The notes under the pieces: generated by a model | Database searches by the model: none | What the model was told of the DNA's origin: nothing | Seen by the model: the letters and a program-made list of their open reading frames with translations, nothing else | Made by a program: the position numbers and the translations under genes | From: Escherichia phage ESCO5 | DNA: 64,000 nucleotides | Strand: one strand, 5' to 3' | Sequence record: NC_047776.2 | Shown: piece by piece, positions 1-64,000 of the stretch | Layout: every line of letters begins with the position of its first letter | Numbering within the stretch: position 1 is the first letter of the stretch

Positions 1-1
1 A

Positions 2-529
2 TGGTCAGAAGTGTACGCATCTACAGGAACCATTAATACTTCAGATGGAACATTAAAAACTAAACCTACAGAGATTGAAGATATTTTACTGAAAGCGTGG
101 GAAGATATTCATGTAATCTCTTATCAATGGCTGAGTGCTATCGCGGAGAAAGGAGATTCTGCGCGTATTCATTTTGGTGTTATAGCTCAAGATGTAAGAG
201 ATATTCTGATTAATTATGGTTTAATGGATGAAAATAGCACTGATTGTAAGTATGCTTTTCTGTGTTATGATGAATACCCTGCTATGTACGATAGTGTTGT
301 TACGGGACAAAAAGAAATCCCTTTATTTGATGATGAAGGGAATGTTGTAATTGATGAAGAAGGTAATCCAGTAACAATCGTAGAAGATGTTGTAGAAACT
401 ATCGAAATAATTCCAGCAGGATCGCGATGGGGTATCCGCGCTGACCAAATGTTTTTTATTGAGATGGCTTATCAACGTAAAAAGTTAAAAGCTCTTGAAG
501 AAAGACTTGCAACCCTGGAAAGTAAATAA
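2..529 (+). CDS. C-terminal fragment of a tail fibre/tailspike with intramolecular chaperone (peptidase S74-like) domain; 5' end lies outside the window
   Basis: Frame is open to window start. Motifs SDGTLK, HFGVIAQDV and a C-terminal coiled coil (KKLKALEERLATLES) match the self-cleaving chaperone domain of endosialidases and phage fibres. Confidence 0.6.
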   Translation, partial: WSEVYASTGTINTSDGTLKTKPTEIEDILLKAWEDIHVISYQWLSAIAEKGDSARIHFGVIAQDVRDILINYGLMDENSTDCKYAFLCYDEYPAMYDSVVTGQKEIPLFDDEGNVVIDEEGNPVTIVEDVVETIEIIPAGSRWGIRADQMFFIEMAYQRKKLKALEERLATLESK

Positions 530-556
530 TACCGCTTAGGCGGTATTTCAATCTTT
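529..556 (+). terminator. intrinsic terminator-like hairpin
   Basis: taccgcttaggcggta hairpin followed by a T-rich run just after the stop at 529. Confidence 0.4.
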
Positions 557-577
557 ATATCTCACTTAGAGGTACTC

Positions 578-841
578 ATGGTTAAAGAGAAAAACGGTTT
601 TAAAAAATTTATTCGCGGAATGTTCTGCACTTACCCCGGCAACGGGGTAAGCTCTACGAAAGTCTGGAACGCTGTAGGCATGTCGGTTATGACAGGCATG
701 TTTATCTTTTTAGGAATAGAAAAAGAAATTCCTGAATGGATGGGTTGGGCTTTTGTTTTCATGATAACCCCTTCTCGCCTCATGAAAAATCTTATTGATT
801 TACGTTGGGGCAGATCACAATCTACCAAAGAGGATGACTAA
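578..841 (+). CDS. hypothetical small protein, hydrophobic core
   Basis: 87-aa ORF with AGAGG upstream of the ATG; stop overlaps the next start. Confidence 0.4.
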   Translation: MVKEKNGFKKFIRGMFCTYPGNGVSSTKVWNAVGMSVMTGMFIFLGIEKEIPEWMGWAFVFMITPSRLMKNLIDLRWGRSQSTKEDD

Positions 842-2328
842 TGGACGAATATGGTTTGACAGATGCGGGATTTGTAATCCCGACTTTTGACGATGTTTTA
901 AACAACTACATGACAGCAGTAAAAAACACATTTGGTGCAGATGCAGCCACTTCGGAAGATACTGTGATCGGACAACTGTTTAGAATAATTGCATACACAG
1001 ATTACACATTGTGGGAAGGTATGCAAGGGGTTTATAATACTCAAACACTGGATGGTGCAGAAGGTATTTATCTTGACGAAATCTTTTCTAAACGTGGTTT
1101 CTATCGAGCAGGGGCAGCAGCAAGTACAGGTTATGCATATGTTAAAAGTAATAACAAAGCAGCTTGGACTTACGAGTTAGGCACAGATATTTACTTCAAC
1201 TCTGATAGCGATATGAACTACTATGTTAGCACACCAACTATGTTGAATGCTAAGATTGCAGCTTATCAAATTTCTCGTGCTAATGCCACTGCTACAGGTG
1301 TTCCAAATATTACTTTTTATGCACAAAGTGCGATAGATGGAGGACTAAACAGTAAAACACTTGCACCTGGTTCTTCTACATTTATAGCCGATCTTGAAAC
1401 TTTTATCAAGGCAAACTTAACAGAGGCTGATCGTAGTCTTGTATTTTCTGATTCTGGTAACTTGTCAATTGGTTTTACTTCTTTAACCAGTGATACTCCA
1501 GTGGGACTAGTAACTCCTATCAAATTTTATGCTAGTGTTCCAGTTGGAACCAAATGGAGTGAAATTCCGGTAGTTGCAGCAGAGAAAGGATACAATCCGG
1601 TGGGTGTGGAGTCTATTACAGGGATATCTTCTACCTTTACAGGTTATCTTGATAGTGGTAACTTCTATTCGTTTTCTCCTGGTCGAGATGTTGAGACAGA
1701 TGCAGAATTCCGCTCTCGTTTCAATGACAACGTTGACGAAGCTAACGCAGGGACACGAGCAGCTATTGTGAAAGCTCTGTTACTTACAGATGGTGTTACT
1801 AAGGTGAAGATTTATGATAACCCTACGTTACATGATCAAGAACATGCTCCAGCTATGACTTTCCAGACTATAGTCTATGGAGGGAGTGCTGAAGAAGTTG
1901 CTGAAGTTATTTACAAAACTAAACCAATCAACAGTTTGACACATGGAACAACTAACATAACTGTTACAACGGAAGACGGAGGACAAGAAATTATTCGTTT
2001 TTCTCCTGGTGCTTCTGCTACGTATTCCGTAAAACTTGTTTATCAAACTGTCAACGGAACAACTTTAAGTGGAACAGAAAAACAAAACATTGTAGAAGCT
2101 TTACAAAACCTGCAAGCTTACTTTGAATTAGGTTCTTCAGTAACGAACGATCAAATCAAAGGTGTTATTTATGCAGCACTTGCTTTTGGACGCTTGACTT
2201 CTCTTCGTGTTTATGTTAAACTTAATACTGAGGATGACAGTAAATATACAGAGAATAATATAGTTCCTGCTTATAATGTTGTCCCTTCTTTTGACCTTGA
2301 TAACATTTCTTACGAGTATGGAGTGTAA
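841..2328 (+). CDS. baseplate protein (gpJ-like, tentative)
   Basis: 495-aa ORF heading a J-I-H-G-like order of baseplate and fibre genes; call rests on size and context only. Confidence 0.45.
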   Translation: MDEYGLTDAGFVIPTFDDVLNNYMTAVKNTFGADAATSEDTVIGQLFRIIAYTDYTLWEGMQGVYNTQTLDGAEGIYLDEIFSKRGFYRAGAAASTGYAYVKSNNKAAWTYELGTDIYFNSDSDMNYYVSTPTMLNAKIAAYQISRANATATGVPNITFYAQSAIDGGLNSKTLAPGSSTFIADLETFIKANLTEADRSLVFSDSGNLSIGFTSLTSDTPVGLVTPIKFYASVPVGTKWSEIPVVAAEKGYNPVGVESITGISSTFTGYLDSGNFYSFSPGRDVETDAEFRSRFNDNVDEANAGTRAAIVKALLLTDGVTKVKIYDNPTLHDQEHAPAMTFQTIVYGGSAEEVAEVIYKTKPINSLTHGTTNITVTTEDGGQEIIRFSPGASATYSVKLVYQTVNGTTLSGTEKQNIVEALQNLQAYFELGSSVTNDQIKGVIYAALAFGRLTSLRVYVKLNTEDDSKYTENNIVPAYNVVPSFDLDNISYEYGV

Positions 2329-2330
2329 AA

Positions 2331-2960
2331 ATGGCAGTGAGTGTTGACCATGTAACAACTTGGGCCAGTATCAATGAAGATGTTAAAAACCTTCTGATTG
2401 AAGATTTTAAATCTTCTCCTAACATTGTCAAGCTCCTCTACATCGTATCCAGTGAAAAGCAAAAGATAGATCAGGCAATGATCTATCTTGCTAAACACCG
2501 CTTGATCTCCACAGCCACAGGCAAATACCTAGATATCTTAGGAGAAGAAATGGGGATCGAACGTAATGGCTCTGATGATGAAGAGTATAGAACAATATTA
2601 AAAATCAGGGCTTACCGCGTAGCCTCATCGGGGACTCGTGGTGACATAATTGATATCTTCGCCCGTTTCACAGGAACAGAGCGTGAAACGCTTAATACTT
2701 ACGTAGGTTTGAATAAAACCTTTGATGTGTTTTTCTACAACCTGTGTCTTCAATCTGATCAAGCTTTAGAGCAGTTGCTAAGTGTTTTCCCTATTATTAG
2801 TAGCTACCGTCTTGGAGCAAAAGCAGGATCAGCTTTTGGTTTTAGTTCTTATTATGCTGCCAAACCGCCTCATGGTATTGGTGGTTTAGGTTCCCTGTAC
2901 ATGGAATCTACTGGGGATGAAACAGGACGCATGTGTACGCTTCTCAAGCAAATAGATTAA
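2331..2960 (+). CDS. baseplate/tail protein (gpI-like, tentative)
   Basis: 209-aa ORF directly after the gpJ-like gene; context-based call. Confidence 0.4.
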   Translation: MAVSVDHVTTWASINEDVKNLLIEDFKSSPNIVKLLYIVSSEKQKIDQAMIYLAKHRLISTATGKYLDILGEEMGIERNGSDDEEYRTILKIRAYRVASSGTRGDIIDIFARFTGTERETLNTYVGLNKTFDVFFYNLCLQSDQALEQLLSVFPIISSYRLGAKAGSAFGFSSYYAAKPPHGIGGLGSLYMESTGDETGRMCTLLKQID

Positions 2961-2969
2961 GGAGTTTAA

Positions 2970-4031
2970 ATGGCGAAGCCAATATATTATCCTGACTGGG
3001 CTACACAAACTGTAACGCTCCCAGGAACTTTAAACACAAACAAAATTAGACCTAAAGAAACCATCCGCACAATTGGTATGGATTATGGTCAAATCATGAC
3101 TTGCGAAGAAATGAACTGGATTCTTAATAATATCGGTTTATGGATTCGCTATTTGGTGGATGACTTTCTTCCAACTTTACCTGATACTTACTTGCCTTTA
3201 ATTGGAACTAAGATTACAATGGCAGGTGATGCTACTGGTGAGGCTACTTGGAATGGTAATAAAGAAGTTACTTTATCTATCCAAGTTCAAGATAATAGTC
3301 ATAATCACTTGTCGGCAAACATTACAGATGCCACTAGTTCAACAGTAACACCAAACGTGTTGGTAAAACGTGATGCAGGTGGTGCTATTTACGGTGGTGA
3401 TATTTATGTTAATGGCACTTCCACAACAGATCCTGCAACACTGTTCTTCAAAAACTTTGCAGGACAAACGAATGGTGAGATTTCTGCCGAGTATCAAAGC
3501 GGAGGTCAGCTTTACATCTATCGTAGAAATCCTAGCACAGGTAGTGTATCGGCAGGTGTTCGTTTATATGATGCAGGTTATGTTCTAATAGATAATCCAA
3601 GATCAAACAGTGGACAAGACACTTCTAACGGAAATGCTTTAGTTCGTTTAGATTATCTGAACTCTCGTTTGACTTCCCTTCAGAATACATTGCAGACGAA
3701 TATTAACACTGTTCAAAACAACTTGAATAATGTTAACAACAACCTCTCTTCTCGTATAAACAATGTAGAAAGTAATCATCAAAGTCAGATTACAAATAAC
3801 TACAACTATGCTAACGGAACCTTTGTAAGAGATATTCGTTATACTAGCCAAGGTGTGTATTATCCACCAGGGAACGAGGTTTCTTGGACTTATATCTGTT
3901 CTTCTGGTTATGTTCTTTCTGGTATTATCGTACAGGAAACAGGACGTAGCTCTGCGGATAACATCGGTGGGGTTTACTTCAAACGCCTCCAGCGCAACGT
4001 TAACGGAAACTGGTACGATATTGGAGGCTAA
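2970..4031 (+). CDS. tail fibre protein
   Basis: 353 aa with N/Q-rich heptad-like segment (NTVQNNLNNVNNNLSSRINNVESN) and Gly/Ser/Thr-rich C-terminal part; sits in the fibre gene block. Confidence 0.5.
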   Translation: MAKPIYYPDWATQTVTLPGTLNTNKIRPKETIRTIGMDYGQIMTCEEMNWILNNIGLWIRYLVDDFLPTLPDTYLPLIGTKITMAGDATGEATWNGNKEVTLSIQVQDNSHNHLSANITDATSSTVTPNVLVKRDAGGAIYGGDIYVNGTSTTDPATLFFKNFAGQTNGEISAEYQSGGQLYIYRRNPSTGSVSAGVRLYDAGYVLIDNPRSNSGQDTSNGNALVRLDYLNSRLTSLQNTLQTNINTVQNNLNNVNNNLSSRINNVESNHQSQITNNYNYANGTFVRDIRYTSQGVYYPPGNEVSWTYICSSGYVLSGIIVQETGRSSADNIGGVYFKRLQRNVNGNWYDIGG

Positions 4032-4577
4032 ATGATATTTACAAACTTTAAAAAATATATTCCTGAAGACCCTGAACTAAAAGAATTGGTAGAAGCAGAG
4101 AACATTCTTTTTCTTCGTTGCGATCAAGGTTACGATTGGTATGATTTACGTAGCACAGAATTCAATAACGATAAAATGAAAGTCGTTTTTGATGATCAAA
4201 ATCGTATTGTGTTTTGGAATACTGATCCTACACTACTTTGCCCTGAAGATCTTTCTATAGCACAAGTAGACTTTAACATAGATACTTTTGAGGATATTAG
4301 GAACAAGGTTCTGGATTTAGAAACCTTAACTCTTAAGAATAAAGAGTATTCCCGTGAAGAGTTGATGACACAAGCTAGTGCAAAAATTCGCTCTTTACAA
4401 GAAACAGCGGTAGCACTTATAACACCTTTACAGTATGCTAAAGATTTAGAAATGGCTACTGAAGACGAATTAGCTTATCTTAAAAATCTTCAAGTTTATG
4501 TAGTTAAACTAAATCGTGTTCCGCTTCAAAAAGACTATCCTTACGCTATAGATTGGCCTACATTACCGACAGAATAA
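4032..4577 (+). CDS. hypothetical protein, possible tail fibre assembly factor
   Basis: 181-aa ORF immediately after the fibre gene with overlapping stop/start (TAAATG); context only. Confidence 0.35.
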   Translation: MIFTNFKKYIPEDPELKELVEAENILFLRCDQGYDWYDLRSTEFNNDKMKVVFDDQNRIVFWNTDPTLLCPEDLSIAQVDFNIDTFEDIRNKVLDLETLTLKNKEYSREELMTQASAKIRSLQETAVALITPLQYAKDLEMATEDELAYLKNLQVYVVKLNRVPLQKDYPYAIDWPTLPTE

Positions 4578-4586
4578 GGGATCACT

Positions 4587-4922
4587 ATGGAATTTCAAGA
4601 AGCATGGGGACTTGCAAAGGATGCAATAATCCCTTTAATCGGAGTCATCTGGTTCTTTTTCAAACAAAAAATGGATAAATTCGGCTCTGATCTTGAGGAA
4701 ATGGAGGAGAAAAGTCGAGAGCTAGAGAAGAAGTTGGTCTTTGTTGAATCAACTTATGCAACTAAAGCCGAACTTACCCAGATGCTAAATCAAATTAACT
4801 CTACATTAATGGCAAATAATAACACTCTTGAGCAAAAAATTGAAAAGATTATGGACCTCAAGAATGCGACTATCCAAATGATGCTAGATGACATAGTTAA
4901 ACGTACACAGAATAAGGGGTAA
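4587..4922 (+). CDS. hypothetical membrane-anchored coiled-coil protein
   Basis: 111 aa; N-terminal hydrophobic helix (IIPLIGVIWFFF) followed by a predicted coiled coil. Confidence 0.45.
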   Translation: MEFQEAWGLAKDAIIPLIGVIWFFFKQKMDKFGSDLEEMEEKSRELEKKLVFVESTYATKAELTQMLNQINSTLMANNNTLEQKIEKIMDLKNATIQMMLDDIVKRTQNKG

Positions 4923-4925
4923 TTA

Positions 4926-7900
4926 ATGGCAACATTCCCAACATATCCAGCAACGTCTCTCGAACAGGGCGTAGACCTGGTTATTTTCTCATCTAACCAA
5001 CTCCATGATGTTATTAATGGAAGTGCTACAGAGAGTATTGAAACAGAATCAGGGTTGATACCAACCCTGAGAAAATCCCTTGTTGACAACTTTTTCTTTA
5101 AAAGCCCATTGGATTGGGCGCAAGGCACAAACGAAACAGTTTTTAACCAACTACGTTATTTTCAGAATGGGGTATTGAGCGGTTATTATTATGCTCCTAA
5201 TGCTACATTGGTAAACCCAATTCCTATGCAAGGGACTCCAGTAGGAGATAACAACTGGGTATTGTGGGGACTGAAGACAGAACAACTAGCAACAGAAGTC
5301 ACCCCTTGGGTATATTCTGGTGCAACTGGTTATGAAACAGTAATCAGTCCTCCCTACATCTTTGATAGTGCTATTGTTACAATCAATGGTGTTATTCAGG
5401 TTCTGGGAGAAGCTTTCCGCATAGAAGATAGTAAAATCATTTTATCTGAACCTTTGGGACATGATCCTGCAACAGGACTGCCAAACAAGCTTTTTGCCTA
5501 TATTGGTAAAATCGTAGCTTCCGCAGATACAGATCCTAACTTAGAAAACCGTCTTGTCAGTTTAGAAACAAAAACTGAAGAACTGACAGAAAACATGGAT
5601 AAAGTACCTTTACAAACTATTGCTCGTAAATACGGTTTGTTGGATGACGAAGTAGCTTACGCAACAGCGGGTCAATCATTAACAGGGATTAAAGCTCTGT
5701 ATGATCCGGTAGCACAATCTTCCTACACATTGCCTCCTAACATCACAGGGACTTTAACATCTTTGTCTGTTTCTGGAGTAATGACTTATTCTGGCGGATC
5801 TGTAGATCTTTCTGCATTAGCTGTTGAACGTGGACAGTTTGTTCATTTGCCTACAAGCTTTGGTAATAATGTAACTCTGACAGCTAAAAATCAGACGATT
5901 GGGCGTGGCGCTGGTCGCTATCGTTGGGCGGGAAGTTTACCAAAAAGTATTTTAGCTTCTGATACATTGGAAACAAGTGGTGGATTAGGTCCAAATGCAT
6001 GGGTTCTAACTAATACAGAAGGACTGTTAACCCCTCGTGGTGGAACATACAACGATTTATTCGATGTTGTCCGCTTATCAGAATTTGCTAACAATACAAC
6101 TACCTATACCACACCAGAAGCAGCTTTCCAGGCGGCACTGTTAGCAGCAAAAGCTTCGAAAAGTAAGATTCTCGACGCTTACGGTTGTGATATGACTTTC
6201 ACGACAAGCTCTTTTGATATTCAAGATATCACTTTGCGTGGGGGTGTGTTCCGTGGTCAACGCGATTATCGTGTGCAAAATGCTACAGTAGAAGGCACAA
6301 CTTTCCGTAACTCTCGTGTTATGTATTGGGGTGGTGCTGTGCGCATGTTCGATTGTTTGTGGGACGGTGCTCCTCGCGCAGGTCAAGTTGGTAGCTTGGT
6401 ATTCCAAGGAAACCCAATATCAGGTACTTTTGAAATTGATAATTGTACTTTTAAAAACGGGTTATATGGCATCCTTCAACAAGGAACAGGGGAACCAGTA
6501 ACACGCGGTGTCTTCCGTAACCTTACCTTCATGGACATGCAAGGTGATGCAATAGAACTGAACGTCATCAATAAACATTATGATGATGGTTGTGTGATTG
6601 AGAATATTTACCTGTCTAATATTGATGGGACTAACGCTCCTATTCCTCTGTCCAACTGGGGTATCGGTATTGGTGTGGCTGGTAAAGGACCATATGGTTA
6701 CGGAATTCCTGATGATCAATATTGCAAGAATATTACAATTCGTAACGTTTTTGCAAAACGTTGTCGTCAGATTGTCCACGTAGAAGTTGGTCGTAATATT
6801 TCTATCGAAAACATTCATGGCGATCCAGATCAAACTGTATCTGTTGGGACAGGTTTGGCAACTGGCGCAGTTGTAATGTATGGAAGTAAAGATTTTACGA
6901 TTGATGGTGTTTACGGAGAGCCTAAAACAGACGGTAGCACACTTGCAAGTAATATCCGTATGATTTATTTGGAGTGGGGAACTAACGCAGTTCTGGATGA
7001 AGAGGGCAATCCGGTAGTTCCGGCACAGGGCAGACCTTCAAACCCATGCTTTAACTATTCTGTTCGTAACATTCACACCAAAACTGGGCGTGTTTTTGCA
7101 GGAGTTTCCGCTGGGCCAGGTTATGAAAACAGAGTCAGCTTTGAGAATATCCATTGTGCTGCGTTGCAGTTGTTCGGTGTAGCTTCTTGGCTTTCAATGT
7201 CTAACATCACCTGTAATATCTTTGATTGTGTTGGTCAACCTGAATCTGGTCCAGGGACATTTTATGATGGATTCTTCCGTAGAGAAAAATCTGTTCTTGA
7301 GATGGTTAACGTAAACTGTTACCCAGATGGCAAGACTATGGTTACTGGTCGCCCACAGTGGAGCCGTTGCCGTTACTCTGATATTCATCGTGTCAACTGT
7401 AATGTTGAAGCTAATATGTATACCAATATCGCAGGTGGTATTGGAGCTATTGTAGGGACAACTGGCAAAGTTTATTACTTAGAGCCTAACCCTAGCCGAA
7501 ACATTGATGGGATGCATTTCCCAACAGGGAAGGAGTTTGACAAAGGGGATATGATAGTCAAAGCGGATAATACGTTCTTCCTTGTAACAACAAGTGGGGC
7601 ATACATTCCAGATATCCCAGCTTTCGGTATTCGAGCTACACAAGCAGGAGATACCTTCCTGACACAGAACTTGACTCCTAATGGGACAGCAACAAACGCT
7701 TCTTGGTTGTATCACTATCCTCTGTCAGCAGGAACACGTATCCGTATTCCTGGTGCTGGTGTAGGTGGAGCAGATTTGGACACAGTTATTACTCGTGCAC
7801 CTTATCAAGATAATGATACGTGGACTAACCCAGTTAAAATAGACATTGCAGATCCAATTGTAACGCCTACGAGTGCTGGAGTTAGAATCAAAACCATACC

Positions 7901-7979
7901 TAACGATTCTAGTAATGTTTCTGTAGGTAATACTGCGGTTATTCGCCCAACACCAGTGGTAGATGTGCCAACAACCTAA
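4926..7979 (+). CDS. tailspike / tail fibre with parallel beta-helix (possible depolymerase)
   Basis: 1017 aa; recurring rung-like motifs (IENIHGD, VRNIHTK, FENIHCA, NITIRNV) typical of pectate-lyase-fold tailspikes. Confidence 0.6.
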   Translation: MATFPTYPATSLEQGVDLVIFSSNQLHDVINGSATESIETESGLIPTLRKSLVDNFFFKSPLDWAQGTNETVFNQLRYFQNGVLSGYYYAPNATLVNPIPMQGTPVGDNNWVLWGLKTEQLATEVTPWVYSGATGYETVISPPYIFDSAIVTINGVIQVLGEAFRIEDSKIILSEPLGHDPATGLPNKLFAYIGKIVASADTDPNLENRLVSLETKTEELTENMDKVPLQTIARKYGLLDDEVAYATAGQSLTGIKALYDPVAQSSYTLPPNITGTLTSLSVSGVMTYSGGSVDLSALAVERGQFVHLPTSFGNNVTLTAKNQTIGRGAGRYRWAGSLPKSILASDTLETSGGLGPNAWVLTNTEGLLTPRGGTYNDLFDVVRLSEFANNTTTYTTPEAAFQAALLAAKASKSKILDAYGCDMTFTTSSFDIQDITLRGGVFRGQRDYRVQNATVEGTTFRNSRVMYWGGAVRMFDCLWDGAPRAGQVGSLVFQGNPISGTFEIDNCTFKNGLYGILQQGTGEPVTRGVFRNLTFMDMQGDAIELNVINKHYDDGCVIENIYLSNIDGTNAPIPLSNWGIGIGVAGKGPYGYGIPDDQYCKNITIRNVFAKRCRQIVHVEVGRNISIENIHGDPDQTVSVGTGLATGAVVMYGSKDFTIDGVYGEPKTDGSTLASNIRMIYLEWGTNAVLDEEGNPVVPAQGRPSNPCFNYSVRNIHTKTGRVFAGVSAGPGYENRVSFENIHCAALQLFGVASWLSMSNITCNIFDCVGQPESGPGTFYDGFFRREKSVLEMVNVNCYPDGKTMVTGRPQWSRCRYSDIHRVNCNVEANMYTNIAGGIGAIVGTTGKVYYLEPNPSRNIDGMHFPTGKEFDKGDMIVKADNTFFLVTTSGAYIPDIPAFGIRATQAGDTFLTQNLTPNGTATNASWLYHYPLSAGTRIRIPGAGVGGADLDTVITRAPYQDNDTWTNPVKIDIADPIVTPTSAGVRIKTIPNDSSNVSVGNTAVIRPTPVVDVPTT

Positions 7980-8043
7980 TGGAAATAGAGAGGGGGATTC
8001 CCCCTCTTCTTCCAATAGAATGGTCTAATAATAGGAGAGATAA

Positions 8044-10068
8044 ATGAATTTAACAAGACCTAATAGTGCGATAGCCGATCTAGTAGAAGCTACTTATCGA
8101 AAACGTCGCAGTTTTGAGGCAGGTTTTACATTACGTAATTCCCGTGAAGTTTTGCTGTTAGCGGCAGAAGGGAATTATTACCAATGGAAAGGAACTTTTC
8201 CTAAAGTAGTTCCAGCAAACTCTACGCCAGCCACCACAGGTGGTATTTCTTCCCTTGCATGGCAAAGTGTTGGGACCGCTGATGATATAGCAATTATCAA
8301 TGCCAAGTTTACGGCAATGCAGCAACAGATTGATGATCTGTCGGAAACAATACCTGAAGCTGGTAAATCGGCTTATCAGATCGCACTTGATAATGGTTTT
8401 GTTGGAACAGAAGCACAATGGCTTGCTTCTTTGAAAGGGGATACTGGTGCTCAACTTAATATTAAAGGATCATTAGCAAGCACTAGTGAACTACCATCTA
8501 CAGGTAACGTAGCAGGTGATGGTTATATTGTAGGAGATGTAATCTACGCTTGGGATGGGGCTGTTTGGAAACTTATCTCTTCTCTTGGGCCAGAAGGGAA
8601 ATCAGCTTACGAGGTATGGTTAGCAGATGGTAATACAGGATCTGTTTATGACTTTCTTGCCTCTATAAAAGGTGATAAAGGAGACGTTGGTCCTACAGGT
8701 CCACAGGGTGCACCTGGTGTCAACGCTAATGGTTTTGATTACCGTGGAGATTTGCCTTCTACAAGTAACTTACCACAACCTAACTCTGAAAACGTAAGCC
8801 AAGCTTATTCTATTAATGGTAATCTTTATGTCTCTAATGGGACAGCTTGGGTCAACATGGGTAATATTGTTGGTCCTCAAGGTCCACAAGGTGAGGCAGG
8901 TAAAGACGGTCTAGATGGAACAGATGGAGACGAAGGGAAATCTGCATATCAAAGTTGGCTGGATGCTGGTAATGAAGGGACAGAAGTAGATTTTATTGCC
9001 TCACTTAAAGGTCCAAAAGGAGACAAGGGTGATCAAGGAGAGCGAGGTCCACAAGGTGAACTAGGTCCACAAGGACCAGTGGGTGCAACAGGATCAGGTT
9101 TAGAGATTATCGGGGTTCTGAACAGCGAAGCTGAACTTCCTCCTACTGGAGAAGTAGGTGATGCATATAAAATTAATAATGATTTGTATGTTTGGGTTCA
9201 AGATGCTACAGAATGGATGAATGTAGGCAGTCTTGGAGGAACATCAATTACAGCTAAAGGTCATGTTCCGAACAGTGAAGCTCTCCCTGTTTATAATAAC
9301 TACGGTGATGCCTATTTAACTGAAGACACTAGTAATCTTTACATCTATACCTACGATCAAGACACCAATTCCGCATCTTTTGTTGACATGGGAAGTATTA
9401 AAGGCGACAAAGGTGAAAAAGGGGATAAAGGAGATAAGGGTGATCCTGGAACAAACGGAACCAACGGTACTGATGGGACCAACGGTAAGGACGGCGCACA
9501 GTGGTTTGTAGCAACAACTAATCCAGTCACAGGAGACGGTGTTATCAATGATTACGCCTTCAATACTACCACTGGAGCAGTATTTAAGAAAACAGATTCT
9601 TCTACGTGGACACTTATAGGAACTCTTCCTAGTATACCAGAAGCCCCTCAAGACGGCTTGACGTATGGTCGTTCTGATGGAAACTGGATCGAAATATCAG
9701 GATCAGATCCTACGGAAGCTATAACACCAACTAGAGTTACAGCAGGTTTCATGGAACTTGAAACAACTACTGCCAACTCTGGAGCATCTTGGACTCCTTC
9801 TGGAACTTCCAATATGTATGTTGTTACAGTAACTGACGCTCTGACAGTTGGAGCATGGCCTGGTGTCACTGGCTCTACAAAACCTAAAGCGTTTTCAGCA
9901 ATGATTTATTTGATTCAAGATACAACGGGACACACGGTTACACTAGATGCGTCTTATGGAGCACTAAATGATACAGAAATAGCAACTACTGCTAACGCAG
10001 TAACAATTTTGCAATTAACGTATCCTGGTGTGGGTGATATCGTGGACATGGTTGTTGTAACACGATAA
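8044..10068 (+). CDS. tail fibre with collagen-like Gly-X-Y segments
   Basis: 674 aa; several G-X-Y runs (GPTGPQGAPG; GPQGPQGEAGKDGLDGTDGDEGK; GDKGEKGDKGDKGDPGTNGTNGTDGTNGKDG) and three GKSAY(Q/E)-W/A-L-D/A-GN modules. Confidence 0.7.
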   Translation: MNLTRPNSAIADLVEATYRKRRSFEAGFTLRNSREVLLLAAEGNYYQWKGTFPKVVPANSTPATTGGISSLAWQSVGTADDIAIINAKFTAMQQQIDDLSETIPEAGKSAYQIALDNGFVGTEAQWLASLKGDTGAQLNIKGSLASTSELPSTGNVAGDGYIVGDVIYAWDGAVWKLISSLGPEGKSAYEVWLADGNTGSVYDFLASIKGDKGDVGPTGPQGAPGVNANGFDYRGDLPSTSNLPQPNSENVSQAYSINGNLYVSNGTAWVNMGNIVGPQGPQGEAGKDGLDGTDGDEGKSAYQSWLDAGNEGTEVDFIASLKGPKGDKGDQGERGPQGELGPQGPVGATGSGLEIIGVLNSEAELPPTGEVGDAYKINNDLYVWVQDATEWMNVGSLGGTSITAKGHVPNSEALPVYNNYGDAYLTEDTSNLYIYTYDQDTNSASFVDMGSIKGDKGEKGDKGDKGDPGTNGTNGTDGTNGKDGAQWFVATTNPVTGDGVINDYAFNTTTGAVFKKTDSSTWTLIGTLPSIPEAPQDGLTYGRSDGNWIEISGSDPTEAITPTRVTAGFMELETTTANSGASWTPSGTSNMYVVTVTDALTVGAWPGVTGSTKPKAFSAMIYLIQDTTGHTVTLDASYGALNDTEIATTANAVTILQLTYPGVGDIVDMVVVTR

Positions 10069-10070
10069 CA

Positions 10071-10096
10071 GAAGCCCCGAAAGGGGCTTTCTTTTT
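10071..10096 (+). terminator. rho-independent terminator
   Basis: agccccgaaaggggct hairpin followed by ttcttttt. Confidence 0.6.
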
Positions 10097-10109
10097 ATGG
10101 AGGGTTTAA

Positions 10110-12782
10110 ATGTTTCCAATTCCAATATTTACTATTATGACCAGCACTGGTGTCGTTCCTCTGCCAGCAGGTATTGTTAAAAAAGTAATCACTCTAGATT
10201 ACCCAGATAATGCTGGCAATTCTAATAGCAGTTTAGCAATTTTGCTTAATGATGGTAGATTGTTTACTCAAGGCGCAAACCTTTTTGGTGAGATTGCAGA
10301 TGGAACTCGTAGTGCACGATTCAATAATTTCCACTTAGCTTCTACTGTAGTAGCGGATGTGTTTACCGCAGATCGTTGTTTTGTTATTAAAACTAACAGT
10401 GGGGGATGGCAATATTCAGGATTGACAGCAGGGTTGGTAGGATCTATAGCAGCAGGTGGTACGGATGCATGTGTAACTACTTGGACCAGCTTTCCATCTG
10501 TAATAACAGGGACTATCTCTTTAGCCAATCTTAAAGAGGTTAAGGGAGGATATAACAACACTCTCTGGTTGATGAATAGTGGTGTTCTTTATGGATCAGG
10601 TCAAAACACAGTAGGCAGTTTAGGTGCAAGTACTACTAACGAAGTTTCTACTCCTCGTCAGATAACAAGTGCAGCAGTTGCTTTTGATGCAGGTTACAAC
10701 CAATGCTCTTATGTCAACAATGTGGGAACCTTGCGTGTTTGTGGGGCTAGTAAAGGTTTAGCAGGTAATAATAACACAACAACAGCTTTTGTCAATGCCA
10801 AGATATCCGCTACTGAAACAGTGTATGTCAAAGATTACATCAATACAGTTTCCCAGACAATAGTTGTAGGAGATACCTCCGGTGGCACGGGTACAGTAAA
10901 CTACTTATATGTTAGATCTAATACAGAAACAACCTACACTAAACTGGACACCTTTGCAGCAGGTTTCTCAACATGGAAATTTCCACCAAGCCGCCACTCT
11001 TTTTTCGTTGGGATCAATAATTCCTTGTGGGCTATTGGTAAGAACTACACTGCAAACTTAGGTTTGGGGTATGATTCTGCGAGCGGAGATCCACTCCAAG
11101 TGGGAAAACCAGTTAAACCTGAAGGAGTGGGTTCCTGGGATATAAACAAGCTCACAAGCGTTCATACACTGAATATGGATGTTACTAACCAATTAGGTTA
11201 TCAAGGAACCTTTTTCGTTTATAATGGAGATATGTATTATTCAGGTATTTGGAAAGATGGGAAAGCCTCGTATCTGTTCAATAGTGGTCTAAACTATAAT
11301 AAATTCACACCAATAGCAAGCTCCGTGATTACAGGGGATGTTCTGGCAACTGGCTTAACTACAGATTCTTTAGGAATTTGTATTGTAGGTGGAACTAAAC
11401 AGTTGACACATTCTGTTAGCCCAGAAGGAGGTAAACTTTTCAATATTAAATACACTTCTTCTGCCCCTGCAAACATGACAATATCATCTACTGGTTTAAT
11501 GACTTTCCATGCAGAAGGTGGTTTTGATGCAGGTATGACAGCCTTAAACGCTGAAGGAACAATTTTATCAGATACCTCTGGAGGATATGCTTCAACATTG
11601 AGTGTTTACACCCCTAGCTTATCTGCGATGGATGTAGGAACAACACAAACAATGGTAGCAGAAATAACACCAACAGGAGCAGCAAGCTTACCTGATATGG
11701 TTGTTGAGTATACAACTACAGATCCTAATGTTGCTACAGTAGATCCTACAACTGGTGTAATAACTGGTGTTGGTGATGGTGGTTGTAGGATTGGTTGCAC
11801 AGCTACGTATCAAGGTGTTGTTACCGCTTCTGATAGTTCTTATTTAACGGTGAATGCTGTTGCGGGAAAGGAGTTAGCTCCATCTCCGAGTAGTAGTTTA
11901 ACGGTTCTAAACGGATATTTCAACCACTCGGCAGATGGGGCAATTACGTTCCCAACTTTATCGGGTACTGTTACACCAGCTAACTTTGTAGTTAAGGTGG
12001 ATGACGTTGTAGTTCCTTCAAGTAAAGTAATATTTAGAAACAAAGCTTTCTCTACAGTGGATAGTTATCCAGCAGGAGAATATAGACTGGCTATTGAATT
12101 TGCAAGTGCTTCAGTAGTTAATAGTGTGGAAGTGTCTATGGAAGCAAACCCAAGTCTTTTAGAACTTTGGGGCGGTAATAGAATCAGTTATTCTACAAGC
12201 CCAGCCTCACAATTCTTAAAAGGTTGTGCTAACTTAAGACGAATAACTTCTGATTGTTTTAGTAACACATCTTACACCGGAACATCTATAAGCGGTATCT
12301 TCTCTGGCTGCACAAGTTTGACAGCTATCCCTGAAGGATTATTCAGTGATGCTTTATTTCCTTCAATGACAACAATGTCAAGCACGTTTGAAGGTTGTAC
12401 ATCTTTAACATCTATTCCTTCAGATTTATTTAAGAATCTGTCAAAAGTTACAAGATATTCTTACACCTTTAAAGATTGCACCTCTCTTGCAGAAGTTCCA
12501 GCAGGAATGTTTGATAATATTCCAACGAAAGTGACCTCTTTAACAGCTACATTCCAAGGTTGTTTAGGACTTACAGATTTTAATAAGATCTTTAATGACA
12601 ACCCAGGGTTAACTGTTTGTGGTAAACGTGGAGCATTATCTTCTTTCTTTAGTGGATGCACAAATCTTACAGGAACAGGAACAACATTAACAAATACATT
12701 AGGCGGAGTAGCTAATAGTTACCTATTCAGGTATTGCACAAAACTTTCTGATTATAACAACATTCCTTCCGGTTATAAATAA
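10110..12782 (+). CDS. tail fibre with Ig-like segment and C-terminal leucine-rich repeats
   Basis: 890 aa; Big2-like stretch (TTDPNVATVDPTTGVITGV) and six repeats of F-x-G-C-T-S-L-T-x-I-P-x-x-L-F near the C-terminus. Confidence 0.6.
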   Translation: MFPIPIFTIMTSTGVVPLPAGIVKKVITLDYPDNAGNSNSSLAILLNDGRLFTQGANLFGEIADGTRSARFNNFHLASTVVADVFTADRCFVIKTNSGGWQYSGLTAGLVGSIAAGGTDACVTTWTSFPSVITGTISLANLKEVKGGYNNTLWLMNSGVLYGSGQNTVGSLGASTTNEVSTPRQITSAAVAFDAGYNQCSYVNNVGTLRVCGASKGLAGNNNTTTAFVNAKISATETVYVKDYINTVSQTIVVGDTSGGTGTVNYLYVRSNTETTYTKLDTFAAGFSTWKFPPSRHSFFVGINNSLWAIGKNYTANLGLGYDSASGDPLQVGKPVKPEGVGSWDINKLTSVHTLNMDVTNQLGYQGTFFVYNGDMYYSGIWKDGKASYLFNSGLNYNKFTPIASSVITGDVLATGLTTDSLGICIVGGTKQLTHSVSPEGGKLFNIKYTSSAPANMTISSTGLMTFHAEGGFDAGMTALNAEGTILSDTSGGYASTLSVYTPSLSAMDVGTTQTMVAEITPTGAASLPDMVVEYTTTDPNVATVDPTTGVITGVGDGGCRIGCTATYQGVVTASDSSYLTVNAVAGKELAPSPSSSLTVLNGYFNHSADGAITFPTLSGTVTPANFVVKVDDVVVPSSKVIFRNKAFSTVDSYPAGEYRLAIEFASASVVNSVEVSMEANPSLLELWGGNRISYSTSPASQFLKGCANLRRITSDCFSNTSYTGTSISGIFSGCTSLTAIPEGLFSDALFPSMTTMSSTFEGCTSLTSIPSDLFKNLSKVTRYSYTFKDCTSLAEVPAGMFDNIPTKVTSLTATFQGCLGLTDFNKIFNDNPGLTVCGKRGALSSFFSGCTNLTGTGTTLTNTLGGVANSYLFRYCTKLSDYNNIPSGYK

Positions 12783-12813
12783 GAAAAGGAGCCATTTGGC
12801 TCCTTTCTTTTAT
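12781..12813. terminator. bidirectional rho-independent terminator between convergent gene blocks
   Basis: aggagcc-attt-ggctcct hairpin flanked by an A-run upstream and a T-run downstream, between the + fibre genes and the - replication block. Confidence 0.6.
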
Positions 12814-12838
12814 AAAAACTCTTTATAAATCAATAAGA

Positions 12839-13726
12839 TCAGAACGGAATATCATCATCGAAGTCCATCGGAGGTTCTTCTTGATTACTTGGAGTTGGTT
12901 CTGGTTGTGGTTCAGGCTTTTTAACTTCTTTCTTCTCTTCTTTCTTAGGTTGTTCTGCGGAACCACGAATGGCAGCAGCAACTTTATCAGACAGAGCCAG
13001 AACTTTACGAGCAGAATCAATCAGATCTTCTACAGATACAGTCTTAATGGTATGGTCTTTACAAGCATTAAGGATAGCGTGACCAACAGATGCCCCAAGA
13101 TCATAATCATTAATATCAACGCCACGAGATTCAGCAATTTCAGATTTCAGCGTGACAGTTGCAGATTGAACAACCCCAGCGATATCGAAAGCATCGCCTT
13201 TAACACCATTACGAATCAGTTCCAGTGCACCATTTACTGCGTGACCAGTTTCCAGACCTACAGTATCACGTTTTTTATAGGACTGTTTAGGAGCAGCATC
13301 GTTGGAACCTTTATTGCCAGAAGATTTGTTAGACTTCTGAACACCATCGGTAGACAATACTGTAATACGAGATTTTTTAGTATTGTAGTAAGTTTTACCG
13401 CCTTTATTATCAACGCGATCAATATCAATACTTACTTCTACACCTTTTTCAATAGTGATCCAGTTATCACCTTCTTTGACTTGCAGGTTTTCATAACCTT
13501 CTTTCAGTTCAATGTCACCAAGAGAAATCCAAACACCTTTCTCCTCTGGTTTAGCACCTTTCTCTTTCAGAACAAGAGAAGCTCGGTGAGTTGAAACAAT
13601 CGTTTTTCCTTCCCAATGAAAAGTTTTAGGTTCAGCGAATTTATCCAGTTTAACGTAGTCTACGATACCAGTTGCATAAGTTACGGTTTTGCCTTTACGA
13701 TCAGTTTCAGTATTAATTACGGACAT
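12839..13726 (-). CDS. putative ssDNA-binding protein with E. coli SSB-like acidic C-terminal tail
   Basis: 295 aa; Pro/Glu/Lys-rich linker and C-terminus ...MDFDDDIPF, identical in its last six residues to the E. coli SSB tail; sits at the start of the replication block. Confidence 0.55.
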   Translation of the reverse strand: MSVINTETDRKGKTVTYATGIVDYVKLDKFAEPKTFHWEGKTIVSTHRASLVLKEKGAKPEEKGVWISLGDIELKEGYENLQVKEGDNWITIEKGVEVSIDIDRVDNKGGKTYYNTKKSRITVLSTDGVQKSNKSSGNKGSNDAAPKQSYKKRDTVGLETGHAVNGALELIRNGVKGDAFDIAGVVQSATVTLKSEIAESRGVDINDYDLGASVGHAILNACKDHTIKTVSVEDLIDSARKVLALSDKVAAAIRGSAEQPKKEEKKEVKKPEPQPEPTPSNQEEPPMDFDDDIPF

Positions 13727-13742
13727 TATTATCTCCTCTATA

Positions 13743-14135
13743 TTACATTAATTTTGCACAGAAAGAGCGGAGTCTTTCCATATCATCTTGCTCTAACAGG
13801 TATTTACCTTTACCTATTCCAACTCCAATTTCACCGTTAGGGAAATGAACTATTTGCACTGGAAAACCTCCGAGTTTAATTGTGGCAGCTTTGCCTTCTT
13901 CGTCTATAACGTTTCGGATTGTATCTTGCAGTGAAATGAATTCTTTGTTTGTAACAGTGGCTTCAATTATTTCAGAGGTTTCAACACGAGCCGTTAGCTT
14001 CTTGTCTCCACCTTGAATAATCAAAATTTGAAAATAAAAAGAGTTGTCAAGACCTACAACATTTTTCTCAACTAGTGTCAAACTGGTATAATTTCCATAA
14101 ACAGTTTCAACAGCTATTTTAGAACGTTCAGTCAT
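13743..14135 (-). CDS. hypothetical protein
   Basis: 130-aa ORF, same strand and tight spacing with neighbours. Confidence 0.5.
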   Translation of the reverse strand: MTERSKIAVETVYGNYTSLTLVEKNVVGLDNSFYFQILIIQGGDKKLTARVETSEIIEATVTNKEFISLQDTIRNVIDEEGKAATIKLGGFPVQIVHFPNGEIGVGIGKGKYLLEQDDMERLRSFCAKLM

Positions 14136-14180
14136 TGAATGCTATCCTATCATAAAATGTTTAATATTGTCAAGCTTTAA

Positions 14181-14774
14181 TTACCAAGGAATATCTTCTT
14201 CTTCCAATTTGGTATCTACTTGAGGTGGACGTGGAACCTTAACCTCTTTAACAAAACGAAGATATGGAAAACGTGTAGCGATTTTAATAACATGTTTGGC
14301 ATCTTCTCTAACATCTTTGTGCAAGAAGCAGATCCCTGTTTCCAAAGTTGTTTCAAAATCTTTAGAGTAATAACAATCCTTTCCATCAAATGCAGCCTGG
14401 CAGATGGACAGATCAAACTCATTCAGAAAGGTTGTCATTACATTTGGGTCCATAATCATAAGGTTGCAAAGCTGACCGTCACGTTCAAATTCAAAAACGT
14501 GTTTAAGACCAGTAACACCCTCGTAGTTATCAGAAGCCTCTTTGTTTCCTAGCTTACGAACATTAGTTCCCATTAAAGCAGATGCAATTAGTTCTTGTAT
14601 TTGCTCTTCTGATCGATGTGCAGGAAGTGACGTATAGAAATCCAGATCACGTCCAGCAATATCAAGAATACGCCAATCACGAACAGCACCGCCAGCCAAG
14701 ACAGAATTAGGATCAGCGATCTTTAAGACAGTAAGAATTTCTTTGGCAATGTTGATTTGTTTTGATTTAGTCAT
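14181..14774 (-). CDS. nucleotidyltransferase (CCA-adding-enzyme-like head domain) with SSB-tail-like C-terminus
   Basis: 197 aa; GGAVRD...RDLDF matches the pol-beta-type nucleotidyltransferase hG[GS]...DxD signature of CCA/poly(A) enzymes; C-terminus EEEDIPW resembles the SSB tail. Confidence 0.5.
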   Translation of the reverse strand: MTKSKQINIAKEILTVLKIADPNSVLAGGAVRDWRILDIAGRDLDFYTSLPAHRSEEQIQELIASALMGTNVRKLGNKEASDNYEGVTGLKHVFEFERDGQLCNLMIMDPNVMTTFLNEFDLSICQAAFDGKDCYYSKDFETTLETGICFLHKDVREDAKHVIKIATRFPYLRFVKEVKVPRPPQVDTKLEEEDIPW

Positions 14775-14985
14775 TGATACGCTCCACAGTTACTTTAACA
14801 ATATCGTCCATATTAATCTCATCTCCCAAGACTTCAATAACACCTTCCTCATAAAGTCGAGCACATTCTTCCCATACTTCTGCTTCCGTCATTCCACCTT
14901 CAATCTTATTTGCAAGACCTTTAATAACATCTTCATTTTGTTCATCAATAAGAATTGAAACATTAAAGCTCACTAGTTTACGCAT
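14767..14985 (-). CDS. hypothetical acidic protein
   Basis: 72-aa ORF; start overlaps the upstream stop. Confidence 0.45.
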   Translation of the reverse strand: MRKLVSFNVSILIDEQNEDVIKGLANKIEGGMTEAEVWEECARLYEEGVIEVLGDEINMDDIVKVTVERIND

Positions 14986-14995
14986 TGTTTTCTCC

Positions 14996-15163
14996 TTATA
15001 CCTCTAAACGGAAAGTTTCTTTAGATACAAAATCGTATCCACCTTTTTCAAGCCAGTCATTGTAAACCTCATCAGCTTGAGACTCTATCATAAAATACCG
15101 AGTGGTAATTTCGTCTCCGACAATACGCACAATTTTATAGCAAATCATGATACCATTTCCCAT
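14996..15163 (-). CDS. hypothetical small protein (below the ORF-track cutoff)
   Basis: 55 codons; GGAGG 7 nt upstream of the ATG; TAATG overlap with the upstream gene stop. Confidence 0.3.
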   Translation of the reverse strand: MGNGIMICYKIVRIVGDEITTRYFMIESQADEVYNDWLEKGGYDFVSKETFRLEV

Positions 15164-15354
15164 TAATCTTCCTCCAGATCAATTTCATTATAGCAATGTA
15201 TGCAGTAGCCATCGTTGTGCATATGTTGTTCATAAGACATATCTTTACCACAAGACCAACAACGAATATCGCCATCGTCCCATTCACGTTCTTCTTCGCC
15301 TTCAAATGCATCTGGTAGGTAAGGCATACCAAGACAATCTAAATCGTAATGCAT
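15163..15354 (-). CDS. small zinc-ribbon protein
   Basis: 63 aa from the ATG preceded by AGGAGG (track ORF starts further upstream inside the polymerase gene); CxxC...CxxC pairs (CWSCG, CIHC). Confidence 0.45.
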   Translation of the reverse strand: MHYDLDCLGMPYLPDAFEGEEEREWDDGDIRCWSCGKDMSYEQHMHNDGYCIHCYNEIDLEED

Positions 15355-15367
15355 ATCTCCTCCTATA

Positions 15368-15385
15368 AAGGGGCAGAAGCCCCTT
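15368..15385 (-). terminator. intergenic GC hairpin after the polymerase gene (weak terminator or processing site)
   Basis: aaggggcttctgcccctt hairpin on the - strand followed by ttataggagg, then the next RBS. Confidence 0.3.
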
Positions 15386-15403
15386 ATAAAACAATATGTT
15401 AGA

Positions 15404-18400
15404 TCAATGACAGGATGCCCAGGAATTACCCACGTCATATCCGGCAGTAAGCTGAACGTTAAGATTGTAAAATTCTCCAGCCTTAGTAACAGCTAAAGCA
15501 GCAAGTTCACCTGCCCGACTATAAGCTGTAAACCATCCACCTTTGGGAGATTCATGAATGTTAGCCCAAATTTGCCCTGTCTCTTTTTCCTTATTATGCT
15601 TCCATTCTTCAACTTTAGCAAGGCATTCTTTATCAATTTTCTTTTGTTCTTCAGGATCGTCTACTTTCTTCCAACCTAATGATTCAGGTGAAAACCATTT
15701 GAATTCTACAAGGTTACGAGAAACTTCAAGCTGGGCTTCATCGTGGTATGCAATCATTTGTTGCACGAAGTCTTTATTCTTCCAGTCATCTTTAAAGAAG
15801 TCAACACTTAGTCCTTCTTCTTCGATCATATCGTCATAAATAACCATTGCACGTTTAGCACAGATAACCCCACCACTTTGGAACAGAGAGTTAAGAATCG
15901 CGTGAGCAGAACGAGTAGGAACCTTACGACCGTCAATACCCAAAACATACTGTTTACCAGTCTTAACCCAGAAATCGTTTAAACGTTCTTTAAGACGCGC
16001 CAGTGGGAATGCAGCTTCCCAGAAAGCATCGAACACCAGTTGCCCTGTAAACTTATCGCTACCAATTGTTTTAGCAACCTTGTCGGCTTGTGCACCATAG
16101 GTAATACCATACTTAACAGATTTAGCAGGACTACGTTCAAATTTACGTCCAATAGTTTCAGTGATACGTTTTGCCATCATGGTATGAACATCGTTAGGCT
16201 TCTCTAACAAGAGAGCGTTACAGTATTCATGAGGCTCCGGTTCGTAGCGCCAACAGTTTCCTGTGATGGTAATGCAGTCTTTCTGACGCATGACCCACGT
16301 ACCAAGTTCTGTTTGTGGACACCAAACATCCTCTACACCCCACTCTTCAATAGTCAAACTTTGAACAGGAATGTGAGAGCGGTTAGCCAATGTTACCACT
16401 TTTACTTTCTGCTCTTTTGTATTGAAAGCTACAGAGATATTGCCTCCATGCACCAGGTACGAGGCAGTTAAAGCTGCTTCAAAAAGTTCACCTGGGTTCT
16501 GCGCCCAACGCCAAACAGGTTTTTGTTTATGTTCATGCCAGTAACCATCTGCAATCAAGAAACCTTCCAAGAAAGCTACACGCTCGGCATGAGACATATT
16601 AACTACACGCTCTACCCACGGAACATCCCATTTACCTTGTTGAACAGAAGTTAAACTATTTACCTGATCTTGTTCCATGTTAAATGGAGCATTACAAATA
16701 ATATTATCTCCTGTGCAAAGCTCGGCAGTTGTTCTGACTTTAGGCACATAAGTATTCCCTTTACTACGGGTATTAACATACCAACGGTGATCTGCTGTTG
16801 CACGGTAAGTGTGTGATTTCCCTTTAATCTCAAACGTCTTACTATTTTTATAGAAGACCTTACCTTTTACTTTAGTCCATTCTTTCAGACCTGTTTCAGC
16901 ATTGTACCCTAAAATCTCATCCCCTTCCTTCAGGTCGTGATATCCTACCCAACCTTTACGAGTCAAAGCTTGAGCATCCATCGGCACACAGTAATGCGAC
17001 TCAATCTTTGCTTCCAAAGAGTCGAAGTCATAACCGATCTGGAAATATTTAGGAACTTCTACACCAAACAAGTTACGCATCTCCCATCCAAACAAAGATG
17101 TGACACGAGGGATATTGGCTACAGACCTATGCTTCATACGAGAGGTTGCAGCATCACATGTAGCGGCTGGGGTAGGAATACGCCCATCTGCCCTTACTGC
17201 GGCTAAGAAACCTTTATCGTATTCTTGATCTTCTTCATCTTCTTCCCAATCAGCACCGCCACCTAAAATAGAGTTCCTACGATGCTTATACGTTAAGTAT
17301 TCTACAATCTGAGTAGCATAAGGAAATTTCTCACCCAAAGCTTGCAGGTTAGGACAGATTTCTTTTTCCTGACCTTTGGTAAAACATGGGTTAGTCAATA
17401 CTTTAAGACCGCGACCTTTACCTTTTGCTATACGCTCTTGAATCTTCCTTTCCAAGGTTTCCGGTGCGCACTCCAGATGATCACAACGGTCCTGACAAAA
17501 ATTAGAAGATAAAGTTTGCTCAACGTAAGCTCGAATACCTTTCTGAAGTTCTTCCTCACTCTTTTTAATCTTGGTGCCAGATTTAAGAGTCAAATCTTTA
17601 TCTTTATATTCCGATGGTACCCAACCTAATCCTACAAGCCAGTTTTTAATATGGGTTGTATCGTTCAATGTCGCAGGGATGTTAGGATCACACAGAGGCT
17701 CATCTGCTGCAACTGGCAGTTTCCACTCTTTCCCCAACATAACTAACCACCAATCGCCATCCCTCTCTTCCAAATGACCATCATGTTTTTTAGCAAAATT
17801 GATCATATGGTTAGTTGGTTCGAGGTTCTTTTTAATTTGCAATTTAGGCGGAATAAAAGCTTTAAGATAACCTTTTGTTGCTGGTTTAGGTGGCAAAATA
17901 GGCTCAACGAGTAAACGAAGACGCTCCATTTCTGCATCCAAAAAAGCAAGGTTCTCTTCTGCTTGCTTCATATTAAAAGCAAACCCACGGTGTTCCTGGC
18001 GCGTGATAATGTCTGCTACACGTTGTTCAAGTTCAAATGGACCTTCCCATTTATCATAATCACCCCATTCTTCCATAAGGTAGTTATATACGCTCGTATT
18101 GGCTTTGTTGTCATAGATACAGTAATAAAGCATATCCGCAGCAAAAGTCTTAAATCGATCTTCTTCTGGAATCTCTTTACGGAAATCTATTTTTACATCA
18201 CCACCTGCTTTTCGAGAAAGTGCTGCCAAGCTATGTCCTGATTTGCCCTCAATCTTTCGATCTGGGTTTAACACTTTACTCAAAATCAAGGAGTCAATAA
18301 GTTTTACCTTATTTTTGCCCCACGTATTATATTTAACACTGTAATCTAATCCATAAAACAGTTTTGTAGCCAACCAGTCGTAGTTGATACCGTTGTGAGC

Positions 18401-18736
18401 CACAGCCATTTCAACCAGATATTCAGGCTTGTCTTTAAAATAACCTTCATGATTAATAAAGTCTGGGAAATCTTTTAGTTGAAAATGCGTGTAATCTTGC
18501 GCCACATACTCTTTAAGAACATATGTATATTTACCATCTGACTCTTCATAAGGACGCCCATCAAAGATGTATTTAGGGCCATCGTGGAAAGCTACTATTT
18601 CTCCTGTTTCATGGTTCTCTAAGACAATACAGTGCATTTGAAATGTGTCTTTGAGACGATAAGGACTAGCTAAATAATCAATAGTGTCATTATTCAACAA
18701 TCCGTTTGCTTCAATATCCCATGTAAACTTACTCAC
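15404..18736 (-). CDS. DNA polymerase, family A, with 3'-5' exonuclease domain and an intein-like insertion
   Basis: 1110 aa; GTG start after AGGAGG. Exo I motif DIEANG; motif A DFDSLEAKIESHY; motif B AKSVKYGITYGAQ; motif C YHDEAQLEV; about 245 extra residues between motifs A and B. Confidence 0.85.
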   Translation of the reverse strand: MSKFTWDIEANGLLNNDTIDYLASPYRLKDTFQMHCIVLENHETGEIVAFHDGPKYIFDGRPYEESDGKYTYVLKEYVAQDYTHFQLKDFPDFINHEGYFKDKPEYLVEMAVAHNGINYDWLATKLFYGLDYSVKYNTWGKNKVKLIDSLILSKVLNPDRKIEGKSGHSLAALSRKAGGDVKIDFRKEIPEEDRFKTFAADMLYYCIYDNKANTSVYNYLMEEWGDYDKWEGPFELEQRVADIITRQEHRGFAFNMKQAEENLAFLDAEMERLRLLVEPILPPKPATKGYLKAFIPPKLQIKKNLEPTNHMINFAKKHDGHLEERDGDWWLVMLGKEWKLPVAADEPLCDPNIPATLNDTTHIKNWLVGLGWVPSEYKDKDLTLKSGTKIKKSEEELQKGIRAYVEQTLSSNFCQDRCDHLECAPETLERKIQERIAKGKGRGLKVLTNPCFTKGQEKEICPNLQALGEKFPYATQIVEYLTYKHRRNSILGGGADWEEDEEDQEYDKGFLAAVRADGRIPTPAATCDAATSRMKHRSVANIPRVTSLFGWEMRNLFGVEVPKYFQIGYDFDSLEAKIESHYCVPMDAQALTRKGWVGYHDLKEGDEILGYNAETGLKEWTKVKGKVFYKNSKTFEIKGKSHTYRATADHRWYVNTRSKGNTYVPKVRTTAELCTGDNIICNAPFNMEQDQVNSLTSVQQGKWDVPWVERVVNMSHAERVAFLEGFLIADGYWHEHKQKPVWRWAQNPGELFEAALTASYLVHGGNISVAFNTKEQKVKVVTLANRSHIPVQSLTIEEWGVEDVWCPQTELGTWVMRQKDCITITGNCWRYEPEPHEYCNALLLEKPNDVHTMMAKRITETIGRKFERSPAKSVKYGITYGAQADKVAKTIGSDKFTGQLVFDAFWEAAFPLARLKERLNDFWVKTGKQYVLGIDGRKVPTRSAHAILNSLFQSGGVICAKRAMVIYDDMIEEEGLSVDFFKDDWKNKDFVQQMIAYHDEAQLEVSRNLVEFKWFSPESLGWKKVDDPEEQKKIDKECLAKVEEWKHNKEKETGQIWANIHESPKGGWFTAYSRAGELAALAVTKAGEFYNLNVQLTAGYDVGNSWASCH
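16256..16990 (-). mobile_element. putative intein (Hint domain with LAGLIDADG-like remnant) inside the DNA polymerase
   Basis: Insertion starts with Cys right after motif A (SHY|CVPMD) and ends ...ITGN|CWRY (Asn then +1 Cys); contains a TxxH block (RATADH) and a LAGLIDADG-like motif (FLEGFLIADGYW). Flanks rejoin as a normal family A motif A-to-B spacing. Confidence 0.45.
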
Positions 18737-19530
18737 TATTCCTCCTTTCTAATGTTCTCCAGAACCCACTGAAGTTCTTTTAAACTTAAACTTCTTACTC
18801 CCGCAGTTTTACTAGCTTCAGCTTTAAGTAACGGGTAAGCCTCAATGATACGCGTTTTAAGATCAGAAGTCAAGGCTTTTAAAAAATAGGTAGATGCTTC
18901 AGATAAAGAATCTTCTTCTGATAACACTTTACCTGCACTTGCTCCCGCTCTCCTAACGGCTATATCGTAGTCTTTACTGTTACCTAATACGAATAGTCGA
19001 TTCTCTCCTAAAACAACGGGAGAACGCTTCTCGTTGCGTTTAATCCATATCTGGAATACACAAGGAACATCCCAAGGTTCTCCATGAAGAATAAAAGATC
19101 CTTTTGGACATTCTTCTTCGTAAAGAAGATGCATGTGGGGATTTAGTTTGTGTGCAAAAAAGATTTTTTGAAATGTGCGAGGCAAGATAAAACAAATACC
19201 ACCTTCGTTATCCAACATTTCAGCACAATGGTTAAAGAACTTAATGGCAAGACTAGCATTTTTTCCAAACGGAGGATTACCGACAAAAGCAGTTACACTA
19301 CCAACAGACTCAACAGATTGAGCTAAAAAATCTGCCTCAATACAATCTTCAAACTTAGGGTCAATATCAAAAGAAGTTATGTTTTTAAAACAAGAAGAGA
19401 AAGCTCCTTCTCCCGCAGATGGTTCTACGTAGTTAGCTTCCTCTCCAAAAATTTCTTTGATCTTATCACATAAGAACCCCGCATAAGCGGGGTTAGTGTA
19501 ATATTGATCAAGTGTGTTCAACTTGCTCAA
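18736..19530 (-). CDS. DNA N6-adenine methyltransferase
   Basis: 264 aa; TTG start after AAGGAGG. AdoMet motif EPSAGEGAF and catalytic NPPF motif. Confidence 0.7.
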   Translation of the reverse strand: MSKLNTLDQYYTNPAYAGFLCDKIKEIFGEEANYVEPSAGEGAFSSCFKNITSFDIDPKFEDCIEADFLAQSVESVGSVTAFVGNPPFGKNASLAIKFFNHCAEMLDNEGGICFILPRTFQKIFFAHKLNPHMHLLYEEECPKGSFILHGEPWDVPCVFQIWIKRNEKRSPVVLGENRLFVLGNSKDYDIAVRRAGASAGKVLSEEDSLSEASTYFLKALTSDLKTRIIEAYPLLKAEASKTAGVRSLSLKELQWVLENIRKEE

Positions 19531-19539
19531 TAGTCCTCC

Positions 19540-19971
19540 TTAGTTGTTAGCGAACTCAATAGTGAGGTCAACTTTACCATCGTCAGAAATAACCATGTTT
19601 TTGGTATTTTTAAAGATGATATCTACTTTACCTTCACTTACACGACAGAATGCAACACCATCTGCAACTTTATCGATATAATATTTGTAAGAAAGAATAC
19701 CCACTTTACTACGACCAGCACCTTTTGTGAAAGAAGGGCTTACATCGAAACGGAAACCTTTAGAAGAAACAACACGGTAAGAACGTCCAGTTGGAAGATG
19801 TTCAATAACAGAGACATTGTTCTCAACAACTTTTACAGCAAACTCTTCAGGATGATCCTCAACAATCATATGTGGGATGGCAAATGCCAACGCTTGTTTG
19901 TGTTTAATAACACCAGCACCCAGAGCACCAGCAGCTTTAACTTTTGCATTCAGATCGATTGTCATACGCAT
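19540..19971 (-). CDS. hypothetical protein
   Basis: 143-aa ORF with its own promoter and RBS (GAGGAG) upstream. Confidence 0.5.
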   Translation of the reverse strand: MRMTIDLNAKVKAAGALGAGVIKHKQALAFAIPHMIVEDHPEEFAVKVVENNVSVIEHLPTGRSYRVVSSKGFRFDVSPSFTKGAGRSKVGILSYKYYIDKVADGVAFCRVSEGKVDIIFKNTKNMVISDDGKVDLTIEFANN

Positions 19972-20004
19972 TTTTACTTCTCCTCTTGTTTGGTTGATGA
20001 GACA

Positions 20005-20033
20005 AGTATAAGTCCCTTCCGTAAAGTTGTCAA
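20005..20033 (-). promoter_or_regulatory. sigma70-like promoter (TTGACA-N17-TATACT) for the 143-aa gene
   Basis: On the - strand: TTGACA at 20033-20028, TATACT at 20010-20005, then RBS and ATG at 19971. Confidence 0.45.
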
Positions 20034-20045
20034 CAGGTATTTTTA

Positions 20046-20066
20046 ATAAAAGGGCCGAAGCCCTTA
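20046..20066 (-). terminator. terminator-like hairpin after the primase-helicase gene
   Basis: aagggcttcggccctt followed by ttattaaaa on the - strand. Confidence 0.35.
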
Positions 20067-21842
20067 ATAATTGCTATCCGTAGGCAAATTAGCAGGATTG
20101 TTGAAATACTGCTCTTTGTCATGCAGAGTTGCAGTTCTAATGTCATAGTAAAACTGCCCTGCCGGACCAGTTTCCGAGAACTCACGGTTTTTTAGGATAA
20201 AGCAATGAGTCGTATTGCGTTCTACAGGGTCTTCAGCGGCTTTATCTCGTTCCAAAGCCAAGGTAATACCAGCACCTTTAGCCAAGAAACTACTACCCAT
20301 TGCATCGTCCTCTGTTAAGTGTTCATTGCCACCATTAGCCGATTTCTTAACGTGTGAGATGACGATAATAGTTATAGCATACTCTTTCATGATGCGCTTC
20401 AACCATGTTGCTAACTCTTCCTGGGCTTGAACATCCATACCAGAAAGCAAATCAGAATAAGGGTCGATAACAAGAATTGTTACTCCAAAATAGATGATCA
20501 TCTCCAAAACTTTTTCTTTGATAGACTCCACATCTGCTCCACGATCATCACACACATAAAAACGTGGTGATCCATCTTCTCTTTCGTAAAAATCCAGGAT
20601 TTTTTCTTTATTCTCTTCCAAGATTTGAAATTTCTCTTCCGGTGTTTTCCTGTGTAGAGGAATATGCAGGAACGAGGACAACAGGTTACGAGAATATTTC
20701 TTATAAGTTGCTTCCAAGGACAGAATACCTAGGGTATGTTCTGGGTGCGCAACAATAATATGTTTGGTGATCTCGTTCACCATCAAAGTTTTACCGATAC
20801 TGGTCTTTGCCAGGATGACTGTAATCTCTTCCTCTACTAAACCACCACCCAGCATATTTGCAGCAACACGCATAAAAGGAGGCAAGGTAATCATCTTGGA
20901 TTCCAAGCATTCTAATGCAGCTTCATACAAGACATTAGAAGCATAAACACCTGCTGGGGTGTATAGACGAGCACTCCAAAAAGCTTTTACGAAATCTTTT
21001 GCACGACCTTCTTCCAGATACTGATTGGCATCCTTAAGATCCATCTGCATACGATAGACTTTGTTACGAGGCAGCACCTTAACAATATTTTCAAATGCCT
21101 CATTACCTGCTTTGTCGTTATCCATGCAAACAATAATCTTCTTAAATTTTTCAAAGAAAGGATATTGTGCCTGAACTTGTTTATACATACTGGTTTCACC
21201 AGTTGTGCCACTTACTACGGCTGGAAGCTCATATTTACTGTCCAAGTTTTCAGATAGCATTTGATAAGCTGCCAGAGCATCGTGTTCACCACCTGTAATT
21301 ACAACAGTATGAGAACGGTCTGCAAAACGAATTTGTCCAAAAAGATCTACATCTTTACCTACTTGACCAATAGGTTTACTGAAATCTTTAGGATGAATAC
21401 GACGCTTAAAACCAACCAATTCTTTACCGATGGTAGTCGGATATAAACAACTTTCTACTACCATCTGATCTCCTTCCTGACGGTATTCATAACGAACACC
21501 ATAGAAAGATGAAACTTTTTCTTTAATGCCTCGATAACCACGTGGGTTGGTTGATGTTTCTTGAACAATTTTACGATGAATCTGTTTATTAAATTCCGAA
21601 CCCACAATCTCCTCCTCTTCTTCTAAAACTTCACCATTTTCTCGTAACCATTCTACGCTAGGAATAGTGTATTCACACGCAAAGCACTTAGCACCTTTAT
21701 GCTCTCCATTAGAATCTAATCCGTAAACCATCAGGTTATTACGAGAGCGATCCTTGCCATTTTTCATGCAGCGCGGACAACCTGTATGTCCTTCCTTGCT
21801 AAGATCAACATCAAATCCATATTTAGTTATAATGTGCGACAC
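20064..21842 (-). CDS. primase-helicase (T7 gp4-like)
   Basis: 592 aa; N-terminal zinc ribbon (CPRC...CFAC), Toprim-like GGEHDALAA, Walker A ILAKTSIGKT, Walker B-like VLVIDPYSD. Confidence 0.8.
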   Translation of the reverse strand: MSHIITKYGFDVDLSKEGHTGCPRCMKNGKDRSRNNLMVYGLDSNGEHKGAKCFACEYTIPSVEWLRENGEVLEEEEEIVGSEFNKQIHRKIVQETSTNPRGYRGIKEKVSSFYGVRYEYRQEGDQMVVESCLYPTTIGKELVGFKRRIHPKDFSKPIGQVGKDVDLFGQIRFADRSHTVVITGGEHDALAAYQMLSENLDSKYELPAVVSGTTGETSMYKQVQAQYPFFEKFKKIIVCMDNDKAGNEAFENIVKVLPRNKVYRMQMDLKDANQYLEEGRAKDFVKAFWSARLYTPAGVYASNVLYEAALECLESKMITLPPFMRVAANMLGGGLVEEEITVILAKTSIGKTLMVNEITKHIIVAHPEHTLGILSLEATYKKYSRNLLSSFLHIPLHRKTPEEKFQILEENKEKILDFYEREDGSPRFYVCDDRGADVESIKEKVLEMIIYFGVTILVIDPYSDLLSGMDVQAQEELATWLKRIMKEYAITIIVISHVKKSANGGNEHLTEDDAMGSSFLAKGAGITLALERDKAAEDPVERNTTHCFILKNREFSETGPAGQFYYDIRTATLHDKEQYFNNPANLPTDSNY

Positions 21843-21854
21843 TTTGTTCTCCTG

Positions 21855-22133
21855 TTAAAATGGTTCGTTAGTCTCCATCATATATTCTGCTTCTAGTTCT
21901 TCCATGTGCTTTCTAAATTGGAAAGCAATTTCTGCTACAGTTACATTTAAATCTTTTTCAAAAACTTCTGTAGATCCTTCATAAAAACGAATACCGTCAA
22001 TTAAAAGCCCTCCGTGGTAATCCCAATCGCTTTCACGAGAAAGTGGATTAGGTTCTTCATAATAGTAATCCACCTCCACAACCAAGGCTTTCCCGTTACG
22101 AGTGGTGTATTCAAAATCAAAAGTGTTAATCAT
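21855..22133 (-). CDS. hypothetical protein
   Basis: 92-aa ORF; stop overlaps the next start. Confidence 0.5.
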   Translation of the reverse strand: MINTFDFEYTTRNGKALVVEVDYYYEEPNPLSRESDWDYHGGLLIDGIRFYEGSTEVFEKDLNVTVAEIAFQFRKHMEELEAEYMMETNEPF

Positions 22134-23077
22134 TATAGCTCCTCAAATAAAAGTCTACGACGCTCATTCAACACATCAATGTGATAATGAGTCCTGACAT
22201 ACTTAGCTAATGCTAATCCTTTCTCCATGCAAACATCGGGAGCACTTAATAAGTATTCCGTAATATCTTTCCACTCGGAAGGTGTTTCAGCAAAGAATAA
22301 CAAATCTTTAAACTCTTGTGTATGATAATTCTCACGAGGAGAGCAGATTAAAGGTAAACCCTTAGCACCTGCCTCAAGAATTTTAAGATTGCTTTTTGCA
22401 TTATTAAACACGTTATCGATCAATGGTGCAAGACTGATTTGATGACCATCGTAAGATTCCATGTAGTAGGCATATGGTCTTACACCTTCATAAACACAAG
22501 TTGGTGCTACATTTTCCCTGATTAAAGACCATTCACGACTACTTAAAACTTCAGAATCCCTACGAAAACCACATATTGTAAGATCTTTACCAAAATCGGG
22601 CAAGATAGCCAAATCTTGTTTATGTGTTTCACTTCCAGCCCAGACTAATGGAGTTTTGGAGTAGCGATCACGGGTCAACACAAATTGACCTTCATCGTAA
22701 GGAAGTCCATTAGGGATTATGTGCACATTATCATTGTATTGTGAAAGTTCAACTTGCAAGGCAGGTGTCGTAGTTGTAACAAGATCACTGTGCTCTAAAA
22801 ACCATTTTAAATGTTCACGAATACCTGATTCAAAAATACCTTCTAACATGTGTCCTTTTGGAATAACTAAAGAGTCATCCAAATCCATAACCATTTTAAA
22901 GCCCAGGTTTTTAAGGGCTAAAAAGCCCTCTTTACCTTTTGTTGGCACTCCGTTAAAAACGAAAACGTTGTGTTTAGGTTGTGAAGAGAACTGCCTTGAG
23001 TAAGGCAGCACTACCCTATGGAAATCGCAGACACTATAATTGATTCCGTTACGATTGTCAAGAATTATTTGTCCCAT
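22133..23077 (-). CDS. glycosyltransferase (GT-B fold, group 1-like), paralog 1
   Basis: 314 aa; C-terminal KSNLKILEAGAKGLPLICS resembles the GT1 sugar-donor-binding motif; clear paralog of the next gene. Confidence 0.5.
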   Translation of the reverse strand: MGQIILDNRNGINYSVCDFHRVVLPYSRQFSSQPKHNVFVFNGVPTKGKEGFLALKNLGFKMVMDLDDSLVIPKGHMLEGIFESGIREHLKWFLEHSDLVTTTTPALQVELSQYNDNVHIIPNGLPYDEGQFVLTRDRYSKTPLVWAGSETHKQDLAILPDFGKDLTICGFRRDSEVLSSREWSLIRENVAPTCVYEGVRPYAYYMESYDGHQISLAPLIDNVFNNAKSNLKILEAGAKGLPLICSPRENYHTQEFKDLLFFAETPSEWKDITEYLLSAPDVCMEKGLALAKYVRTHYHIDVLNERRRLLFEEL

Positions 23078-23084
23078 ACTTCAC

Positions 23085-24032
23085 CTACAAACTTTCAATA
23101 ACCTGGCGTCGCAATTCGTTTGCATCTGCCAGATTATAATGTGTTCGAACATGTTCCGCTAAGAACAAGCCGCGATCTTCCCGATAGTTCGGATTGCGAA
23201 GAAGCTTAACAATTTCGTAATGCCATTCAGCTTTATTCTCTGCGTAAGCAACAGCGCGAGCATCTACAGGGTTAAAATAAGGTAATACCTTAGAACAAAC
23301 AATCGGAATACCTTTTGCCCCAGCTTCAAGGATTTTGAGATTACTTTTACAATTATTAAAATCATTGTCTACCAAAGGAGCTATAGCAATAGCATGACTT
23401 TCGTAAACACTCATGTAATTATCTAAATCTTTTACAGCAGCTTTATATTTGGCGTTTGGTAAATTTCTACGGATCTTAATCCACTCTTGCCCTGTGATAC
23501 TCTGCGATGCTTCATATCCTGCAATAGTAAGAAGTTCATCATCGAAAGTATTAGAGACTAGTCGTAAATCGGGTTCGTGACTAGCACCGCCAGCCCATAC
23601 AACAGGGGTACCGGATGAACGATCATTTGACAAAGTGAATTGTCCGCTATCAAAAGGAAGTGCATTTCGGATCACAACAACATTCCTATTTAAGTGACGG
23701 ATCTTATATGCCAAATATTCCGTAGTCACAATGACCACATCGGCAAGCTTAACCATAGCTACAATAGCATGAGTGTTTGACTCATATAAACTTGCTAAAT
23801 AATGTTCTGGATTAAGTTGGTAGAAATCATCTAAATCTACAACAATCTTAACACCTTGACGTTTCAGTGACAGAACATATTCTGCCCCTTTAGAATGAAT
23901 ACGGTTAAACACGACAACATCTTTCTTAGGCTGAAAATTATTGTTGTTAAATGGTATAACAATACGATGATAATCACAACCACTGTGAGGTTTTGCATCA
24001 ATTTTCAGTTTAGTCCATTTTTTATTTGACAT
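23085..24032 (-). CDS. glycosyltransferase (GT-B fold, group 1-like), paralog 2
   Basis: Shares VVWAG, APLVDN and KSNLKILEAGAKGIPIVCS with paralog 1. Start placed at the ATG 9 nt after AGGAGG (track ORF extends to 24071). Confidence 0.5.
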   Translation of the reverse strand: MSNKKWTKLKIDAKPHSGCDYHRIVIPFNNNNFQPKKDVVVFNRIHSKGAEYVLSLKRQGVKIVVDLDDFYQLNPEHYLASLYESNTHAIVAMVKLADVVIVTTEYLAYKIRHLNRNVVVIRNALPFDSGQFTLSNDRSSGTPVVWAGGASHEPDLRLVSNTFDDELLTIAGYEASQSITGQEWIKIRRNLPNAKYKAAVKDLDNYMSVYESHAIAIAPLVDNDFNNCKSNLKILEAGAKGIPIVCSKVLPYFNPVDARAVAYAENKAEWHYEIVKLLRNPNYREDRGLFLAEHVRTHYNLADANELRRQVIESL

Positions 24033-24705
24033 GTGCCAGTGCCTCCTCATAAGAAATTCGGATTTTCCCATTTTTAATATCTTCTAAAGACGCTTTATAT
24101 TCTTCCCAGTTAATGCCAATAGCAACTTCTTTCTCTTCTTTTGTCAGATTAGCAAAAGGCATAGGATTGTTTCCAAAAACATCGTCTGGGTGGATATAAG
24201 CCATGATACGAAGTGGACAAGGTATTGCCTGAATGCCCTGATTCAAACCAGCAGCTTTCAAACGGTGTACCCATTCAGCATCTTCAAAACCATAGCCGTG
24301 AGTGTAAGGGCGGAAATAACCCATCTTCTCAACAACGGCACGAGAATACATTGCAAATTGACACATTGCAAGTTCCCAGAGAATAACTTCTCCTTTACTC
24401 CCAACAACTTTATCTTTGAAATACTCCGGCATACCAAAGAAATCCCATCCTCCAGAGACAGCTTGATCTACAAAATATGTTTCCCATCCCTCCATGATTG
24501 GGTAGCAATCGTCGTCAAAAATAAACCAATAATCATAACCTTCTTCATAAAACTGGTGCATAAGTTCATTCCTGGCGTAAGCTACACCTTTACGATCTGG
24601 ATCGTTGAATACTCGAAAATCTGCATGTGGATCTGTTACAAGGTAGTCTTTAAGTGGACGGACACCTACAGTGATAACACCCACTCCGATTTTAATATTT
24701 TCCAT
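24022..24705 (-). CDS. glycosyltransferase-like protein (GT-A-like, DxD-type motif)
   Basis: 227 aa; FIFDDDCYP acidic motif after a beta-strand, typical of GT-A nucleotide-sugar transferases. Confidence 0.45.
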   Translation of the reverse strand: MENIKIGVGVITVGVRPLKDYLVTDPHADFRVFNDPDRKGVAYARNELMHQFYEEGYDYWFIFDDDCYPIMEGWETYFVDQAVSGGWDFFGMPEYFKDKVVGSKGEVILWELAMCQFAMYSRAVVEKMGYFRPYTHGYGFEDAEWVHRLKAAGLNQGIQAIPCPLRIMAYIHPDDVFGNNPMPFANLTKEEKEVAIGINWEEYKASLEDIKNGKIRISYEEALAHVK

Positions 24706-24713
24706 TTTCTCTC

Positions 24714-25277
24714 CTAAATAGTTTTACTGTGATCGTGACAGTGTAATAAATGATGTATAGACCGTTGAGGATTTGTTTGACCTAATCTGTAAATGTGAAA
24801 CAGATACATTCCCCGCATCAATCCTAACCTCTTTCCTTTTTCATGTAAAGTGCGAGAGAAAATTAAGTCGAATTGGATAGATTTTTCTTCGAAAGGAATT
24901 TCATTCCACAATGATTTTCTAAAAAGCAAAAAGAAACCTGCCAGAGGTGTTCCGAAAGGAACTTCTTCAACACTCACTTTATGATATTCTCTTGCAATCT
25001 TAGCATATTCTATATGGTTTAGAATATCTGGATCATCGTTAATTTGGTTAGAGAAAAGCTGATAACCACTACCTAACCTGTTACAAGTTGCACCTATTAC
25101 ATCAAAAGGCGGGTTTGACATAACAAGCTCTTCAAGCATAGATGGTTGATCAGGCAGGAGGAACATTGTATCGGTATCTCTTAAGCACACCCAACTATCA
25201 TCTGGAAGAACGGCAATAGCTTCATTGATAGCCTTGCCGATATTTCCTGTCAGATAGGGAGTAATATAATAAATCAT
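24714..25277 (-). CDS. glycosyltransferase-like protein (GT-A-like)
   Basis: 187 aa; N-terminal Rossmann-like IYYITPY... and LRDTDTMF motif. Confidence 0.4.
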   Translation of the reverse strand: MIYYITPYLTGNIGKAINEAIAVLPDDSWVCLRDTDTMFLLPDQPSMLEELVMSNPPFDVIGATCNRLGSGYQLFSNQINDDPDILNHIEYAKIAREYHKVSVEEVPFGTPLAGFFLLFRKSLWNEIPFEEKSIQFDLIFSRTLHEKGKRLGLMRGMYLFHIYRLGQTNPQRSIHHLLHCHDHSKTI

Positions 25278-25293
25278 TCTCCCCTCCGTTATA

Positions 25294-25485
25294 TTAACTG
25301 TCAGCTACAATCCCACGTTTAATCATTTCTTGTTGGATTTGGATGACACGATCTCGTGCTTCCATATATTCTTTAAAAGATTCTTGGAGATGGTCACGAG
25401 CTACATCCCGTAGTTTAATCAGCTTGTCGTTTGTCACTTCTTGAAGAGAGATCTCGCCAGTTTCATTGGTCCCAAGCGTTTTCAT
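25294..25485 (-). CDS. hypothetical protein
   Basis: 63-aa ORF, predicted helical. Confidence 0.4.
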   Translation of the reverse strand: MKTLGTNETGEISLQEVTNDKLIKLRDVARDHLQESFKEYMEARDRVIQIQQEMIKRGIVADS

Positions 25486-25693
25486 TTACAACCTCCTTAA
25501 TAGCTACTGCACAGTTCTTACAAATACATTGACCTTTGTTCTTAGAAATTTCAATGTAAGGTTCATTTTCGTTTTCTCCGCGTCGTGAATCGTATATTAC
25601 AGTATTGAAGCAGACAACGCAAATGTTTTTAATAACAACATATTTTTGCACTTTTTGTTTAGTGCGAAAATTTACTTCAATGACTTCTCCCAT
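25463..25693 (-). CDS. small zinc-ribbon protein
   Basis: Start placed at the internal ATG that overlaps the upstream stop (TAATG), giving 76 aa; CVVC...CKNC pairs. Confidence 0.4.
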   Translation of the reverse strand: MGEVIEVNFRTKQKVQKYVVIKNICVVCFNTVIYDSRRGENENEPYIEISKNKGQCICKNCAVAIKEVVNENAWDQ

Positions 25694-25977
25694 CAGTGAA
25701 TCTCCCCTAAAATGTTGTTTTGAGACATTACTGCGGAGCATTCTACAGCATCATGAGTCCTTGCAAAACGCTCCCACAGCACAGCATCTACTTTAAGAAC
25801 CACACAAGGATAAATACTGTCGTTGATCATATCAATGCTATATTTATCTACATCCTTTTCATCTTCCATAAACAAAGTAGCGTATGCTTCCAAATGTTTA
25901 CGGGTGTAGTATACGTCCTCTTCGGTAAGACCGACAACCAGGTAACTTGCTACAACAACAGTATTATCTTCTTGCAT
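25693..25977 (-). CDS. hypothetical protein
   Basis: Start placed at the ATG after AAGGGGAG (MQEDNTV...), 94 aa; track ORF extends upstream into the hydrolase gene. Confidence 0.4.
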   Translation of the reverse strand: MQEDNTVVVASYLVVGLTEEDVYYTRKHLEAYATLFMEDEKDVDKYSIDMINDSIYPCVVLKVDAVLWERFARTHDAVECSAVMSQNNILGEIH

Positions 25978-25978
25978 T

Positions 25979-26500
25979 TTAACTCCCCTTTGGTAGATAG
26001 AAACCATGCACTTTATCTCGATAAACAAGACGCATATCACGCTCCCAGTGTGTCCTTATATTCCGTTTCTTGAAGTATAGAGCACCTTTAGTAACATCTA
26101 AAACAGACCGCAATTCAGGAAAATGTTTCTCTAAATAAAGTAAACGCTCCGCTATTGCTTTTGCTTCCTGCCATTTATCTTTCTCTGTCACGTTAAAAGT
26201 TTTCGCATATGAGAATTGCCCTTTCTGGAACAAGACTCCCTTGACTGTGTTAGGGAAGTAGGCATCATTTCTTCTGTTGATTACCACATTCCCAACGGCA
26301 TTCATTCCTTTTTTACCCAGACCGCGACCTTCTGCGTAAATTGCACAAGCTAATAGAATTTTATCATTATATTGCTTTGTACATTTGTGAACTACTTTAG
26401 CGGTTTTTACGTTTGCAGCTTCGGCTTTCGCCACAACAGGTGTAAATGTAAAAGCAGTTAAGGATAGTAACGCAACTGTTACAAAGTTTTTTATCAGCAA
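25979..26500 (-). CDS. secreted cell-wall hydrolase (SleB/Hydrolase_2-like); candidate endolysin or peptidoglycan-remodelling enzyme
   Basis: 173 aa; TTG start 7 nt after AAGGAGG; N-terminal signal-like segment (VALLSLTAFTFTPVVAKA); AIYAEGRG motif typical of SleB-type hydrolases. Confidence 0.55.
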   Translation of the reverse strand: MLIKNFVTVALLSLTAFTFTPVVAKAEAANVKTAKVVHKCTKQYNDKILLACAIYAEGRGLGKKGMNAVGNVVINRRNDAYFPNTVKGVLFQKGQFSYAKTFNVTEKDKWQEAKAIAERLLYLEKHFPELRSVLDVTKGALYFKKRNIRTHWERDMRLVYRDKVHGFYLPKGS

Positions 26501-26532
26501 ATTTTGCCTCCTTTTTAAGTTAACGAATTTCT

Positions 26533-26561
26533 AGTATAACACGATAGAGGCTTTATTGCAA
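26533..26561 (-). promoter_or_regulatory. sigma70-like promoter (TTGCAA-N17-TATACT) upstream of the hydrolase gene
   Basis: Read on the - strand; preceded by a GC hairpin (gagggggagaaatccccctc) downstream of the TerD stop. Confidence 0.4.
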
Positions 26562-26596
26562 GAGGGGGATTTCTCCCCCTCAAAATCATTTGTTAA

Positions 26597-27199
26597 TTAT
26601 GGACATTCATACCATTCTTTTTTACCACCGAAGGCCATTACCACATCGCAAATATCCAGACCAGCTTTACCTACACCATATGCTTTCAGCTTCCATTCTC
26701 CATCTTCACGAACCAGGGAAGCCACGTGGCAGATTGTGTTGCCAGCTACTTCAGGAGCCAGGAAGTCAAAATCCAGAATTTCCACATTACGCTCGGAGTC
26801 GAAGATTTTAAGCATACCTTCAGAAGCATGACCAAAACGTTTCAGACCTGTATCATCATCAATAGTCAGAACAAAGGCAATCTCTTGTGCATCAGGAGAG
26901 ATTTTAGCCAGAGTAATATCAATCTGCTCCATGCTGCCAGTTCCATCACGAACATCGTCACCAGCAAAGGTAGAACGTTCAGGATCAAACTTATTAGCAT
27001 AGCAAACCAGATGACGTGCAGACAGCATTTCAGGATTGCCAGCGGCATTGTGACGACAAACCAGTGCACTTACATCCAGATCCAGTTTAGAATCAGATTT
27101 CCAAGAGAACTCCAGGCGTAGTTCTTTCAGAGCCGGAGCAACTTTCTTCAGGGAAATTTTTTCGCTAGAGCCTTTTTTCAGGGAAATTTTATCAGTCAT
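26597..27199 (-). CDS. terD: TerD-family protein
   Basis: 200 aa; duplicated N-terminal ISLKK motif, LDLDVSALV, FAGDDVRDGTG, IAFVLTIDD and GEWKLKAYG closely parallel E. coli TerD. Confidence 0.8.
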   Translation of the reverse strand: MTDKISLKKGSSEKISLKKVAPALKELRLEFSWKSDSKLDLDVSALVCRHNAAGNPEMLSARHLVCYANKFDPERSTFAGDDVRDGTGSMEQIDITLAKISPDAQEIAFVLTIDDDTGLKRFGHASEGMLKIFDSERNVEILDFDFLAPEVAGNTICHVASLVREDGEWKLKAYGVGKAGLDICDVVMAFGGKKEWYECP

Positions 27200-27214
27200 C
27201 TTTTGTCTCCTCTA

Positions 27215-27484
27215 TTATTTAAGTGTAATACCAGTTACAGTCAATTCTACTTCCAAAAGCTTAGATGTGTTTTGGATTGATACTAATTGTGCATGATGGT
27301 TTAGTTCTACAGCAGAATAATCATTTTCCCCATCATCTACTTTTAAATAAACAATGATTTCACTAAGGTCTAAACCATTTTCGTCAAATGCATTTTCATA
27401 GACGAAAGTATCTCCTACATCCAAATCTTTAATGGTAAGGCATCGTTTATTTACTTTTTGCTCATCAATTTCGAAGTTTAACAC
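27215..27484 (-). CDS. small protein, paralog of 28506-28784, sits directly upstream of terD
   Basis: 89 aa; shares DLDVGDTF(V/M)Y, DENGLD and (T/N)ITLK with its paralog. Confidence 0.5.
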   Translation of the reverse strand: MLNFEIDEQKVNKRCLTIKDLDVGDTFVYENAFDENGLDLSEIIVYLKVDDGENDYSAVELNHHAQLVSIQNTSKLLEVELTVTGITLK

Positions 27485-27713
27485 TTCTTCCTCCTAATAT
27501 TATCTCCGGTTTATATATACGAAGAATTATAGCATTTTCATTTTCTTTGTCAACCCATTCTTCATAATCAGGCCATACATGAATCTCTACTCTACTTACA
27601 ATATCTTCCATTCGCACAGTCCCAATGAAATACTCTTTGAGACTGCACATAATGAAAGCTTCTCTCTCGCGCCAATAATTTTCTATGACTTGAGAGGCAA
27701 GCTCGTCGATCAT
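27465..27713 (-). CDS. hypothetical protein
   Basis: 82-aa ORF with overlaps at both ends. Confidence 0.4.
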   Translation of the reverse strand: MIDELASQVIENYWREREAFIMCSLKEYFIGTVRMEDIVSRVEIHVWPDYEEWVDKENENAIILRIYKPEIILGGRSVKLRN

Positions 27714-28504
27714 TTTTTAGCACCTACTTTAACAACCCACTCTCCGAACTCTTCAGATAAGAGTTTGTCATAAAGCTCTGAATCTGTCAAGTCTAAATCT
27801 TTAATGCCAATAAAACCAACATTATCATAAGCATTTGCCAGTTCTTTCAGGAAGCCAAACTTCTCATTACCAACGCCAACCATGAACCAATAAATAGGTT
27901 TATTCTTATTCTCTTCAATAAGACGACGAACAGCACTAGGATCACCATTCTCACCATCCGTCTGGAAGAATACAACACCAGGGGTAACGTCAGCACCTGG
28001 TTCAGACACAGCTACAACCTTTTCACGCTCTACAGATACTGTTTCAGTTTTACCAAGCAGACGATTAAAGAAGCCTTTCTTTGGAGCCTCTTCTTGTACC
28101 ACTTGTTTAGTGGTAATATATTTGGTAACAGTGCCAAAATACTCATCGTAGATATCTGCCATTACAGGGGCGTAATTTGTTCCACCTCCGATACGAACAT
28201 TACGCATACATTTACCAACATAGTCATCGTAAACGTCTGCTGTTGCTGGAGTAAGCTCTTGGGAACTCGTATTGAAGGCCCACATATCAATTTGTTGATT
28301 ATCGTCGAACAGCATACCAAAAGGAAGCAGTTTACCTACAAAATCACTCACTACCCCACTAGAATATAGACCATGCATACTACCAGAAATATCTAGAGCA
28401 CATGCTACACGAAGAACAATCTTACCTTCATTCAGGTTCTTATTCTTTTTCAGAGAGAAAGCAAGGTTTTCTTGACGTTTTTTCAGGCTGATTTTATCGG
28501 ACAT
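27710..28504 (-). CDS. TerD-N-terminal motif plus von Willebrand factor A domain protein (TerY/TerF-like)
   Basis: 264 aa; N-terminus MSDKISLKK as in TerD; vWA MIDAS motif LDISGSM, then GGGTNY and FFQTDGENGD. Confidence 0.7.
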   Translation of the reverse strand: MSDKISLKKRQENLAFSLKKNKNLNEGKIVLRVACALDISGSMHGLYSSGVVSDFVGKLLPFGMLFDDNQQIDMWAFNTSSQELTPATADVYDDYVGKCMRNVRIGGGTNYAPVMADIYDEYFGTVTKYITTKQVVQEEAPKKGFFNRLLGKTETVSVEREKVVAVSEPGADVTPGVVFFQTDGENGDPSAVRRLIEENKNKPIYWFMVGVGNEKFGFLKELANAYDNVGFIGIKDLDLTDSELYDKLLSEEFGEWVVKVGAKK

Positions 28505-28505
28505 A

Positions 28506-28784
28506 TTATTTCTCCTTCTTAAGTGTAATGTTGGTAACTTCTAAATCTACTTCCACCATATTTGTATCTGGCGGGATGCAATGAGTATAGCCTCGTTGTG
28601 CTAGTGATCCATTAATACAAATCGCACTGTTTGTGGAATTTTTAATGAACACCAAGTTACGGTAGGTATCCAACCCTGCGTCTTCATAGGCATCATAATA
28701 CATGAATGTGTCCCCTACGTCAAGATCTTCGAAAGCAATAGGTAAATCCTGACCTTTTTCTTCTTGAATATTGAATCTAAACAC
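28506..28784 (-). CDS. small protein, paralog of 27215-27484, sits directly upstream of the TerD-vWA gene
   Basis: Start placed at the GTG 5 nt after GAGGAGG so that the product aligns with the paralog (VFRFNIQEE vs MLNFEIDEQ); track ORF extends to 28850. Confidence 0.45.
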   Translation of the reverse strand: MFRFNIQEEKGQDLPIAFEDLDVGDTFMYYDAYEDAGLDTYRNLVFIKNSTNSAICINGSLAQRGYTHCIPPDTNMVEVDLEVTNITLKKEK

Positions 28785-29340
28785 GCATACCTCCTCTACC
28801 AATTTTGAAGCCCAAATCGTAAGCTTCCTTAGTAATCTTTTGTAACTCACTTATAGGAAGTGTTACAAGAGGATCATCTTCTTCAATTTCCATCTTGTCA
28901 TCTTCTGTTTCAATGAGAGTATTATGCACTTTGTGATAAGGGTTGTCAACACGTTTAAACTTATTCTTTTCTGTGCTGAAAAAACAATCTGGATCTTCTT
29001 CACCATCACCCCAACCTTGATTAGGATCTCCGTCAGATTGTTCTGTAGGGATTTCACCTGTAAAGTACTCTTCCAGCACCATAGCAATACCGTCCCTTGG
29101 ATTTGAGGAATGCATTAAATCACAAACCTTACCCCAATCCATAGCCCATTCGAACCGTTCACGAACGCCATTTTCATCCTCTTTTCCAGAGAAAACACAA
29201 CCATAACTATCATAGTTGCCATACATCTCTTCAATAACAACACCGTCTTTCAAAAGAAAGAGGTAGCAAGGTGATCCGTCGAAAGAAGTAGAAAGGGCAG
29301 CTTTGCCCGATTCTTTGCACAAAAAACTAAAACAACCCAT
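28777..29340 (-). CDS. hypothetical acidic protein
   Basis: 187-aa ORF, Asp/Glu-rich centre. Confidence 0.5.
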   Translation of the reverse strand: MGCFSFLCKESGKAALSTSFDGSPCYLFLLKDGVVIEEMYGNYDSYGCVFSGKEDENGVRERFEWAMDWGKVCDLMHSSNPRDGIAMVLEEYFTGEIPTEQSDGDPNQGWGDGEEDPDCFFSTEKNKFKRVDNPYHKVHNTLIETEDDKMEIEEDDPLVTLPISELQKITKEAYDLGFKIGRGGMRV

Positions 29341-29543
29341 TACAAACCCTCCTTCAGATTATCAAGAGCTACAGTGGTTTCACAAAATTCTCCATAAGCT
29401 TTATGATGTTCCAGAAAAGCTTCGGGTCCACCCCAGTCATTATCTTGTGTATTCCAACCATCAATAAAAGCATCTTCAATGATTGTGATCAGTTCTTGTC
29501 GGGTTAACTGGATAATATTAGGATCGTTATCGTAGTTAAACAT
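29340..29543 (-). CDS. hypothetical protein
   Basis: 67-aa ORF; stop overlaps the next start. Confidence 0.45.
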   Translation of the reverse strand: MFNYDNDPNIIQLTRQELITIIEDAFIDGWNTQDNDWGGPEAFLEHHKAYGEFCETTVALDNLKEGL

Positions 29544-29709
29544 CTTCTTCCTCCTCTAAAATATGAAACCCGTAATTACAATAGTCCTGAAAGGTTTCGT
29601 GCGCAAGATCTTCTATATCCTCTTGAGACATATCATCTTCAATTTCGATATCCACAACCTCATTGCATCCACACCAAGCAGTTTCAATATTCACTCGTAA
29701 TATTTTCAT
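29536..29709 (-). CDS. hypothetical small Cys-containing protein (below the ORF-track cutoff)
   Basis: 57 codons (MKILRVNIETAWCGCNEVVD...); TAATG overlap with the upstream stop. Confidence 0.3.
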   Translation of the reverse strand: MKILRVNIETAWCGCNEVVDIEIEDDMSQEDIEDLAHETFQDYCNYGFHILEEEEDV

Positions 29710-29906
29710 TACTCCTCCTCCTCATTGAAGTCAATATCTGCAAGGAGTTCGAATTTACGGAAGTTACGACAACCTTCATAAATATAACAATCACGACAAA
29801 CTGCTAGAACACTTGGGGGATATATGCCTCCCATCGGTGCGAATCGTTTTTCGTCATCATAACGGACACCAATGTCTTCATCAATTATATAGATACGGAT
29901 TCTCAT
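29709..29906 (-). CDS. hypothetical protein
   Basis: 65-aa ORF, Cys-rich. Confidence 0.45.
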   Translation of the reverse strand: MRIRIYIIDEDIGVRYDDEKRFAPMGGIYPPSVLAVCRDCYIYEGCRNFRKFELLADIDFNEEEE

Positions 29907-31015
29907 TTACCAAGCCCTCGTTTCACAGCAGCTACCATCCCGTCTTCCAGAGATTGAACTTCATTAATATAATCAACACGAGCAGCACGGGCTTCCGTAT
30001 TGATGCGGTTAGTTTCTTCCAACATCTTAACCAAGTTTTCCTGATCGTGACGCAGAGTTTCAATATCCAACACTTGACGGTTAGCCAGTGCTGCTGCTTC
30101 GATCTGATTCTGTGTGGCAAGATCGCTACCTAGTTTAATTGCCAGGTTAAATTCATCAAGAACGTTATTCTGCGTCTCTGCTGCTTTCATTTGACGTAAG
30201 CTCTCGATATACATTGAGAAGTTAGCAGAGTAAGCAGGAATAACATTATTTACTATGTTACGCGCAGATCGCATTAAGCTTGCAGAAACTTTTTGCATAC
30301 CTTGTACACGCGGTCCCATTTGGACACACAGTAGGCGCAACGCCTTTAAATCTGCAATACGAATCTCCAGGAGATCCAAAGTATCTCGGATCACTTGTCG
30401 CTGTTCTACGGCATCTTCTGGAAGAGCAGCCAAAGCTTGTTCTTCTTTTTCATAGGTTGCTGTTAGAAGCTGCATATCTCGGTTCAAACTTGCAGCATAT
30501 TGTCCAATAGCTTGGTGTAGCTTTTCAAGATATACCAAGGAATCTTCTTCTTTGCGAATATCCATTTGAAGGTTCTTTACCAACTCTTCAATACGGTTAT
30601 TAACATTATCAAACTCCCCAAACAGGTCTTCTTTCATACCCATAACTTTTTTAATGAGTTTAGTAATACCCTTGCTTTGTTTAATAGAGTTTGGATCAAG
30701 TTGTTTTGCCTGTTTAATCAAGGCTGTGAGTCGTTCACTCATCTGATCGCCTTGATTACTACGTTGATGTTTTAACACCTCGGCATTCAAGGAACGCAAG
30801 GTTGTTCCTGCCTCTGCCCCAATCTCTTCGATCTCTTGTCGGGTCATAGAAGGTAAAACTGGAACTTCTTGCGGTGCTGCTGGTGCATAAACAGGACTGG
30901 CATCTAACACACTTGGAGCAAATACAGATTTACTTGCATCTGTTGTTGCAGCGAATACACTCATTTCAGACTTCTTCTGACCACCAGTAGCTGCTTTTAA
31001 AAATGGACTTGTCAT
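29903..31015 (-). CDS. TelA-like (toxic anion resistance family) helical protein, tentative
   Basis: 370 aa, predicted long helical/coiled-coil protein with Pro/Ala-rich N-terminus; size, architecture and Ter-gene context suggest TelA/KlaA; PspA-like is an alternative. Confidence 0.4.
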   Translation of the reverse strand: MTSPFLKAATGGQKKSEMSVFAATTDASKSVFAPSVLDASPVYAPAAPQEVPVLPSMTRQEIEEIGAEAGTTLRSLNAEVLKHQRSNQGDQMSERLTALIKQAKQLDPNSIKQSKGITKLIKKVMGMKEDLFGEFDNVNNRIEELVKNLQMDIRKEEDSLVYLEKLHQAIGQYAASLNRDMQLLTATYEKEEQALAALPEDAVEQRQVIRDTLDLLEIRIADLKALRLLCVQMGPRVQGMQKVSASLMRSARNIVNNVIPAYSANFSMYIESLRQMKAAETQNNVLDEFNLAIKLGSDLATQNQIEAAALANRQVLDIETLRHDQENLVKMLEETNRINTEARAARVDYINEVQSLEDGMVAAVKRGLGK

Positions 31016-31602
31016 TCTTCATTCTCCTCTTCTGCATCTCTTATATATGGTGAAACACCGTACTCTTTAGCTACTTTAACCCAATCATCCCATTTATACA
31101 ACCATAATTTTCCTTCAGTTCCTTCTTTATCTGATTTCAACCACATGTTAGGTTGCTTGCCTGGGTACATGCGATTAGGTTTACGATTATAACCTCTAAC
31201 ACATCTTGTCGCAAACCTATCTACCAGAACAAGAACATATTTATATTCGTGGTTCAACGGCTCTTTGGAAGTGGCTTTAGGATTAGCTCCTAATTCTGCT
31301 GCCAGTTTTTGCCAATGAGCACCGTGTCTACTAAACTTACCCATACAACCATCAATAGCATGAGCAATTTCGTGCTTCATTGTATCCACGATCATATCTC
31401 TTGTAGAGTTCTTATGCAAGTGCCAATTTACAACAACAATTTTATCTCGGTAGTTGCACCAACCGAAAGAGTTATTAACTTTGTTTCTAACACAAGCTTT
31501 ATATCCTGCTTCACGTAACATGTTGTAGTAAACAGGAAAATCTTCTTTTATTTCCTGCATCACTTCCCACCACAAGAGTTGCAAGTCTCTCTCGGTATGC
31601 AT
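31012..31602 (-). CDS. SprT-like zinc metallopeptidase domain protein
   Basis: 196 aa; HEIAHAI (HExxH) followed by a further His. Confidence 0.45.
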   Translation of the reverse strand: MHTERDLQLLWWEVMQEIKEDFPVYYNMLREAGYKACVRNKVNNSFGWCNYRDKIVVVNWHLHKNSTRDMIVDTMKHEIAHAIDGCMGKFSRHGAHWQKLAAELGANPKATSKEPLNHEYKYVLVLVDRFATRCVRGYNRKPNRMYPGKQPNMWLKSDKEGTEGKLWLYKWDDWVKVAKEYGVSPYIRDAEEENEE

Positions 31603-31605
31603 AAC

Positions 31606-32199
31606 TTACACCTTAAAAGCGAAATGCGTGGTCGTGGCTTCAAAATCAGGGCCAGATAAACTTGCACTGAAATCTGAAATATTTGTAATTAAAAAGCTTT
31701 TATGCATACCTAACACAGCCACGCTTTCAATATCTTCTACTAACATTTCAATCATGTTAGAAACATGGCTGAACGTAGAGTTTTGTTTTTTGATGGTGTA
31801 GAAAGAAAGATTCCCACCTGCTATATAAGACACCTCTTCAAAATCTTTAATCGTATATTGTGTGCCATCAGTAAAGAAAATGGTAGCTTTATTAGTAGCA
31901 CGTTTCTTGTTTTTTGGTCCTTTTTTACGTTTACTGCGAGTAGGCAAACCGTTTGGAAATACCGTAGCTACAAATTCTTCAGGAGAAACCTCCTTACCGA
32001 AATCATAACCGTAAGAAACAGCGTCTATAAACTCGTCGTCTTCATTTTTAAAATAATGAAAATAGGGCCAATTTGAGAGATTATCGAGCATCTTATGCTC
32101 ATCCACAGCAGAGAACGTATCCCTCAAAGCACGTGTGATTTGCAAAGCATTAGGCAAACTTTTAACACCTGTAATGGAAGTACGAATAGAAATTGTCAT
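31606..32199 (-). CDS. hypothetical protein
   Basis: 197-aa ORF. Confidence 0.5.
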   Translation of the reverse strand: MTISIRTSITGVKSLPNALQITRALRDTFSAVDEHKMLDNLSNWPYFHYFKNEDDEFIDAVSYGYDFGKEVSPEEFVATVFPNGLPTRSKRKKGPKNKKRATNKATIFFTDGTQYTIKDFEEVSYIAGGNLSFYTIKKQNSTFSHVSNMIEMLVEDIESVAVLGMHKSFLITNISDFSASLSGPDFEATTTHFAFKV

Positions 32200-32213
32200 T
32201 GTTTTTCTCCTTA

Positions 32214-32651
32214 TTAACGTCGCTTGCTACGAGATGAACTCTTTTTACTTAAAGGACTATTGTAAGATTTACGAGTTGTATAGCTACTATTTGTTTTAAA
32301 AGTTTGTCTCGGCTTTTCATAAGTTTTTATCTCTTGTTTAGGCTTACTATAAAAATTAGTTTTCGGTTTAGGTGTATTATAATGCTTATTAATAATCGTT
32401 CTGTTATCGTTATAATCCCCACTGCTACGATTACTACCGCCACTCATCATATGCCCTAACAACATACCTGTAGCAAACTCACCAACACCGCTACTACTAG
32501 AACCGCCACCATTGTTGATAATAGTTGTATCTCCGTCAGATCCTTGTTGAGCGTATTGTTGAGGAGGTTGTTGGTATTGTGCAGGATTTGTTTCATCCTC
32601 GCAAGCTGTTAAAAAGATACAACCAATTAAAATCAGGGCTAGTTTTTTCAT
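32214..32651 (-). CDS. putative lipoprotein, Gln/Gly/Ser-rich with basic C-terminus
   Basis: Start placed at MKKLALILIGCIFLTAC (signal peptide with lipobox LTAC); track ORF extends to 32726. Confidence 0.5.
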   Translation of the reverse strand: MKKLALILIGCIFLTACEDETNPAQYQQPPQQYAQQGSDGDTTIINNGGGSSSSGVGEFATGMLLGHMMSGGSNRSSGDYNDNRTIINKHYNTPKPKTNFYSKPKQEIKTYEKPRQTFKTNSSYTTRKSYNSPLSKKSSSRSKRR

Positions 32652-32838
32652 ATTTGCTTTCCTCGTTTTGGCTATTAATACATCTGTGTTTGAAATCTCC
32701 AGAGAAGCAATAAAGTTGCTCTCCATCTCGGTATAAACTCACTTTACTGCCGTTGATTACGCTTGTCAATACAAAAATTACAACAAACAACCCTATTGCA
32801 AAACAAATATTTTCAAACACAACCAACAAGTATTTCAT
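32593..32838 (-). CDS. hypothetical small membrane protein
   Basis: 81-aa ORF with a hydrophobic N-terminal segment; overlaps the lipoprotein start by about 58 nt, so uncertain. Confidence 0.3.
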   Translation of the reverse strand: MKYLLVVFENICFAIGLFVVIFVLTSVINGSKVSLYRDGEQLYCFSGDFKHRCINSQNEESKYEKTSPDFNWLYLFNSLRG

Positions 32839-33185
32839 TTTAAAAATACCTCATCATCAGTTTCATTATCCCAGAAGAACAAGTCCCAACCATTCGGATC
32901 ATTCCATTTAGCTGCTGGAGAAGTCCATATTTGCTCGATATCAATATTCAAAACTTCACCGTTTCGTTTTGAAACAGCTTTAGTTAATTCCCAACGGGAT
33001 ACAGGCTCCACTTCCCCTGAACCACTCCCACAACAAGCTACCACATTAGGAGGCAAATTAATTGGATCTTTGGTCACAATCATAACGCTTACCCCAGGGT
33101 AAACTTTTGAAAGATAATCTAAAACGTAATCCACATCACCAGATAAATCCCAAACAAGTTCTTGAATTTCATCAAAATTATTCAT
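32835..33185 (-). CDS. hypothetical acidic protein
   Basis: 116-aa ORF with RBS AGGAGAG. Confidence 0.5.
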   Translation of the reverse strand: MNNFDEIQELVWDLSGDVDYVLDYLSKVYPGVSVMIVTKDPINLPPNVVACCGSGSGEVEPVSRWELTKAVSKRNGEVLNIDIEQIWTSPAAKWNDPNGWDLFFWDNETDDEVFLK

Positions 33186-33191
33186 AAGTCT

Positions 33192-33222
33192 CTCCTATAA
33201 AATAGCCTCCCGAAGGAGGCTC
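33192..33222 (-). terminator. terminator-like hairpin after terC
   Basis: gcctccttcgggaggc followed by tattttata on the - strand. Confidence 0.4.
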
Positions 33223-33227
33223 ATCTA

Positions 33228-34202
33228 TTAAACAGCAGCTTCTTCTTTTTCAGGGAAGATAAAGCTTGCAATAACACCAAGAGATAATGTGCCTAGAACA
33301 ATCATCAGACTTACGTTAGGGGAAATATCATGCGGGAGGAATGACCACTTGGCATGAAGTGTTTCACCGAACGGGTGATACATAAGTTTAGCACCAACAA
33401 ACACCAGAACCACAGCAACAGCTTTCTCTAAGTGAACCAGATATTTCACAGCTACACTTAACACAAAGAAAAGTGCACGTAAACCAAGAACAGCCATCAG
33501 CATTGCAGAATAAACTAGCAGAGGTTCTTGTGTCACACCGATTACAGCCGGAACTGAATCAAAAGAGAAGACAATATCTGTAAGCTCAATAACAAACACA
33601 CAAAGAAGAGCAGGAGTTGCATATTTAATACCATTCTTAATGGTAATGAACTTTTCACCATCTAGTGCATTGTGCACAGGCAGAACTTTACCTACTAAAC
33701 GAACAGCCCAATGCTTAGAGTAATCAATATCCTCTTCTTCGTCACCACCTTTGATGATAGCCACGGCAGACCAAGCTACAATCAAACCGAACAACACTTG
33801 GACCGACCAATGAAGGTTAAACAAAGCGGTCCCTGCTGCAACAAAAATACCTCGGAAGACAATGGCTCCTGCAATCCCCCAAAGTAAAATCTTATGTTGA
33901 AGATGTGTGCTCTTAATTCCAAAGCTTGCAAAAATTGCCATGAATACCATCAGGTTATCTACAGAAAGACTCTTTTCCAACACATAGCCACTTAGGAAAA
34001 GCGCGGCAAACTCTTTACCATGTTCTACCCAAATGAATGCGTAATATCCTAAAGCTAAAGCAATCCAAAAAACAGACCAAAGCAAAGCAGATTTAATTCC
34101 AATTTCTTTATTCTCTTTATGACCAAAGAAATCGATACCAATAGACAATGCCAAAATACCAACTAAAACAACTACATCAATAATTGGGAAACCGAGTTGC
34201 AT
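33228..34202 (-). CDS. terC: TerC-family integral membrane protein
   Basis: 324 aa, multi-pass hydrophobic; twin signatures EKSLSVDNLMVF and DIVFSFDSVPAV typical of the TerC family. Confidence 0.75.
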   Translation of the reverse strand: MQLGFPIIDVVVLVGILALSIGIDFFGHKENKEIGIKSALLWSVFWIALALGYYAFIWVEHGKEFAALFLSGYVLEKSLSVDNLMVFMAIFASFGIKSTHLQHKILLWGIAGAIVFRGIFVAAGTALFNLHWSVQVLFGLIVAWSAVAIIKGGDEEEDIDYSKHWAVRLVGKVLPVHNALDGEKFITIKNGIKYATPALLCVFVIELTDIVFSFDSVPAVIGVTQEPLLVYSAMLMAVLGLRALFFVLSVAVKYLVHLEKAVAVVLVFVGAKLMYHPFGETLHAKWSFLPHDISPNVSLMIVLGTLSLGVIASFIFPEKEEAAV

Positions 34203-34220
34203 TCTTTTCTCCTCTCTTTG

Positions 34221-34280
34221 CGGGGAACTATTCCCCGCTTCATTTGATATATATCTTACTCTTTTTAAGAACTATGTCAA
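34221..34280 (-). promoter_or_regulatory. promoter plus 5' stem-loop cassette upstream of terC
   Basis: On the - strand: TTGACA (34280-34275), -10-like TAAGAT/TATATA, then hairpin gcggggaa-cta-ttccccgc, RBS and ATG at 34202. Confidence 0.45.
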
Positions 34281-34283
34281 CAC

Positions 34284-34505
34284 TTATTTTGTTGAATGAG
34301 AGGAAAAGATTCCTCGTAATACCGCCAGAATAAACGAAACACAAACCACGGTCCAGAAGGTTACTGGGACAGTGATATCTGCATGACCCATAACTTCAGC
34401 AACATAGTTGTAAGCCAGCAACAGTAACCAAGCTGGAATCAAACTAAGCATAAAAGCAATAACAAAAAAGCTTACCACCGCAATAATACCTGCAAAAACA
34501 CCCAT
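34284..34505 (-). CDS. small membrane protein
   Basis: 73 aa with two or three hydrophobic helices. Confidence 0.5.
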   Translation of the reverse strand: MGVFAGIIAVVSFFVIAFMLSLIPAWLLLLAYNYVAEVMGHADITVPVTFWTVVCVSFILAVLRGIFSSHSTK

Positions 34506-34517
34506 ACTAATCTCCTC

Positions 34518-34991
34518 TTAAAGTTTATAAATAGTCACATCGTGACCTGTTTTTACTAAAGTTTCTTCAATCATCACTTGGATGATAGCCCAATTACCTC
34601 CAGCATATCCAGCGCCAATCATAGGTAAGCCGATCTTACATTTTTGGTCACGGAGAAGCACATCATTAGCCATAGCTATTAGTGCATCGTAAAGTGCATC
34701 ATAGTCCAACTGACGACCTTTAGCATTGTATCCGTAACGGTATTGCCCGTATAGATTATATACCAAAGGGTCTGATTGTTCGTCTGGCACCCCTAAACTA
34801 AAAGAACCTAACTTACTTTGATCACCAGCCATTGTGTCTAAATCTGCCGCATATGCATAAGGGAATGCTCGTTTAATTTGCGGAGCAATTCCTGCCCCCA
34901 TATTACACATACAATTGCAACAATGAGCAATAACAGTTACTTCACCTGCTTTAGCGGCATCAATAAGATTACCTGTTTTCATTTTAAGCAT
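34518..34991 (-). CDS. macro-domain-like protein (ADP-ribose binding/processing), tentative
   Basis: Start placed at the ATG after AAGGAG (track ORF extends to 35057); IAHCCNCMCNMGAGIA and GLPMIGAGYAGG resemble macro-domain signature segments. Confidence 0.4.
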   Translation of the reverse strand: MLKMKTGNLIDAAKAGEVTVIAHCCNCMCNMGAGIAPQIKRAFPYAYAADLDTMAGDQSKLGSFSLGVPDEQSDPLVYNLYGQYRYGYNAKGRQLDYDALYDALIAMANDVLLRDQKCKIGLPMIGAGYAGGNWAIIQVMIEETLVKTGHDVTIYKL

Positions 34992-35004
34992 TTTTAGCTC
35001 CTTA

Positions 35005-35832
35005 TTACAGAATGTGTTGTTTTGTGTAACGATCCAAGAATTCAAAGTTTTCAGCATACTTTGAAATTCGGTTGTAACCTTCTCCCAAACATCCGAAGAA
35101 AAGTTGCTCTACATAGTAGTGTGGCAATTGGCTAAGAATGATTTTGAAGTCTTCGTGATTTTGGCCCATAAGATACTTAATAGGACGAACAAGACACTGT
35201 GCATCACGTTCTTCATTAATCATTTTAACAAACGCTTCTGGTGTATTGATATAGTTAAAATTCAGTTTAGCTTCAGTATCTGCTTGATTACCTTCATATT
35301 TTGCAAAATACAAGAAGTAAACATCATTTTTAACTTGATTTTCATCAAGAATCTCAATCAGTTTGTCTTCATGAGTTCCGGTGATATTTACATCATCAAT
35401 GAACACAAGCTTCTTATCACCCCAGAATTCTTTGTTGCAGTAGAATGTATCCCCATCAATAAGTTTCTTACGACTAGCTTTATCCAAGAAACCATAATCG
35501 TTGATATAGCTAACTTTACGATGAATAATATCCAGTTCTGCTGAACGACCTTGATCATATTGTGCTTGCAACATATTAAAGTAATTAATAAAATGATCTG
35601 TCATCATTGTTGCAGCATTGTGCACATGGTTATAAGGAGAAGGGATGATAACAAATTGTTCCCCAATATGTTTCATTGCCACTTGAGCAAAAAACTGAAG
35701 TACCAATTCTTTACCCATACGACGCGCAGCTTGGTTACTACCAAATTTCAATTTTGAATAGTCTTTGATATCAAAAGTAGCAGTTTCCAGGTCATCAAAT
35801 TTATTTGCAAAAATTTGAGTTTGATTACGCAT
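35005..35832 (-). CDS. phosphoribosyltransferase-like protein (type I PRTase fold)
   Basis: 275 aa; KKLVFIDDVNITGTHEDKL matches the PRPP-binding motif (hydrophobic-hydrophobic-D-D-hydrophobic-x-T-G-T). Confidence 0.5.
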   Translation of the reverse strand: MRNQTQIFANKFDDLETATFDIKDYSKLKFGSNQAARRMGKELVLQFFAQVAMKHIGEQFVIIPSPYNHVHNAATMMTDHFINYFNMLQAQYDQGRSAELDIIHRKVSYINDYGFLDKASRKKLIDGDTFYCNKEFWGDKKLVFIDDVNITGTHEDKLIEILDENQVKNDVYFLYFAKYEGNQADTEAKLNFNYINTPEAFVKMINEERDAQCLVRPIKYLMGQNHEDFKIILSQLPHYYVEQLFFGCLGEGYNRISKYAENFEFLDRYTKQHIL

Positions 35833-36481
35833 TTACAATTTCTCCTCTTTTAAGTTTCTCTAGTAAGTCGTTAGGGTTCTTAATATGACAGAAGTTAATC
35901 CCTATGTCAACACATTTACCATCAAATTCTTCGCTGTCCCCAACATGTAAAATCTCTTCAGCCTTCAAAGGAATGCTTGAATATGTGGCGGTCCTAACAA
36001 AGAATCTAGGATCTGGTTTACATAACAGATGTTCGTCTGAAAAATGCATAAATTCAAAACAATTCCAACTGTCGAACATACAAGCACGACGCAAAATATC
36101 CCCAGATATAAAATTAGTATTGCTTTTAATACTAAGATCATATTTACCAGACAAGTATAGCAAACAAACTGGCAAATCTAAAGCGATATGTGGAGGAAAT
36201 TTAAGAAACCATTGCTCACAATCAAAACGCATTTGTGCAGATTCTACAGGGGTTAAACCTATCTTTCTTCCCAACATATTCCATGCATATGCTACACCTT
36301 CTGCACACCCATTTAGTGCAGCATTATCCATAATTTCTTTGGCATCTTTATATGCTTCTTTTGCCGCACGTTCAGACATTCTACCATATGTAGCAATAGT
36401 GTGCGTACGTGCATCTGCATAGTTTTGATTGGCAGAAATAAGAGTATTCCATACATCAAAAGAAATATGTTTTATTGTCAT
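35825..36481 (-). CDS. HAD-superfamily hydrolase-like protein
   Basis: Start placed at MTIKHISFDVWNTL; motif I-like FDVWNTL (second Asp replaced, as in haloacid dehalogenases) and motif IV-like LHVGDSEEFD. Confidence 0.4.
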   Translation of the reverse strand: MTIKHISFDVWNTLISANQNYADARTHTIATYGRMSERAAKEAYKDAKEIMDNAALNGCAEGVAYAWNMLGRKIGLTPVESAQMRFDCEQWFLKFPPHIALDLPVCLLYLSGKYDLSIKSNTNFISGDILRRACMFDSWNCFEFMHFSDEHLLCKPDPRFFVRTATYSSIPLKAEEILHVGDSEEFDGKCVDIGINFCHIKNPNDLLEKLKRGEIVNA

Positions 36482-36482
36482 A

Positions 36483-37088
36483 CTAGGCCCACCACGCATC
36501 AAGATTTAAGTTACTGTCTACCACAACTTGTTCTATGTGGTAGCCTTTTATCTGTATCCCACTGTTCAAGAGCATATCATATGCTTCATTGAAACGCAAC
36601 TTATCTTCTGCGGAATATAAGCGAGCATTGTAAAATCGGTAATCAAGTTCTTCAGCATTAGAAGAAATACGGAAGAAGTTTGTTTCTACTTCAGGATCAC
36701 TTGCTGAAGTTTTAATGTGAACTTCTCCGTAATTTTCTTTGCTTAGATCCATGAAAAGAACACAGGCAACATGTTTAAACATTCGTTCCAGTTTGTAACG
36801 AACAACATTGAAACCTGCGTTCTCAAGTTTTTCTACACATTGCAACATTAACGTAGTGTCGAGATCGCTTTGATACTTTGTTAACATACGATCACGTTGA
36901 GACTTTGTATCCCGATGTAAATCAATTGTTGTGCATTTGGCACCAATGATCTTAGCTGCTTTCATCAACTCTTCAGAACTAACGTTAGATAAAGTAAGAT
37001 GAAAATGGGCTTTCCACACTTTTTTAGCAGGGACACCAAAAGATTTATCCCCACTATTCGGCATGTTGACTACTACACTATGTTGCAT
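36483..37088 (-). CDS. hypothetical protein
   Basis: 201-aa ORF. Confidence 0.5.
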   Translation of the reverse strand: MQHSVVVNMPNSGDKSFGVPAKKVWKAHFHLTLSNVSSEELMKAAKIIGAKCTTIDLHRDTKSQRDRMLTKYQSDLDTTLMLQCVEKLENAGFNVVRYKLERMFKHVACVLFMDLSKENYGEVHIKTSASDPEVETNFFRISSNAEELDYRFYNARLYSAEDKLRFNEAYDMLLNSGIQIKGYHIEQVVVDSNLNLDAWWA

Positions 37089-37103
37089 TACTTATCTCCT
37101 CAC

Positions 37104-37295
37104 TTAAAATGGAAGTCTTTGAAGTTCATCTCCTCCGATATCAAGTAATTTAGCAACATCTCGATCAGAAAGCAACTCTTTTCTTTGTAAAATATCCACA
37201 AGGGTTGCAAGAATGTCCTTAACGTCCCGATCACTGTTCTTCAAAAGTTCTCCTGCCGTCCCTACCCTATCTCCTACAGCAAAATATGTAACCAT
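37104..37295 (-). CDS. hypothetical small protein
   Basis: Start placed at the ATG after AGGAGG (MVTYFAVGD...), 63 aa; track ORF extends into nrdG. Confidence 0.4.
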   Translation of the reverse strand: MVTYFAVGDRVGTAGELLKNSDRDVKDILATLVDILQRKELLSDRDVAKLLDIGGDELQRLPF

Positions 37296-37308
37296 AAAAC
37301 CTCCTACG

Positions 37309-37779
37309 CTAATCTGATTGCCAACCACTCGCCGTTTTGGTCCATAATCTTTGATTATCTGACCCTCTGAAAGGTTTTGTGGTTGGATTGTTTATTTCAT
37401 ACTTTCCGTCTACAATAATGTCAACAAGATTTTTAATATACAAAGGCACTTCCTCAAAAGTATATCCTGTATACACCATTATATCTTTGCTTGACCCATA
37501 AACGTCTCTAACCTTTTCTATAAGGTTTTTAACATTGTAAATATTCTGCGGATCTAATGGTTCTCCTCCTAAAATTGTTAAACCTTTTACAAACGGTCTT
37601 GACAAATCTTTTAAAACTTGCTCTACATTTTCGTTAGTGAACGGTTTCCCATAAGAATAAGACCAGGCTTTCTGGTTAAAACAGCCACGACAACCGTGGC
37701 TACAACCACTAACCCAGAGGGAGCACCTAACTCCCTCACCATTAATAAGATCTACAGGTTCATATCCTGCAAAATTCAA
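37309..37779 (-). CDS. nrdG: anaerobic ribonucleotide reductase activating protein (radical SAM)
   Basis: 156 aa; CSHGCRGC (CxxxCxxC) cluster near the N-terminus; immediately downstream of nrdD with overlapping stop/start. Confidence 0.8.
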   Translation of the reverse strand: MNFAGYEPVDLINGEGVRCSLWVSGCSHGCRGCFNQKAWSYSYGKPFTNENVEQVLKDLSRPFVKGLTILGGEPLDPQNIYNVKNLIEKVRDVYGSSKDIMVYTGYTFEEVPLYIKNLVDIIVDGKYEINNPTTKPFRGSDNQRLWTKTASGWQSD

Positions 37780-39590
37780 AGATGTTTCTCCCTTTGCAAA
37801 ACTTCCTGCATTTTACCTTTGTTATAAGGCCGTGAATTAGGGGCAGAAAGATACCCTGATACACGTCTAACTACAGAAATAGTTTCTTCTTCATGGTTGC
37901 CACAATTAGGACACTCAAACCCTTTAGCCGTTGCCTTAAATTCTCCATGAAAACCACACTTAAAGCATTGATCCACGGGCTGATTAATACCAAAATAGTG
38001 AATATGTTCATAAGCGTAGTCTACTAAAGTCTCCAAAGCTTCTAAGTTATTCTTTAAGTTTGGTGTTTCGACATAACTTATGTTACCACCATTGCTAATC
38101 TGTGCAAAACCTGCTTCATAATCCCATTTTTCAAAAGGATTTGTTACCAACCATACAGGTTGATGAAAAGAATTAGTAAGATAGTCTCTTTCTACCAGAC
38201 CTGGATATTTTTCATTTAAAGCTGTTGCAAATTTATAGCACAAGGATTCTGCTGGAGTTCCATAAAGACTAAATGCCAACTTAGATCGTTCTTTAAACAC
38301 AGCACACACATCTTTCATATGTTGCAGAATGTTTTTACCTAGTTCCTTTTTATCTTTTTCCTCTGGATAAAGGATTTCCAAAGCTTCGGCAAGACCTACA
38401 TAACCAATACTAATAGAAGCATAACCACCTTCAAACAAAGCACCAATTTCATCGTTGGCATTTAAACGCGCTAAAGCCCCTTCCATGAAAAGAATAGGGT
38501 TTTCAGATGCTTTGGTATGTCTGATACGGTTTACACGTAGCATGTGAGCATCGTAGGCTATCTCCATATGTTTATTAAGAAGATCGGTGAAAGATTCTCC
38601 TTTACTTCTCGCTTCCGCAGCAATCAGAGGCAAGTTGATAGAAACTACTCCAAGGTTGAATCGTCCATCATATTTTTCTCCTTGTTCGGTGGCATAGTAC
38701 GACAAAAAGGAACGACAACCCATACTCGTAACGGTACCATCTGCTGATCCCGTAACTTCTTTGTTCAAAGGAACAGAAATAAAATCTGGATAAATACGAT
38801 CAGCACAACATGCCAAAGCTTGTTGCTTAAGGTCGTAGTTAGGATCACTAGGTTTCATGTTAACACCTTCTTGTAAAAAGAAAATAACTTTAGGGAATAC
38901 AGGCGTTACATGATCTTTACCTAGACCGTTACTATGCACTTTAAGATAGTTAGCTGTGATCATTCTGCCAAAAACAGAGGTATCCAGACCCATACTGATT
39001 GTAATAAAAGGAGATTGTCCATTAACACTCATTAAAGTGTTAACCTGATACAAAAGAGTTTGCATAGCGTCATATACATCTTGTTCGGTCATTTCTAGGG
39101 CTTCTTTCCTTGCATAACAACCGTAGCGACGTTTGGTTATCTCCATGTTTTTAAGGAAACTGGCTTCAACATAAGGACTAAGACCTTTATCAATGTGCGC
39201 ACACGTCTGACCTCCATACTGACTGGAGGCAACAGCTTGGATGATTTGAGTTAGCACTGTAGTAGCTACTCCAATAGATTTTGGTTTTTCTATCTGTGCA
39301 GCACCGATCTTAAAACCATTCTCTAACATATCTTGATAATTAACAAGACAACAGTTTGTAAGAGGAGAGAGCAGATAATCCAAGTCGTGAATATGTCCAA
39401 AACCTTCTGTATGCCATTCTGACAAGTTTTTTGGCAGTATCTGTGTCATTGCCATATGTTTGCTTAAAATCCCCGCCAAGAGATCCCTGTGCGTGTTAAC
39501 AAGGTGGGAAGGTTTGTTTGCATTCTCTCTAGTGTATGTTTCTGAAGTGCGATCTAAAAAAGAAAAAACATCTTGGTACAAATCTTTCAT
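37776..39590 (-). CDS. nrdD: anaerobic ribonucleoside-triphosphate reductase
   Basis: 604 aa; C-terminal zinc ribbon (CFKCG...CPNCG) and glycyl-radical motif RRVSGYL. Confidence 0.85.
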   Translation of the reverse strand: MKDLYQDVFSFLDRTSETYTRENANKPSHLVNTHRDLLAGILSKHMAMTQILPKNLSEWHTEGFGHIHDLDYLLSPLTNCCLVNYQDMLENGFKIGAAQIEKPKSIGVATTVLTQIIQAVASSQYGGQTCAHIDKGLSPYVEASFLKNMEITKRRYGCYARKEALEMTEQDVYDAMQTLLYQVNTLMSVNGQSPFITISMGLDTSVFGRMITANYLKVHSNGLGKDHVTPVFPKVIFFLQEGVNMKPSDPNYDLKQQALACCADRIYPDFISVPLNKEVTGSADGTVTSMGCRSFLSYYATEQGEKYDGRFNLGVVSINLPLIAAEARSKGESFTDLLNKHMEIAYDAHMLRVNRIRHTKASENPILFMEGALARLNANDEIGALFEGGYASISIGYVGLAEALEILYPEEKDKKELGKNILQHMKDVCAVFKERSKLAFSLYGTPAESLCYKFATALNEKYPGLVERDYLTNSFHQPVWLVTNPFEKWDYEAGFAQISNGGNISYVETPNLKNNLEALETLVDYAYEHIHYFGINQPVDQCFKCGFHGEFKATAKGFECPNCGNHEEETISVVRRVSGYLSAPNSRPYNKGKMQEVLQREKHL

Positions 39591-39693
39591 TATTAATCCT
39601 TATTTTGTGAGTAGAACTATTATTCTACCTCTTTCAACCGAAAAAAGCTTTGAGGGAAATCAAAAAAGGCGCAAAGTGCGCCTTTAAGTTTTA

Positions 39694-41079
39694 TCATTTG
39701 GAGAGGAATTGTCTTCCCATGATCTTACCGTTCTTCACAGCGGTCCCATCGTGTCCATTGTAATCCCAGGTTCCATCGATATTACGCAAGAAGCTATCAC
39801 GAACAGTATAGGCTTTACCGTTCTCTACTTTACTTTCTTCCACAATGATTGCCATAACAAGCTTATTTTCAATTTCGGTAGTAACCGATTCTTTGATACC
39901 CTCTGTAACTTCACGATCATATTGGATATAAACTCGCTCCTCGGTTACTTGCACGTCTACCACATTTTTAAATGTGTAGGTCTGTTGCGTAGTGTAGAGG
40001 ACACGAACGACACTCTTCTTACCTACCGGAGGCTTCTTACGAGGCTTACGGTAACGTGGTTTAGGGTTGTTAGTTGGAAGCCAACCAACAATATCCCGAT
40101 CATATCCAACATGACCCCAAGTGAAATGCGTAGCCGATCCACTATCCGTAGTTCCGTCACGAAAGAGAACTTCTACGTGACCACCACAAGGGCGGTGTCC
40201 ACCATTATTATAGTTGTATTTTGCCGTGCGCGGGAGAATGAAGTATTCTTTAATCGCCCACTCTTCCAGATTGTCGATATTCCAAGTGAATACTGTTCCC
40301 TTAGCAACATCTGTTTGACCATTGTTGAAGCGAACCTGCACGAAATCTTCCGAAGGCATAACACCTGTGTTCGGCAGATATTCAAATGCAGTATCTTCCG
40401 CTACAAACTGTTCTTCCTCTTGCTCCTCAATACTTGGCACAGGCGCAGCTTCATCGTATTTCGCAGCAAACATATTTTTAAATTCTTGAGCCGTGACTTC
40501 TACAAGGCCGCGATCACCAGTAGCAGCAGAGTGTGGGCGTGGTAAATCCCCAACTTCAATATGCATTGCATCTAAGCCTGCTTGACGATCAAAGAAGATA
40601 ACCTTGCGGAATTGTTTATCTTTATATTGTGGCAGTTCATACATACTTGGATCGATTGTCTTCAAACGTTCAGCATCTTCTGGCTTCCAGAAGCTTTTAC
40701 CTGTTGCAAATCTAAAGTCTACCAGTAGTTTAACAACATCTCCTAATGATAAACTATCTGCATCTACGAAAACGTCTTCGATTCCCAATAACCCTGATTT
40801 CTTAAGAATCAAATCTAACATGTAACCTCCTGTGGTTTGTTCTGCGTCTGGATAACGATCAACACTGGTGCTGGTTACACCGTTTATTTCACCAGTGGAG
40901 GCATTGTAGGAAATATATGGGAAGGTCATATCGTTCATTGCAAAATCACCTGAACAGGTTGGATCATCTTCTCCCTCCCAGCCATACACCTTCACAATAC
41001 CTTCACACAATTTGTCATACACACCAGCGCGACGTGCTGCTTCAGCAACTTCCTGTTTACGGGCAAATTTATTAATCAT
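39694..41079 (-). CDS. hypothetical protein
   Basis: Start placed at the ATG after AGGAGG (MINKF...), 461 aa; no recognised motif. Confidence 0.55.
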   Translation of the reverse strand: MINKFARKQEVAEAARRAGVYDKLCEGIVKVYGWEGEDDPTCSGDFAMNDMTFPYISYNASTGEINGVTSTSVDRYPDAEQTTGGYMLDLILKKSGLLGIEDVFVDADSLSLGDVVKLLVDFRFATGKSFWKPEDAERLKTIDPSMYELPQYKDKQFRKVIFFDRQAGLDAMHIEVGDLPRPHSAATGDRGLVEVTAQEFKNMFAAKYDEAAPVPSIEEQEEEQFVAEDTAFEYLPNTGVMPSEDFVQVRFNNGQTDVAKGTVFTWNIDNLEEWAIKEYFILPRTAKYNYNNGGHRPCGGHVEVLFRDGTTDSGSATHFTWGHVGYDRDIVGWLPTNNPKPRYRKPRKKPPVGKKSVVRVLYTTQQTYTFKNVVDVQVTEERVYIQYDREVTEGIKESVTTEIENKLVMAIIVEESKVENGKAYTVRDSFLRNIDGTWDYNGHDGTAVKNGKIMGRQFLSK

Positions 41080-41629
41080 GATTCCTCCTGTTAATTGCCA
41101 TAGATGCACGAGGTTCGGCTATGGCTGTTGCATAAATATATGGATGACCTTGTGGGGACAATCTTGTTCCGAATGACCCTAATTCTAAACCATTCATGTC
41201 TTCCACGTCAAGCCCTATTTCTGTTTCTACAATTCTTGTTTGGACTTTGTAGTAGGTCCAGAAGAAGTATCGCATTTCTTCGGCATACTCTTTCACTTCA
41301 CCAAAGCTGGGATAGAACTCAATCAACTCCAGCTTCAAGAAGATGTTGAAGTGAGAATCATCCAACACTTCCTCTGTGCGGTAACATGGTGTCAGGGCCA
41401 TGTAGGGATGACCAGCGATAAACTCGTAGCCATCCTTTTCCATTTGCAAGAATGATTGCTCGGCACTGGCAACATAAAACTTCCCATTAGGATGCCCCAA
41501 AGGAGCATCTTCTTTGCCAGGTGGCAGTGTGAATGCCAAAATATCTGCATCCACTAAATAAGGAACATCTAACATTTCAGCAAAGCGTCCATAACTCTGG
41601 ATGGCTTCGGCAATCACACCTGTGTTCAT
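41072..41629 (-). CDS. hypothetical protein
   Basis: 185-aa ORF. Confidence 0.5.
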   Translation of the reverse strand: MNTGVIAEAIQSYGRFAEMLDVPYLVDADILAFTLPPGKEDAPLGHPNGKFYVASAEQSFLQMEKDGYEFIAGHPYMALTPCYRTEEVLDDSHFNIFLKLELIEFYPSFGEVKEYAEEMRYFFWTYYKVQTRIVETEIGLDVEDMNGLELGSFGTRLSPQGHPYIYATAIAEPRASMAINRRNHD

Positions 41630-41877
41630 GACCTTCCTCCTGTGCGGAAAGCGCGTTTAGTAATGTTGGACATAATGATTAAATCTTGTAAAGTCATATC
41701 TGGGAACTGTTGTTCTAAAACTCCCTCGACAGCCCCTATAATATCTGACAATTCAACAAGTTGCATTATTTTGCAATCCTGCTCAACAGCATCAAAAAGT
41801 TCTTCTACTTCCTCTTTAATCTTTTCTATGCTGCCATAAGGTTGTTTCTTAATGTCTGTTATGTGATACCCTGCCAT
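41626..41877 (-). CDS. small all-alpha protein, possibly MazG-like nucleotide pyrophosphohydrolase
   Basis: 83 aa; EEVEELFDAVE and ELSDIIGAVEGV resemble the MazG/HisE-type EExxE...D motifs; weak. Confidence 0.35.
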   Translation of the reverse strand: MAGYHITDIKKQPYGSIEKIKEEVEELFDAVEQDCKIMQLVELSDIIGAVEGVLEQQFPDMTLQDLIIMSNITKRAFRTGGRS

Positions 41878-43470
41878 TTAACGATCCTCTCTGATTTGAT
41901 TAATCTTACGAGCAAGGGCAGCTATAAGCTTATCTTCTTCAGATACAGGAGCCGTGCTCTTACCTAAACGATGCATGTCTAAAATCTCTTGAACAGTTCG
42001 GTTCCATTGCAGACATTTAATACAACGTGTATGTGCAACATACAGAAGATTTCGTTCTGATTCTTCAAGACCTACCCACTCACCCTTCTTATCGTAATTA
42101 GAAGGGAAGTCATTTGCAACAATAACCTGATCCCATTCCAAACCTTTTGATTTGTGGGCTGTAGTTAAAGTAACTTTAGCCGTTGGAGAGTTACGGTGCA
42201 TACGTAAAGTGTATGCAATATTATTAGCTTTACCAGAAACAACAATGTTTAAAAGTCGTTTTGCATCAGGATCTGATTCTGCACACTCTACAAATTCTTC
42301 CCAAGAAGTGTAAGGTAGAACTGTCTCATGCTTAACTTTGTCCAAATCACCTCTACGTAAAGCATTAACACTATCAACCATAGAAATGAAATCTTTGGTA
42401 TCTACGTTAATAATAATCTCTTCTCCGTTAGCGATTCGGTCCATAGCTTCGAGCAACAGGGTCAAATTCTTACGGAAAATAATGGTGTAAGGTTTACTAT
42501 AATCTACCACATCAGAATGAAAACTTCCAGTGACAGTATCATAACCTTTCCCTACCAGCGGATGCTTCAGAGGTGAGCGATCAGAAAGGATCGCATTAGC
42601 AATGTCCGCAACTTTAGGACCAAAGCGAAAACAAGCTGTCAGAGGCAACTCAACCCCATATGTAGCCGTTTGCTTCATCATGTTCTGGCTTCCACGGAAC
42701 TGATAAATACTCTGAAACTCATCACCCACAACAACAATACGTTTAGCCGATTTAGCATTGCGAAGGATAGACAGGAATGCAGGGTTAACATCCTGGAATT
42801 CATCTCCAAAAATAATATCGTATCCTAAATCTTCTTTACTCAATTCAAAGAGTTTCACATAGGTGTCATGAGTCATAATGGTTTCTGATTTAGGATCAAT
42901 ACGCTCACGCCAAAGTTGCTTCGCATATTTAACAACTTCGTTAATAAGTTTTTGTTCGTTGATGTTCTTACGTTTAAGATCTGACATATGCACTTTAGGA
43001 AAATGTTTATGTCCAATATATTCATCGTCAGAAAACTCGTATTTAGCTAAAGTTTGTTTTACCATTAACCCGATCATTGCACGAGTCAGTAGCACTTTAC
43101 CATTCTTATCAATCAAGTTCTGAATCTTGAATTTTTTGGCAATCTCACTACCAGTTCCAGCTACGTTAACATATTGACCTTCTGGACGAGACAATTTGTG
43201 TCGAAGGTTTTGTGGAAGACGCTGGTAACAGATTGAATGTAGCGTTCGGCACATAACATTAGGCGGCATTTTACGTCGAGCTTCCTCTGCCATACTTTTG
43301 TTAAACGCCAAGTATAGAATACTATCATTTGTGCCATTAGCCAACATATACAGCGTTGACGTTTTACCTGATCCAGATTTAGCTTGAATTGTAACGAAAC
43401 GATTTTCTTGATACCCACTTTCAATAGCGTATTGTTCGTCGGTAGGTGTAAAACTCAATTGTGTAGACAC
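41878..43470 (-). CDS. SF1 (UvrD/Dda-like) DNA helicase
   Basis: 530 aa; Walker A AKSGSGKTS, motif II FGDEFQD, VVVGDEFQSIY and TAHKSKGLEWD. Confidence 0.7.
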   Translation of the reverse strand: MSTQLSFTPTDEQYAIESGYQENRFVTIQAKSGSGKTSTLYMLANGTNDSILYLAFNKSMAEEARRKMPPNVMCRTLHSICYQRLPQNLRHKLSRPEGQYVNVAGTGSEIAKKFKIQNLIDKNGKVLLTRAMIGLMVKQTLAKYEFSDDEYIGHKHFPKVHMSDLKRKNINEQKLINEVVKYAKQLWRERIDPKSETIMTHDTYVKLFELSKEDLGYDIIFGDEFQDVNPAFLSILRNAKSAKRIVVVGDEFQSIYQFRGSQNMMKQTATYGVELPLTACFRFGPKVADIANAILSDRSPLKHPLVGKGYDTVTGSFHSDVVDYSKPYTIIFRKNLTLLLEAMDRIANGEEIIINVDTKDFISMVDSVNALRRGDLDKVKHETVLPYTSWEEFVECAESDPDAKRLLNIVVSGKANNIAYTLRMHRNSPTAKVTLTTAHKSKGLEWDQVIVANDFPSNYDKKGEWVGLEESERNLLYVAHTRCIKCLQWNRTVQEILDMHRLGKSTAPVSEEDKLIAALARKINQIREDR

Positions 43471-43484
43471 GTATTTCTCCTCTC

Positions 43485-43994
43485 TTAATAAAAACTCTTG
43501 ACAATCCTCATCATTTCCTTAGCTCTGCTGGCATAAGGTTCTTTTAGATTAGGTGGCAAATGTGCATTAATGTATCCCATTTGTTTTTCCCATGTCCACT
43601 TATCTTTAAATCTTGGCATGGTATCTCCTGCTAAACTGTTTTCTTTTCGTGTTTGAATAATCCAATTACATGGAAAATGCACACCACCTTTACGGAAGGG
43701 AATATAATGTCCCAATGTGAATGCCTTATTGTTCTTTAAACGTCCAGCTAAATTAAGATTAACAATAAGACTACGAAACACATAGTATTGATAAAGATTG
43801 TCAACAGTATATACAGAGTAGTATGCTCTAAGTGCATTATCTCTACTAAGATTACCAACATCCAAACTGCACCAGTTTAAATTACTTGGATCATAGTTGT
43901 GATTATCAATCCATTCTTCTCTTTCCTCAAATTCTGCATTAACAGCAGATTGCCCTGCTGTAGATACAAAAAGAGAATTTGCATCAAAGAACAT
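43485..43994 (-). CDS. hypothetical protein
   Basis: 169-aa ORF. Confidence 0.5.
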   Translation of the reverse strand: MFFDANSLFVSTAGQSAVNAEFEEREEWIDNHNYDPSNLNWCSLDVGNLSRDNALRAYYSVYTVDNLYQYYVFRSLIVNLNLAGRLKNNKAFTLGHYIPFRKGGVHFPCNWIIQTRKENSLAGDTMPRFKDKWTWEKQMGYINAHLPPNLKEPYASRAKEMMRIVKSFY

Positions 43995-44004
43995 ACTCCC
44001 TCCT

Positions 44005-44415
44005 TTAGTTTACATCGTTTAGAGCATTACCAATCTTTAAGATAATAACATCGTTAAGGGCTTCTTCTCCATTAAGGCCAGAGAAAGCAGGAGTAACGAA
44101 AGTTACCATATAATAATGGTCTTCTTGTAGGATTGCGATAACGCCGTCTAGTTTAACATCTCCTGTGAAACGAAAAACTTTCAACTTTTGTTCTAAAGGA
44201 AGATCTCCTTCAACATTTAAAACCATATCTCCAACACCAAACTTTTCTGCCCCGATGTAGATGTAAGCTTGGTCCTCTTTTTTATGATAATACAGTGTTG
44301 CTTGTTTGTCTTGTAGTGTTGTGATACCAAACACATCTACATCAATAATATTTTTCAAAAATTCTCCTCCCAAATCCAATAATTGTCTACATAAGTAGGA
44401 TGCCTTTTGTCCCAC
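44005..44415 (-). CDS. hypothetical protein
   Basis: 136-aa track ORF; an internal TTG 6 nt after GGAGG (about 44358) is an alternative start that avoids a 61-nt overlap. Confidence 0.45.
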   Translation of the reverse strand: MGQKASYLCRQLLDLGGEFLKNIIDVDVFGITTLQDKQATLYYHKKEDQAYIYIGAEKFGVGDMVLNVEGDLPLEQKLKVFRFTGDVKLDGVIAILQEDHYYMVTFVTPAFSGLNGEEALNDVIILKIGNALNDVN

Positions 44416-44723
44416 TCTTTTCTAGCCCAAGCCACGGCTGCTATCAATACATCTCCATGACAAGGTTGAGGGGAGCAGAAGCAAACTAAATCTTTCCCTT
44501 CTAGCTCTAATAAATCTTCAAGAGTGATCTTACCACAACGAATTTGCTCCCACAACCACTCTTTATACCTTTGTATAGTTGATCCTCGTGGTTCATCATC
44601 TTTTAACTTAAAAGGGTTTGCAAACTTGGAGGCTTTTAGTCCCATGTGTGGCATTGCTCTACCAATATAAACAGCACCTTCTGGGATTGTTTTGCCTAAA
44701 TGGTAAAAGTTTAATACCTTCAT
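44355..44723 (-). CDS. DUF4326-like protein
   Basis: 122 aa; NPF...GS...Y..W...CFC.P.PCHGDVL pattern recalled from that family. Confidence 0.45.
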   Translation of the reverse strand: MKVLNFYHLGKTIPEGAVYIGRAMPHMGLKASKFANPFKLKDDEPRGSTIQRYKEWLWEQIRCGKITLEDLLELEGKDLVCFCSPQPCHGDVLIAAVAWARKEWDKRHPTYVDNYWIWEENF

Positions 44724-44724
44724 A

Positions 44725-45087
44725 TTAACCTAAACACATACGTGCGATCAGACCTTGAATTAGTTTATCTGCTTCTTCTCGATCATAGTCGGTATCTTCT
44801 ATACCACCATCTTCGTCACGATAAACTTTACCTTCCAGGTACCCAGCATCGATCAAACCAATAATCAAATCGAACTGCCAACAAGAATTACCGAAAGGAC
44901 GTTTTCCACTGAAACTGTCTTCTTCTTCCCAAAGTGTAGAGAGCAGTCGTCTGAAATATTCACGCACAGTAACAGTGCCAAGATCATCGTCTTCAAAAAC
45001 AACATCTAAAGCATCTGGTTCAGCTTTATCTACAACAGGCACATAACGTTGACCATTAATAACAACATCTACAATCGTTTCTCTCAT
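44725..45087 (-). CDS. hypothetical acidic protein
   Basis: 120-aa ORF. Confidence 0.5.
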   Translation of the reverse strand: MRETIVDVVINGQRYVPVVDKAEPDALDVVFEDDDLGTVTVREYFRRLLSTLWEEEDSFSGKRPFGNSCWQFDLIIGLIDAGYLEGKVYRDEDGGIEDTDYDREEADKLIQGLIARMCLG

Positions 45088-45446
45088 TTTTCCTCCTTCT
45101 TGTATTCTAAGAACATGTCAACTTCATAAGCTGCCCGTTCATTAAATTTACTAGGATCTACTAAAATAAAAAGTTGTTTATTTATATCTTGAAACTCTTT
45201 TACTACAATGTAAAGGTGTTTCTTACAAGAGAAGCCTGTTGCTTGATAAGCATCGCCCCAATCATCCACACCTTTTAATGTTTCTACATACTTACATTTT
45301 ATTTTATCTTTACCGTCTTGGTAAAGTGCTTCACCTCCGAACCATGTGAAGAATTTAGTGCGATCTGCCCCAACCTTAAAGCCGTCACGAGCAAAAACAC
45401 CAGTAGAGGCTAATAACAGCAAGGCAAACAGCACTTTTCTCATCAC
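45084..45446 (-). CDS. hypothetical secreted protein
   Basis: 120 aa; N-terminal signal-like segment (MMRKVLFALLLLASTGVFA). Confidence 0.5.
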   Translation of the reverse strand: MMRKVLFALLLLASTGVFARDGFKVGADRTKFFTWFGGEALYQDGKDKIKCKYVETLKGVDDWGDAYQATGFSCKKHLYIVVKEFQDINKQLFILVDPSKFNERAAYEVDMFLEYKKEEK

Positions 45447-45751
45447 ATCTCCTCGTCGGACTTCAAGGCTTTAGAGAATACTACATTAAACATTTCACCG
45501 CAACCATTATTAACATAATACATGATGTAATTATCATCTTCGTCTACAGGCGCACGATACTCCAATTCATAACTATACAGATTAGAATTACTTGTGCAAC
45601 CTTGTGGATACCAAAAGTAAAGTTCACCACAAGATTCTACCCATTTAAGACCAGTCCGATCTTCAAACACCAATGTAGAAGGGTTTTCTGAATCTTTCAC
45701 AGCTTCTTCATACTGTTGATGTACCATAACTGCTAATGATAATGTACTCAT
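45443..45751 (-). CDS. hypothetical protein
   Basis: Start placed at the ATG after GGAGG (track begins at a GTG one codon upstream). Confidence 0.5.
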   Translation of the reverse strand: MSTLSLAVMVHQQYEEAVKDSENPSTLVFEDRTGLKWVESCGELYFWYPQGCTSNSNLYSYELEYRAPVDEDDNYIMYYVNNGCGEMFNVVFSKALKSDEEM

Positions 45752-45924
45752 CACGCCTCCAAATAGTGTTTACAAATGACAAAACGCCATGTTTGTTTAT
45801 AATAGTTTCTTTTTTCAAGAGCCTCTTTGTAAGAGGGTATACGTTGCGACAGAAGCATCCATTCACAATCTGCACCCATTCTTCCATAAAGCGCGTAACG
45901 GATGTTACTTTGTTTATCTCCCAT
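45751..45924 (-). CDS. hypothetical small protein (below the ORF-track cutoff)
   Basis: 57 codons; AAGGAGG upstream of the ATG; stop overlaps the next ATG. Confidence 0.3.
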   Translation of the reverse strand: MGDKQSNIRYALYGRMGADCEWMLLSQRIPSYKEALEKRNYYKQTWRFVICKHYLEA

Positions 45925-45967
45925 AAATGCCTCCTTAATCTTGTTTACAAGTATACCCTCTAATTAG

Positions 45968-46165
45968 TTACACTTTTTCCCAAGTACCAAAAGCACAGGA
46001 AGGGTAGATTCCAACTTGAGGGTTTCCGTTATCATCTTTGAAAGTAAAACTGTTGTTGTCTTTATCAAGAACTGTAGAATAAATCTTACCAACAGTAACG
46101 CAGTTGGAAGCTTGACCCAGTTCAGTAAGAGTAAGACATTTCATTTTCTGTTTCTTTGTAGCCAT
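45968..46165 (-). CDS. hypothetical protein
   Basis: 65-aa ORF. Confidence 0.45.
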   Translation of the reverse strand: MATKKQKMKCLTLTELGQASNCVTVGKIYSTVLDKDNNSFTFKDDNGNPQVGIYPSCAFGTWEKV

Positions 46166-46247
46166 TTATAAAGTCTCCTTAGTAAGTGAATCTTTATTCT
46201 ACACAAAGAGCTTTGCACATGTCAAGTAACTCTTTGTGAGATTAATC

Positions 46248-46517
46248 TTAATGATTGATGATGTTGATGACGATCTTAGTTTCAACCTTAGCCCAACAGG
46301 AATCTGCTTCATTAAAACGACTATTTGCAATGTATTCTCCTGCACGAGAACCTGTTAAGCAAACTGCACCTGTATCTGTAGCTAAGTAGTAGTCCCGTTC
46401 TTGTTCATTTACTTCTGAGTTGTAGTAATAGAAAACAGACATAGGTTCAATTTCAGATAAACGGTATAACTTTGGAACAGGGGATTTCTCGATAAACTCA
46501 ACAGAAGTTTTACTCAT
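46248..46517 (-). CDS. hypothetical protein
   Basis: 89-aa ORF. Confidence 0.5.
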   Translation of the reverse strand: MSKTSVEFIEKSPVPKLYRLSEIEPMSVFYYYNSEVNEQERDYYLATDTGAVCLTGSRAGEYIANSRFNEADSCWAKVETKIVINIINH

Positions 46518-46750
46518 TTGTTTTCTCCTAGATCTAAACTAATTAAGAAGTCACGAAGGATGATCATTTGTTCTGTAGACAATGATAATACACCTTCTCC
46601 ATAAATATCACCAGACCATTCAGCAGTTAGATCTAGTGTACCAGTACCAGGAAACCAATCAATAGTGATCTGATTACCATTAGAGTCAGGTAGTATTTCA
46701 CTGACTAACATAACACACTCTCCTATTATTGTTCTTGATCTTACGATCAT
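46514..46750 (-). CDS. hypothetical protein
   Basis: 78-aa ORF; stop overlaps the next start. Confidence 0.5.
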   Translation of the reverse strand: MIVRSRTIIGECVMLVSEILPDSNGNQITIDWFPGTGTLDLTAEWSGDIYGEGVLSLSTEQMIILRDFLISLDLGENK

Positions 46751-46880
46751 CTACCGATAAGAACAAGTACTTAAATCTCTGTTCTTCGAACATCTAACGA
46801 TAGAGATTAATCTATTACATAATCTATACTCGCTATCGCTCGACCCTTCGGGGTTAGGGTAGCATATTTTTTGAAAAAAG

Positions 46881-47204
46881 TCAACACTTATTTTTGGTAA
46901 GTAGATAAATCAATTGTTCACCTGCTTCTGGTGCATATAGTGCTTTAGTATCGAAGTCAAAGAAGTGAGTGACTCCTGTTACTTTGGATGCCTGAATAGA
47001 TAATCGTGCAAGCTTAAGCAGATTATCCATTTCTGCAATCTTTGCACGAAACACTGCACGTGTAGCGTCAAAAGCTGCATGTGGCATGTATTTACGATTT
47101 AGACTACTACGTTTAAATTTACGATAATCTGCAATGATCTTGTTACGTTCTTTGTTCAAGTGCTTTACCAGTGCAGTGTATACATGTGGTTCTTTGTTAG
47201 CCAT
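46881..47204 (-). CDS. hypothetical basic protein
   Basis: Start placed at the ATG after GAGGAG (MANKEPHVY...); track ORF extends to 47237. Confidence 0.5.
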   Translation of the reverse strand: MANKEPHVYTALVKHLNKERNKIIADYRKFKRSSLNRKYMPHAAFDATRAVFRAKIAEMDNLLKLARLSIQASKVTGVTHFFDFDTKALYAPEAGEQLIYLLTKNKC

Positions 47205-47409
47205 TGTTAATCTCCTCTTCATATGTTGGTAGTGCATGGTATGCGATCACAGGTGCCAAGTCAAAATAAAAATGACCATTGATAACAGCTATCGTGCCAT
47301 TGCGTGTTTTGTTAACTTCACAGAATCCCTTCTTGCCGTTTGCCATGATTACAAGCCACTCTCCGATAGGAACATCCTCGGTACCAGATACTTTAATCCA
47401 TCCACTCAC
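47197..47409 (-). CDS. hypothetical protein
   Basis: 70-aa ORF. Confidence 0.45.
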   Translation of the reverse strand: MSGWIKVSGTEDVPIGEWLVIMANGKKGFCEVNKTRNGTIAVINGHFYFDLAPVIAYHALPTYEEEINNG

Positions 47410-47663
47410 TTTACTTCCCCTTTGTAATCGGACACTATACCAGGTCTTACTTTTGCCTTAAGATGTTTCAACTCTACCATAGGAGTTGCCACTTGTATAG
47501 GGCTAACTTCAACCTTGTAGATAGTATATTCATAAGTCGCATATTTACCGATGGAATGCAAATACTTAATTGCGTGTTCAGGGGAATCTGCTTCAACATA
47601 CCCTAAATCTTTCGTAGTGCGGCCTTCACAGTCGCCTTCTGTAGTTACGTGATAAAGTGTCAT
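47406..47663 (-). CDS. hypothetical protein
   Basis: 85-aa ORF. Confidence 0.5.
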   Translation of the reverse strand: MTLYHVTTEGDCEGRTTKDLGYVEADSPEHAIKYLHSIGKYATYEYTIYKVEVSPIQVATPMVELKHLKAKVRPGIVSDYKGEVK

Positions 47664-47983
47664 AAAACCTCCTTCTTGTTGGCTGCTTCAATCATAGCGT
47701 TAAGAGTCTCCATACCGCTTTCAACTGCTTGAGCAATCTCTTGGAACACAGACTTCTTAAAGATGTATAAAGACCCTGCCTGTAAGCGTTGCACACAGCA
47801 TAAGATCGCTTGGTGATCCATCAGGAAGTCGCCGTAGGCTGAATCAATCTTACCTGTAATTGGGTTGTCTCGTGAGCGAGGATCGTATTCTAATGTGATA
47901 TGCGTTACACCAGGTAAAGTAACAAACTGACAACGGATGTTGACACGTGGTGCAATTGACACGCTAAACAGACTGTTTGACAT
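47660..47983 (-). CDS. hypothetical protein
   Basis: 107-aa ORF with RBS GAGGAGG. Confidence 0.5.
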   Translation of the reverse strand: MSNSLFSVSIAPRVNIRCQFVTLPGVTHITLEYDPRSRDNPITGKIDSAYGDFLMDHQAILCCVQRLQAGSLYIFKKSVFQEIAQAVESGMETLNAMIEAANKKEVL

Positions 47984-48130
47984 TTAAACCTCCTCATAGT
48001 AAGGCAAAGCTTTAATCAACTGTTCTGAAATGCCATTCTCTGTCCATGTAACCCCGTTGTCAAGAGAAACATACCCTTTCTTATCGATAAATTTACGGAG
48101 ACAACCAGTGAACTTGTTTTTGTAGATCAT
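47984..48130 (-). CDS. hypothetical small protein (below the ORF-track cutoff)
   Basis: 48 codons; ATGA overlap with the upstream stop; AAGGAAAG upstream. Confidence 0.3.
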   Translation of the reverse strand: MIYKNKFTGCLRKFIDKKGYVSLDNGVTWTENGISEQLIKALPYYEEV

Positions 48131-48570
48131 TTCTTCTTTCCTTTCTTTAATTTGTTGTGACCTTTACCCTTGTAAAGCTTGTGATTACGAGCAGACGGGT
48201 TATTTTGGTTCTCCAGTCGGCTAACAGGTGTCTTCCAAAGATTCCCTGCTACAAAAGAGGCTGCCACAAGTTCTTCCAGGCATACAAAATCCAAAGCAGG
48301 CATCTTTGTTTCCCTCATCTCGCGTTCTACATTAGACAACACTCCTTCTTCCTTACTGTCTTCTTTTTCAATTACAGACCAACCCTGTTCCTGCCAAGCT
48401 TCCCCTCTGAACCAAGTTTCCATGTTATAACCGTGTTCGTCGAGAATAACACCATCTCGCATCTCAAACCATTCGCCACCACAAAAATGGCGGTGCTCAA
48501 CACGTCTACCTTCCTTCATTGCTTCTTTAGCTTCGGGCCAAGTCAGTTTGATGTTTTGGATGTTTTGCAT
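48127..48570 (-). CDS. hypothetical protein with Lys-rich C-terminus
   Basis: 147-aa ORF, first gene of the - strand block; divergent promoter region upstream. Confidence 0.5.
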   Translation of the reverse strand: MQNIQNIKLTWPEAKEAMKEGRRVEHRHFCGGEWFEMRDGVILDEHGYNMETWFRGEAWQEQGWSVIEKEDSKEEGVLSNVEREMRETKMPALDFVCLEELVAASFVAGNLWKTPVSRLENQNNPSARNHKLYKGKGHNKLKKGKKK

Positions 48571-48600
48571 TTGTTTTCTCCTTTTGTTTGGTAGGAGTTG

Positions 48601-48628
48601 ATCTTAACAAGATTAAAAAGTATGTCAA
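48601..48628 (-). promoter_or_regulatory. sigma70-like promoter (TTGACA-N16-TAAGAT) for the - strand block
   Basis: On the - strand: TTGACA at 48628-48623, TAAGAT at 48606-48601, upstream of the ATG at 48570. Confidence 0.45.
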
Positions 48629-48631
48629 TAC

Positions 48632-48659
48632 TTGATCTGAAATTATTTTCAGGTATCAT
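48632..48659 (+). promoter_or_regulatory. sigma70-like promoter (TTGATC-N16-TATCAT) for the + strand block
   Basis: Divergent from the - strand promoter; upstream of the ATG at 48685. Confidence 0.35.
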
Positions 48660-48684
48660 GTATGAACATTAACAAGAGAGGTAG

Positions 48685-48978
48685 ATGATGAACATTACTT
48701 TAGCAACTAAGAATATTTCTGAAACAATTAACGGTTTTGGTGTGATTGTAGCCTTGCACGGTAACAATGAGAAATGGTTGGCTTCTTTTGAAGAGGATCG
48801 TCAACACAACATTATTTTAGATGCCCCTATAAAAGTTATGCATATCGTTGGTGAAAGCAAAGTGCTCACTTCCTCCCGTTCAAAAGAACAAATTACAAAT
48901 GAATTAGTAAAACTGCTTGACAATGTTCTTAACATGTTTGATAATGCACCCATCGATACAAAACGTGTCTTAATGTGA
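48685..48978 (+). CDS. hypothetical protein
   Basis: 97-aa ORF. Confidence 0.5.
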   Translation: MMNITLATKNISETINGFGVIVALHGNNEKWLASFEEDRQHNIILDAPIKVMHIVGESKVLTSSRSKEQITNELVKLLDNVLNMFDNAPIDTKRVLM

Positions 48979-48990
48979 GAGGAGAACAAA

Positions 48991-49278
48991 ATGTACTATT
49001 CACAAGACGAAGTAGCAAACATTAAACTGGCAGTGGGAGATCTTATTGTGTCACCTAACTACTATTGGGATAACACAGATTTGGTTGAAGTAGTAACCCA
49101 TGTTGGAGTTGAAGGTATTGTGCTCTACACACTAGGTGGAGGTGTTGTTGGGGAAATGGAACGTTATACGACAACGAAGAAACTGGTAAGCTCTTATCAC
49201 ATGTTTTTACACCAAGGTTCGGAAGAGTATACAGCTTTCTTGTTGAAATTAGATGCAGATCGGGAGAAGGCACGATGA
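48991..49278 (+). CDS. hypothetical protein
   Basis: 95-aa ORF with RBS GAGGAG. Confidence 0.5.
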   Translation: MYYSQDEVANIKLAVGDLIVSPNYYWDNTDLVEVVTHVGVEGIVLYTLGGGVVGEMERYTTTKKLVSSYHMFLHQGSEEYTAFLLKLDADREKAR

Positions 49279-49631
49279 AAATTGTACACGATGAAATTCA
49301 AATAGAAGAAAGTGACCTGATGGATTTGGATGCAGCTTTGGGGAAGGTAATCTATGCAGGAATTAAAGCCTTCCGTGAGAAGGCAAACAATAGCACGTTT
49401 GTCATGATCCCCACTAAACTGATGCGTGTTTTGTATCCAAATAGAAGTGCGCCGTATACAGATGAAGAAGAGGAGACAGGTAGAAGAGAGTGGTTAAATA
49501 TTTTAGAAAAGATGGAGAATGCTTTTATTGATAGTGGTAATCCAGAAATCGTGTATGCTGAAGATCAAAGGAAGGCACGGTTAGAGGGCCGTCTTTTATT
49601 CGCTAGTTATTTTGATAATCTTTGGAGCTAA
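49275..49631 (+). CDS. hypothetical protein
   Basis: 118-aa ORF; ATGA overlap with the upstream gene. Confidence 0.5.
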   Translation: MKIVHDEIQIEESDLMDLDAALGKVIYAGIKAFREKANNSTFVMIPTKLMRVLYPNRSAPYTDEEEETGRREWLNILEKMENAFIDSGNPEIVYAEDQRKARLEGRLLFASYFDNLWS

Positions 49632-49633
49632 AT

Positions 49634-49810
49634 ATGTCTGAATTCTTCACAATGGCTTTCTTAGGGATCTATCTGATTATTAGTGCTGTTGGCTTAATCA
49701 TGTCTCTAATAGAGGAAATGGGAATTAAGTGGAATTGTGCATTCGGTATAGCTCTTATGCTCACTCCAGTTTGGATCTACATTTGCAAATCGGTTGAACT
49801 AATTGGTTAA
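49634..49810 (+). CDS. small membrane protein
   Basis: Start placed at the ATG (MSEFFTMAFLG...), 58 aa, hydrophobic. Confidence 0.45.
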   Translation: MSEFFTMAFLGIYLIISAVGLIMSLIEEMGIKWNCAFGIALMLTPVWIYICKSVELIG

Positions 49811-49820
49811 TGGAGGTAAT

Positions 49821-50159
49821 ATGTTTAGTAAAGAAATGAGAGAGGTGATCGCTACTCTGGTAGTTGATCATGGTGTTGAAGTTGAGCGTCACGTTTGGAA
49901 AGACGAGCCTCCTTTCTTTGATTTGGCATCACGGGCTAAAAGTCACATGTATCTCCTTGAAGATGATAAGGATTTTATTCTGCGTATGCGTTATGATCGA
50001 GAGTTTAGAATTCCTCTTGACACAGATCCTGATGATGTAGTATTGTGGTTGGCAGAGCATTTCGCATTTAACGCTCTACATGGAAGAAGTTTTGGTAATG
50101 AACGTTGGGATACCATTTGTCGTAAACATAATATTGAACCAGAATACGGGAGTATGTAA
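49821..50159 (+). CDS. hypothetical protein
   Basis: Start placed at the ATG after GGAGG (MFSKEMREV...). Confidence 0.5.
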   Translation: MFSKEMREVIATLVVDHGVEVERHVWKDEPPFFDLASRAKSHMYLLEDDKDFILRMRYDREFRIPLDTDPDDVVLWLAEHFAFNALHGRSFGNERWDTICRKHNIEPEYGSM

Positions 50160-50410
50160 TGTTAAGTATCAAACCTAAAATGATTACTGAAGATCAAAAA
50201 GATTACATTTATAAATGTGGTCGGGTGTGGAAAGAATACACTAAAGGTAATGAAGTTATTGTAGTTACGGAACATGCTATTTCTTTATCAGATCTTTTTG
50301 GTGATTATTTGCAAGTCATTAAAATTGGTATTGACAGAGGTTTGGTGCAGGTGTTAACATTATCCCAAGTTGAAGCAGAACACTTAGACAAAATCATTGT
50401 CGAGTTCTAA
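50159..50410 (+). CDS. hypothetical protein
   Basis: 83-aa ORF. Confidence 0.5.
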   Translation: MLSIKPKMITEDQKDYIYKCGRVWKEYTKGNEVIVVTEHAISLSDLFGDYLQVIKIGIDRGLVQVLTLSQVEAEHLDKIIVEF

Positions 50411-50423
50411 GAGGAGAAAGAAT

Positions 50424-50588
50424 ATGATCTCTTTAGAATCAATAGCTTTTAAGAAAGGGTATACCGCAGGGTTCAAGTTTGGTATGTTTAATAAAGTAAA
50501 TCCATATTGTCCAATGACACACAAAAAGGAATTCGAAGAATGGGAAGATGGATTTTCTAAAGGCTATCAGGCAAAGGGTTGGTTGTAA
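50424..50588 (+). CDS. hypothetical small protein
   Basis: Start placed at the ATG after GAGGAG (MISLESIAFKKG...). Confidence 0.45.
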   Translation: MISLESIAFKKGYTAGFKFGMFNKVNPYCPMTHKKEFEEWEDGFSKGYQAKGWL

Positions 50589-50597
50589 GGAGAGAAT

Positions 50598-50762
50598 ATG
50601 ATTTTAAACTTCATCATCAACTTGTGTTTGACATTGGGACTACTTTGTGCAATAGTATCCCCTTTGGTTGGTGAATATTGTTCTGAATTGGCGATGTTTA
50701 TAGTTCTTGGTGCGGCTATTGCTAATATGTTTGTCGCTGCGATTTGTATGTTGTGGGAATAG
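50598..50762 (+). CDS. hypothetical small membrane protein (below the ORF-track cutoff)
   Basis: 54 aa, hydrophobic (MILNFIINLCLTLGLLCAIV...); AGGAGAGA upstream. Confidence 0.35.
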   Translation: MILNFIINLCLTLGLLCAIVSPLVGEYCSELAMFIVLGAAIANMFVAAICMLWE

Positions 50763-50773
50763 GAGGGAAGTTT

Positions 50774-51130
50774 ATGAAAAAATTAATCTTAGCCACATTG
50801 CTGGCTACCGTAAGCTTCACCACTTACGCTCAAAAATTTGTAGCAGTTAAAACGGATATTGGTAAAGATGTTGTGATCACAGGCAACAAGTTTTACTATA
50901 CACCTGGAAATGGTGTTCTAGAAGAGTGTAAAGATGTTGAGGCATATACAGGAAAAGAAGATAACACGGAACGTCCTTTTTATTCGATTATAGCTACTTG
51001 CAAAAATGAAATAGTAGCTATTAAACAATACAAAGATGCCCCTGGAGGAGAGTACTTATTAATCAAGAATATTAAGAGTGAAAAAACTGCAAAGTTTACA
51101 GTAATTATTTTAAAAGGAGAAACGTTCTAA
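50774..51130 (+). CDS. hypothetical secreted protein
   Basis: Start placed at MKKLILATLLATVSFTTYAQ (signal peptide) after GGAGGGAAG. Confidence 0.5.
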   Translation: MKKLILATLLATVSFTTYAQKFVAVKTDIGKDVVITGNKFYYTPGNGVLEECKDVEAYTGKEDNTERPFYSIIATCKNEIVAIKQYKDAPGGEYLLIKNIKSEKTAKFTVIILKGETF

Positions 51131-52269
51131 TGAAATACACTATTTTTGGAGATGTGGCTGTTGTAAATAAGGAATATGGCGTTGAAGCTAATAAACTTCC
51201 TGCTGGAGTTTGGGTTGTCAACTGCGATCCGCACGGTAACTACTCTTTAGTGCGTGGTGAAAGTTTCTCTCTTCCGAACACTCTTTATGGGGAAACTAAA
51301 GACCGCGCCGCACATGTTATTAAAACATTTGCTCGTCGTAGTAAAGAAGGTAAAAATACTGGGGTGTTACTGACAGGGACAAAGGGCAGTGGTAAGACGA
51401 TGTTAGCTAAACTGATTAGCATGTCCCTAATGTCCACAGAAGGTTTAGGTATTCCAACCATTTTGGTGACACAGCCTTACACAGATGCTGGATTCTTAGA
51501 ATTTATGAGCAAAATTACAGATCGTGCTGTTGTTTTATTTGACGAGTTTGATAAAGTGTACGCTAAGAAAGAAGATCAGGAAGCACTGTTGACCTTGTTG
51601 GATGGAACAGGAAGTGGAAATAAACTTTACATCCTCACTAAAAATAGTGGCTATATCTCGGAATATTTTGTAAACCGTCCTAGTCGTATCTATTACAGTT
51701 TCAATTACGATAAACTGTCTAGTGAAACTATGTTAGATTACTTGGATAAGAACTTGGTAAATAAAAAACACGTAGATAACTTCCAACGTTTATGGGATGT
51801 TAGCACAGAGTTGTCTTTCGATGTTATTCAAGGCATTGTAGAAGAATTGAATTTCTATCCAAAAATGACTTTTAAAGAATGTCTTGAAATGATGGGTATT
51901 TCTTTAGGGAACGATGCTAAATGGAATGTGGCTTCTATCGTAGCTAATGGCAAAACCTTGAAGGTGAATTGGATCAATAACTGGCACGACTTCACCCCTA
52001 CTAAGTTTTTGTCGGGTGCTTGTTCCCTGAACATCTATCTACAAAGTTTGAAAGATGATGAAGTGGAAGCAATGGAAACCAACAGTTATGTTATCCTGGA
52101 TGAAGATGGTGATCCACATATTGATCTATGTGCAACGGCTGATGGTCTAACTTGTGATCTGATTGAAGGTGGTAAGATTCTGGTTATGAGCACTACACCA
52201 GGAAACACTCTGCGAGTGGTGCTGGAGCCTGTAACACAACGTTCCACCACACTGGGTAGCGTGTTCTAA
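51130..52269 (+). CDS. AAA-family ATPase
   Basis: 379 aa; Walker A LLTGTKGSGKTMLAK and Walker B VVLFDEFDK. Confidence 0.65.
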   Translation: MKYTIFGDVAVVNKEYGVEANKLPAGVWVVNCDPHGNYSLVRGESFSLPNTLYGETKDRAAHVIKTFARRSKEGKNTGVLLTGTKGSGKTMLAKLISMSLMSTEGLGIPTILVTQPYTDAGFLEFMSKITDRAVVLFDEFDKVYAKKEDQEALLTLLDGTGSGNKLYILTKNSGYISEYFVNRPSRIYYSFNYDKLSSETMLDYLDKNLVNKKHVDNFQRLWDVSTELSFDVIQGIVEELNFYPKMTFKECLEMMGISLGNDAKWNVASIVANGKTLKVNWINNWHDFTPTKFLSGACSLNIYLQSLKDDEVEAMETNSYVILDEDGDPHIDLCATADGLTCDLIEGGKILVMSTTPGNTLRVVLEPVTQRSTTLGSVF

Positions 52270-52274
52270 TAAAG

Positions 52275-52300
52275 ATGCCCCGCAAGGGGCATTTCTTATA
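52275..52300 (+). terminator. terminator-like hairpin
   Basis: atgcccc-gcaa-ggggcat hairpin followed by ttcttata. Confidence 0.45.
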
Positions 52301-52310
52301 GGATGAAATC

Positions 52311-53519
52311 ATGAGTAAAGCTAAAAGTTGGGAAGAATATAAAGCAGAATGCGAGATCATAGCTCTCTCTAAAGGATATAAAATTTTAGGCCATAAAGAA
52401 TGGAAAGGGTGTGAGACTAAACTCCTGATAGAATGTCCTGTGCACGGTGTATGGGATACTTGTAAAATATCTAACTTTAAAAGTGGGAAGTCTTGCCCTT
52501 CTTGTGGTGAATTAACAAAAAGGGAGAAGAGAACGAAGAGCAGAGAGGACCAAGAGAAAGAGTGTGAAGAAGAAGCGTTAAAAAGAGGTTGGCGCTTCTT
52601 GGGTATCTACGGAGAATGGCTGAAAGCTAAAAAGACACGAGTAATCTTACGTTGTGATAGGGGTCACGAGTTTAACACATCTACCATAGACAACTTTAAG
52701 AATAATAAACAAGGTTGTCCAGTTTGTCGTTTAGAGGATATAGGTAAACACAATAAGCTTTCAGACGATCAGCACATACAAGATTTCATGAGTACGGGTG
52801 TGTTTCCCGAAGGCACTACCTTCACTAATACAGGGGAAAAAGCTGGGAGGAGCGAAATACTTTGGAGTGTATTTTGCCCTATCTGTGCTATAGATGAGTT
52901 TTCCAAAGCTGGGGTAGGAACGGGATATTTTATCGGTAGAGGTAGTTCATTAAAACAGGGTATGCGCCCTTGTCGTTGTTCTGCCAGTTACAAATATTCT
53001 GAAGAAGAGATGACATTTAGAGCAAAAAGTGACGTAGAACGTAGAGGGTACGTGTGGTTGGGGTGGATTGGGAAAGCTTCTATACTTGGGGATTTTGAAT
53101 ATGGTTGCAAGGATCATGGGAAACATGTGTGTAGTGCTAACAATTGGTTAAATAAGGGGTGTGGTTGCCCTGGTTGTGCAGGTATGAATCAACAACAAGC
53201 CTACATTAATTATATTTACGATGAGCAAGATATTATCTGTGCACTGAAGTTTGGTATTGCTAATAATAGTAATCGCCGTATGAAAGAACAAAATAGTCGT
53301 AATGTGTTTACTATGAAACAGAGCCAAGTGTGGCACTTCCCTACTGTGAAGCAATGCAAAGATGCAGAAAAGCGTTGTAAGCGTGTCCTTCACACGGAAG
53401 CAGTGAGCAAATATTCTATGCCAGATGGCTACACAGAGACAGTGGAGTTATCTTGCATGGCATCAATACAAAATATTTATAAACTTTATGGTGGAACATT
53501 ACAGGAGGAAACATGTTAG
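52311..53519 (+). CDS. multi-zinc-ribbon protein
   Basis: 402 aa; at least four C-x2-H/C ... C-P-x-C-G/R units (CPVHG...CPSCG; CDRGH...CPVCR; CPICA...; CKDHG...CPGCAG). Confidence 0.5.
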   Translation: MSKAKSWEEYKAECEIIALSKGYKILGHKEWKGCETKLLIECPVHGVWDTCKISNFKSGKSCPSCGELTKREKRTKSREDQEKECEEEALKRGWRFLGIYGEWLKAKKTRVILRCDRGHEFNTSTIDNFKNNKQGCPVCRLEDIGKHNKLSDDQHIQDFMSTGVFPEGTTFTNTGEKAGRSEILWSVFCPICAIDEFSKAGVGTGYFIGRGSSLKQGMRPCRCSASYKYSEEEMTFRAKSDVERRGYVWLGWIGKASILGDFEYGCKDHGKHVCSANNWLNKGCGCPGCAGMNQQQAYINYIYDEQDIICALKFGIANNSNRRMKEQNSRNVFTMKQSQVWHFPTVKQCKDAEKRCKRVLHTEAVSKYSMPDGYTETVELSCMASIQNIYKLYGGTLQEETC

Positions 53520-53878
53520 TTGACGTTCAAATTATGCGCAACGAAAGAATGGACTTCTTTGAAGCAGTAGAGAAACATCTGATCCGATGGGACTATGAAT
53601 TTGTTCCTGCTGGATGTGGACCAGTAGAGCATTTAGCGGAAGACGACGATGTATACATGATCATTCGTCAAGTGTACCAGACAGACCAGTGTGAAGAAAC
53701 TCCCGAACTGATTTTGTTTGAGTGTAAAGATCTTGCAAAATATTTTGACTATGGTGGAAAAGAGGGTCATAATCTCTCCAGATACAATAAACGTCTACTT
53801 ATCTTAGACTACATGCGGAACAACAAACACAAACTCATCGACGCAGACGCAGTTTATGGCTACTGGTGGATGGACTAA
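53513..53878 (+). CDS. hypothetical protein
   Basis: 121-aa ORF. Confidence 0.5.
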   Translation: MLVDVQIMRNERMDFFEAVEKHLIRWDYEFVPAGCGPVEHLAEDDDVYMIIRQVYQTDQCEETPELILFECKDLAKYFDYGGKEGHNLSRYNKRLLILDYMRNNKHKLIDADAVYGYWWMD

Positions 53879-53891
53879 CAAAGGAGAAACT

Positions 53892-54071
53892 ATGGCACGT
53901 TTAGCAGACCATGAAATCTTTAAACCTATTCTGAACCACTATGATGAACTTAAGGCAGTGTTGGATTGTTATAGAGAGGATGAAGAACGTTTGGAAGTGA
54001 ATCTTAAGATAGTTCTGATGAAAGCTTTTCAAGACGGGCAAGCTGAAGTCTTAGGAGGCATGAAAAAATGA
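53892..54071 (+). CDS. hypothetical small protein
   Basis: Start placed at the ATG after AAGGAGA (MARLADHEIF...). Confidence 0.45.
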   Translation: MARLADHEIFKPILNHYDELKAVLDCYREDEERLEVNLKIVLMKAFQDGQAEVLGGMKK

Positions 54072-54610
54072 GAATAACTGATGAATATGTATTCTTCTTT
54101 TCACATAAAGATGTGTTTAGTAATTGGTATATTGCACCCTTTACAGAAACCGAACCAGGTTACAATCAGACATTTAATTGTGTCGAACAATACATGATGT
54201 GGCGTAAAGCTTTGCTTTTTAATGACCACAACACGGCACAGGCTATTCTGACTCATAGTTTGATACGGAAAGATGAGAAGATCCAAGCTTATTACAAACG
54301 TATGGGTAGGGCAGTGTCAGATTTTGATAACAACGTATGGGAAGAGAACCGTGAGCGTATTGTTATGCGAGGTTTATGCTTGAAATATGTACAGAATCCA
54401 GATTTGTATGCAGACTTACACCTTTACCAATACAAAACGTTTGTTGAAGCAAGTCCTTACGATAAGGTTTACGGTATTGGAATGGGAATGTATGAACCAG
54501 GGGTGCTAAATCCGGTCAACTGGAAAGGGCAAAATCTTTTAGGTAAATATCATAACAAACTGATCGAAATACTTTTCCCAGACAAAATACCGCAAAGACG
54601 ATATTTGTGA
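54068..54610 (+). CDS. NADAR-domain (YbiA-like) protein
   Basis: 180 aa; FSNW, CVEQYMMWRKALLFND and WEENRERIVMRGL align with the YbiA/NADAR pattern (FSNF ... EHYFQAQKF). Confidence 0.6.
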   Translation: MRITDEYVFFFSHKDVFSNWYIAPFTETEPGYNQTFNCVEQYMMWRKALLFNDHNTAQAILTHSLIRKDEKIQAYYKRMGRAVSDFDNNVWEENRERIVMRGLCLKYVQNPDLYADLHLYQYKTFVEASPYDKVYGIGMGMYEPGVLNPVNWKGQNLLGKYHNKLIEILFPDKIPQRRYL

Positions 54611-54852
54611 TATTTTAACTTTTTTCATTTTTAGAACAAAGGCGTCACTTTGTAGCACAGAAATAAGGCTCCTACAGCACCGTAGAGAGCCTATTATTTT
54701 GTCCTATACAAACCCTTGTCTTTTTCAGTTTGCATCACTAGGATTCGATCTGAGTGGGTTCCTGAAGGTCTGCCAATAAGATTAAAGGTTATCTCAAATT
54801 CCCACTACCTATTATCTCAAAAATCCCTCAAATTATTTAAACTTTTTAAGAA

Positions 54853-55038
54853 TTTACAAAAGTGAAAGTTGAAAACCAAAATTTAAAGTTTAGGAAAATT
54901 ATCTTAAAATGTCAGATACAAAACAAAACTCAAAAGTCAAGGAAAATTTTAAAAATTTTGCGCGCCCACAGTATTTAAAGTTTTTTTGCTTTTACAAAAA
55001 TGAAAGTACAAAAGCAAAATTTAAAGTTTACAAAAATT
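54853..55038. repeat. iteron-like imperfect direct repeats in an AT-rich non-coding region
   Basis: About 48-bp units at 54853-54900 and 54991-55038 (roughly 42 of 48 identical), with a degenerate third copy between them. Confidence 0.5.
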
Positions 55039-55050
55039 TATGCAGATGGG

Positions 55051-55166
55051 AATGAGAAGAGTTCTCATATGGAAATGCAAATGATAATGATTCGCATTTA
55101 GGTTTATAAATGAGATTGATTCTTATTTGATAAGGTAAATGATAATCATTCTCATTTAGAGAATGA
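55051..55166. promoter_or_regulatory. array of four palindromic operator-like sites, two closely matching the Fur-box 7-1-7 pattern
   Basis: ATGAGAA-gag-TTCTCAT (55052-55068); TGATAATgATTCGCA (55082-55096); aaatgagattgattcttattt (55108-55128); TGATAATcATTCTCA (55140-55154) with TCATTCTC/GAGAATGA inverted repeat; spacing about 29 bp. Confidence 0.45.
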
Positions 55167-55415
55167 CGCGCAGGGGCGGTGTTTGTCTCGCGCTCCCGTG
55201 TCCCCTCGCCATGTAATAAGAATAACAGATCCAGCCAGGAAAGCAAGCGATTATTTTATCTTTACATTTCTTTACAAATATATAGCGCCCAGCCTACCGG
55301 CGATCAACCTTCCAACCAGCGCCCTGGTATGTTAGCCCCGCCTTTACGCCGTGGGGGTGGCGCTTCCTCTTCTGTATGTAAAACAGTATAAGCCCGATCC
55401 CTGGGCTTGTCAAGA

Positions 55416-55682
55416 TTATTTTTTGTTTTCTTGCCAGGATAGGACACCTAACCAAAAATGCATATCGCCCCGCGCCCCTGGTGGGATCTTGCTTTCCCCG
55501 CCGCCACTGCAAGCCCATAAATAACCATCAGCGAACGGATCAAAGTTTTCTATTTCTTCCACCTTATGATCGCCCAGGTTGAGAACTGTTTCAACCTTTA
55601 AGCCCGTTGCGCTTGCTACCTGGTGCACCGTGCCGCCTTGCCAGCCTAATGAGTGCATAAGGTGTAATGTAGTATTCGTCAT
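55416..55682 (-). CDS. hypothetical protein in a GC-richer segment
   Basis: 88-aa ORF on the - strand with codon composition visibly GC-richer than the rest of the window; weak RBS. Confidence 0.35.
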   Translation of the reverse strand: MTNTTLHLMHSLGWQGGTVHQVASATGLKVETVLNLGDHKVEEIENFDPFADGYLWACSGGGESKIPPGARGDMHFWLGVLSWQENKK

Positions 55683-55790
55683 GGTGTCGCCCTTTCTTTG
55701 TTGTGCGCCCTGGTTGGCGCGGTAGAAAGATGATAGCCCTTTCTTTTATATATAGCAAGCAAAAAGAAAATAAAAAGATTGAAAAAGTGA

Positions 55791-55849
55791 TTGACGTTCG
55801 CCAGGTGGCGGCATAATATTTACCACGTAGGGCGGCAATGGTGCCGCTC
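55791..55849 (+). promoter_or_regulatory. promoter plus 5' stem-loop cassette
   Basis: TTGACG-N17-TAATAT then ttaccacgtaGGGCGGCAatggTGCCGCtca hairpin just downstream of the -10. Confidence 0.55.
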
Positions 55850-55868
55850 ATTATTTGGAGTTAAAATC

Positions 55869-56066
55869 ATGGCAACATTGCACATTGTGGCGAAAGCTGG
55901 ACAAATAAACGTGGTAGTAAACGGTTTTACTGAGTTCAGTCATCCCCAGGATGATCATGAAACGGTTTTATCTTTCATTGATTCTCTGTTAGAAATGGGA
56001 GTCATTACAGAAGACCAGCACGCTACAAAATGCAAGCGCGTTAATCAAATTGCAGGGATAGAATAA
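55869..56066 (+). CDS. hypothetical small early-type protein
   Basis: 65 aa from the ATG after GGAG; the track start at 55791 lies inside the promoter. Confidence 0.5.
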   Translation: MATLHIVAKAGQINVVVNGFTEFSHPQDDHETVLSFIDSLLEMGVITEDQHATKCKRVNQIAGIE

Positions 56067-56073
56067 AAAGTAT

Positions 56074-56131
56074 TGACAACAAACAACAACCTGATAAGAT
56101 GTATCACATAGGGCGGCGGAATGGTCCACCG
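56074..56131 (+). promoter_or_regulatory. promoter plus 5' stem-loop cassette
   Basis: TTGACA, -10-like TAAGAT, then atagggcggcggaatggtccaccgc hairpin; the ctgataagatgtatcacatagggcggcgga segment recurs at 57531. Confidence 0.5.
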
Positions 56132-56157
56132 CTCACAACAGAAGAGAGATTATAATC

Positions 56158-56430
56158 ATGGCATCATATAGCGCAACAATGATCGTAGCTGGCACCACTG
56201 GTAAACCTATGAGCGGTGGCGGATCTTTCGCAAATATCAACATTGACGGGCGTTTATCCCTGGACGCAGCGATCACCGTGGCGCGGGAAACATTTAAGAA
56301 AGAATGTAAATTCAATAAACAAGATTATCTCGGTTTTGCTATTGAAAAAACCGCGCGCTTTGTTGATTATAAAAGCCCGAAGATGGTTGATACTACACTA
56401 AAAGCGCAAGATGTAGCGTTTTTGCTTTAA
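56158..56430 (+). CDS. hypothetical small early-type protein
   Basis: 90-aa ORF. Confidence 0.5.
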   Translation: MASYSATMIVAGTTGKPMSGGGSFANINIDGRLSLDAAITVARETFKKECKFNKQDYLGFAIEKTARFVDYKSPKMVDTTLKAQDVAFLL

Positions 56431-56434
56431 GGCT

Positions 56435-56489
56435 TGACATTAACGAATAATTTGTTAATATGTTACATAAAGCGGGAATAGTTCCCGCT
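56435..56489 (+). promoter_or_regulatory. promoter plus 5' stem-loop cassette
   Basis: TTGACA, TTAATAT, hairpin agcgggaa-tag-ttcccgct. Confidence 0.5.
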
Positions 56490-56506
56490 ATTTGTAAGGT
56501 GGTAGA

Positions 56507-56764
56507 ATGTTTTACATCAAATTAAAAGGTCACGTGATCGCGTTCAAAGATAACGCTTTTTACAGATTAGCAAAATATGCGTTAATACATCCCCACTATG
56601 TTTATATAAGGGGGCGTGATGAAATAAATATCTTTGATCAAACAACATGCGAGAACATCGAGATCCGCAAGGTTGGCGTACGTGATTATCGTACATCTTT
56701 CTACCCTTGCAAGGATTCAGCAAGTCTTTTTAAAGTATGCCAATTGTTGAAAAAAGGTGGTTAA
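56507..56764 (+). CDS. hypothetical small early-type protein
   Basis: 85-aa ORF. Confidence 0.5.
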   Translation: MFYIKLKGHVIAFKDNAFYRLAKYALIHPHYVYIRGRDEINIFDQTTCENIEIRKVGVRDYRTSFYPCKDSASLFKVCQLLKKGG

Positions 56765-56765
56765 T

Positions 56766-57323
56766 ATGGGCCGCGAATATGTGATCCAGTCTTGGGTAAA
56801 ACATGAAGCAGATGATCCGCGCATCATTCCCGATCATCTTATCGATGAATCCACGGGATATAGCGGTGAGCAAATAGGTAACAGATTAGCACGTAGTAAC
56901 GGCAACGTAAAAGCGCGTTATGTGCGCCCTGGCTGGCTGGCAAATGGTAACGCTGATTTATCCAGTGCGGAAGATGCGAGCGACGGCGCGAAAGATAATC
57001 CTTTGTACAAAGTTGATCCGGCTTTTCGTGTCCTGGATGAATACCCCAGCAAGATAGCGGCGCTCGATCAGGCCCTGGAAAGTCAGCGCATCACCTGGAC
57101 CGCTTACAACATGGCAAAAAACGTACTTGATGGTAAATTGATTCAAGCTGAAAGAAAATTAGCCAAAATTGCAGCCATAGCCCAGGAGGAAGACGAGGAG
57201 ACAACGGAAGAGGAAGAGTACGAAGAGATCCCGCCGTTGTTGTGTGTTGATGCTTTTCCTGATTATCAGCCGACAGAGGAAGAAAAAAGGATCGCACTAG
57301 AAAACTTTGAAAATAGTCTTTGA
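56766..57323 (+). CDS. hypothetical protein with strongly acidic C-terminal region
   Basis: Start placed at the ATG after GGTGG; C-terminal EEDEETTEEEEYEEIPP. Confidence 0.5.
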   Translation: MGREYVIQSWVKHEADDPRIIPDHLIDESTGYSGEQIGNRLARSNGNVKARYVRPGWLANGNADLSSAEDASDGAKDNPLYKVDPAFRVLDEYPSKIAALDQALESQRITWTAYNMAKNVLDGKLIQAERKLAKIAAIAQEEDEETTEEEEYEEIPPLLCVDAFPDYQPTEEEKRIALENFENSL

Positions 57324-57376
57324 CATATCGCCGCCACTGGCATAATATTTACCACGTAGGGCGGCAATGGTGCCGC
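57319..57376 (+). promoter_or_regulatory. promoter plus 5' stem-loop cassette
   Basis: TTGACA-N17-TAATAT plus the same ttaccacgtagggcggcaatggtgccgctca leader as at 55821 and 60166. Confidence 0.55.
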
Positions 57377-57404
57377 TCATAGTGAAATTATGCAAGAGGC
57401 TTAC

Positions 57405-57500
57405 AATGATTAATAAAGGAAATAGCTTGACGGTTGGAACGATTAACGCTATCATTCTCGCCGTTCCATTTTGGGTTGTAGTAGCGGCTATTATTTTCTA
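57405..57500 (+). CDS. hypothetical 31-aa hydrophobic peptide
   Basis: Only ORF available downstream of the cassette before the next promoter (MINKGNSLTVGTINAIILAVPFWVVVAAIIF). Confidence 0.3.
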
Positions 57501-57510
57501 AAAAATATTC

Positions 57511-57563
57511 TTGACAACGTTTTTTAATCTGATAAGATGTATCACATAGGGCGGCGGAATACT
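57511..57563 (+). promoter_or_regulatory. promoter plus 5' stem-loop cassette
   Basis: TTGACA, gataagat, hairpin gggcggcggaatacttccccgcc. Confidence 0.5.
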
Positions 57564-57592
57564 TCCCCGCCAAAACAAAAAAGGGTAACACA

Positions 57593-57955
57593 ATGAGCAA
57601 GCAAATCAATACTATCATGTTAAACCTGGTATCCTTCCGCGATGATATGAAAAATTTACCACGTGAAACGGTTGATATTCATGTTTCAGCTTATCGCGCC
57701 CTTATTGACATGTTACCGCTAAAACGTGATCAACATGCCGCTAATATGATGCTTAATGCTATGCTTAAAAAAATGATTCAAACGGATCTCACTCTGGCGT
57801 ATGAGTATCAAGGGCGCTTATATGCAACTTACAACAAGGCGGTACCTGGTCTGGGAAGTACCGAAGAGTTGCACGGCTTAAACCTGGATCAAAACACTTG
57901 GGATAGTATGCGCCGCGTTATGGTATGGGCCGAAAGCGGTAAAATTTACGAATAA
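57593..57955 (+). CDS. hypothetical early-type protein
   Basis: 120-aa ORF. Confidence 0.5.
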   Translation: MSKQINTIMLNLVSFRDDMKNLPRETVDIHVSAYRALIDMLPLKRDQHAANMMLNAMLKKMIQTDLTLAYEYQGRLYATYNKAVPGLGSTEELHGLNLDQNTWDSMRRVMVWAESGKIYE

Positions 57956-57961
57956 AAACGG

Positions 57962-58022
57962 TTGACACTGTTTAAAATTCTAGTATAGTTTACCACATAG
58001 GGCGGGAAGTGGTTTCCCGCCA
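57962..58022 (+). promoter_or_regulatory. promoter plus 5' stem-loop cassette
   Basis: TTGACA-N16-TATAGT, hairpin ggcgggaa-gtggt-ttcccgcc; leader nearly identical to the one at 58748. Confidence 0.55.
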
Positions 58023-58043
58023 ACAATGAAAAAGGTTATCATC

Positions 58044-58409
58044 ATGGCTATTAATATTAATGTTTCCTCTTATGCTACCCTGGCTAACACGGCTAAAATT
58101 GAATTATCCAGCATTGAGGCGGTGCATATTAGCGCCCGTCGCTGGTTTCAACAGTCCTACGGTAACACATATTTTTCTTTAATGGTTGACGTTGAGATCG
58201 GCGGCAAACTGATTGAAGTGGTAAACGTGCCGTTCCAATATGGATACGGGGATCACTTTGACACTGTAGCAATGGAAGAATTTAGCAAGGTTATTAATAT
58301 GGAAGGTAAAGAGTTTTCACGCGGCGAGTATCTTTCCCGTTTTTGCCGTGACAATGGGATCACTGTATACAGTCATGCAAGCGATGTTAAACGTAAAAAA
58401 GATCTATAA
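58044..58409 (+). CDS. hypothetical early-type protein
   Basis: Start placed at ATGGCT by analogy with the duplicated leader at 58830 (aaaggttatcatcATGgct). Confidence 0.5.
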   Translation: MAININVSSYATLANTAKIELSSIEAVHISARRWFQQSYGNTYFSLMVDVEIGGKLIEVVNVPFQYGYGDHFDTVAMEEFSKVINMEGKEFSRGEYLSRFCRDNGITVYSHASDVKRKKDL

Positions 58410-58415
58410 AAAGCA

Positions 58416-58476
58416 TTGACAGCACGAATAAAAAGAGTAAACTGTATTACATAGAGAGCGGGAACACTTCCCGCCT
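58416..58476 (+). promoter_or_regulatory. promoter plus 5' stem-loop cassette
   Basis: TTGACA, weak -10, hairpin agcgggaa-cac-ttcccgcc. Confidence 0.45.
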
Positions 58477-58498
58477 CACTGAAAAAGAGAGAAAAATC

Positions 58499-58738
58499 AT
58501 GGCTAAATCTAAAATTTACAACGGTCACAAAAACAAAACTCATTGGAATGTAAGCCTTTGGATCAACAACGATGAAGGTTTTTATAATCTTGCGCGTGAA
58601 TTTATTGCAGCTAACACCAATAAGAATGACGCAGCGCGTGATATGATGTTATTTCTTGAAAGTATGGATCAAGATAAAACGCCAGACGGTTACAAGTTCA
58701 GTAAAACTGCAATCCGTGCCGCTATGGTAGGAATGTAA
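58499..58738 (+). CDS. hypothetical small early-type protein
   Basis: 79-aa ORF. Confidence 0.5.
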   Translation: MAKSKIYNGHKNKTHWNVSLWINNDEGFYNLAREFIAANTNKNDAARDMMLFLESMDQDKTPDGYKFSKTAIRAAMVGM

Positions 58739-58747
58739 TAAAATAGC

Positions 58748-58807
58748 TTGACACTGATTTTTATTCTGGTATAGTTTATCACATAGGGCGGGAAGTGGTT
58801 TCCCGCC
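58748..58807 (+). promoter_or_regulatory. promoter plus 5' stem-loop cassette
   Basis: TTGACA-N16-TATAGT, hairpin ggcgggaa-gtggt-ttcccgcc. Confidence 0.55.
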
Positions 58808-58829
58808 AAATCAAAGAAAGGTTATCATT

Positions 58830-59057
58830 ATGGCTATCGTTATTGTTCGCGTATCCGGCACGGTTGGAATCTCCCAGGTAGTAGCAGTTATCACCGAGAA
58901 GAAAGGGGATGATCTTCACTCTTCCTTGAATAGCTGGGCGGTCGCTAACTTCGGGCAATGGTCGAGCGTCGAGTACATCGAATCCTACCAGGTGCCGACG
59001 ATTAGCCTAACCGATCTCAACGTTGATCGCTTGTTGTGCCTGGATGAATTAATCTGA
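58830..59057 (+). CDS. hypothetical small early-type protein
   Basis: 75-aa ORF. Confidence 0.5.
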   Translation: MAIVIVRVSGTVGISQVVAVITEKKGDDLHSSLNSWAVANFGQWSSVEYIESYQVPTISLTDLNVDRLLCLDELI

Positions 59058-59067
59058 AAAAAGATTA

Positions 59068-59124
59068 TTGACACCGGAAAGAAAAAGAGTAGAATATATT
59101 ACATAGGGCGGCAATGGTGCCGCT
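59068..59124 (+). promoter_or_regulatory. promoter plus 5' stem-loop cassette
   Basis: TTGACA-N16-TAGAAT, hairpin gggcggcaatggtgccgc. Confidence 0.55.
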
Positions 59125-59146
59125 CACAACTAAAAGAGAAATCATC

Positions 59147-59341
59147 ATGGCGCTTAAAAAACTAACAAGCAATACTCGTTGGGATGAAATTGACGGGGAA
59201 GTATACATTTTCGCCCGTAAACCAGGTGATCAAAAATGGTCAAAGGCTTTTACTTGCCACCCTGCAACAATAGACCTGATAAAAAGGGAAGGTTTACGTG
59301 AAGCGGTAGCAAGAAGTTTACTGATCCCTTATAAAAAATAG
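59147..59341 (+). CDS. hypothetical small early-type protein
   Basis: Start placed at the ATG (MALKKLTS...); the track start at 59114 lies inside the hairpin. Confidence 0.5.
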   Translation: MALKKLTSNTRWDEIDGEVYIFARKPGDQKWSKAFTCHPATIDLIKREGLREAVARSLLIPYKK

Positions 59342-59342
59342 T

Positions 59343-59405
59343 TTGACAATATGCTGTTATCTGGTAAAGTGTACGACATAGGGCGGGGCAATAAGGCAAC
59401 GCCCA
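59343..59405 (+). promoter_or_regulatory. promoter plus 5' stem-loop cassette
   Basis: TTGACA, TAAAGT, hairpin gggcg-gggcaataaggcaa-cgccc. Confidence 0.45.
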
Positions 59406-59422
59406 TTAATGAGGGTAGAATC

Positions 59423-59527
59423 ATGTTAGAGAAAATTTTCACGGTTGTAATAGTTGGCCTGGCGTTATCGGTTGGATTGGTTGCAACTATGGCTAACATG
59501 ATCCTATCTTCCCACGGTATTGGATAA
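59423..59527 (+). CDS. hypothetical 34-aa membrane peptide
   Basis: First ORF after the cassette (MLEKIFTVVIVGLALSVGLVATMANMILSSHGIG). Confidence 0.3.
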   Translation: MLEKIFTVVIVGLALSVGLVATMANMILSSHGIG

Positions 59528-59537
59528 GGTGAATCAA

Positions 59538-59753
59538 ATGATCACGAATAAGACAGGTAAAACAGAATTTTTACGCGGCTTGCAAATAGGTAAACCTGAG
59601 ATCTGGCATTGCACTAAATCCGCGCATAATGAAATGAAAGATTTTACCGCTACTTTACAACGTGTTAAAATATCTATCACACAGAAAAAAGCCTTGTTAG
59701 TAGTAGAAAACGAGATCCCGCAAACTATTATTATTGTCGAGCGTACAGCATGA
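59538..59753 (+). CDS. hypothetical small early-type protein
   Basis: Start placed at the ATG after AAGGTG (MITNKTGK...). Confidence 0.45.
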   Translation: MITNKTGKTEFLRGLQIGKPEIWHCTKSAHNEMKDFTATLQRVKISITQKKALLVVENEIPQTIIIVERTA

Positions 59754-60136
59754 AAACAGAAATCATTATTGAAATCATCAACGGCTATAAAGAAGCCTTT
59801 ATTTTTGCTGAATCAGCAAGGGATCATGAAGGTAATTTTATTGATAACTTAGACGATTATGATTTTTCTCCTAGCGCGGACGAACGGATCGCCCAAGATG
59901 TAACAGCCTTTATTAATGCTAATCTTGCCGCTATCTCTGAGGCAATGAGCGACGGCGCAACAGCCAACCAGATCGGGAATGATTTACATTTTACCCGTAA
60001 CGGTCACGGCGTAGGCTTTTGGGATCGCCCTGAAATATACACCACTAACACGGCGAACCGCCTAACCAATGCAGCTAAGTTTATGCCGAACGTGTCGGCT
60101 TACATTGGTGAAGATAATTTGATTTATATTGAATAA
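59750..60136 (+). CDS. hypothetical early-type protein
   Basis: 128-aa ORF; ATGA overlap with the upstream gene. Confidence 0.5.
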   Translation: MKTEIIIEIINGYKEAFIFAESARDHEGNFIDNLDDYDFSPSADERIAQDVTAFINANLAAISEAMSDGATANQIGNDLHFTRNGHGVGFWDRPEIYTTNTANRLTNAAKFMPNVSAYIGEDNLIYIE

Positions 60137-60142
60137 AAAGTA

Positions 60143-60254
60143 TTGACACAGATCGCCAGTGTGCTAATATTTACCACGTAGGGCGGCAATGGTGCCGCTG
60201 ACACAGATCGCCAGTGTGCTAATATTTACCACGTAGGGCGGCAATGGTGCCGCC
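60143..60254 (+). promoter_or_regulatory. tandemly duplicated promoter plus stem-loop cassette
   Basis: TTGACA at 60143-60148; the 55-bp unit gacacagatcgccagtgtgctaatatttaccacgtagggcggcaatggtgccgc(t/c) occurs twice head-to-tail (60145-60199, 60200-60254). Confidence 0.6.
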
Positions 60255-60272
60255 GATAATGAGGAAAGTAAA

Positions 60273-60572
60273 ATGGAAACTATCGCTATTGTTACCGTAG
60301 AAAAACTGGTTGTTGGTGATGTATTCGCGTTAATGGTGCCTAACAGCAGCAAGCTGGGCGCTTATGAAGTAATGGATCATAAAAATGAATCATTTGGCGA
60401 CGGTTGCACAATGGCGGTAAAATCTTTAAAGGATGGAATCATCCGCCAGGCTAACTGGCACAAAGGGAATCAAGTCGGTTTAATATCAGCTAATTTCTTG
60501 CCAGAAGAGCAAACGTTAGACCAACTATCAGGCGGTAAGACGTTAGCCGAACTACTGGAAACAGCGATCTAA
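60273..60572 (+). CDS. hypothetical early-type protein
   Basis: 99-aa ORF with RBS GAGGAAAG. Confidence 0.5.
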   Translation: METIAIVTVEKLVVGDVFALMVPNSSKLGAYEVMDHKNESFGDGCTMAVKSLKDGIIRQANWHKGNQVGLISANFLPEEQTLDQLSGGKTLAELLETAI

Positions 60573-60580
60573 TCAACAAA

Positions 60581-60596
60581 GGGGCGGCAACGCCCC
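60581..60596 (+). promoter_or_regulatory. intercistronic GC stem-loop (no -35/-10 recognised)
   Basis: ggggcg-gcaa-cgcccc between two genes, no U-tract; likely RNA stability or processing element. Confidence 0.4.
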
Positions 60597-60616
60597 ACAT
60601 CAGAAAGGAAAAGATT

Positions 60617-60853
60617 ATGAGTATTGCAACAGTATTAAACGCCGTTAAAACCGCTGAATCATCCGGCTTGCATGTTGAGCTTATAGATCAACCAGGTGGC
60701 GATCTCCTTGTCCAGGTTTACCCGCCGAAAGTAGGGGATGATTATTATTGGGCTTATTCTGATACGTTCGAACAAGTAGACACGAAAGCGATCACGGCTT
60801 TTATTTTAAAAACTATTGAAGAAAATAACTTTCATCATAACATCAATCAATAA
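60617..60853 (+). CDS. hypothetical small early-type protein
   Basis: 78-aa ORF. Confidence 0.5.
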   Translation: MSIATVLNAVKTAESSGLHVELIDQPGGDLLVQVYPPKVGDDYYWAYSDTFEQVDTKAITAFILKTIEENNFHHNINQ

Positions 60854-60863
60854 ACCATAAGCG

Positions 60864-60879
60864 GGGCGGTAACGCCCCA
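60864..60879 (+). promoter_or_regulatory. intercistronic GC stem-loop
   Basis: ggggcg-gtaa-cgcccc, same type as at 60581. Confidence 0.4.
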
Positions 60880-60907
60880 TTAAACGCAATAGGAAGAGGA
60901 TAGACGC

Positions 60908-61198
60908 ATGAAAAAGATGATCGCAGTAGTTGCCCTGGTTGTTGGTATTAACGCGCCTGTACTGGCTAATGAGTTGCCAGAATCCATCACGCTAACCGAT
61001 ATCAACGCAATAAACCGGATCGGCGTTAATTATCGCCTATGCCTTGCCGCTAAAACTTTCCAGGACGGCACGACAGAATACCACGGATTCGAGGGTATCC
61101 GCTGCGGTGAGCTTGCACGCGACCTTAAGGAAGATCCAGACCTTGAGGCCATACCGATGACCGTAAACGGTAAAGCTTACGTAAACCGCCAACAATGA
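60908..61198 (+). CDS. hypothetical secreted protein
   Basis: 96 aa; N-terminal signal-like MKKMIAVVALVVGINAPVLA. Confidence 0.5.
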   Translation: MKKMIAVVALVVGINAPVLANELPESITLTDINAINRIGVNYRLCLAAKTFQDGTTEYHGFEGIRCGELARDLKEDPDLEAIPMTVNGKAYVNRQQ

Positions 61199-61215
61199 GA
61201 AAGGTAATCATCACA

Positions 61216-61329
61216 ATGGGGATCGTAGTAGCAACGCTGGCGCTTATCCCCTTCATGGTTGAACATGTGCTGATCAGTGTTGTCCTTGTAGTCAGTGACC
61301 TATTGGAAACGGTTGGCACCTGGTTTTAA
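61216..61329 (+). CDS. hypothetical 37-aa membrane peptide
   Basis: RBS AAAGGTAA then ATG; hydrophobic product; followed by a terminator-like hairpin. Confidence 0.3.
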   Translation: MGIVVATLALIPFMVEHVLISVVLVVSDLLETVGTWF

Positions 61330-61334
61330 GATAA

Positions 61335-61366
61335 TAAATAGGGCTTGCAATAGTCCTATTTTTTGT
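61335..61366 (+). terminator. terminator-like hairpin with T-run
   Basis: Imperfect hairpin tagggc...gtccta followed by ttttttg. Confidence 0.35.
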
Positions 61367-61503
61367 TATACTTATTGAACGGGCGGCACCTGGGAGCAGG
61401 GGAAGATAATCACCGGAAGACCCCGCTATATATTGATAACTAACGCCTATCAAACAACAAAACATCAAAGGAACAAACTATCAAATCTTTACAATTCTAC
61501 CTA

Positions 61504-61562
61504 TTGACACCGGATCACGCTTACATTATTATTTATCACGTAGGGCGGGAATGTTTCCCGCC
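61504..61562 (+). promoter_or_regulatory. promoter plus 5' stem-loop cassette
   Basis: TTGACA-N17-TATTAT, hairpin ggcgggaa-tg-tttcccgcc. Confidence 0.55.
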
Positions 61563-61580
61563 TGATTTAGGAGTCATATC

Positions 61581-61814
61581 ATGATCGAACAAATTAAAAG
61601 CACTAAACCAAATGTTAACGGTAATGTTTCTCACTTTATCGGGGATAATGAAAGAGGTACACCGTACGCCGCCGTAACCGTTCAACCGAACGGGGATTAT
61701 TGGTTTACCGTGTACGGATCTTACTCTTTTGGACGTTCGGCACATGATAAGATCTTGCAAGTGGTTAAGCCTACTGGGAAGAATATCACAGCAGAAAAAT
61801 TTTATAAAAAATAG
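61581..61814 (+). CDS. hypothetical small early-type protein
   Basis: 77-aa ORF with RBS AGGAG. Confidence 0.5.
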   Translation: MIEQIKSTKPNVNGNVSHFIGDNERGTPYAAVTVQPNGDYWFTVYGSYSFGRSAHDKILQVVKPTGKNITAEKFYKK

Positions 61815-61815
61815 C

Positions 61816-61875
61816 TTGCTTTATAGCTCCTGTTAACTTATAGTTATTGCGTAGGGCGAGCAATACAGCAAGCCC
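61816..61875 (+). promoter_or_regulatory. promoter plus 5' stem-loop cassette (variant)
   Basis: TTGCTT-N17-TATAGT then gcgtagggcgagcaatacagcaagccc. Confidence 0.45.
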
Positions 61876-61892
61876 ACAAAGAGGAAAATAAA

Positions 61893-62261
61893 ATGAGCAA
61901 ATCAGCAATTAAAGCACTTGAAAAAGCACAAGAAGTGATCGCAACGTCAACCACTGGCGCAAAGGTTAATCTCGTTTGTTATCTGACAGATGAAACTATC
62001 CGTAAAAATTGGCGTAATGCTGATTTACTGGCTTGCTTATTGATTAATAGTGTCGCTAATGCTTTCCAGTGTGAAACAGCCGAGAGCCTGGAGGAAAACT
62101 TGTTTGATAATATGGATCAAGCCATTGAAACCTATATACAATCAAACCTGGATAGCTGGAACAGTAAAACATGGCCCGACAATTTACGCGATACAACTGA
62201 TCAACTGATCCGCCTTGCCCTGATGGTTGAACGCGATAACGTTCACAACCGCACAAAGTAA
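61893..62261 (+). CDS. hypothetical early-type protein
   Basis: 122-aa ORF with RBS AGAGGAAA. Confidence 0.5.
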   Translation: MSKSAIKALEKAQEVIATSTTGAKVNLVCYLTDETIRKNWRNADLLACLLINSVANAFQCETAESLEENLFDNMDQAIETYIQSNLDSWNSKTWPDNLRDTTDQLIRLALMVERDNVHNRTK

Positions 62262-62326
62262 GATTATACAAGGGCGCACTAAGCGCCCTTTAACGTAAAG
62301 AAATGTAAATAATGCGCTATCCCCTA

Positions 62327-62355
62327 TTGACAGGGGATCGGCGTTATATTATATT
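62327..62355 (+). promoter_or_regulatory. sigma70-like promoter (TTGACA-N17-TATATT)
   Basis: The -35 sits in a small palindrome cccctattgacagggg; preceded by hairpin agggcgcactaagcgccct at about 62270-62290. Confidence 0.5.
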
Positions 62356-62400
62356 TAACTCACTGGCAGCAAACAACGAAATGAAACAAAGGATAACAAC

Positions 62401-62820
62401 ATGAACATTAAATCAAATAATCCGGCTTACTCTTTCGATAATGCTTTTTGTCACGGGAGCGCCGCTAAAGGCTTCGAAATTGAGGGTAAGCTGGTTATTG
62501 TGAACGTTGACGGGGAAGAGGTTGCAGTATATCCGGCAAACGATGTTAAAAGCCGTCTACAATGCCGCATGGATGTTACCGCATATCAGCTTGATCCGAT
62601 CCGTGTAGTTGCCCTGGTCCTGGAGGAAGAGATCAAAGCAATGCATCATAGCAATAAGTTTATTGGTGACGCGCAGGACAATATGAAAGTATGCCGCAGT
62701 AAAGTTAACGAAGCATTGAAAGAATACGGTTTTAAGGATCTGATGATTAAACGTGATGAAAAATTCCGCTTTCGTAATGACCTGGCGAACCGGATCTACT
62801 CAATCTATGAAGCGTTATAA
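62401..62820 (+). CDS. hypothetical early-type protein
   Basis: 139-aa ORF, last gene before the terminator and the non-coding region. Confidence 0.5.
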   Translation: MNIKSNNPAYSFDNAFCHGSAAKGFEIEGKLVIVNVDGEEVAVYPANDVKSRLQCRMDVTAYQLDPIRVVALVLEEEIKAMHHSNKFIGDAQDNMKVCRSKVNEALKEYGFKDLMIKRDEKFRFRNDLANRIYSIYEAL

Positions 62821-62834
62821 TTGACAACAAAACA

Positions 62835-62862
62835 AGGGCGCACCAAGCGCCCTTTCTTTTTG
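62835..62862 (+). terminator. rho-independent terminator
   Basis: agggcg-caccaa-gcgccct hairpin followed by ttctttttg. Confidence 0.65.
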
Positions 62863-63069
62863 CCCGAACAATGTTGATAGATTCCGCCTATGAAAAACCG
62901 ACACAGAACAAAATTGCATAATTTGCGCTATCGAGCTAATCAACCAGCAAACGAATAACCATACACCCCAGGGTTACAGGCTGTTAGAGAGCTATTTAGA
63001 GCGGTTAAAATCGATCAACAACCAACAACAAACAACCGAAAAAGGCTGTTTTCTTCCTTTCCAGTGCAA

Positions 63070-63084
63070 TGATAACCATTATCA
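63070..63084. promoter_or_regulatory. Fur-box-like 7-1-7 palindrome
   Basis: TGATAAC-C-ATTATCA matches the Fur 7-1-7 consensus (tGATAATnATTATCa) at 14 of 15 positions. Confidence 0.4.
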
Positions 63085-63139
63085 TCTACCCTTGCGTATC
63101 TATACAATATAAGTGCATAACTATAATGTTGATAATAGT

Positions 63140-63330
63140 TCGCAACAACTAACCAACCAACAACCTAAAACAATAAGCAAACTAATCATAATCAAAGGAA
63201 TAATAGCAAGATGATTGATAACGACAAACAATCAAACCATGATGAATACTAAGCAAGATAACGATAACACGACAAAACAACCAACTAACGAACAATAACA
63301 AACGAAACCATTAAAATAATAACTATTAGC
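63140..63330 (+). repeat. A+C-rich strand-skewed low-complexity region (non-coding)
   Basis: About 190 bp made almost entirely of A and C with few G or T (caacaactaaccaaccaacaacctaaaacaataagcaaac...); no ORF. Confidence 0.5.
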
Positions 63331-63480
63331 AAAATAGTGCCTGAATGAAATCATTACAAAACGAATCATTCACAGAGTCATCATTAGCACGCTATGCCGG
63401 ACACATAGCGAGCTAATAATAAGCCAACTACACCCCAACAATCATAACCATCGGTGACGGTTATTTCTTGTTACTGCGTA

Positions 63481-63499
63481 GCTTGCAATAATTGCAAGC
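63481..63499. repeat. perfect 19-bp palindrome
   Basis: gcttgcaat-a-attgcaagc. Confidence 0.6.
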
Positions 63500-63823
63500 G
63501 TAATGACGCTTACACTTATTGCGCTGGCTTATTATTAGCATTATATGTAATTACCAAGATCATAACATTAGCGCAATAACAATAATCATTGTAATGATTA
63601 TGTAAGGAAACAATTAGCATGGCAATAATTATGGGGGCAATGGGAGGATGATTATCATCATTCCGATACATTGCACACTATGCACATAATAGAATAAAAG
63701 TCAATAATTTTGGGGGCGAAATGTTACCGCCACAGGCGGGAATGTTGAGCAAGTTCTCTTAAACGTAAATAAAATCAGAAAATTCTTGATTTATTTTGGC
63801 TTTTATGTTAATAAACGTTTAAA

Positions 63824-63838
63824 TAATAATCATTCTCA
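63824..63838. promoter_or_regulatory. Fur-box-like palindrome
   Basis: TAATAAT-C-ATTCTCA, same half-site (ATTCTCA) as at 55140-55154; related sites at 63581-63601 and 63648-63663. Confidence 0.35.
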
Positions 63839-64000
63839 TATAAATAATAGTCTGCTTGTCATGAGCGGGATTAGTTGACATTGTTCCGTCATATGATGAA
63901 GTTGCCAAACCATTGATAAATAAGTGTTTGTGTGATTTATAATCAAGTGGCCCACCTTGTCGCTATGTTGGCATGAGCCTTGCATAAGTCATTGAATACG

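Follow-up and report, generated by a model that had tools for sequence, protein, structure and literature searches.

Sec-mediated access to the wall, independent of a holin, is known from Lys44 of the Oenococcus phage fOg44 and from the SAR endolysins, such as P1 Lyz and R21 of phage 21. These enzymes are located outside the membrane before lysis and are restrained until the membrane is de-energised. In the SAR proteins the Gly/Ala-rich anchor stays uncleaved, and pinholins are their partners.

Less is described for phage proteins of the SleB-like (Hydrolase_2) type. The CB7 homologue has a predicted signal peptide and is reported to be toxic when expressed in E. coli, the toxicity data not being displayed (PMC7344957), and it is absent from the virion proteome. 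The same authors regard the overlapping 65-aa membrane protein of Certrevirus as a strong class II holin candidate (PMC7344957). In PAK_P3 the transcript of gp151 (‘cell wall hydrolase domain protein’) is equal at 3.5 and 13 min, and the transcripts of the structural genes rise 2^5 to 2^13-fold (S5 Table, PMC4933390); its authors put gp151 forward as an auxiliary metabolic gene that would account for the build-up of cell-wall precursors (PMC4933390). For phAPEC8-type phages two lytic proteins are stated in genome notes (PMC10793346, PMC12210895). The published notes count the hydrolase as one of the two and do not mention its signal peptide, TTG start or promoter; one paper on these phages detected no signal peptides. 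In the literature searched we found no experimental work on the Phapecoctavirus or the T5 protein and no Phapecoctavirus transcriptome.

Here we analyse this gene in Escherichia phage ESCO5 (NC_047776.2), within a stretch of 64,000 nucleotides, hereafter the window. The window is Phapecoctavirus DNA, 99.3% identical to published phages, and a tRNA scan of it found none. Dozens of GenBank records already contain the gene under the name ‘putative cell wall hydrolase SleB’ or ‘endolysin’; its product shares 99.4% identity with the protein annotated as ‘putative cell wall hydrolase’ in phage Ro121lw. The same gene, 173 aa long and located after TerD, is present in phAPEC8, Ro121lw, nieznany, ESCO13 and vB_Ec-G1 (EcG1_134) with 97.7–99.4% protein identity. 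Features of the locus are collected in Table 1.

Table 1. Positions in the window of the hydrolase gene, its signals and its neighbours
Feature	Position	Strand	Details
TerD-domain gene, upstream	26597..27199	-	PF02342, E = 3e-28; separate transcription unit
G/C hairpin, 8 bp, GAAA loop	26562..26581	-	-16.9 kcal/mol, z = -3.56; weak T tail
Sigma-70-type promoter-like site	26533..26561	-	TTGCAA 26556-26561, 17 nt, TATACT 26533-26538; scan and conservation
Shine-Dalgarno AAGGAGG	26507..26513	-	From sequence; 6-nt spacer CAAAAT, TTG at the 7th base after the motif
SleB/CwlJ-type (Hydrolase_2) wall hydrolase CDS	25979..26500	-	173 aa, TTG start, TAA stop; ORF list and sequence
Predicted Sec signal peptide, codons 1-26	26423..26500	-	n-region MLIK, h-region NFVTVALLSLTAFTFT, c-region PVVAKA
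Glu57 codon GAA	26330..26332	-	YAEGRG aligned to SleB YGESRG (phmmer, 4f55 and 4fet)
Hydrolase_2 catalytic domain	25997..26317	-	Pfam envelope residues 62-168; structural domain ~38-170
Acidic 94-aa ORF, downstream	25693..25977	-	ATG 1 nt past the hydrolase stop (TAA-A-ATG); phrog_16257

The product is a small, basic, single-domain protein, which we assign as a putative peptidoglycan hydrolase of the SleB/CwlJ family. It matches PF07486 with E = 2e-17 and 64.1 bits against a gathering cut-off of 27, over profile positions 3-100 of 100, and the PHROG 938 ‘endolysin’ profile, which is 2185 positions long, with 1e-18. The AlphaFold2 model has a pLDDT of ~76-97 over residues 31-170 (means of 10-residue blocks) and of ~90 on the domain. 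When compared with the PDB by Foldseek, this model retrieves the SleB catalytic domains 4fet and 4f55 only, with a probability of 1.00 and target TM-scores of 0.69-0.73. Together with the n-h-c layout of the N-terminus considered below, these matches bear out the initial annotation, which described a SleB-like hydrolase with a Sec-type N-terminal segment.

Glu57 corresponds to the residue that is catalytic in Bacillus SleB according to the SleB structures (Li et al. 2012, as cited in PMC12210895). It is invariant, along with 48 further positions, in 20 homologues of 56-98% identity, and its equivalent is present in the T5-like, rV5-like, Seunavirus and JG004 homologues. Cys40 and Cys52 are likewise invariant in the 20 closest homologues. 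By homology, the enzyme is predicted to cleave glycan strands in the manner of a lytic transglycosylase, using Glu57. The score against the SleB equivalog TIGR02869 is 52.5 bits, below its cut-off of 236.5. The N-terminal peptidoglycan-binding domain of SleB is absent, with Hydrolase_2 as the only Pfam match and residues 1-26 taken up by the signal segment. Judged from these profile comparisons, the 173-aa protein is not an orthologue of spore SleB.

The invariant catalytic Glu and 48 further positions, with clear purifying selection, make an inactive relic very improbable. We consider a virion-associated lysin for wall penetration to be just as far-fetched. PHROG families labelled ‘endolysin’ do include virion proteins, as the phrog_938 profile illustrates, and Hydrolase_2 domains are found within large multidomain phage proteins; however, the protein considered here consists of one domain in 173 aa, carries a predicted signal peptide and is encoded outside the structural module. 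The virion assignment was rejected on the absence of the CB7 homologue from the virion proteome.

The N-terminus carries one Lys (K4), a hydrophobic stretch from F6 to T20, Pro21 at position -6, then A24-K25-A26 followed by E27. Hydropathy reaches its maximum of 2.18 at residues 6-16 (11-residue window). Judged by rules, the segment has the n-h-c organisation of a signal peptide with small residues at -3 and -1, no lipobox and no twin-arginine motif. As there is no Cys before residue 40, the protein is not a lipoprotein, and as there is no RR motif, it is not a Tat substrate. The 20 homologues preserve the h-region and differ in the c-region, where small residues are nonetheless retained at -3/-1; a hydrophobic N-terminal segment is found in 131 of the 150 nearest family representatives. 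The AlphaFold2 pLDDT is below 50 for residues 1-31, which indicates that the segment is not packed on the domain.

The N-terminus resembles a cleavable Sec signal more than a SAR anchor, since the hydrophobic core is short (~15 residues), Pro stands at -6 and the small -3/-1 residues are kept. Cleavage is probable at A26|E27 or at A28|A29, both sites being predicted. The core is also unusually well conserved and contains Ala, Ser or Thr at 8 of 19 positions and no Gly; such a strongly conserved Thr/Ser/Ala-rich core would fit a membrane-tethered (SAR-like) hydrolase as well. Of the two forms initially proposed, secreted or SAR, the one with a cleavable signal is the likelier.

The TTG start codon occupies 26498-26500 on the minus strand, and its placement 7 nt after AAGGAGG, as initially described, is confirmed by inspection. 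Within codons 1-30 the one other possible start is a GTG at codon 23, and no ribosome-binding site precedes it. In 4-5 diverged relatives (58-75% protein identity) the TTG start is kept, and GGAGGC of the ribosome-binding site is invariant across 5 lineages. Non-ATG starts also occur in homologues, with GTG in rV5-like phages and TTG in Seunavirus. Because the start is non-ATG, gene callers truncate the hydrolase in some relatives and the signal peptide is lost.

Conservation is high in the 5′ UTR and the first 60 codons. Over this region the consensus RNA fold is weak (-5 kcal/mol, one compensatory pair), and the single-sequence fold of the 5′ region is less stable than those of shuffled sequences (z = +1.1). 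An RNA switch or other translational control by RNA structure was ruled out on these two results.

A promoter of the gene's own had been proposed at TTGCAA-N17-TATACT. These hexamers are present and conserved, with the TG of an extended -10 preceding TATACT, and would rather serve a long operon whose first gene is the hydrolase gene. In the scan, 9/12 promoter matches number 25 in 5 kb against 13.7 expected, a single match being not significant. In the 4-5 diverged relatives, the -35 hexamer, the 17-nt spacing and a TGn plus TAnnnT -10 are kept and the flanks vary. The extended motif GCCTCT...TGnTAnnnT occurs once in the whole window, by which a repeated, phage-wide promoter class marked by it is ruled out. 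The T4-type late promoter TATAAATA is found in 6 copies in the window against 5.5 expected, none of them near the hydrolase gene.

The promoter-like site lies directly after the G/C hairpin, inside a 96-bp intergenic gap. The window has two G5..C5 hairpins, this one among them, against 0.04 expected, it is conserved in the 5 lineages, and the pairing is preserved by compensatory changes in relatives. The hairpin is probably the terminator of the upstream TerD transcription unit. On the other side, the hydrolase gene is followed by small ORFs, glycosyltransferases and replication genes with no recognisable terminator between.

The location among Ter-like and replication genes, noted initially from the letters of the window, is upheld by Pfam matches to TerD, vWA-TerF-like and TerC proteins and by the glycosyltransferases, primase/helicase and DNA polymerase downstream. 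The order TerD, hydrolase, small ORFs, glycosyltransferases, primase/helicase is conserved, and the succession of TerD and hydrolase is also seen in metagenomic relatives. The acidic 94-aa ORF next to the hydrolase, translationally coupled to it, is kept in 4 of 5 lineages and absent from L013. A role for it as obligatory partner, inhibitor or chaperone of the hydrolase finds no support, given its loss from L013 and the lack of a family annotation.

Such a context might also suggest a function other than lysis. The hydrolase might condition the periplasmic wall early in infection or serve an auxiliary metabolic function, with peptidoglycan turnover, cell enlargement or an interplay, in superinfection or envelope stress, with the neighbouring Ter (in rV5-like phages, rII) modules as options. 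We regard this as quite unlikely. It accords with the consistent position of the gene among early or replication genes, seen in four phage groups unrelated to one another: T5.083 lies by tRNA genes, the rV5-like gene by rIIA/B, the phAPEC8-like gene after TelA, vWA-TerF and TerD, and the JG004 gene by ligase and dCMP deaminase. Signal-bearing or membrane-anchored homologues occupy such regions in T5-like, rV5-like and PAK_P1/KPP10-like phages, and a further endolysin candidate is known in each of the T5-like, rV5-like and phAPEC8-like groups. Transcription of PAK_P3 gp151 from 3.5 min and the auxiliary-metabolic proposal of its authors (PMC4933390) point the same way. However, the argument is one of context, the PAK_P3 link is its authors' hypothesis, and a wall cutter that assists lysis would be found in the same surroundings if the lysis genes were scattered, as in T4. 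The toxicity of the over-expressed CB7 homologue also fits a lytic enzyme.

A broader form of the proposal, which we hold to be unlikely, would have large virulent phages with Gram-negative hosts (T5-like, rV5-like, phAPEC8-like and PAK_P1/KPP10-like) share a functional class of its own, an early, low-dose, exported or anchored lytic transglycosylase of the SleB type that conditions the sacculus and is not the terminal endolysin. If true, it would act through peptidoglycan turnover or precursor release, through pre-weakening that determines when lysis occurs, or in a superinfection or envelope role connected with the adjacent Ter or rII modules, and the canonical endolysin would stay exchangeable between lineages.

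The hydrolase was initially described as the only peptidoglycan hydrolase of the window, away from any lysis cassette and far from a recognisable holin. This agrees with tblastn, which found nothing in the window that matches the GH24 lysozyme of relatives, the spanins, rIIA or the Vequintavirinae small membrane proteins. Among the small membrane proteins of the window none matches a holin family in Pfam or PHROG. No pinholin or holin partner adjoins the hydrolase, the neighbouring ORFs being soluble; the nearest small two-transmembrane-segment protein is encoded at 34284-34505, ~8 kb away.

It had also been suggested that the rest of the genome be searched for holin and spanin genes, a separate lysis cassette being named as what would speak against the initial reading. 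This is partly the case: relatives encode a separate lysozyme and spanins, not clustered with each other, outside the region covered by the window. In the relative vB_Ec-G1, a GH24 lysozyme of 166 aa (PF00959) is soluble, has no transmembrane segment and shares 47% identity with T4 e; its catalytic E/D/T positions can be picked out by eye in a comparison with T4 lysozyme. An overlapped Rz/Rz1-type i/o-spanin pair adjoins its terminase gene, ~80 kb from the lysozyme gene. A holin is the piece that the search did not yield: neither annotation nor profile searches point to a canonical large-hole holin in the window or among the annotated vB_Ec-G1 genes, and homologues of rIIA and of the Vequintavirinae small membrane proteins are found nowhere in vB_Ec-G1. 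Lysozyme and hydrolase are represented by 63 records each at at least 95% identity and by 68 and 67 records, respectively, at 60-90%, these being totals in which records are not matched to one another. Since relatives carry the T4 e-type lysozyme and spanins, the hydrolase is a putative second muralytic enzyme and not the sole candidate for lysis. Since no holin is identified in these genomes, the role of main lysis enzyme cannot be assigned to the T4 e-type lysozyme over the hydrolase.

It is possible, though doubtful, that the hydrolase is itself the principal endolysin, either exported by Sec independently of a holin or of SAR type; it would build up in or at the membrane under restraint and be unleashed by a small pinholin-like protein encoded elsewhere, with the lysozyme redundant or serving another purpose. 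The hydrolase is common to two subfamilies in which the other wall enzyme varies (T5-type peptidase, lysozyme-like, GH24; PMC7344957), a Hydrolase_2 protein is the sole annotated endolysin candidate in some T4-like phages (pf16, Cr30), and the strong conservation of the hydrophobic core and the lack of a detectable canonical holin would suit such a role. So would the two-transmembrane-segment protein that follows the hydrolase in Seunavirus and Mydovirus and the class II holin candidate of Certrevirus. However, the window has no adjacent gene of this kind, the next gene encoding a soluble acidic protein, and the corresponding Vequintavirinae proteins and rIIA lack detectable homologues in the window and in vB_Ec-G1. 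The conservation of small residues at -3/-1, with Pro at -6, speaks for a segment that is cleaved to free the enzyme and not for one that anchors it. Moreover, a complete T4 e-type lysozyme is maintained clade-wide, with record counts like those of the hydrolase.

We therefore favour, with a confidence slightly above even, a Sec-exported periplasmic enzyme of the lytic-transglycosylase type that is made early or in the middle of infection at low dose and pre-weakens the wall or assists lysis. Host RNA polymerase would transcribe the gene from the conserved sigma-70-type promoter. This promoter heads a glycosyltransferase and DNA-replication operon, and transcription would therefore fall in early or mid infection; we infer this timing from the likeness of the promoter to the consensus, from the operon around it and from one distant homologue. 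The conserved weak TTG start would keep the dose of the enzyme low. Sec would export the precursor, and signal peptidase I would cut off ~26-28 residues, leaving a mature hydrolase of ~16 kDa free in the periplasm, where a Cys40-Cys52 disulfide may form. The enzyme would thus reach the sacculus without a holin, and at its low dose would nick and pre-weaken the wall. Once the membrane is de-energised at lysis, it would add to the destruction of the wall, working beside the spanins and the cytoplasmic T4 e-type lysozyme, whose genes lie in other parts of the genome.

Some counter-points are to be mentioned. An active wall hydrolase released early should endanger the infected cell. The hydrolase is also conserved across Vequintavirinae and Stephanstirmvirinae, with the second enzyme varying by genus, which hints at more than an auxiliary role.

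The practical value of these observations is modest, and the gene is an ordinary one. The label ‘endolysin’ was given without evidence, although the phage has a T4 e-type lysozyme. For cloning as an enzybiotic, residues 1-26 or 1-28 should be removed and toxicity should be expected. For the therapeutic phages of the rV5- and phAPEC8-like groups, in which no holin is identified, the hydrolase, probably exported, with a conserved weak start and a promoter of its own, is a cheap knock-out target for the question of holin-independent access to the wall.

Compared with Lys44 and the SAR endolysins, the enzyme belongs to another catalytic family, theirs being muramidases or T4-lysozyme-like. Unlike in the SAR endolysins, the c-region here looks cleavable, no pinholin gene is adjacent, and the phage group also has a cytoplasmic lysozyme. 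The Hydrolase_2 proteins of Ladybird act on B. subtilis from outside and not on E. coli, and so have no bearing on periplasmic action (PMC7807722).

Bacillus SleB (4F55, 4FET), a germination-specific lytic transglycosylase, shares the fold and the catalytic Glu motif, with 25-26% identity in the structural alignment. In contrast to SleB, the phage protein has no peptidoglycan-binding domain, and the host of the phage has neither a spore cortex nor the muramic-delta-lactam substrate.

Proteins of the T5.083 type are Hydrolase_2 members of 36-37% identity with a cleavable-type signal, and their genes lie in the early region and apart from those for T5 lysis; they differ in their length of 149 aa, in the lack of the H-x-C...C pair and in the tRNA-region context. 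JG004 PJG4_029 is a Hydrolase_2 protein of 35% identity from a nucleotide-metabolism and replication region. Its N-terminus is an uncharged or acidic transmembrane segment (METLEALVLSILLAFIGMFL) and not a classic signal peptide, and host and lineage are other. PAK_P3 gp151 we take to be a distant homologue, linked to the JG004 gene by annotation, size and synteny. Classic signal peptides are found in the T5-like (MKAALLLVAALTFSFSSQA|S), rV5-like (KIFAIILSALLSLPVVA|A) and Seunavirus homologues.

The nearly full-length likeness extends to the SleB-like proteins of Vequintavirinae (CB7_83, rV5, PVP-SE1/Seunavirus, Mydovirus and Certrevirus), at ~33-36% identity. They share with the hydrolase the signal peptide, the H-x-C...C pair ahead of Y-x-E-x-R-G, the non-ATG starts and a location away from the structural module. 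The next gene in Seunavirus and Mydovirus encodes a 51-57-aa two-transmembrane-segment protein, and rIIA/rIIB come after that; in Vequintavirus rIIA/rIIB directly succeed the hydrolase gene, and in Certrevirus only the small membrane protein gene does, because rIIA/rIIB are absent. Unlike in these phages, the hydrolase gene here is placed after the Ter module and leads into soluble small ORFs and glycosyltransferases.

The initial annotation had read 25979-26561 as a gene for a signal-bearing SleB-like hydrolase with a TTG start, an AAGGAGG and its own TTGCAA-17-TATACT promoter, lying outside a lysis cassette; one minus-strand gene with these upstream signals is indeed what the segment holds. 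Within its first 30 codons the ORF offers only one alternative start, a GTG at codon 23 that lacks a ribosome-binding site. Promoter matches of 9/12 occur 25 times in 5 kb versus 13.7 expected in the scan, and a single match is not significant alone. We argue for promoter function from conservation. In four other lineages (58-75% protein identity) the -35 hexamer, the 17-nt spacing and the TGn + TAnnnT -10 are kept together with GGAGGC and the TTG start, with neighbouring bases varying, and the upstream hairpin is kept with compensatory changes. It is one of two G5..C5 hairpins in the whole 64 kb (0.04 expected); the second, at 7992-8004, lies within a terminator-like site ending a minus-strand gene block. 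Five lineages show unusually high conservation at synonymous sites of codons 1-60: where residues are identical, the fraction of identical codons is 0.78 in codons 1-21 versus ~0.4 in codons 61-173, and no stable RNA structure was found that would explain this 5'-end conservation.

Features of the hydrolase locus and of related loci (window coordinates unless a phage is named)
Feature	Position	Strand	Remarks
Hydrolase ORF	25979-26500	-	173 aa, TTG start
Ribosome-binding site AAGGAGG	26507-26513	-	6-nt spacer to start
Promoter-like site	TTGCAA 26556-26561, 17 nt, TATACT 26533-26538	-	TG extended -10; sequence scan
8-bp G/C hairpin, GAAA loop	26562-26581	-	-16.9 kcal/mol, z = -3.56; abuts promoter-like site
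TerD	26597-27199	-	part of Ter-like module
vWA-TerF-like	27710-28504	-	
TelA	within 26597-34505	-	"tellurite resistance" in vB_Ec-G1; TelA by Pfam in the relative L013
TerC	33228-34202	-	PF03741 at 3e-40
73-aa protein, two transmembrane segments	34284-34505	-	adjoins TerC
Small two-transmembrane protein (pinholin-like)	KE22 (L010) 3024-3197		
Small two-transmembrane protein (pinholin-like)	KNP2 (L011) 3033-3188		

The phAPEC8-like myoviruses of the genus Phapecoctavirus (Stephanstirmvirinae) have genomes of about 150 kb. Many Escherichia phages of this genus are 98.5-99.3% identical to the window over the 3 kb that surround the gene; their records call the product "putative cell wall hydrolase", "cell wall hydrolase SleB" or "endolysin", and the window corresponds to roughly 65.8-129.8 kb of the complete relative vB_Ec-G1. 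Upstream lie the TerD, vWA-TerF-like, TelA and TerC genes. Downstream, three small ORFs without assigned function (the first begins 1 nt past the hydrolase stop) are followed by four glycosyltransferase genes, primase/helicase, methyltransferase and DNA polymerase. No strong terminator is found downstream before about 12.8 kb, so the promoter heads an operon, not a single gene. In metagenomic relatives the order TelA, vWA-TerF, TerD, hydrolase, small ORFs, glycosyltransferases where present and primase/helicase recurs.

The neighbourhood has further features. A full Ter-like module (26597-34505, minus strand) is carried by a virulent coliphage, and the small ORFs 27215-27484 and 28506-28784 (minus strand) interleaved with it are paralogues, both matching phrog_11278. 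The 82-aa ORF 27465-27713 contains a perfect 12/12 sigma-70 consensus with TG (TTGACA, 16 nt, TATAAT; 27526-27553, minus strand), from which the 89-aa ORF 27215-27484 and TerD would be transcribed as a short unit predicted to end at the hairpin upstream of the hydrolase. The four consecutive glycosyltransferase genes (22100-25277, minus strand), one of which (24022-24705) faintly resembles TET-associated and beta-glucosyl-HMC glycosyltransferases, may serve DNA or envelope glycosylation.

The protein scores 64 bits with Pfam Hydrolase_2 (PF07486), whose cut-off is 27. Among solved structures, only Bacillus SleB catalytic domains are related to it, and SleB is the sole Foldseek match in the PDB (probability 1.00, target TM-score 0.69-0.73) of an AlphaFold2 model confident across most of residues 31-170. 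Alignment of YAEGRG with YGESRG places Glu57 on the catalytic glutamate of SleB; Glu57 and 48 other positions, Cys40 and Cys52 among these, are invariant in 20 homologues. A SleB/CwlJ-type wall enzyme, with activity predicted, is thus a very secure assignment. This coliphage protein is not an orthologue of spore SleB, since it fails the TIGR02869 equivalog model (52.5 vs 236.5 bits) and, unlike spore SleB, has no N-terminal peptidoglycan-binding domain.

Residues 1-26 contain a single Lys (K4), a hydrophobic core F6-T20, Pro21 at -6 and A24-K25-A26 preceding E27, and the model leaves residues 1-31 unpacked against the domain. The absence of Cys before residue 40 and of a twin arginine excludes a lipoprotein and a Tat substrate, respectively. 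A hydrophobic N-terminal segment is normal for the family (131/150 nearest representatives; 3632 members), and signal peptides of textbook form are seen in the T5-like, rV5-like and Seunavirus homologues. The c-region differs from one homologue to the next (VVAKA, VVAQA, VIGIA, VTATA, AHSA and others) with small residues kept at -3/-1, which is the signature expected of a signal peptidase I site. Export is therefore quite probable on these sequence features, with a cleavable Sec signal more likely than a signal-anchor-release (SAR) anchor. We treat this step as a prediction, given the unusually strong conservation of the hydrophobic core and a published study of Phapecoctavirus phages in which signal peptides were not detected. 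The conservation of the core lies partly at the nucleotide level.

A homologue search of the window found no second wall hydrolase, spanin or rII gene, and no holin family was detected among its small membrane proteins (578-841, 34284-34505, 49622-49810, 50598-50762). The relative vB_Ec-G1 encodes a soluble GH24 lysozyme of 166 aa (PF00959), which shares 47% identity with T4 e, lacks a hydrophobic N-terminus and has E/D/T catalytic positions that can be recognised by eye. It also encodes an overlapped i-spanin/o-spanin pair directly preceding the terminase gene, so that the separate lysis apparatus which the initial annotation had named as speaking against its reading is in part present. Lysozyme and SleB-like gene occur in 63 records each at >=95% identity and in 68 vs 67 at 60-90%, and genome notes list two lytic proteins, one PF00959 and one PF07486 (PMC10793346, PMC12210895). 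We consider it unlikely that the SleB-like enzyme is the principal endolysin, whether of SAR or Sec type.

In vB_Ec-G1 (L002, 40035-40662) the start of the o-spanin ORF, which has a lipobox-like MTGC, seems to lie at 40318 within the i-spanin gene; GenBank annotates only a truncated 60-aa piece (40480-40662). Further predicted envelope proteins of the window are 578-841 (+), 32214-32726 (-), 45084-45446 (-), 49622-49810 (+), 50598-50762 (+) and 60908-61198 (+); none matches a holin family. Two of them are small early-region proteins, each with two transmembrane segments; two others carry a signal peptide, and one has a lipobox (LTAC). The remaining one, an 87-aa membrane protein of the tail module (phrog_1322), may be a holin candidate.

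Hydrolase_2 domains occur in 1221 phage records (tblastn). Vequintavirinae homologues have a signal peptide and GTG or TTG starts. In Vequintavirus rIIA/rIIB come directly after the gene, which overlaps rIIA in "nimi"; in Seunavirus and Mydovirus a small protein (51-57 aa, two transmembrane segments) is encoded in between. Neither this protein nor rIIA has a detectable homologue in Phapecoctavirus sequences. The gene is truncated in some GenBank records, probably a systematic mis-annotation that the non-ATG start brings about: the "endolysin" CDSs annotated within L010 2477-3019 (Salmonella phage KE22) and L011 2501-3028 (Klebsiella phage KNP2) begin at internal codons, at positions 2636 and 2684, dropping the signal peptide, which KE22 encodes from a TTG start. 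The 5' end of the KNP2 gene directly adjoins an HNH endonuclease gene.

The homologue of Pectobacterium phage CB7 (Certrevirus) is reported to have a signal peptide, to be toxic when expressed in E. coli and to overlap a class II holin candidate (PMC7344957). CB7 has spanins adjoining the terminase gene and no rIIA/rIIB homologues, and its SleB-like protein is absent from the virion proteome; a virion lysin or a relic is very improbable here, with the active site intact. T5.083 of T5-like phages is a signal-bearing, early-region homologue, and that of Pseudomonas phage JG004 has an N-terminal transmembrane segment and lies among ligase and dCMP-deaminase genes. PAK_P3 gp151, matched by annotation, size and synteny, not alignment, has the same transcript level at 3.5 and 13 min and was proposed by its authors as an auxiliary wall-degrading enzyme (PMC4933390). 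Non-lytic wall conditioning or auxiliary metabolism would suit such a gene; set beside the CB7 toxicity, we regard it as rather improbable. The pattern is the same in each of these groups: the gene of a putatively exported SleB-type enzyme lies in the early or replication region. The T5-like, rV5-like and phAPEC8-like groups also have a different enzyme that could serve as endolysin.

We suggest that transcription of the gene by host RNA polymerase sets in early or in the middle of infection and that the conserved weak TTG start limits the amount of enzyme. Sec would export the precursor, and cleavage by signal peptidase I would leave a free, basic periplasmic enzyme of about 16 kDa, possibly with a Cys40-Cys52 disulfide. 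In the periplasm it would cleave glycan strands with no holin required, pre-weakening the sacculus at low dose and adding to wall destruction once the membrane is de-energised. We hold this explanation as a whole to be somewhat favoured; its accessory, pre-positioned lysis role, taken by itself, is plausible but tentative.

Last but not least, the system is not of a new kind: dozens of near-identical genomes already carry an annotation of this gene, and signal peptide and toxicity were reported for a homologue. What we add is the conserved hairpin-promoter-RBS-TTG architecture, the reasons to expect a cleavable signal, and the recurrence across families of putatively exported SleB-type enzymes encoded in the early region.

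Follow-up and report, generated by a model that had tools for sequence, protein, structure and literature searches.

The window, a stretch of 64,000 nucleotides from Escherichia phage ESCO5 (NC_047776.2), belongs to the genus Phapecoctavirus (phAPEC8 group) and is 98.9% identical to Escherichia phage nieznany. Profile searches of its minus strand between 26597 and 36502 recovered TerD, TerF-type vWA, TelA and TerC (Alx subtype) proteins, and also a ComF-like PRTase_3, a HAD-fold hydrolase, a macro domain and a SprT-like protein. An earlier note had described a Ter-like module of about 10 kb on one strand; Pfam located all eight families (8/8) that it had named at the positions given there, each on the minus strand. 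The placement of this combination inside the replication region of a lytic phage was borne out by the neighbouring genes and by conservation in relatives: in this virulent myovirus the cluster sits in the early/replication region, with nrdDG on one side and endolysin, glycosyltransferase, primase and polymerase genes on the other. No PADLOC model matched the Ter proteins of the cluster. The features are as follows.

26597..27199, minus: TerD-domain protein, 200 aa (Pfam E 3.2e-28)
27215..27484, minus: 89-aa paralogue of 28506-28850, directly 5' of TerD (BLASTP)
27465..27713, minus: 82-aa ORF, no assigned function (ORF list)
27526..27553, minus: predicted promoter with perfect sigma-70 consensus (TTGACA-N16-TG-TATAAT), 5' of the 89-aa paralogue and TerD
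27710..28504, minus: stand-alone TerF-type vWA protein, MIDAS DISGSM (Pfam PF10138, E 1.6e-37)
28506..28850, minus: small protein, about 92 aa in the annotation of relatives, directly 5' of the vWA gene, paralogue of 27215-27484
28949-28921: predicted promoter-like site upstream of 28506..28850
28777..29340, minus: conserved 187-aa protein, 76% identity to phi92 gp175
29340..29906, minus: three small acidic ORFs of 65, 57 and 67 aa (ORF list)
29903..31015, minus: TelA (toxic anion resistance family), 370 aa (Pfam E 3.2e-33)
31012..31602, minus: SprT-like HExxH metalloprotease-family protein (Pfam E 4.2e-9, over the gathering score)
31606..32199, minus: 197-aa protein related to the C-terminal part of phi92 gp179
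32214..32726, minus: predicted lipoprotein, signal MKKLALILIGCIFLTAC, lipobox LTAC
32593..32838, minus: 81-aa protein, transmembrane segment at the N-terminus, kept in phi92
32835..33185, minus: 116-aa protein, 45% identity (tblastn) to FBKp34 gp125, which is TerC-adjacent in FBKp34 too
33198..33221, minus: predicted terminator-like hairpin and T-run directly 3' of the TerC stop, phi92 equivalent present
33228..34202, minus: TerC/Alx-type integral membrane protein, 324 aa (Pfam E 3e-40)
34220..34238, minus: 5'UTR hairpin GCGGGGAA-tag-TTCCCCGC, directly 5' of the TerC ribosome-binding site
34253..34280, minus: predicted sigma-70-like promoter, TTGACA-N16-TAAGAT, ahead of TerC
34284..34505, minus: 73-aa protein with 2-3 hydrophobic helices, 60% identity to phi92 (tblastn)
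34518..35057, minus: macro-domain protein, TARG1/DarG/SCO6735 clade (Pfam E 1.5e-4, right at the gathering score)
35005..35832, minus: ComF-like type I phosphoribosyltransferase, PRTase_3 (Pfam PF15610, E 2.7e-41)
35825..36502, minus: HAD-superfamily hydrolase (Pfam E 1.4e-3, under the gathering score)

The TerD protein matched PDB 2kxt (1.5e-15) and was also aligned to PDB 3ibz. The Ca-binding loop has partly degenerated (GDD-VRDGTGSME vs GDNRTGEGDGDDE in K. pneumoniae TerD), three acidic positions being missing in the alignment to these two structures. The vWA protein had been described as a TerD N-terminal domain fused to a vWA domain. The vWA domain and its MIDAS motif stand, but the fusion was rejected, as the vWA domain fills all 264 residues and leaves no TerD domain; the two proteins share just an N-terminal ISLKK motif of about 20 residues (BLASTP E 0.033). 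Each of the two genes is directly preceded by one of the small paralogues, which match one another at 4e-14 (BLASTP). Host-type sigma-70 promoters are predicted within the cluster, and the FBKp34 record likewise annotates a promoter ahead of its TerD genes.

The TerC protein scored over the family cutoff of TIGR03718 (Alx/TerC; 4.5e-95, NCBIfam). This upholds the proposed family; of the two SxDN-type signatures attributed to it, however, the second reads FDSVPA. The phi92 equivalent of the TerC promoter is TTGACT-N16-TATAGT, and the counterpart of the 5'UTR hairpin, GCGGAGGA-ttg-TCCTCCGC, differs from that of ESCO5 by two compensatory pair changes. TerC is predicted to form a promoter-hairpin-terminator unit by itself. 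Scattered among the cluster genes are several small membrane proteins and one lipoprotein. In the annotation of relatives this predicted lipoprotein starts at 32651; its body is rich in Gly/Ser/Asn, and its phi92 homologue, gp180, bears a SignalP note in its record.

These features bear on a reading of the locus as a device for metal supply or detoxification, in which an Alx-type TerC would export Mn2+ (or Zn2+/Ca2+) and have TerD and vWA as partners that bind metal, either tuning metal pools for enzymes of phage or host (the adjacent ribonucleotide reductases, for example) or metalating exported proteins, and with no role in exclusion or defence. The score over the Alx cutoff is in line with it, as are the export of Mn by Alx, the metalation of exoenzymes by TerC proteins, the Zn/Mn sensitivity of a K. 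pneumoniae terC mutant, the position of the cluster beside nrdDG and other RNR genes, and the occurrence of TerC alone in several smaller phages. However, it leaves TelA, PRTase and HAD unexplained, an Rfam search detected no Mn riboswitch before TerC, the Ca loop of TerD is degenerate, and in one K. pneumoniae study TerC was dispensable under metal stress. We regard this reading as unlikely.

TelA had been assigned as a long helical protein with a tentative grading. Its identity was corroborated and the grading proved too cautious, since in addition to the Pfam match the protein hit PHROG 5890 (1.6e-139); it is 79% identical to phi92 gp178. The stop of the SprT-like gene overlaps the TelA start. 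The SprT family assignment stands (Pfam, motif HEIAH), but the gene does not belong to the Ter unit, as tblastn found it in Phapecoctavirus only and not in phi92 or FBKp34; it is a lineage-specific addition. Among the other interspersed ORFs, the 57-aa acidic one has a weak DUF7167 match, the 67-aa acidic one is kept in phi92, and the 187-aa protein matched neither Pfam nor PADLOC models.

At the other end of the cluster the PRTase_3 and HAD genes overlap. In the PRTase the PRPP loop is LVFIDDVNITGTHE and the C-terminus is extended by about 90 aa of helical sequence; the AF2 model of the protein (pLDDT 92) shows a type I PRTase core that is 6-oxopurine-PRTase-like (Foldseek: HGXPRT 1e-6, ComF 4.7e-5), in agreement with the phosphoribosyltransferase first proposed. 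The HAD assignment, originally tentative, gained support from the REG-2-like family IA (1.6e-8, NCBIfam), PHROG 14393 (6e-121), PDB 2om6 (3.8e-5) and motifs kept in an alignment of 9 homologues; relatives annotate its start at an ATG (36481). The sequence of motif I is ISFDVWNTL, FDVWNTL being found in PDB 2om6 too: the Asp nucleophile is kept, while the Asp+2 position is an invariant Trp, so that in the 9-homologue alignment the second aspartate usual in phosphatases as general acid/base is missing. This makes the logic of a PRTase followed by a phosphatase uncertain.

HAD and PRTase form a two-gene unit that is autonomous. Without Ter genes the pair occurs in other phages, where it adjoins nucleotide-metabolism genes (DHFR and PurA in a Rhizobium phage, TK in XaC1-like phages, RNR in L009), and on rhizobial plasmids; enterobacterial plasmids of PLSDB yielded no PRTase_3 homologue. 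The earlier note had suggested, among other uses, nucleotide chemistry or DNA modification. On such a reading PRTase, HAD and neighbours would make a modified nucleotide or nucleoside for DNA modification or salvage, the Ter proteins being ancillary. The intact PRPP loop and 6-oxopurine-PRTase-like core, the company of DHFR, PurA, TK and RNR genes kept by Ter-less pairs, and the position of the ESCO5 pair after nrdDG would fit. Nevertheless, on the rhizobial plasmids the pair lies among unrelated metabolic genes and no DNA-modifying transferase is linked to it; we give this explanation little credence.

The macro gene, which in the annotation of relatives likely starts at 34991 and encodes 157 aa, was another tentative call that held up (PDB 5e3b 5.6e-13, TARG1 2e-6, DarG 3.5e-6, PHROG 335 1.6e-55). 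As a Ter component it found no support, because its homologues occur in 2,983 phage records, T4 included, mostly without Ter genes. The protein is 37% identical (E 4e-13) to T4 Tk.4/AdfM, reported as an anti-DarTG2 factor (HIDEN-SEQ preprint, 10.1101/2025.11.20.689424), and DarG macro domains are also homologous; however, the identity to T4 is modest and extends over 68% of the protein. From this similarity it is plausible that macro serves counter-defence of the anti-DarT type, apart from the Ter hub. An extension to the whole cluster, as suggested earlier, would make it an ADP-ribose/NAD counter-defence island in which macro removes ADP-ribose while PRTase and HAD restore nucleotide signals or break them down. 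Besides the homology to Tk.4/AdfM and DarG, this agrees with an ORF just 5' of the HAD gene that matches PADLOC AbiEi models and with NAD-related genes near the HAD-PRTase pair in some phages. But FBKp34 lacks both macro and the AbiEi-like ORF and phi92 lacks the latter, so neither is co-conserved with the Ter genes, the roughly 3,000 phage records with macro are mostly Ter-less, and no NAD role is known for PRTase_3 proteins. For the cluster as a whole counter-defence is improbable.

TerC, TerD, vWA, TelA, HAD and PRTase_3 are kept together in phi92, with which the cluster is co-linear, and in Klebsiella phage FBKp34. Two metagenomic phage contigs hold the same core, minus a recognisable TelA, in the compact order TerC-?-TerD-?-vWA-HAD-PRTase_3. 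Amino acid identities to phi92 (tblastn) were 81% for TerD, 79% for TelA, 71% for TerC, 67% for vWA, 65% for PRTase and 47% for HAD, compared to 76% for the endolysin; the Ter proteins are more strongly conserved than many neighbour genes. In Brevundimonas and Caulobacter jumbo phages TerC, TelA and PRTase occur within one genome. The core is co-conserved across the subfamily Stephanstirmvirinae and, bar recognisable TelA, in unrelated metagenomic phages. On the other hand, the HAD-PRTase pair, TerC and TelA are each also found alone in other phages or plasmids, which weakens the claim of a single machine.

The locus might accordingly hold no functional unit, but independently acquired accessory genes (morons) gathered in a permissive early region. 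Separate sub-modules elsewhere, the predicted promoter and terminator of TerC, the shuffled gene order of FBKp34 and the many unrelated small ORFs in between speak for this. It is hard to reconcile with the recurrence of the six families as a set in three or more divergent lineages of Stephanstirmvirinae, the compact recurrence of all but recognisable TelA in unrelated metagenomic phages, the co-occurrence of TerC, TelA and PRTase in the jumbo phage genomes, and the bacterial genomics that, in the part of Iyer et al. 2021 (PMC7824862) concerned, ties these families together; a chance gathering of this kind is distinctly unlikely. The E-values of the family matches, taken with co-linearity in relatives, rule out chance, and the TerD, TerC and vWA profiles together with the co-conservation across related phages confirm that ESCO5 carries a genuine Ter-like cluster. 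The region is a phage version of the conserved bacterial Ter hub (the membrane protein TerC, TerD with its Ca-binding fold, TerF-type vWA, and TelA, a helical protein beneath the membrane) with an adjoining PRTase_3/HAD cassette.

Earlier papers have described Ter systems of virulent phages (Iyer et al. 2021, and those on FBKp34 and phiPsa374). In the passages concerned, Iyer, Anantharaman, Krishnan, Burroughs and Aravind (2021, Viruses 13:63; PMC7824862) describe phage Ter systems of virulent tailed phages that resemble ours in TerD, TerC, TerF-type vWA, TelA and a PRTase and HAD 'signal biosynthesis' branch, with Ter also in 'certain other related smaller tailed phages'. In contrast to the 150 kb phapecoctavirus, these passages treat jumbo phages (Acinetobacter ME3, Caulobacter phages), and the relevant one mentions neither the autonomy of HAD-PRTase_3 nor the unusual HAD motif. 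For FBKp34 (phiKp34; DNA Res 2021, PMC8386662), like ESCO5 a member of Stephanstirmvirinae with the same gene set, terC, terF-vWA, terD and telA were reported as a cluster; it differs in its two TerD genes, its gene order and the lack of macro and SprT next to the cluster, and its authors did not connect PRTase and HAD, which lie about 3 kb downstream, with the ter cluster. Moreover, among the records of phi92, ESCO13, DE16, SF1-1, SKA64 and P3322, TerC, TelA, TerD, vWA, macro, SprT, PRTase and REG-2-like HAD are annotated; every component is already named in GenBank records of near-identical phages. With bacterial terZABCDEF (R478, E. coli O157, K. pneumoniae) the phage set shares TerC, the TerD domain and TerF-type vWA. 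However, no TerB was found and TerD is single-copy, the paralogues TerZ/A/E/X being missing, so the set is incomplete by comparison; vWA is not fused to TerD, and TelA belongs in bacteria to a separate operon (kilA/telAB).

By analogy with these systems, we tentatively propose that the phage Ter cluster may serve as an envelope/divalent-cation stress device that protects the infected cell or excludes competing phages, a role we consider quite possible. Early in infection the phage would install a TerC/TerD/vWA/TelA assembly at the inner membrane, which would handle divalent cations (Mn2+/Ca2+/Zn2+) and buffer envelope stress. The infected cell could thereby stay energised until lysis, or its envelope be closed to superinfecting phages and pore-forming colicins, in parallel to the service of the plasmid ter operon to bacteria. 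The PRTase might couple an unspecified base to PRPP, and HAD might convert what results to a small nucleoside-like molecule, a possible input to the Ter hub or a regulator of it; given that the pair is found on its own too, a role apart from the hub is just as conceivable. Against the stress-device reading stand the incompleteness of the set beside terZABCDEF, the acidic positions lost from the TerD Ca-binding loop and the failure of any PADLOC model to match the Ter proteins. Phage inhibition and colicin resistance were ascribed to the ter operon by Whelan 1995, as related in citing papers, and terZABCDEF phenotypes also include envelope-stress tolerance. In K. pneumoniae, terC deletion led to larger plaques besides Zn/Mn sensitivity, and TerC was required for polymyxin B and cetylpyridinium tolerance; TerC proteins also export Mn, besides metalating exoenzymes. 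Competition with superinfecting phages, and with it a superinfection-exclusion model for phage Ter systems, was already proposed by Iyer et al. 2021 (PMC7824862), and the phiPsa374 authors considered partial ter sets unlikely to confer tellurite resistance.

The genes in the region 26597-36502 all lie on the minus strand, and 128 phage records matched it, 61 of the 128 at a query coverage of at least 80%. Over the full length of 9.9 kb the region was 98.9% identical to Escherichia phage nieznany and Phapecoctavirus DIJ07P1, and dozens of further phAPEC8-like phages reached 95-99%. The matched relatives belong to the genus Phapecoctavirus in the subfamily Stephanstirmvirinae and are virulent myoviruses with genomes of about 150 kb. 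In transcription order the ribonucleotide reductase genes nrdD and nrdG precede the Ter block and a SleB-type endolysin gene follows it, with four glycosyltransferase genes and those for primase/helicase, Dam methylase and DNA polymerase further downstream. Because of these neighbours and the virulent lifestyle, the earlier note was right in placing the Ter genes within the replication and nucleotide block of a lytic phage. The principal genes are:

35825-36502, minus strand: HAD hydrolase
35005-35832, minus strand: PRTase_3, a ComF-like phosphoribosyltransferase
34518-35057, minus strand: macro-domain protein
33228-34202, minus strand: TerC
31012-31602, minus strand: SprT-like protein
29903-31015, minus strand: TelA
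27710-28504, minus strand: TerF-type vWA protein
26597-27199, minus strand: TerD

TerD matched Pfam PF02342 (E 3.2e-28) and, across residues 5-183, PDB 2kxt (E 1.5e-15), and the solved TerD proteins 2kxt and 3ibz align to it along its whole length. The DLDxS motif is retained, but compared with K. pneumoniae TerD three acidic residues of the Ca2+-binding loop are lost, the phage loop reading GDD-VRDGTGSME with T, S and M at the three acidic positions of the intact GDNxTGxGDGDDE. TerC matched the integral membrane family PF03741 (E 3e-40) and scored 318.6 bits with TIGR03718, the Alx/TerC subfamily, for which the curated cutoff is 246.4. These results bear out both assignments made from the sequence alone, and TelA, which had been graded tentative, proved to be a strong assignment (PF05816, E 3.2e-33, residues 59-361 of 370 aa). 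The fourth hub protein had been proposed to be a TerD-vWA fusion. Its vWA domain (PF10138, vWA-TerF-like, E 1.6e-37) and MIDAS motif DISGSM were recovered; the TerD part of the proposal fell, since a Pfam search found no TerD domain in the 264-aa protein and its likeness to TerD is limited to about 20 N-terminal residues (E 0.033). An identity as TerF, in the sense of a TerD-vWA fusion, was accordingly rejected. One TerD ORF was counted and no ORF of the region matched TerB or a further Ter Pfam family, in contrast to the terZABCDEF operon with its TerB and several TerD paralogues (TerZ, A, D, E, F). When the TerC gene was compared by blastn with 5,426 E. coli genomes, zero matches were obtained. 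As none of the genomes searched resembles the gene at the nucleotide level, a recent origin from host alx was rejected.

To assess co-conservation, each ORF of the window was searched for in related loci with tblastn and phmmer. The phi92 block (phi92 belongs to genus Justusliebigvirus) is colinear with that of the window, running HAD, PRTase, macro, a small membrane protein, TerC, small membrane protein and lipoprotein genes, TelA, conserved ORFs for which Pfam and PHROGs were uninformative, vWA, TerD and endolysin. Identity to phi92 was 81% for TerD, 79% for TelA, 71% for TerC, 67% for vWA, 65% for PRTase, 49% for macro and 47% for HAD; phi92 lacks SprT as well as the ORF of 201 aa that lies upstream of HAD. 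The unclassified Stephanstirmvirinae member Klebsiella phage FBKp34 carries TerC, vWA, two TerD, TelA, HAD and PRTase within 10 kb in a changed order, and neither a macro nor a SprT gene was found at this locus. Two metagenomic phage contigs (L008 and L009) contain a compact module, TerC-?-TerD-?-vWA-HAD-PRTase_3, with PRTases about 48% identical. No TelA was recognised there; reading the modules' proteins of about 390 aa and 311 aa as divergent TelA was unsupported by Pfam and PHROGs, which gave no informative match. The two databases were equally uninformative for the unassigned ORFs interspersed in the window's cluster. Because six families are shared by phi92, FBKp34 and, TelA unrecognised, the two metagenomic contigs, the co-conserved core as judged by these comparisons is TerC, TerD, vWA, TelA, HAD and PRTase_3. 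The earlier idea of a co-conserved combination therefore holds for these six and fails for SprT and macro as parts of it.

Single components of the core also occur elsewhere. TerC stands alone in smaller Cronobacter, Proteus, Vibrio and Pectobacterium phages, TelA is found in RaK2/PBECO4-like jumbo phages and phiPsa374-like phages, and in Brevundimonas and some Caulobacter jumbo phages TerC, TelA and PRTase share a genome at widely separated positions. The cluster is better described as a set of linked sub-modules than as an indivisible operon. With such scatter on one side and the shared core of six families on the other, an assemblage of unlinked accessory genes is a rather improbable account of the region.

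The SprT-like protein carries HEIAH (HExxH) and belongs to its proposed family (PF10263, E 4.2e-9, 36.7 bits against a cutoff of 25.6); its proposed co-conservation with the Ter genes was not seen, as no homologue was found in the phi92 and FBKp34 loci and phi92 gp179 had no Pfam match. Across the loci compared, the SprT-like gene is confined to Phapecoctavirus. The macro-domain assignment, tentative at the outset, was substantiated by Pfam (E 1.5e-4), PDB 5e3b (SCO6735, 5.6e-13), TARG1 (2e-6), DarG 5m31 (3.5e-6), PHROG 335, the NCBIfam DarG models and PADLOC DarG (3.2e-10). The protein has a TARG1/DarG clade fold and is 37% identical to T4 Tk.4 (E 4e-13); its homologues are spread over 2,983 phage records, T4 among them, and the phi92 annotation calls its homologue "Tk.4-like". 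A 2025 preprint (10.1101/2025.11.20.689424) renamed the macrodomain protein Tk.4 of T4 AdfM and found it conditionally essential against DarTG2. Protection from DarTG2 by removal of ADP-ribose from DNA was shown for the T4 protein only, to which the window protein is likened by sequence. Read most economically, the macro gene would be a stand-alone counter-defence gene of anti-DarT type and not a Ter component. Extending this function to the whole region as a counter-defence island is very unlikely in our view. PADLOC gave no match for TerD, vWA, TelA, TerC, PRTase or HAD, and membership of these proteins in a known defence system was rejected on that result.

The phosphoribosyltransferase was confirmed by PF15610 (E 2.7e-41) and by an AlphaFold model (pLDDT 92) with a type I PRTase core and an additional C-terminal helical domain. 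Residues D146, D147, T151, G152 and T153 of the PRPP-binding loop are invariant across 27 homologues. The model is closest to 6-oxopurine PRTases, ComF and PyrR (Foldseek: HGXPRT 1e-6, ComF 4.7e-5); naming the base from the fold was rejected, since TM-scores to the nearest 6-oxopurine PRTases and ComF of only 0.37-0.47 are insufficient. For the partner protein the HAD-like fold was upheld by REG-2-like family IA HAD models, PDB 2om6 and motifs in nine homologues, alongside a weak Pfam match (E 1.4e-3), but motif I is not canonical. It reads hISFDvW(N/K/Q)TL in 9/9 aligned homologues, D-V-W-N-T here in place of the DxDx(T/V) of HAD phosphoesterases, with the nucleophilic Asp kept and an invariant Trp at Asp+2. 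In HAD phosphatases this second Asp is the general acid/base. As it is replaced by Trp, just as in the uncharacterised structure 2om6 with the same D-x-W-x-T motif I, a role of the HAD protein as phosphatase on the PRTase product is not secure. The PRTase_3-paired HADs of the window and of eight comparison loci (L004-L011) form a distinct subgroup with D-x-W-x-T.

HAD and PRTase_3 are always adjacent with HAD upstream, and the genes mostly overlap. Their linkage to Ter genes is not obligatory: no Ter gene lies within 10 kb of the pair in Rhizobium phages, Caulobacter phage CcrColossus and XaC1-like T4-like jumbo phages, and likewise on Rhizobium and Sinorhizobium plasmids. A link of the PRTase to enterobacterial ter plasmids was rejected, as tblastn against PLSDB matched rhizobial and Hymenobacter plasmids only. 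In Ter-less phages the pair is often near nucleotide and RNA-metabolism genes (DHFR, PurA, TK, RNA ligase, CCA-adding enzyme). In the T4-like jumbo phages, at loci L012 (Xanthomonas phage XaC1, 9333-12527) and L013 (9345-12562), it lies between RNA ligase and a 530-aa DUF2828/DUF7788 protein, with CCA-adding enzyme, NUDIX, YqeY and PTH2 nearby, an RNA-repair/translation setting unlike the Ter setting. The full bacterial Ter pathway, in the founding paper of Anantharaman et al. 2012, reportedly includes ATP-grasp enzymes, extra PRTases and a lyase. No ORF of 26.6-37.1 kb matched such a Pfam family. Nucleotide salvage or DNA modification as the purpose of the cluster appears highly improbable.

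Three predicted promoters lie within the cluster: a perfect sigma-70 consensus at 27553-27526 (minus strand) ahead of a small ORF and TerD, a near-perfect one at 28949-28921 (minus strand) ahead of a paralogous small ORF and the vWA gene, and a third at 34280-34253 (minus strand) ahead of TerC. These consensus matches, which are no proof of activity, would fit early expression by host RNA polymerase. The annotation of FBKp34 places promoters and terminators around the TerD and TelA genes too. A terminator-like hairpin directly follows the TerC stop codon, and the TerC unit of phi92 is built alike:

33198-34280, minus strand, window: TerC unit of promoter, 5'UTR hairpin, ribosome-binding site, ORF and terminator
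14048-15130, phi92 locus (L004): the same unit, conserved

In phi92 this arrangement is kept while two base pairs of the 5'UTR hairpin have changed in a compensatory way, which speaks for a functional hairpin and for transcription of TerC as a unit of its own. The comparison suggests a functional RNA element which may control or stabilise the TerC mRNA. A Mn riboswitch ahead of the Alx-type TerC was considered and rejected, as an Rfam scan of the whole window at gathering thresholds returned no family at all. TerC-family proteins function in Mn export and in the metalation of secreted enzymes, Alx being a Mn exporter. Metal homeostasis alone is an unlikely explanation of the cluster.

The small ORFs at 27215-27484 and 28506-28850 (minus strand) are paralogues (34% identity, E 4e-14) sharing the motif DLDVGDTF. 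One is located directly upstream of TerD and the other of vWA, each preceded by a strong sigma-70-like promoter, and phi92 has only the vWA-side copy.

For bacteria, Whelan 1995 is cited for phage inhibition and colicin resistance conferred by the ter operon. Deletion of terC in K. pneumoniae leads to larger plaques and to Zn and Mn sensitivity, and TerC is required for tolerance of the membrane-active agents polymyxin B and cetylpyridinium. The reading we favour, while holding it tentatively, is that the cluster may be an envelope and divalent-cation stress device, which would shield the infected cell or exclude competitors. It is favoured because of the host-type promoters, the conserved small membrane proteins and the lipoprotein inside the cluster, and the four well-conserved hub proteins; this support from the window for an envelope-directed role is circumstantial. 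In the comparative-genomic model outlined by Iyer et al. 2021 (PMC7824862), a nucleoside or nucleotide signal produced by PRTase and HAD is sensed by TerD and TerB, TerC alters membrane transport, and TelA and vWA form a sub-membrane structure; the same source proposes that phages use Ter against superinfecting phages. A bolder reading, which seems quite unlikely to us, starts from HAD(DxWxT)-PRTase_3 as an autonomous two-gene cassette that rhizobial plasmids share with at least five lineages of large virulent phages. The pair would make a ribosylated small molecule, and in phages with Ter genes this molecule would be a second messenger read by TerD, vWA, TelA and TerC to seal the envelope against rival phages. 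If true, the cluster would be a phage-owned signalling immune system for phage-phage conflict.

The cluster is already known from the literature and from GenBank annotation. Phage Ter systems with a PRTase/HAD branch are described by Iyer et al. 2021, a terC, terF-vWA, terD and telA cluster has been reported in FBKp34 (PMC8386662), the phi92 annotation of 2012 already gives TerC and TelA functions, and annotations of near-identical phages name TerD, TelA, TerC, vWA, macro, SprT, PRTase and a REG-2-like HAD. The increments made here, i.e. the separation of core from passengers, the autonomy of HAD-PRTase_3, the DxWxT motif and the conserved TerC transcription unit, refine what was known and do not amount to a new type of system. 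Among bacterial stress or "resistance" loci awaiting a mechanistic explanation, the Ter genes are some of the most widespread, and that virulent phages have captured them repeatedly suggests a function of use inside one infection cycle. What the finding offers is a pointer to an accessible model and a distinction between the true core and the passengers macro and SprT. A member of this coliphage group that is genetically tractable and forms plaques on E. coli K-12 would lend itself well to working out the joint role of TerC, TerD, vWA and TelA and the product of the PRTase-HAD pair.

Further observations concern the surroundings of the cluster and the matching records. nrdD is one unbroken 604-aa ORF in the window (37776-39590, minus strand), whereas the 98.9% identical nieznany has it annotated in two parts with an additional ORF between them and phi92 as a "spliced variant"; these differences point to an intron or homing element that is present in some of these phages and absent from others. 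Consecutive glycosyltransferase genes, four in annotated relatives, lie right behind the endolysin gene at about 23085-25277 (minus strand) and further downstream, in the same early/replication direction. Records labelled as Campylobacter phages (B15, A145, A150), Acinetobacter phage ABPW7 and Pseudomonas phage PsgM04F closely match the region or its proteins. The DNA matches to the region as a whole include the five Campylobacter-labelled records (B15 at 97.6%). ABPW7 has proteins >99% identical to those of ESCO5, and PsgM04F falls in with phiWec186-like coliphages (protein identity about 72-79%). These records probably bear mistaken host labels or reflect contaminants.

Follow-up and report, generated by a model that had tools for sequence, protein, structure and literature searches.

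Two small genes of Escherichia phage ESCO5, here called small A and small B, each lie immediately ahead of a gene whose product begins M(T/S)DKISLKK, within a set of genes resembling bacterial tellurite-resistance (Ter) systems. The layout raises two questions: how did the repeated arrangement arise, and what might the small proteins do beside the Ter proteins? We addressed both computationally in a stretch of 64,000 nucleotides of the phage genome (sequence record NC_047776.2; called the window here). Every gene of the small A/small B region is carried by the minus strand. In the reading order of that strand, the wider cluster runs HAD, PRTase and Macro, then TerC, then SprT and TelA, and finally the 187-aa ORF, small B, the vWA-TerF-like gene (264 aa), the 82-aa ORF, small A, TerD and SleB. 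The features are as follows.

34518..36502, minus strand: genes for Macro-domain, PRTase_3 and HAD-like proteins (PRTase_3 142 bits; the HAD-type matches are weak)
33228..34202, minus strand: TerC membrane protein (138 bits)
29903..31015, minus strand: TelA (116 bits)
28921..28949, minus strand: sigma70-like promoter (11/12), ahead of small B and inside the 187-aa gene
28777..29340, minus strand: 187-aa ORF, the upstream neighbor of small B (phrog_14928)
28506..28784, minus strand: small B, 92 aa, of the pre-vWA type (phrog_11278; pI 4.35; GTG start)
27710..28504, minus strand: stand-alone vWA-TerF-like protein, 264 aa (PF10138)
27526..27553, minus strand: sigma70 promoter with perfect consensus (12/12), ahead of small A and inside the 82-aa gene
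27465..27713, minus strand: 82-aa ORF between the vWA gene and small A (phrog_22387)
27215..27484, minus strand: small A, 89 aa, of the pre-TerD type (phrog_11278; pI 4.26; GTG start)
26597..27199, minus strand: TerD-domain protein, 200 aa (PF02342; homolog of 2KXT)
25979-26500, minus strand: SleB-type cell-wall hydrolase, downstream of TerD

The 2.9-kb region around the small genes is 99% identical to that of Escherichia phage vB_EcoM-Ro121c4YLVW, and is 98–99% identical in about 60 other phAPEC8-like phages (Phapecoctavirus, subfamily Stephanstirmvirinae). Upstream of it and co-oriented are the genes for TelA, an SprT-like protein, TerC, a Macro-domain protein, PRTase_3 and a HAD-like hydrolase. 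By gene content this is a Ter system, with TerC, TelA, TerD and the vWA-TerF-like protein co-located with a nucleotide-derivative module (PRTase, HAD, Macro). Judged on these gene assignments, the locus in the window is the predicted soluble core of a fairly complete phage-borne Ter (tellurite-resistance-like stress/defense) cluster.

Both small ORFs are present on the minus strand at the positions listed. Each GTG start lies 5 nt 3' of a GGAGG Shine-Dalgarno (SD) sequence. Orthologs in phiWec181, Klebsiella phage 05F01 and the related loci L005–L011 and L020 (loci of relatives are numbered with the prefix L) have ATG at the same aligned start position. For small B, the annotation of phage ESCO13 contains an identical 279-nt CDS with a ribosome-binding site. 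The GTG start proposed for small B is therefore a well-supported prediction. The 187-aa gene's stop overlaps the start of small B by 8 nt. The strong SD sequences, the conserved start positions and a confident predicted fold (see below) show that small A and small B are real proteins.

The two proteins are also true paralogs. BLASTP aligned them end to end with 33/93 identities (35%; 51.6 bits, E 2e-15), and the Smith-Waterman score was 130 against 27 ± 5 for 2000 shuffles (z=20). Both match the phrog_11278 HMM, small A with E 7e-45 (residues 1–89 of the 92-position model) and small B with E 6.7e-51 (1–92 of 92). When the family HMM was run against the six-frame translation of the whole 64-kb window, it found exactly two members, small A and small B. 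The similarity claimed in a sequence-only reading of this DNA is thus well beyond chance. Its observation that each small gene sits immediately upstream of a gene with the shared opening is also confirmed: 1 nt lies between the stop of small B and the start of the vWA gene (MSDKISLKK), and 15 nt between the stop of small A and the TerD ATG (MTDKISLKK). Small A and TerD are in one frame, with two stop codons between them. The motifs given as common to the two small proteins need some correction. GLD is shared, but the longer DENGLD is not (small A has DENGLD and small B EDAGLD), and the motif given as (T/N)ITLK reads (G/N)ITLK.

We also considered whether the small proteins or the 82-aa ORF could be degenerate fragments of TerD or vWA. 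This was rejected, as BLASTP gave E≥0.45 and the TerD and vWA HMMs matched the expected genes only. A duplication that took in upstream sequence was rejected too, as no significant similarity was found between the 82-aa gene and the 187-aa gene. The 'GG(R/M)xV' ends common to the 82-aa and 187-aa products arise only from the SD and start codon being read in the upstream frame.

Of the two downstream proteins, the 200-aa one belongs to the TerD family (PF02342, 98.9 bits against a cutoff of 25.3, E 3e-28), and is homologous to the solved K. pneumoniae TerD structure 2KXT (E 1.5e-15). The 264-aa protein, which had been called a TerD-vWA gene, matched PF10138 alone in Pfam (E 1.6e-37; 130.1 bits, the cutoff being 29.4), which detected no TerD domain in it. 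When aligned with TerD, only its first ~20 residues match (E 0.033). It is a stand-alone vWA-TerF-like protein. TerF itself, encoded in the terZABCDEF operon, is a TerD domain fused to a vWA domain, and the phage protein does not have this architecture, in which PF02342 and PF10138 occur in one polypeptide; it carries PF10138 only. The AlphaFold model of the 264-aa protein (pLDDT 92.3) has a helix at residues 7–20 that leads straight into the vWA fold, and residues 125–169 form a long β-hairpin arm. The metal-ion site (MIDAS) residues are D38-x-S40-x-S42, T109 and D183. Among 39 homologs, D38, S42, T109 and D183 are invariant and S40 is nearly so. The structural neighbors of the model include the copine BON1, integrin I domains and the MIDAS domain of MDN1/Rea1.

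The shared opening of the two downstream proteins is not confined to the phages. The tandem motif phi-S-L-K-K...phi-S-L-K-K is present at the start of all 60-odd vWA homologs, including bacterial stand-alone ones (e.g., Neobacillus, MTVIDLTKKAKIVLEKK), and K-phi-S-L-K-K is also found in the TerD-vWA linker of bacterial TerF-type fusions. As it is common to bacterial vWA-TerF-like proteins and TerF linkers, the motif is a feature of the vWA family rather than a remnant of a TerD duplication in the phage. The suggestion that one copy of TerD had gained a vWA domain thus does not hold, since the vWA protein has no TerD domain and its N-terminal motif, also bacterial, is predicted to be helical.

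The arrangement of the small, vWA and TerD genes in related phages tells the same story. The following orders were found.

small, vWA, TerD: Justusliebigvirus alia, L018, L019 and Klebsiella phage 05F01
vWA, small, TerD: the metagenomic relatives L005, L007 and L011
small directly upstream of TerD, with the contig ending just upstream of small: L006
vWA, small, small, TerD, with the small genes in tandem: L008, L009 and L010
small B, vWA, 82-aa, small A, TerD: phiWec181 and the window
small, small, vWA, 80-aa, small, TerD, with three copies: L020
TelA ... vWA, TerD, SleB, with no family member: the more distant relatives L012–L015

The vWA-TerD pair is constant and is accompanied by 0, 1, 2 or 3 small genes in changing positions, so it is only the small gene that has repeatedly been copied, relocated or lost. 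The 82-aa ORF is seen only in Phapecoctavirus-type loci. A duplicated two-gene unit of a small gene plus TerD is not borne out, as it is the small gene by itself that changes copy number among relatives. In the neighbor-joining tree of the small family, the key nodes have 32–63% bootstrap, values at which the A/B split is not datable to within Stephanstirmvirinae or earlier.

The model built on the sequence-only reading, in which an ancestral small+TerD unit was copied and a vWA domain then took the place of one TerD or was added to it, with the M(T/S)DKISLKK start kept, does have one piece of DNA evidence. Between the two units, an 83-nt stretch comprising the 3' end of the small gene, the junction and the opening 9 codons of the next gene is 70% identical (E 2e-6). 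This similarity is explained, however, by two independently conserved protein segments and the SD between them. Serine codons differ between the two downstream genes (AGC versus TCC), against recent shared DNA. TerD-vWA fusions of the TerF type do exist in bacteria, but the phage vWA protein lacks a TerD domain and starts with a predicted helix; K-phi-S-L-K-K occurs in bacterial stand-alone vWA-TerF-like proteins and TerF linkers, so it is older than these phages. That both units have a promoter of their own would fit the model as well, but relatives have the vWA-TerD pair with one small gene or none. We regard the model as very improbable.

The two units do survive in part, as an expression layout in which each has its own predicted promoter, even if not as a record of duplication. 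The promoter of small A (TTGACA, 16 nt, TGcTATAAT, an extended TG type) precedes the GTG of small A by ~42 nt, in the 3' part of the 82-aa gene, and would serve small A-TerD. Its 12/12 match is identical in phiWec181, L017 and L020 despite 43% identity of the small A proteins. The promoter of small B (TTGACA-17-CATAAT) is 137 nt ahead of the small B GTG, and its hexamers and spacing recur in Justusliebigvirus alia (L002 4836-4864) and in L020 (2563-2591). Relatives without the 82-aa gene have a 10–11/12 promoter in the 3' end of the vWA gene, ahead of small and/or TerD. Both small genes thus directly follow a conserved, predicted host-type promoter as its first cistron. No terminator-like site was found between the two units. 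Going by their sigma70-type sequences, the small gene promoters are presumably early.

The spacing between the small genes and their neighbors is tight. Between the small stop and the vWA start, the four pre-vWA loci measured have a gap of −1 to +1 nt; before the TerD start the gap is 10–35 nt. The C-terminal KEK of small B is an in-frame reading of the SD region of the vWA gene (AAGGAGAAATAA), and small A ends just ahead of its equivalent SD. Such junctions could mean that the small ORFs are mainly translated leaders, whose translation would pass ribosomes on to the starts of vWA and TerD through coupling, with the protein products being incidental. The GTG starts, the 1–15 nt gaps to the downstream starts and the KEK tail agree with this, but the hydrophobic pattern and motifs are conserved at the protein level across members with 25–45% identity, and the AlphaFold fold is confident. 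The downstream genes also have strong SDs of their own, and TerD and vWA occur without such leaders in L012–L015. We therefore give a leader function very little credence.

The small family consists of 19 clusters at 90% identity. An exhaustive HMMER search of 1.84 billion cluster representatives gave 22 matches; the family members among these are all single-domain proteins of 87–93 aa, and the remaining matches comprise fragments and long proteins matched weakly through repeats. GenBank phages carry the family in 125 records and 194 places. In 185,579 species genomes the sole match was a contig of a metagenome-assembled genome (MAG) that is 99% identical to the phage. The family is thus rare and phage-restricted, being found in phAPEC8/phi92-like phages and their metagenomic relatives. 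The small proteins had no match in Pfam, NCBIfam or PADLOC, and a sequence profile search of the PDB returned only noise (E≥0.7). A scan of IMG/VR for related loci with P0025 gave no matches, and a literature search found nothing on these small proteins or on the ter genes of Phapecoctavirus.

Every member of the family is acidic, with a pI of 4.3–5.5. A G-L-D loop (G37-L38-D39) is conserved, with D39 not strictly invariant in the most divergent members. AlphaFold gives a confident fold from only 18 sequences; the model of small A is a small, acidic β-barrel that is putatively SH3-like, and this fold is predicted for the family. A Foldseek search of viral models with the small protein returned uncharacterized small phage proteins only.

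The linkage of this family to the Ter proteins is exclusive. The small gene touches vWA and/or TerD in 17/17 family-carrying loci examined, with members down to ~25–30% identity; these loci form one related group of myoviruses with conserved synteny, and the co-occurrences are not independent. Within this one phage lineage, the neighborhood of the small family with TerD/vWA is conserved. Such a linkage is compatible with a role of the small proteins as dedicated partners. In L012–L015, TelA, vWA, TerD and SleB are present without the family, so the small protein is either dispensable for the core module or replaced there by unrelated small proteins. In L012 and L013, an unrelated acidic family of 110–116 aa occupies the same two slots.

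The same observations can be read as linkage by descent only, in which the small proteins are fast-evolving early phage ORFans (for host take-over or anti-defense) that occupy a variable slot and do not act on the Ter proteins. The family ranges from 0 to 3 copies, and tandem duplication and loss have recurred, as is usual for accessory or arms-race genes; the unrelated acidic family in the two slots of L012 and L013 suggests an insertion hot spot. The vWA-TerD pair is kept without the family in L012–L015, the sigma70-type promoters predict early expression, and the only Foldseek relatives among viral models are other uncharacterized small phage proteins. Yet the small gene, although its position has shifted (ahead of vWA, between it and TerD, or in tandem), contacts vWA or TerD in all 17 loci and was never found elsewhere; the two copies in the 64-kb window are the only ones. 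Its junctions with vWA overlap or are 1 nt apart, and the family has been retained down to ~25–30% identity, which also speaks against passive linkage. On balance, we consider descent alone rather unlikely, though it is the main rival explanation.

A further observation concerns the N-termini of the vWA and TerD proteins. Within each phage, the tandem motifs at the start of both proteins use the same hydrophobic residue (I/I, V/V or L/L; 12 phages), and in L015 an L-N-L variant is present in both. Matches between the vWA and TerD motifs number 20/24, against 8.5 expected by random pairing (permutation P = 3e-5). The motif shows three or more concerted switches that are independent of one another (L010 vs L011, L014 vs 05F01, and L015). 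Recent gene conversion between the vWA and TerD 5' ends was considered as a source of this agreement and is unlikely, as synonymous as well as serine codons differ between them. The N-terminal motif is kept in phages without the small family. The co-variation suggests that a single partner may recognize the N-termini of both vWA and TerD, or that these recognize each other, and it predicts a concrete interface.

We propose, tentatively and with slightly less than even confidence, that small A and small B serve the vWA and TerD proteins of the phage Ter cluster as dedicated accessory subunits or adaptors; the assignment is inferred and putative. They would be made alongside vWA and TerD, early in infection, from promoters read by the host RNA polymerase, and would act as stoichiometric accessory subunits, either adaptors or assembly chaperones. 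After duplication the copies may have specialized, small B for the MIDAS-containing vWA protein and small A for the Ca-binding TerD. Two modes of contact can be envisaged. A conserved acidic residue in a loop (G37-L38-D39 or the G-[DE]-T-F turn) could complete the metal coordination of the vWA MIDAS, or the acidic barrel could bind the lysine-rich tandem motif K-phi-S-L-K-K at the N-termini of vWA and TerD. A more specific version of the proposal seems improbable to us at present: that the small proteins are specificity or assembly subunits which, via K-phi-S-L-K-K or a MIDAS-plugging Asp, control assembly of a sub-membrane TerD-vWA(-TelA) complex during infection. If it were true, the concerted I/V/L switches would be the marks of a three-way co-evolving interface, and the small proteins would offer a first molecular way into the assembly of the soluble Ter components.

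Several known systems can be compared with this locus. A vWA domain that binds a small β-rich domain through one conserved acidic residue at its MIDAS is seen in Rea1/MDN1 with the UBL domains of Ytm1/NLE1 and in integrin I domains with their ligands. MIDAS domains of these kinds are among the neighbors of the vWA model, and the small proteins combine an acidic surface with the conserved G-L-D loop. The likeness is one of mechanism only, since the small proteins are predicted to be SH3-like whereas the Rea1/MDN1 ligand is ubiquitin-like. If the SH3-like assignment holds, the known small β-barrels to set beside it are those of the ribosomal L2 C-terminal domain, EF-P domain I/KOW, FeoA, the DtxR C-terminal domain and Tudor. 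In PHROGs v4, both small proteins match phrog_11278 over the full length, and that entry has no annotation of function, context or fold.

The 264-aa protein resembles TerF in having PF10138 (the 'vWA found in TerF C terminus') and the K/Q-rich phi-x-L-x-K repeats of the TerD-vWA linker. It differs in being a stand-alone protein of 264 aa, whereas the bacterial TerF-type fusions are 424–459 aa long and are distant, at 28–31% identity. Ter clusters are widespread in bacteria and plasmids and occur in some phages, and Anantharaman, Iyer and Aravind reportedly described phage-encoded Ter systems (TerC, TelA, TerD, TerF-type vWA, PRTase, HAD) in 2012. We know of no account of the joint action of TerD, TelA and the TerF-type vWA protein. 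With its constant linkage to vWA-TerD and its repeated duplication, the small protein would be a cheap experimental entry point to Ter function; if the small proteins are unrelated early ORFans, what we describe is ordinary phage gene turnover.

Ter clusters in virulent phages have been noted before, and superinfection exclusion or stress tolerance was proposed for them in the accessible parts of those reports (Iyer et al. 2021, PMC7824862; PMC8386662). The window resembles the phage Ter systems described there, since its TerC, TelA, TerD, vWA-TerF-like, PRTase_3, HAD-like and Macro genes form a single co-oriented cluster. It differs in its predicted small SH3-like component, of which the accessible part of the first report makes no mention (PMC7824862). 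The small family is a new, lineage-specific component linked to a known kind of system, and the finding is real but modest.

The N-terminal motif K-phi-S-L-K-K is present in tandem in the vWA-TerF-like protein and in TerD, and it was identified in the same genes of the related phage loci L002-L015:

window 28445-28504, minus strand, motif of the vWA-TerF-like protein
window 27140-27199, minus strand, motif of TerD

Within each phage the motifs of the two proteins co-vary (I/I, V/V, L/L), with matches in 20 of 24 cases where 8.5 were expected (permutation P 3e-5). Recent gene conversion is unlikely as the source, because the codons differ between the two genes. The sequence pattern suggests that the two N-termini form a common interaction surface. 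In its AlphaFold model, the vWA-TerF-like protein has a long two-stranded β arm inserted in the vWA fold, with strands of about 17 residues each:

window 27995-28132, minus strand, β arm, residues 125-169

The arm lies at the gap separating the two segments of the Pfam PF10138 match.

Both small acidic genes of phrog_11278 (small A, ahead of TerD, and small B, ahead of the vWA gene) are preceded by a promoter, and both promoters are kept in diverged relatives:

window 27526-27553, minus strand, σ70 promoter with a perfect 12/12 consensus and an extended -10, inside the 82-aa coding sequence just upstream of small A
window 28921-28949, minus strand, σ70-type promoter (11/12), upstream of small B
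L003 4935-4962, L002 4836-4864 and L020 4235-4262, counterparts in relatives

Where a relative lacks the 82-aa gene, the 3' end of vWA holds an equivalent promoter (10-11/12).

In a phiWec181-like metagenomic phage (L020) the small family numbers three genes, a tandem pair ahead of vWA and a single one ahead of TerD:

L020 2728-3279, tandem pair
L020 4301-4582, third small gene

It follows that the pre-vWA type comprises two sub-lineages (90 aa and 92 aa), with differential loss in phiWec181 and the window phage. Two relatives that lack phrog_11278 encode a second, unrelated small acidic family of 110-116 aa:

L012 3153-3485 and L013 4244-4594, members of the 110-116-aa family

These two proteins share 27% identity (E 1.7e-8), and the family fills the same two slots, either ahead of vWA or between vWA and TerD. 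The 55-aa protein P0009, from a 14.5-kb contig, is an in-frame fusion to which the 187-aa protein contributes its N-terminus (MGCFSFLCKESGKAALSTSFDGS...) and small B its C-terminal third. A natural deletion has apparently taken out most of the 187-aa gene and most of small B.

Justusliebigvirus alia has an additional 200-aa gene between TerD and SleB (L002 6788-7390), which is absent from the window phage; its product gave no Pfam match. An 18.6-kb contig from a 'Proteobacteria bacterium' MAG (L016, JAEZZU010000159.1) is 99% identical to the window phage region; it most likely represents phage DNA that ended up in the MAG through binning.

Upstream of TerC are genes for a Macro-domain protein that gave a weak DarG-like match, a PRTase_3 protein (PF15610) and a HAD-like hydrolase:

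window 34518-36502, minus strand, Macro-domain, PRTase_3 and HAD-like genes

Together they constitute a Ter-associated nucleotide-derivative module, here in a non-jumbo coliphage of about 150 kb.
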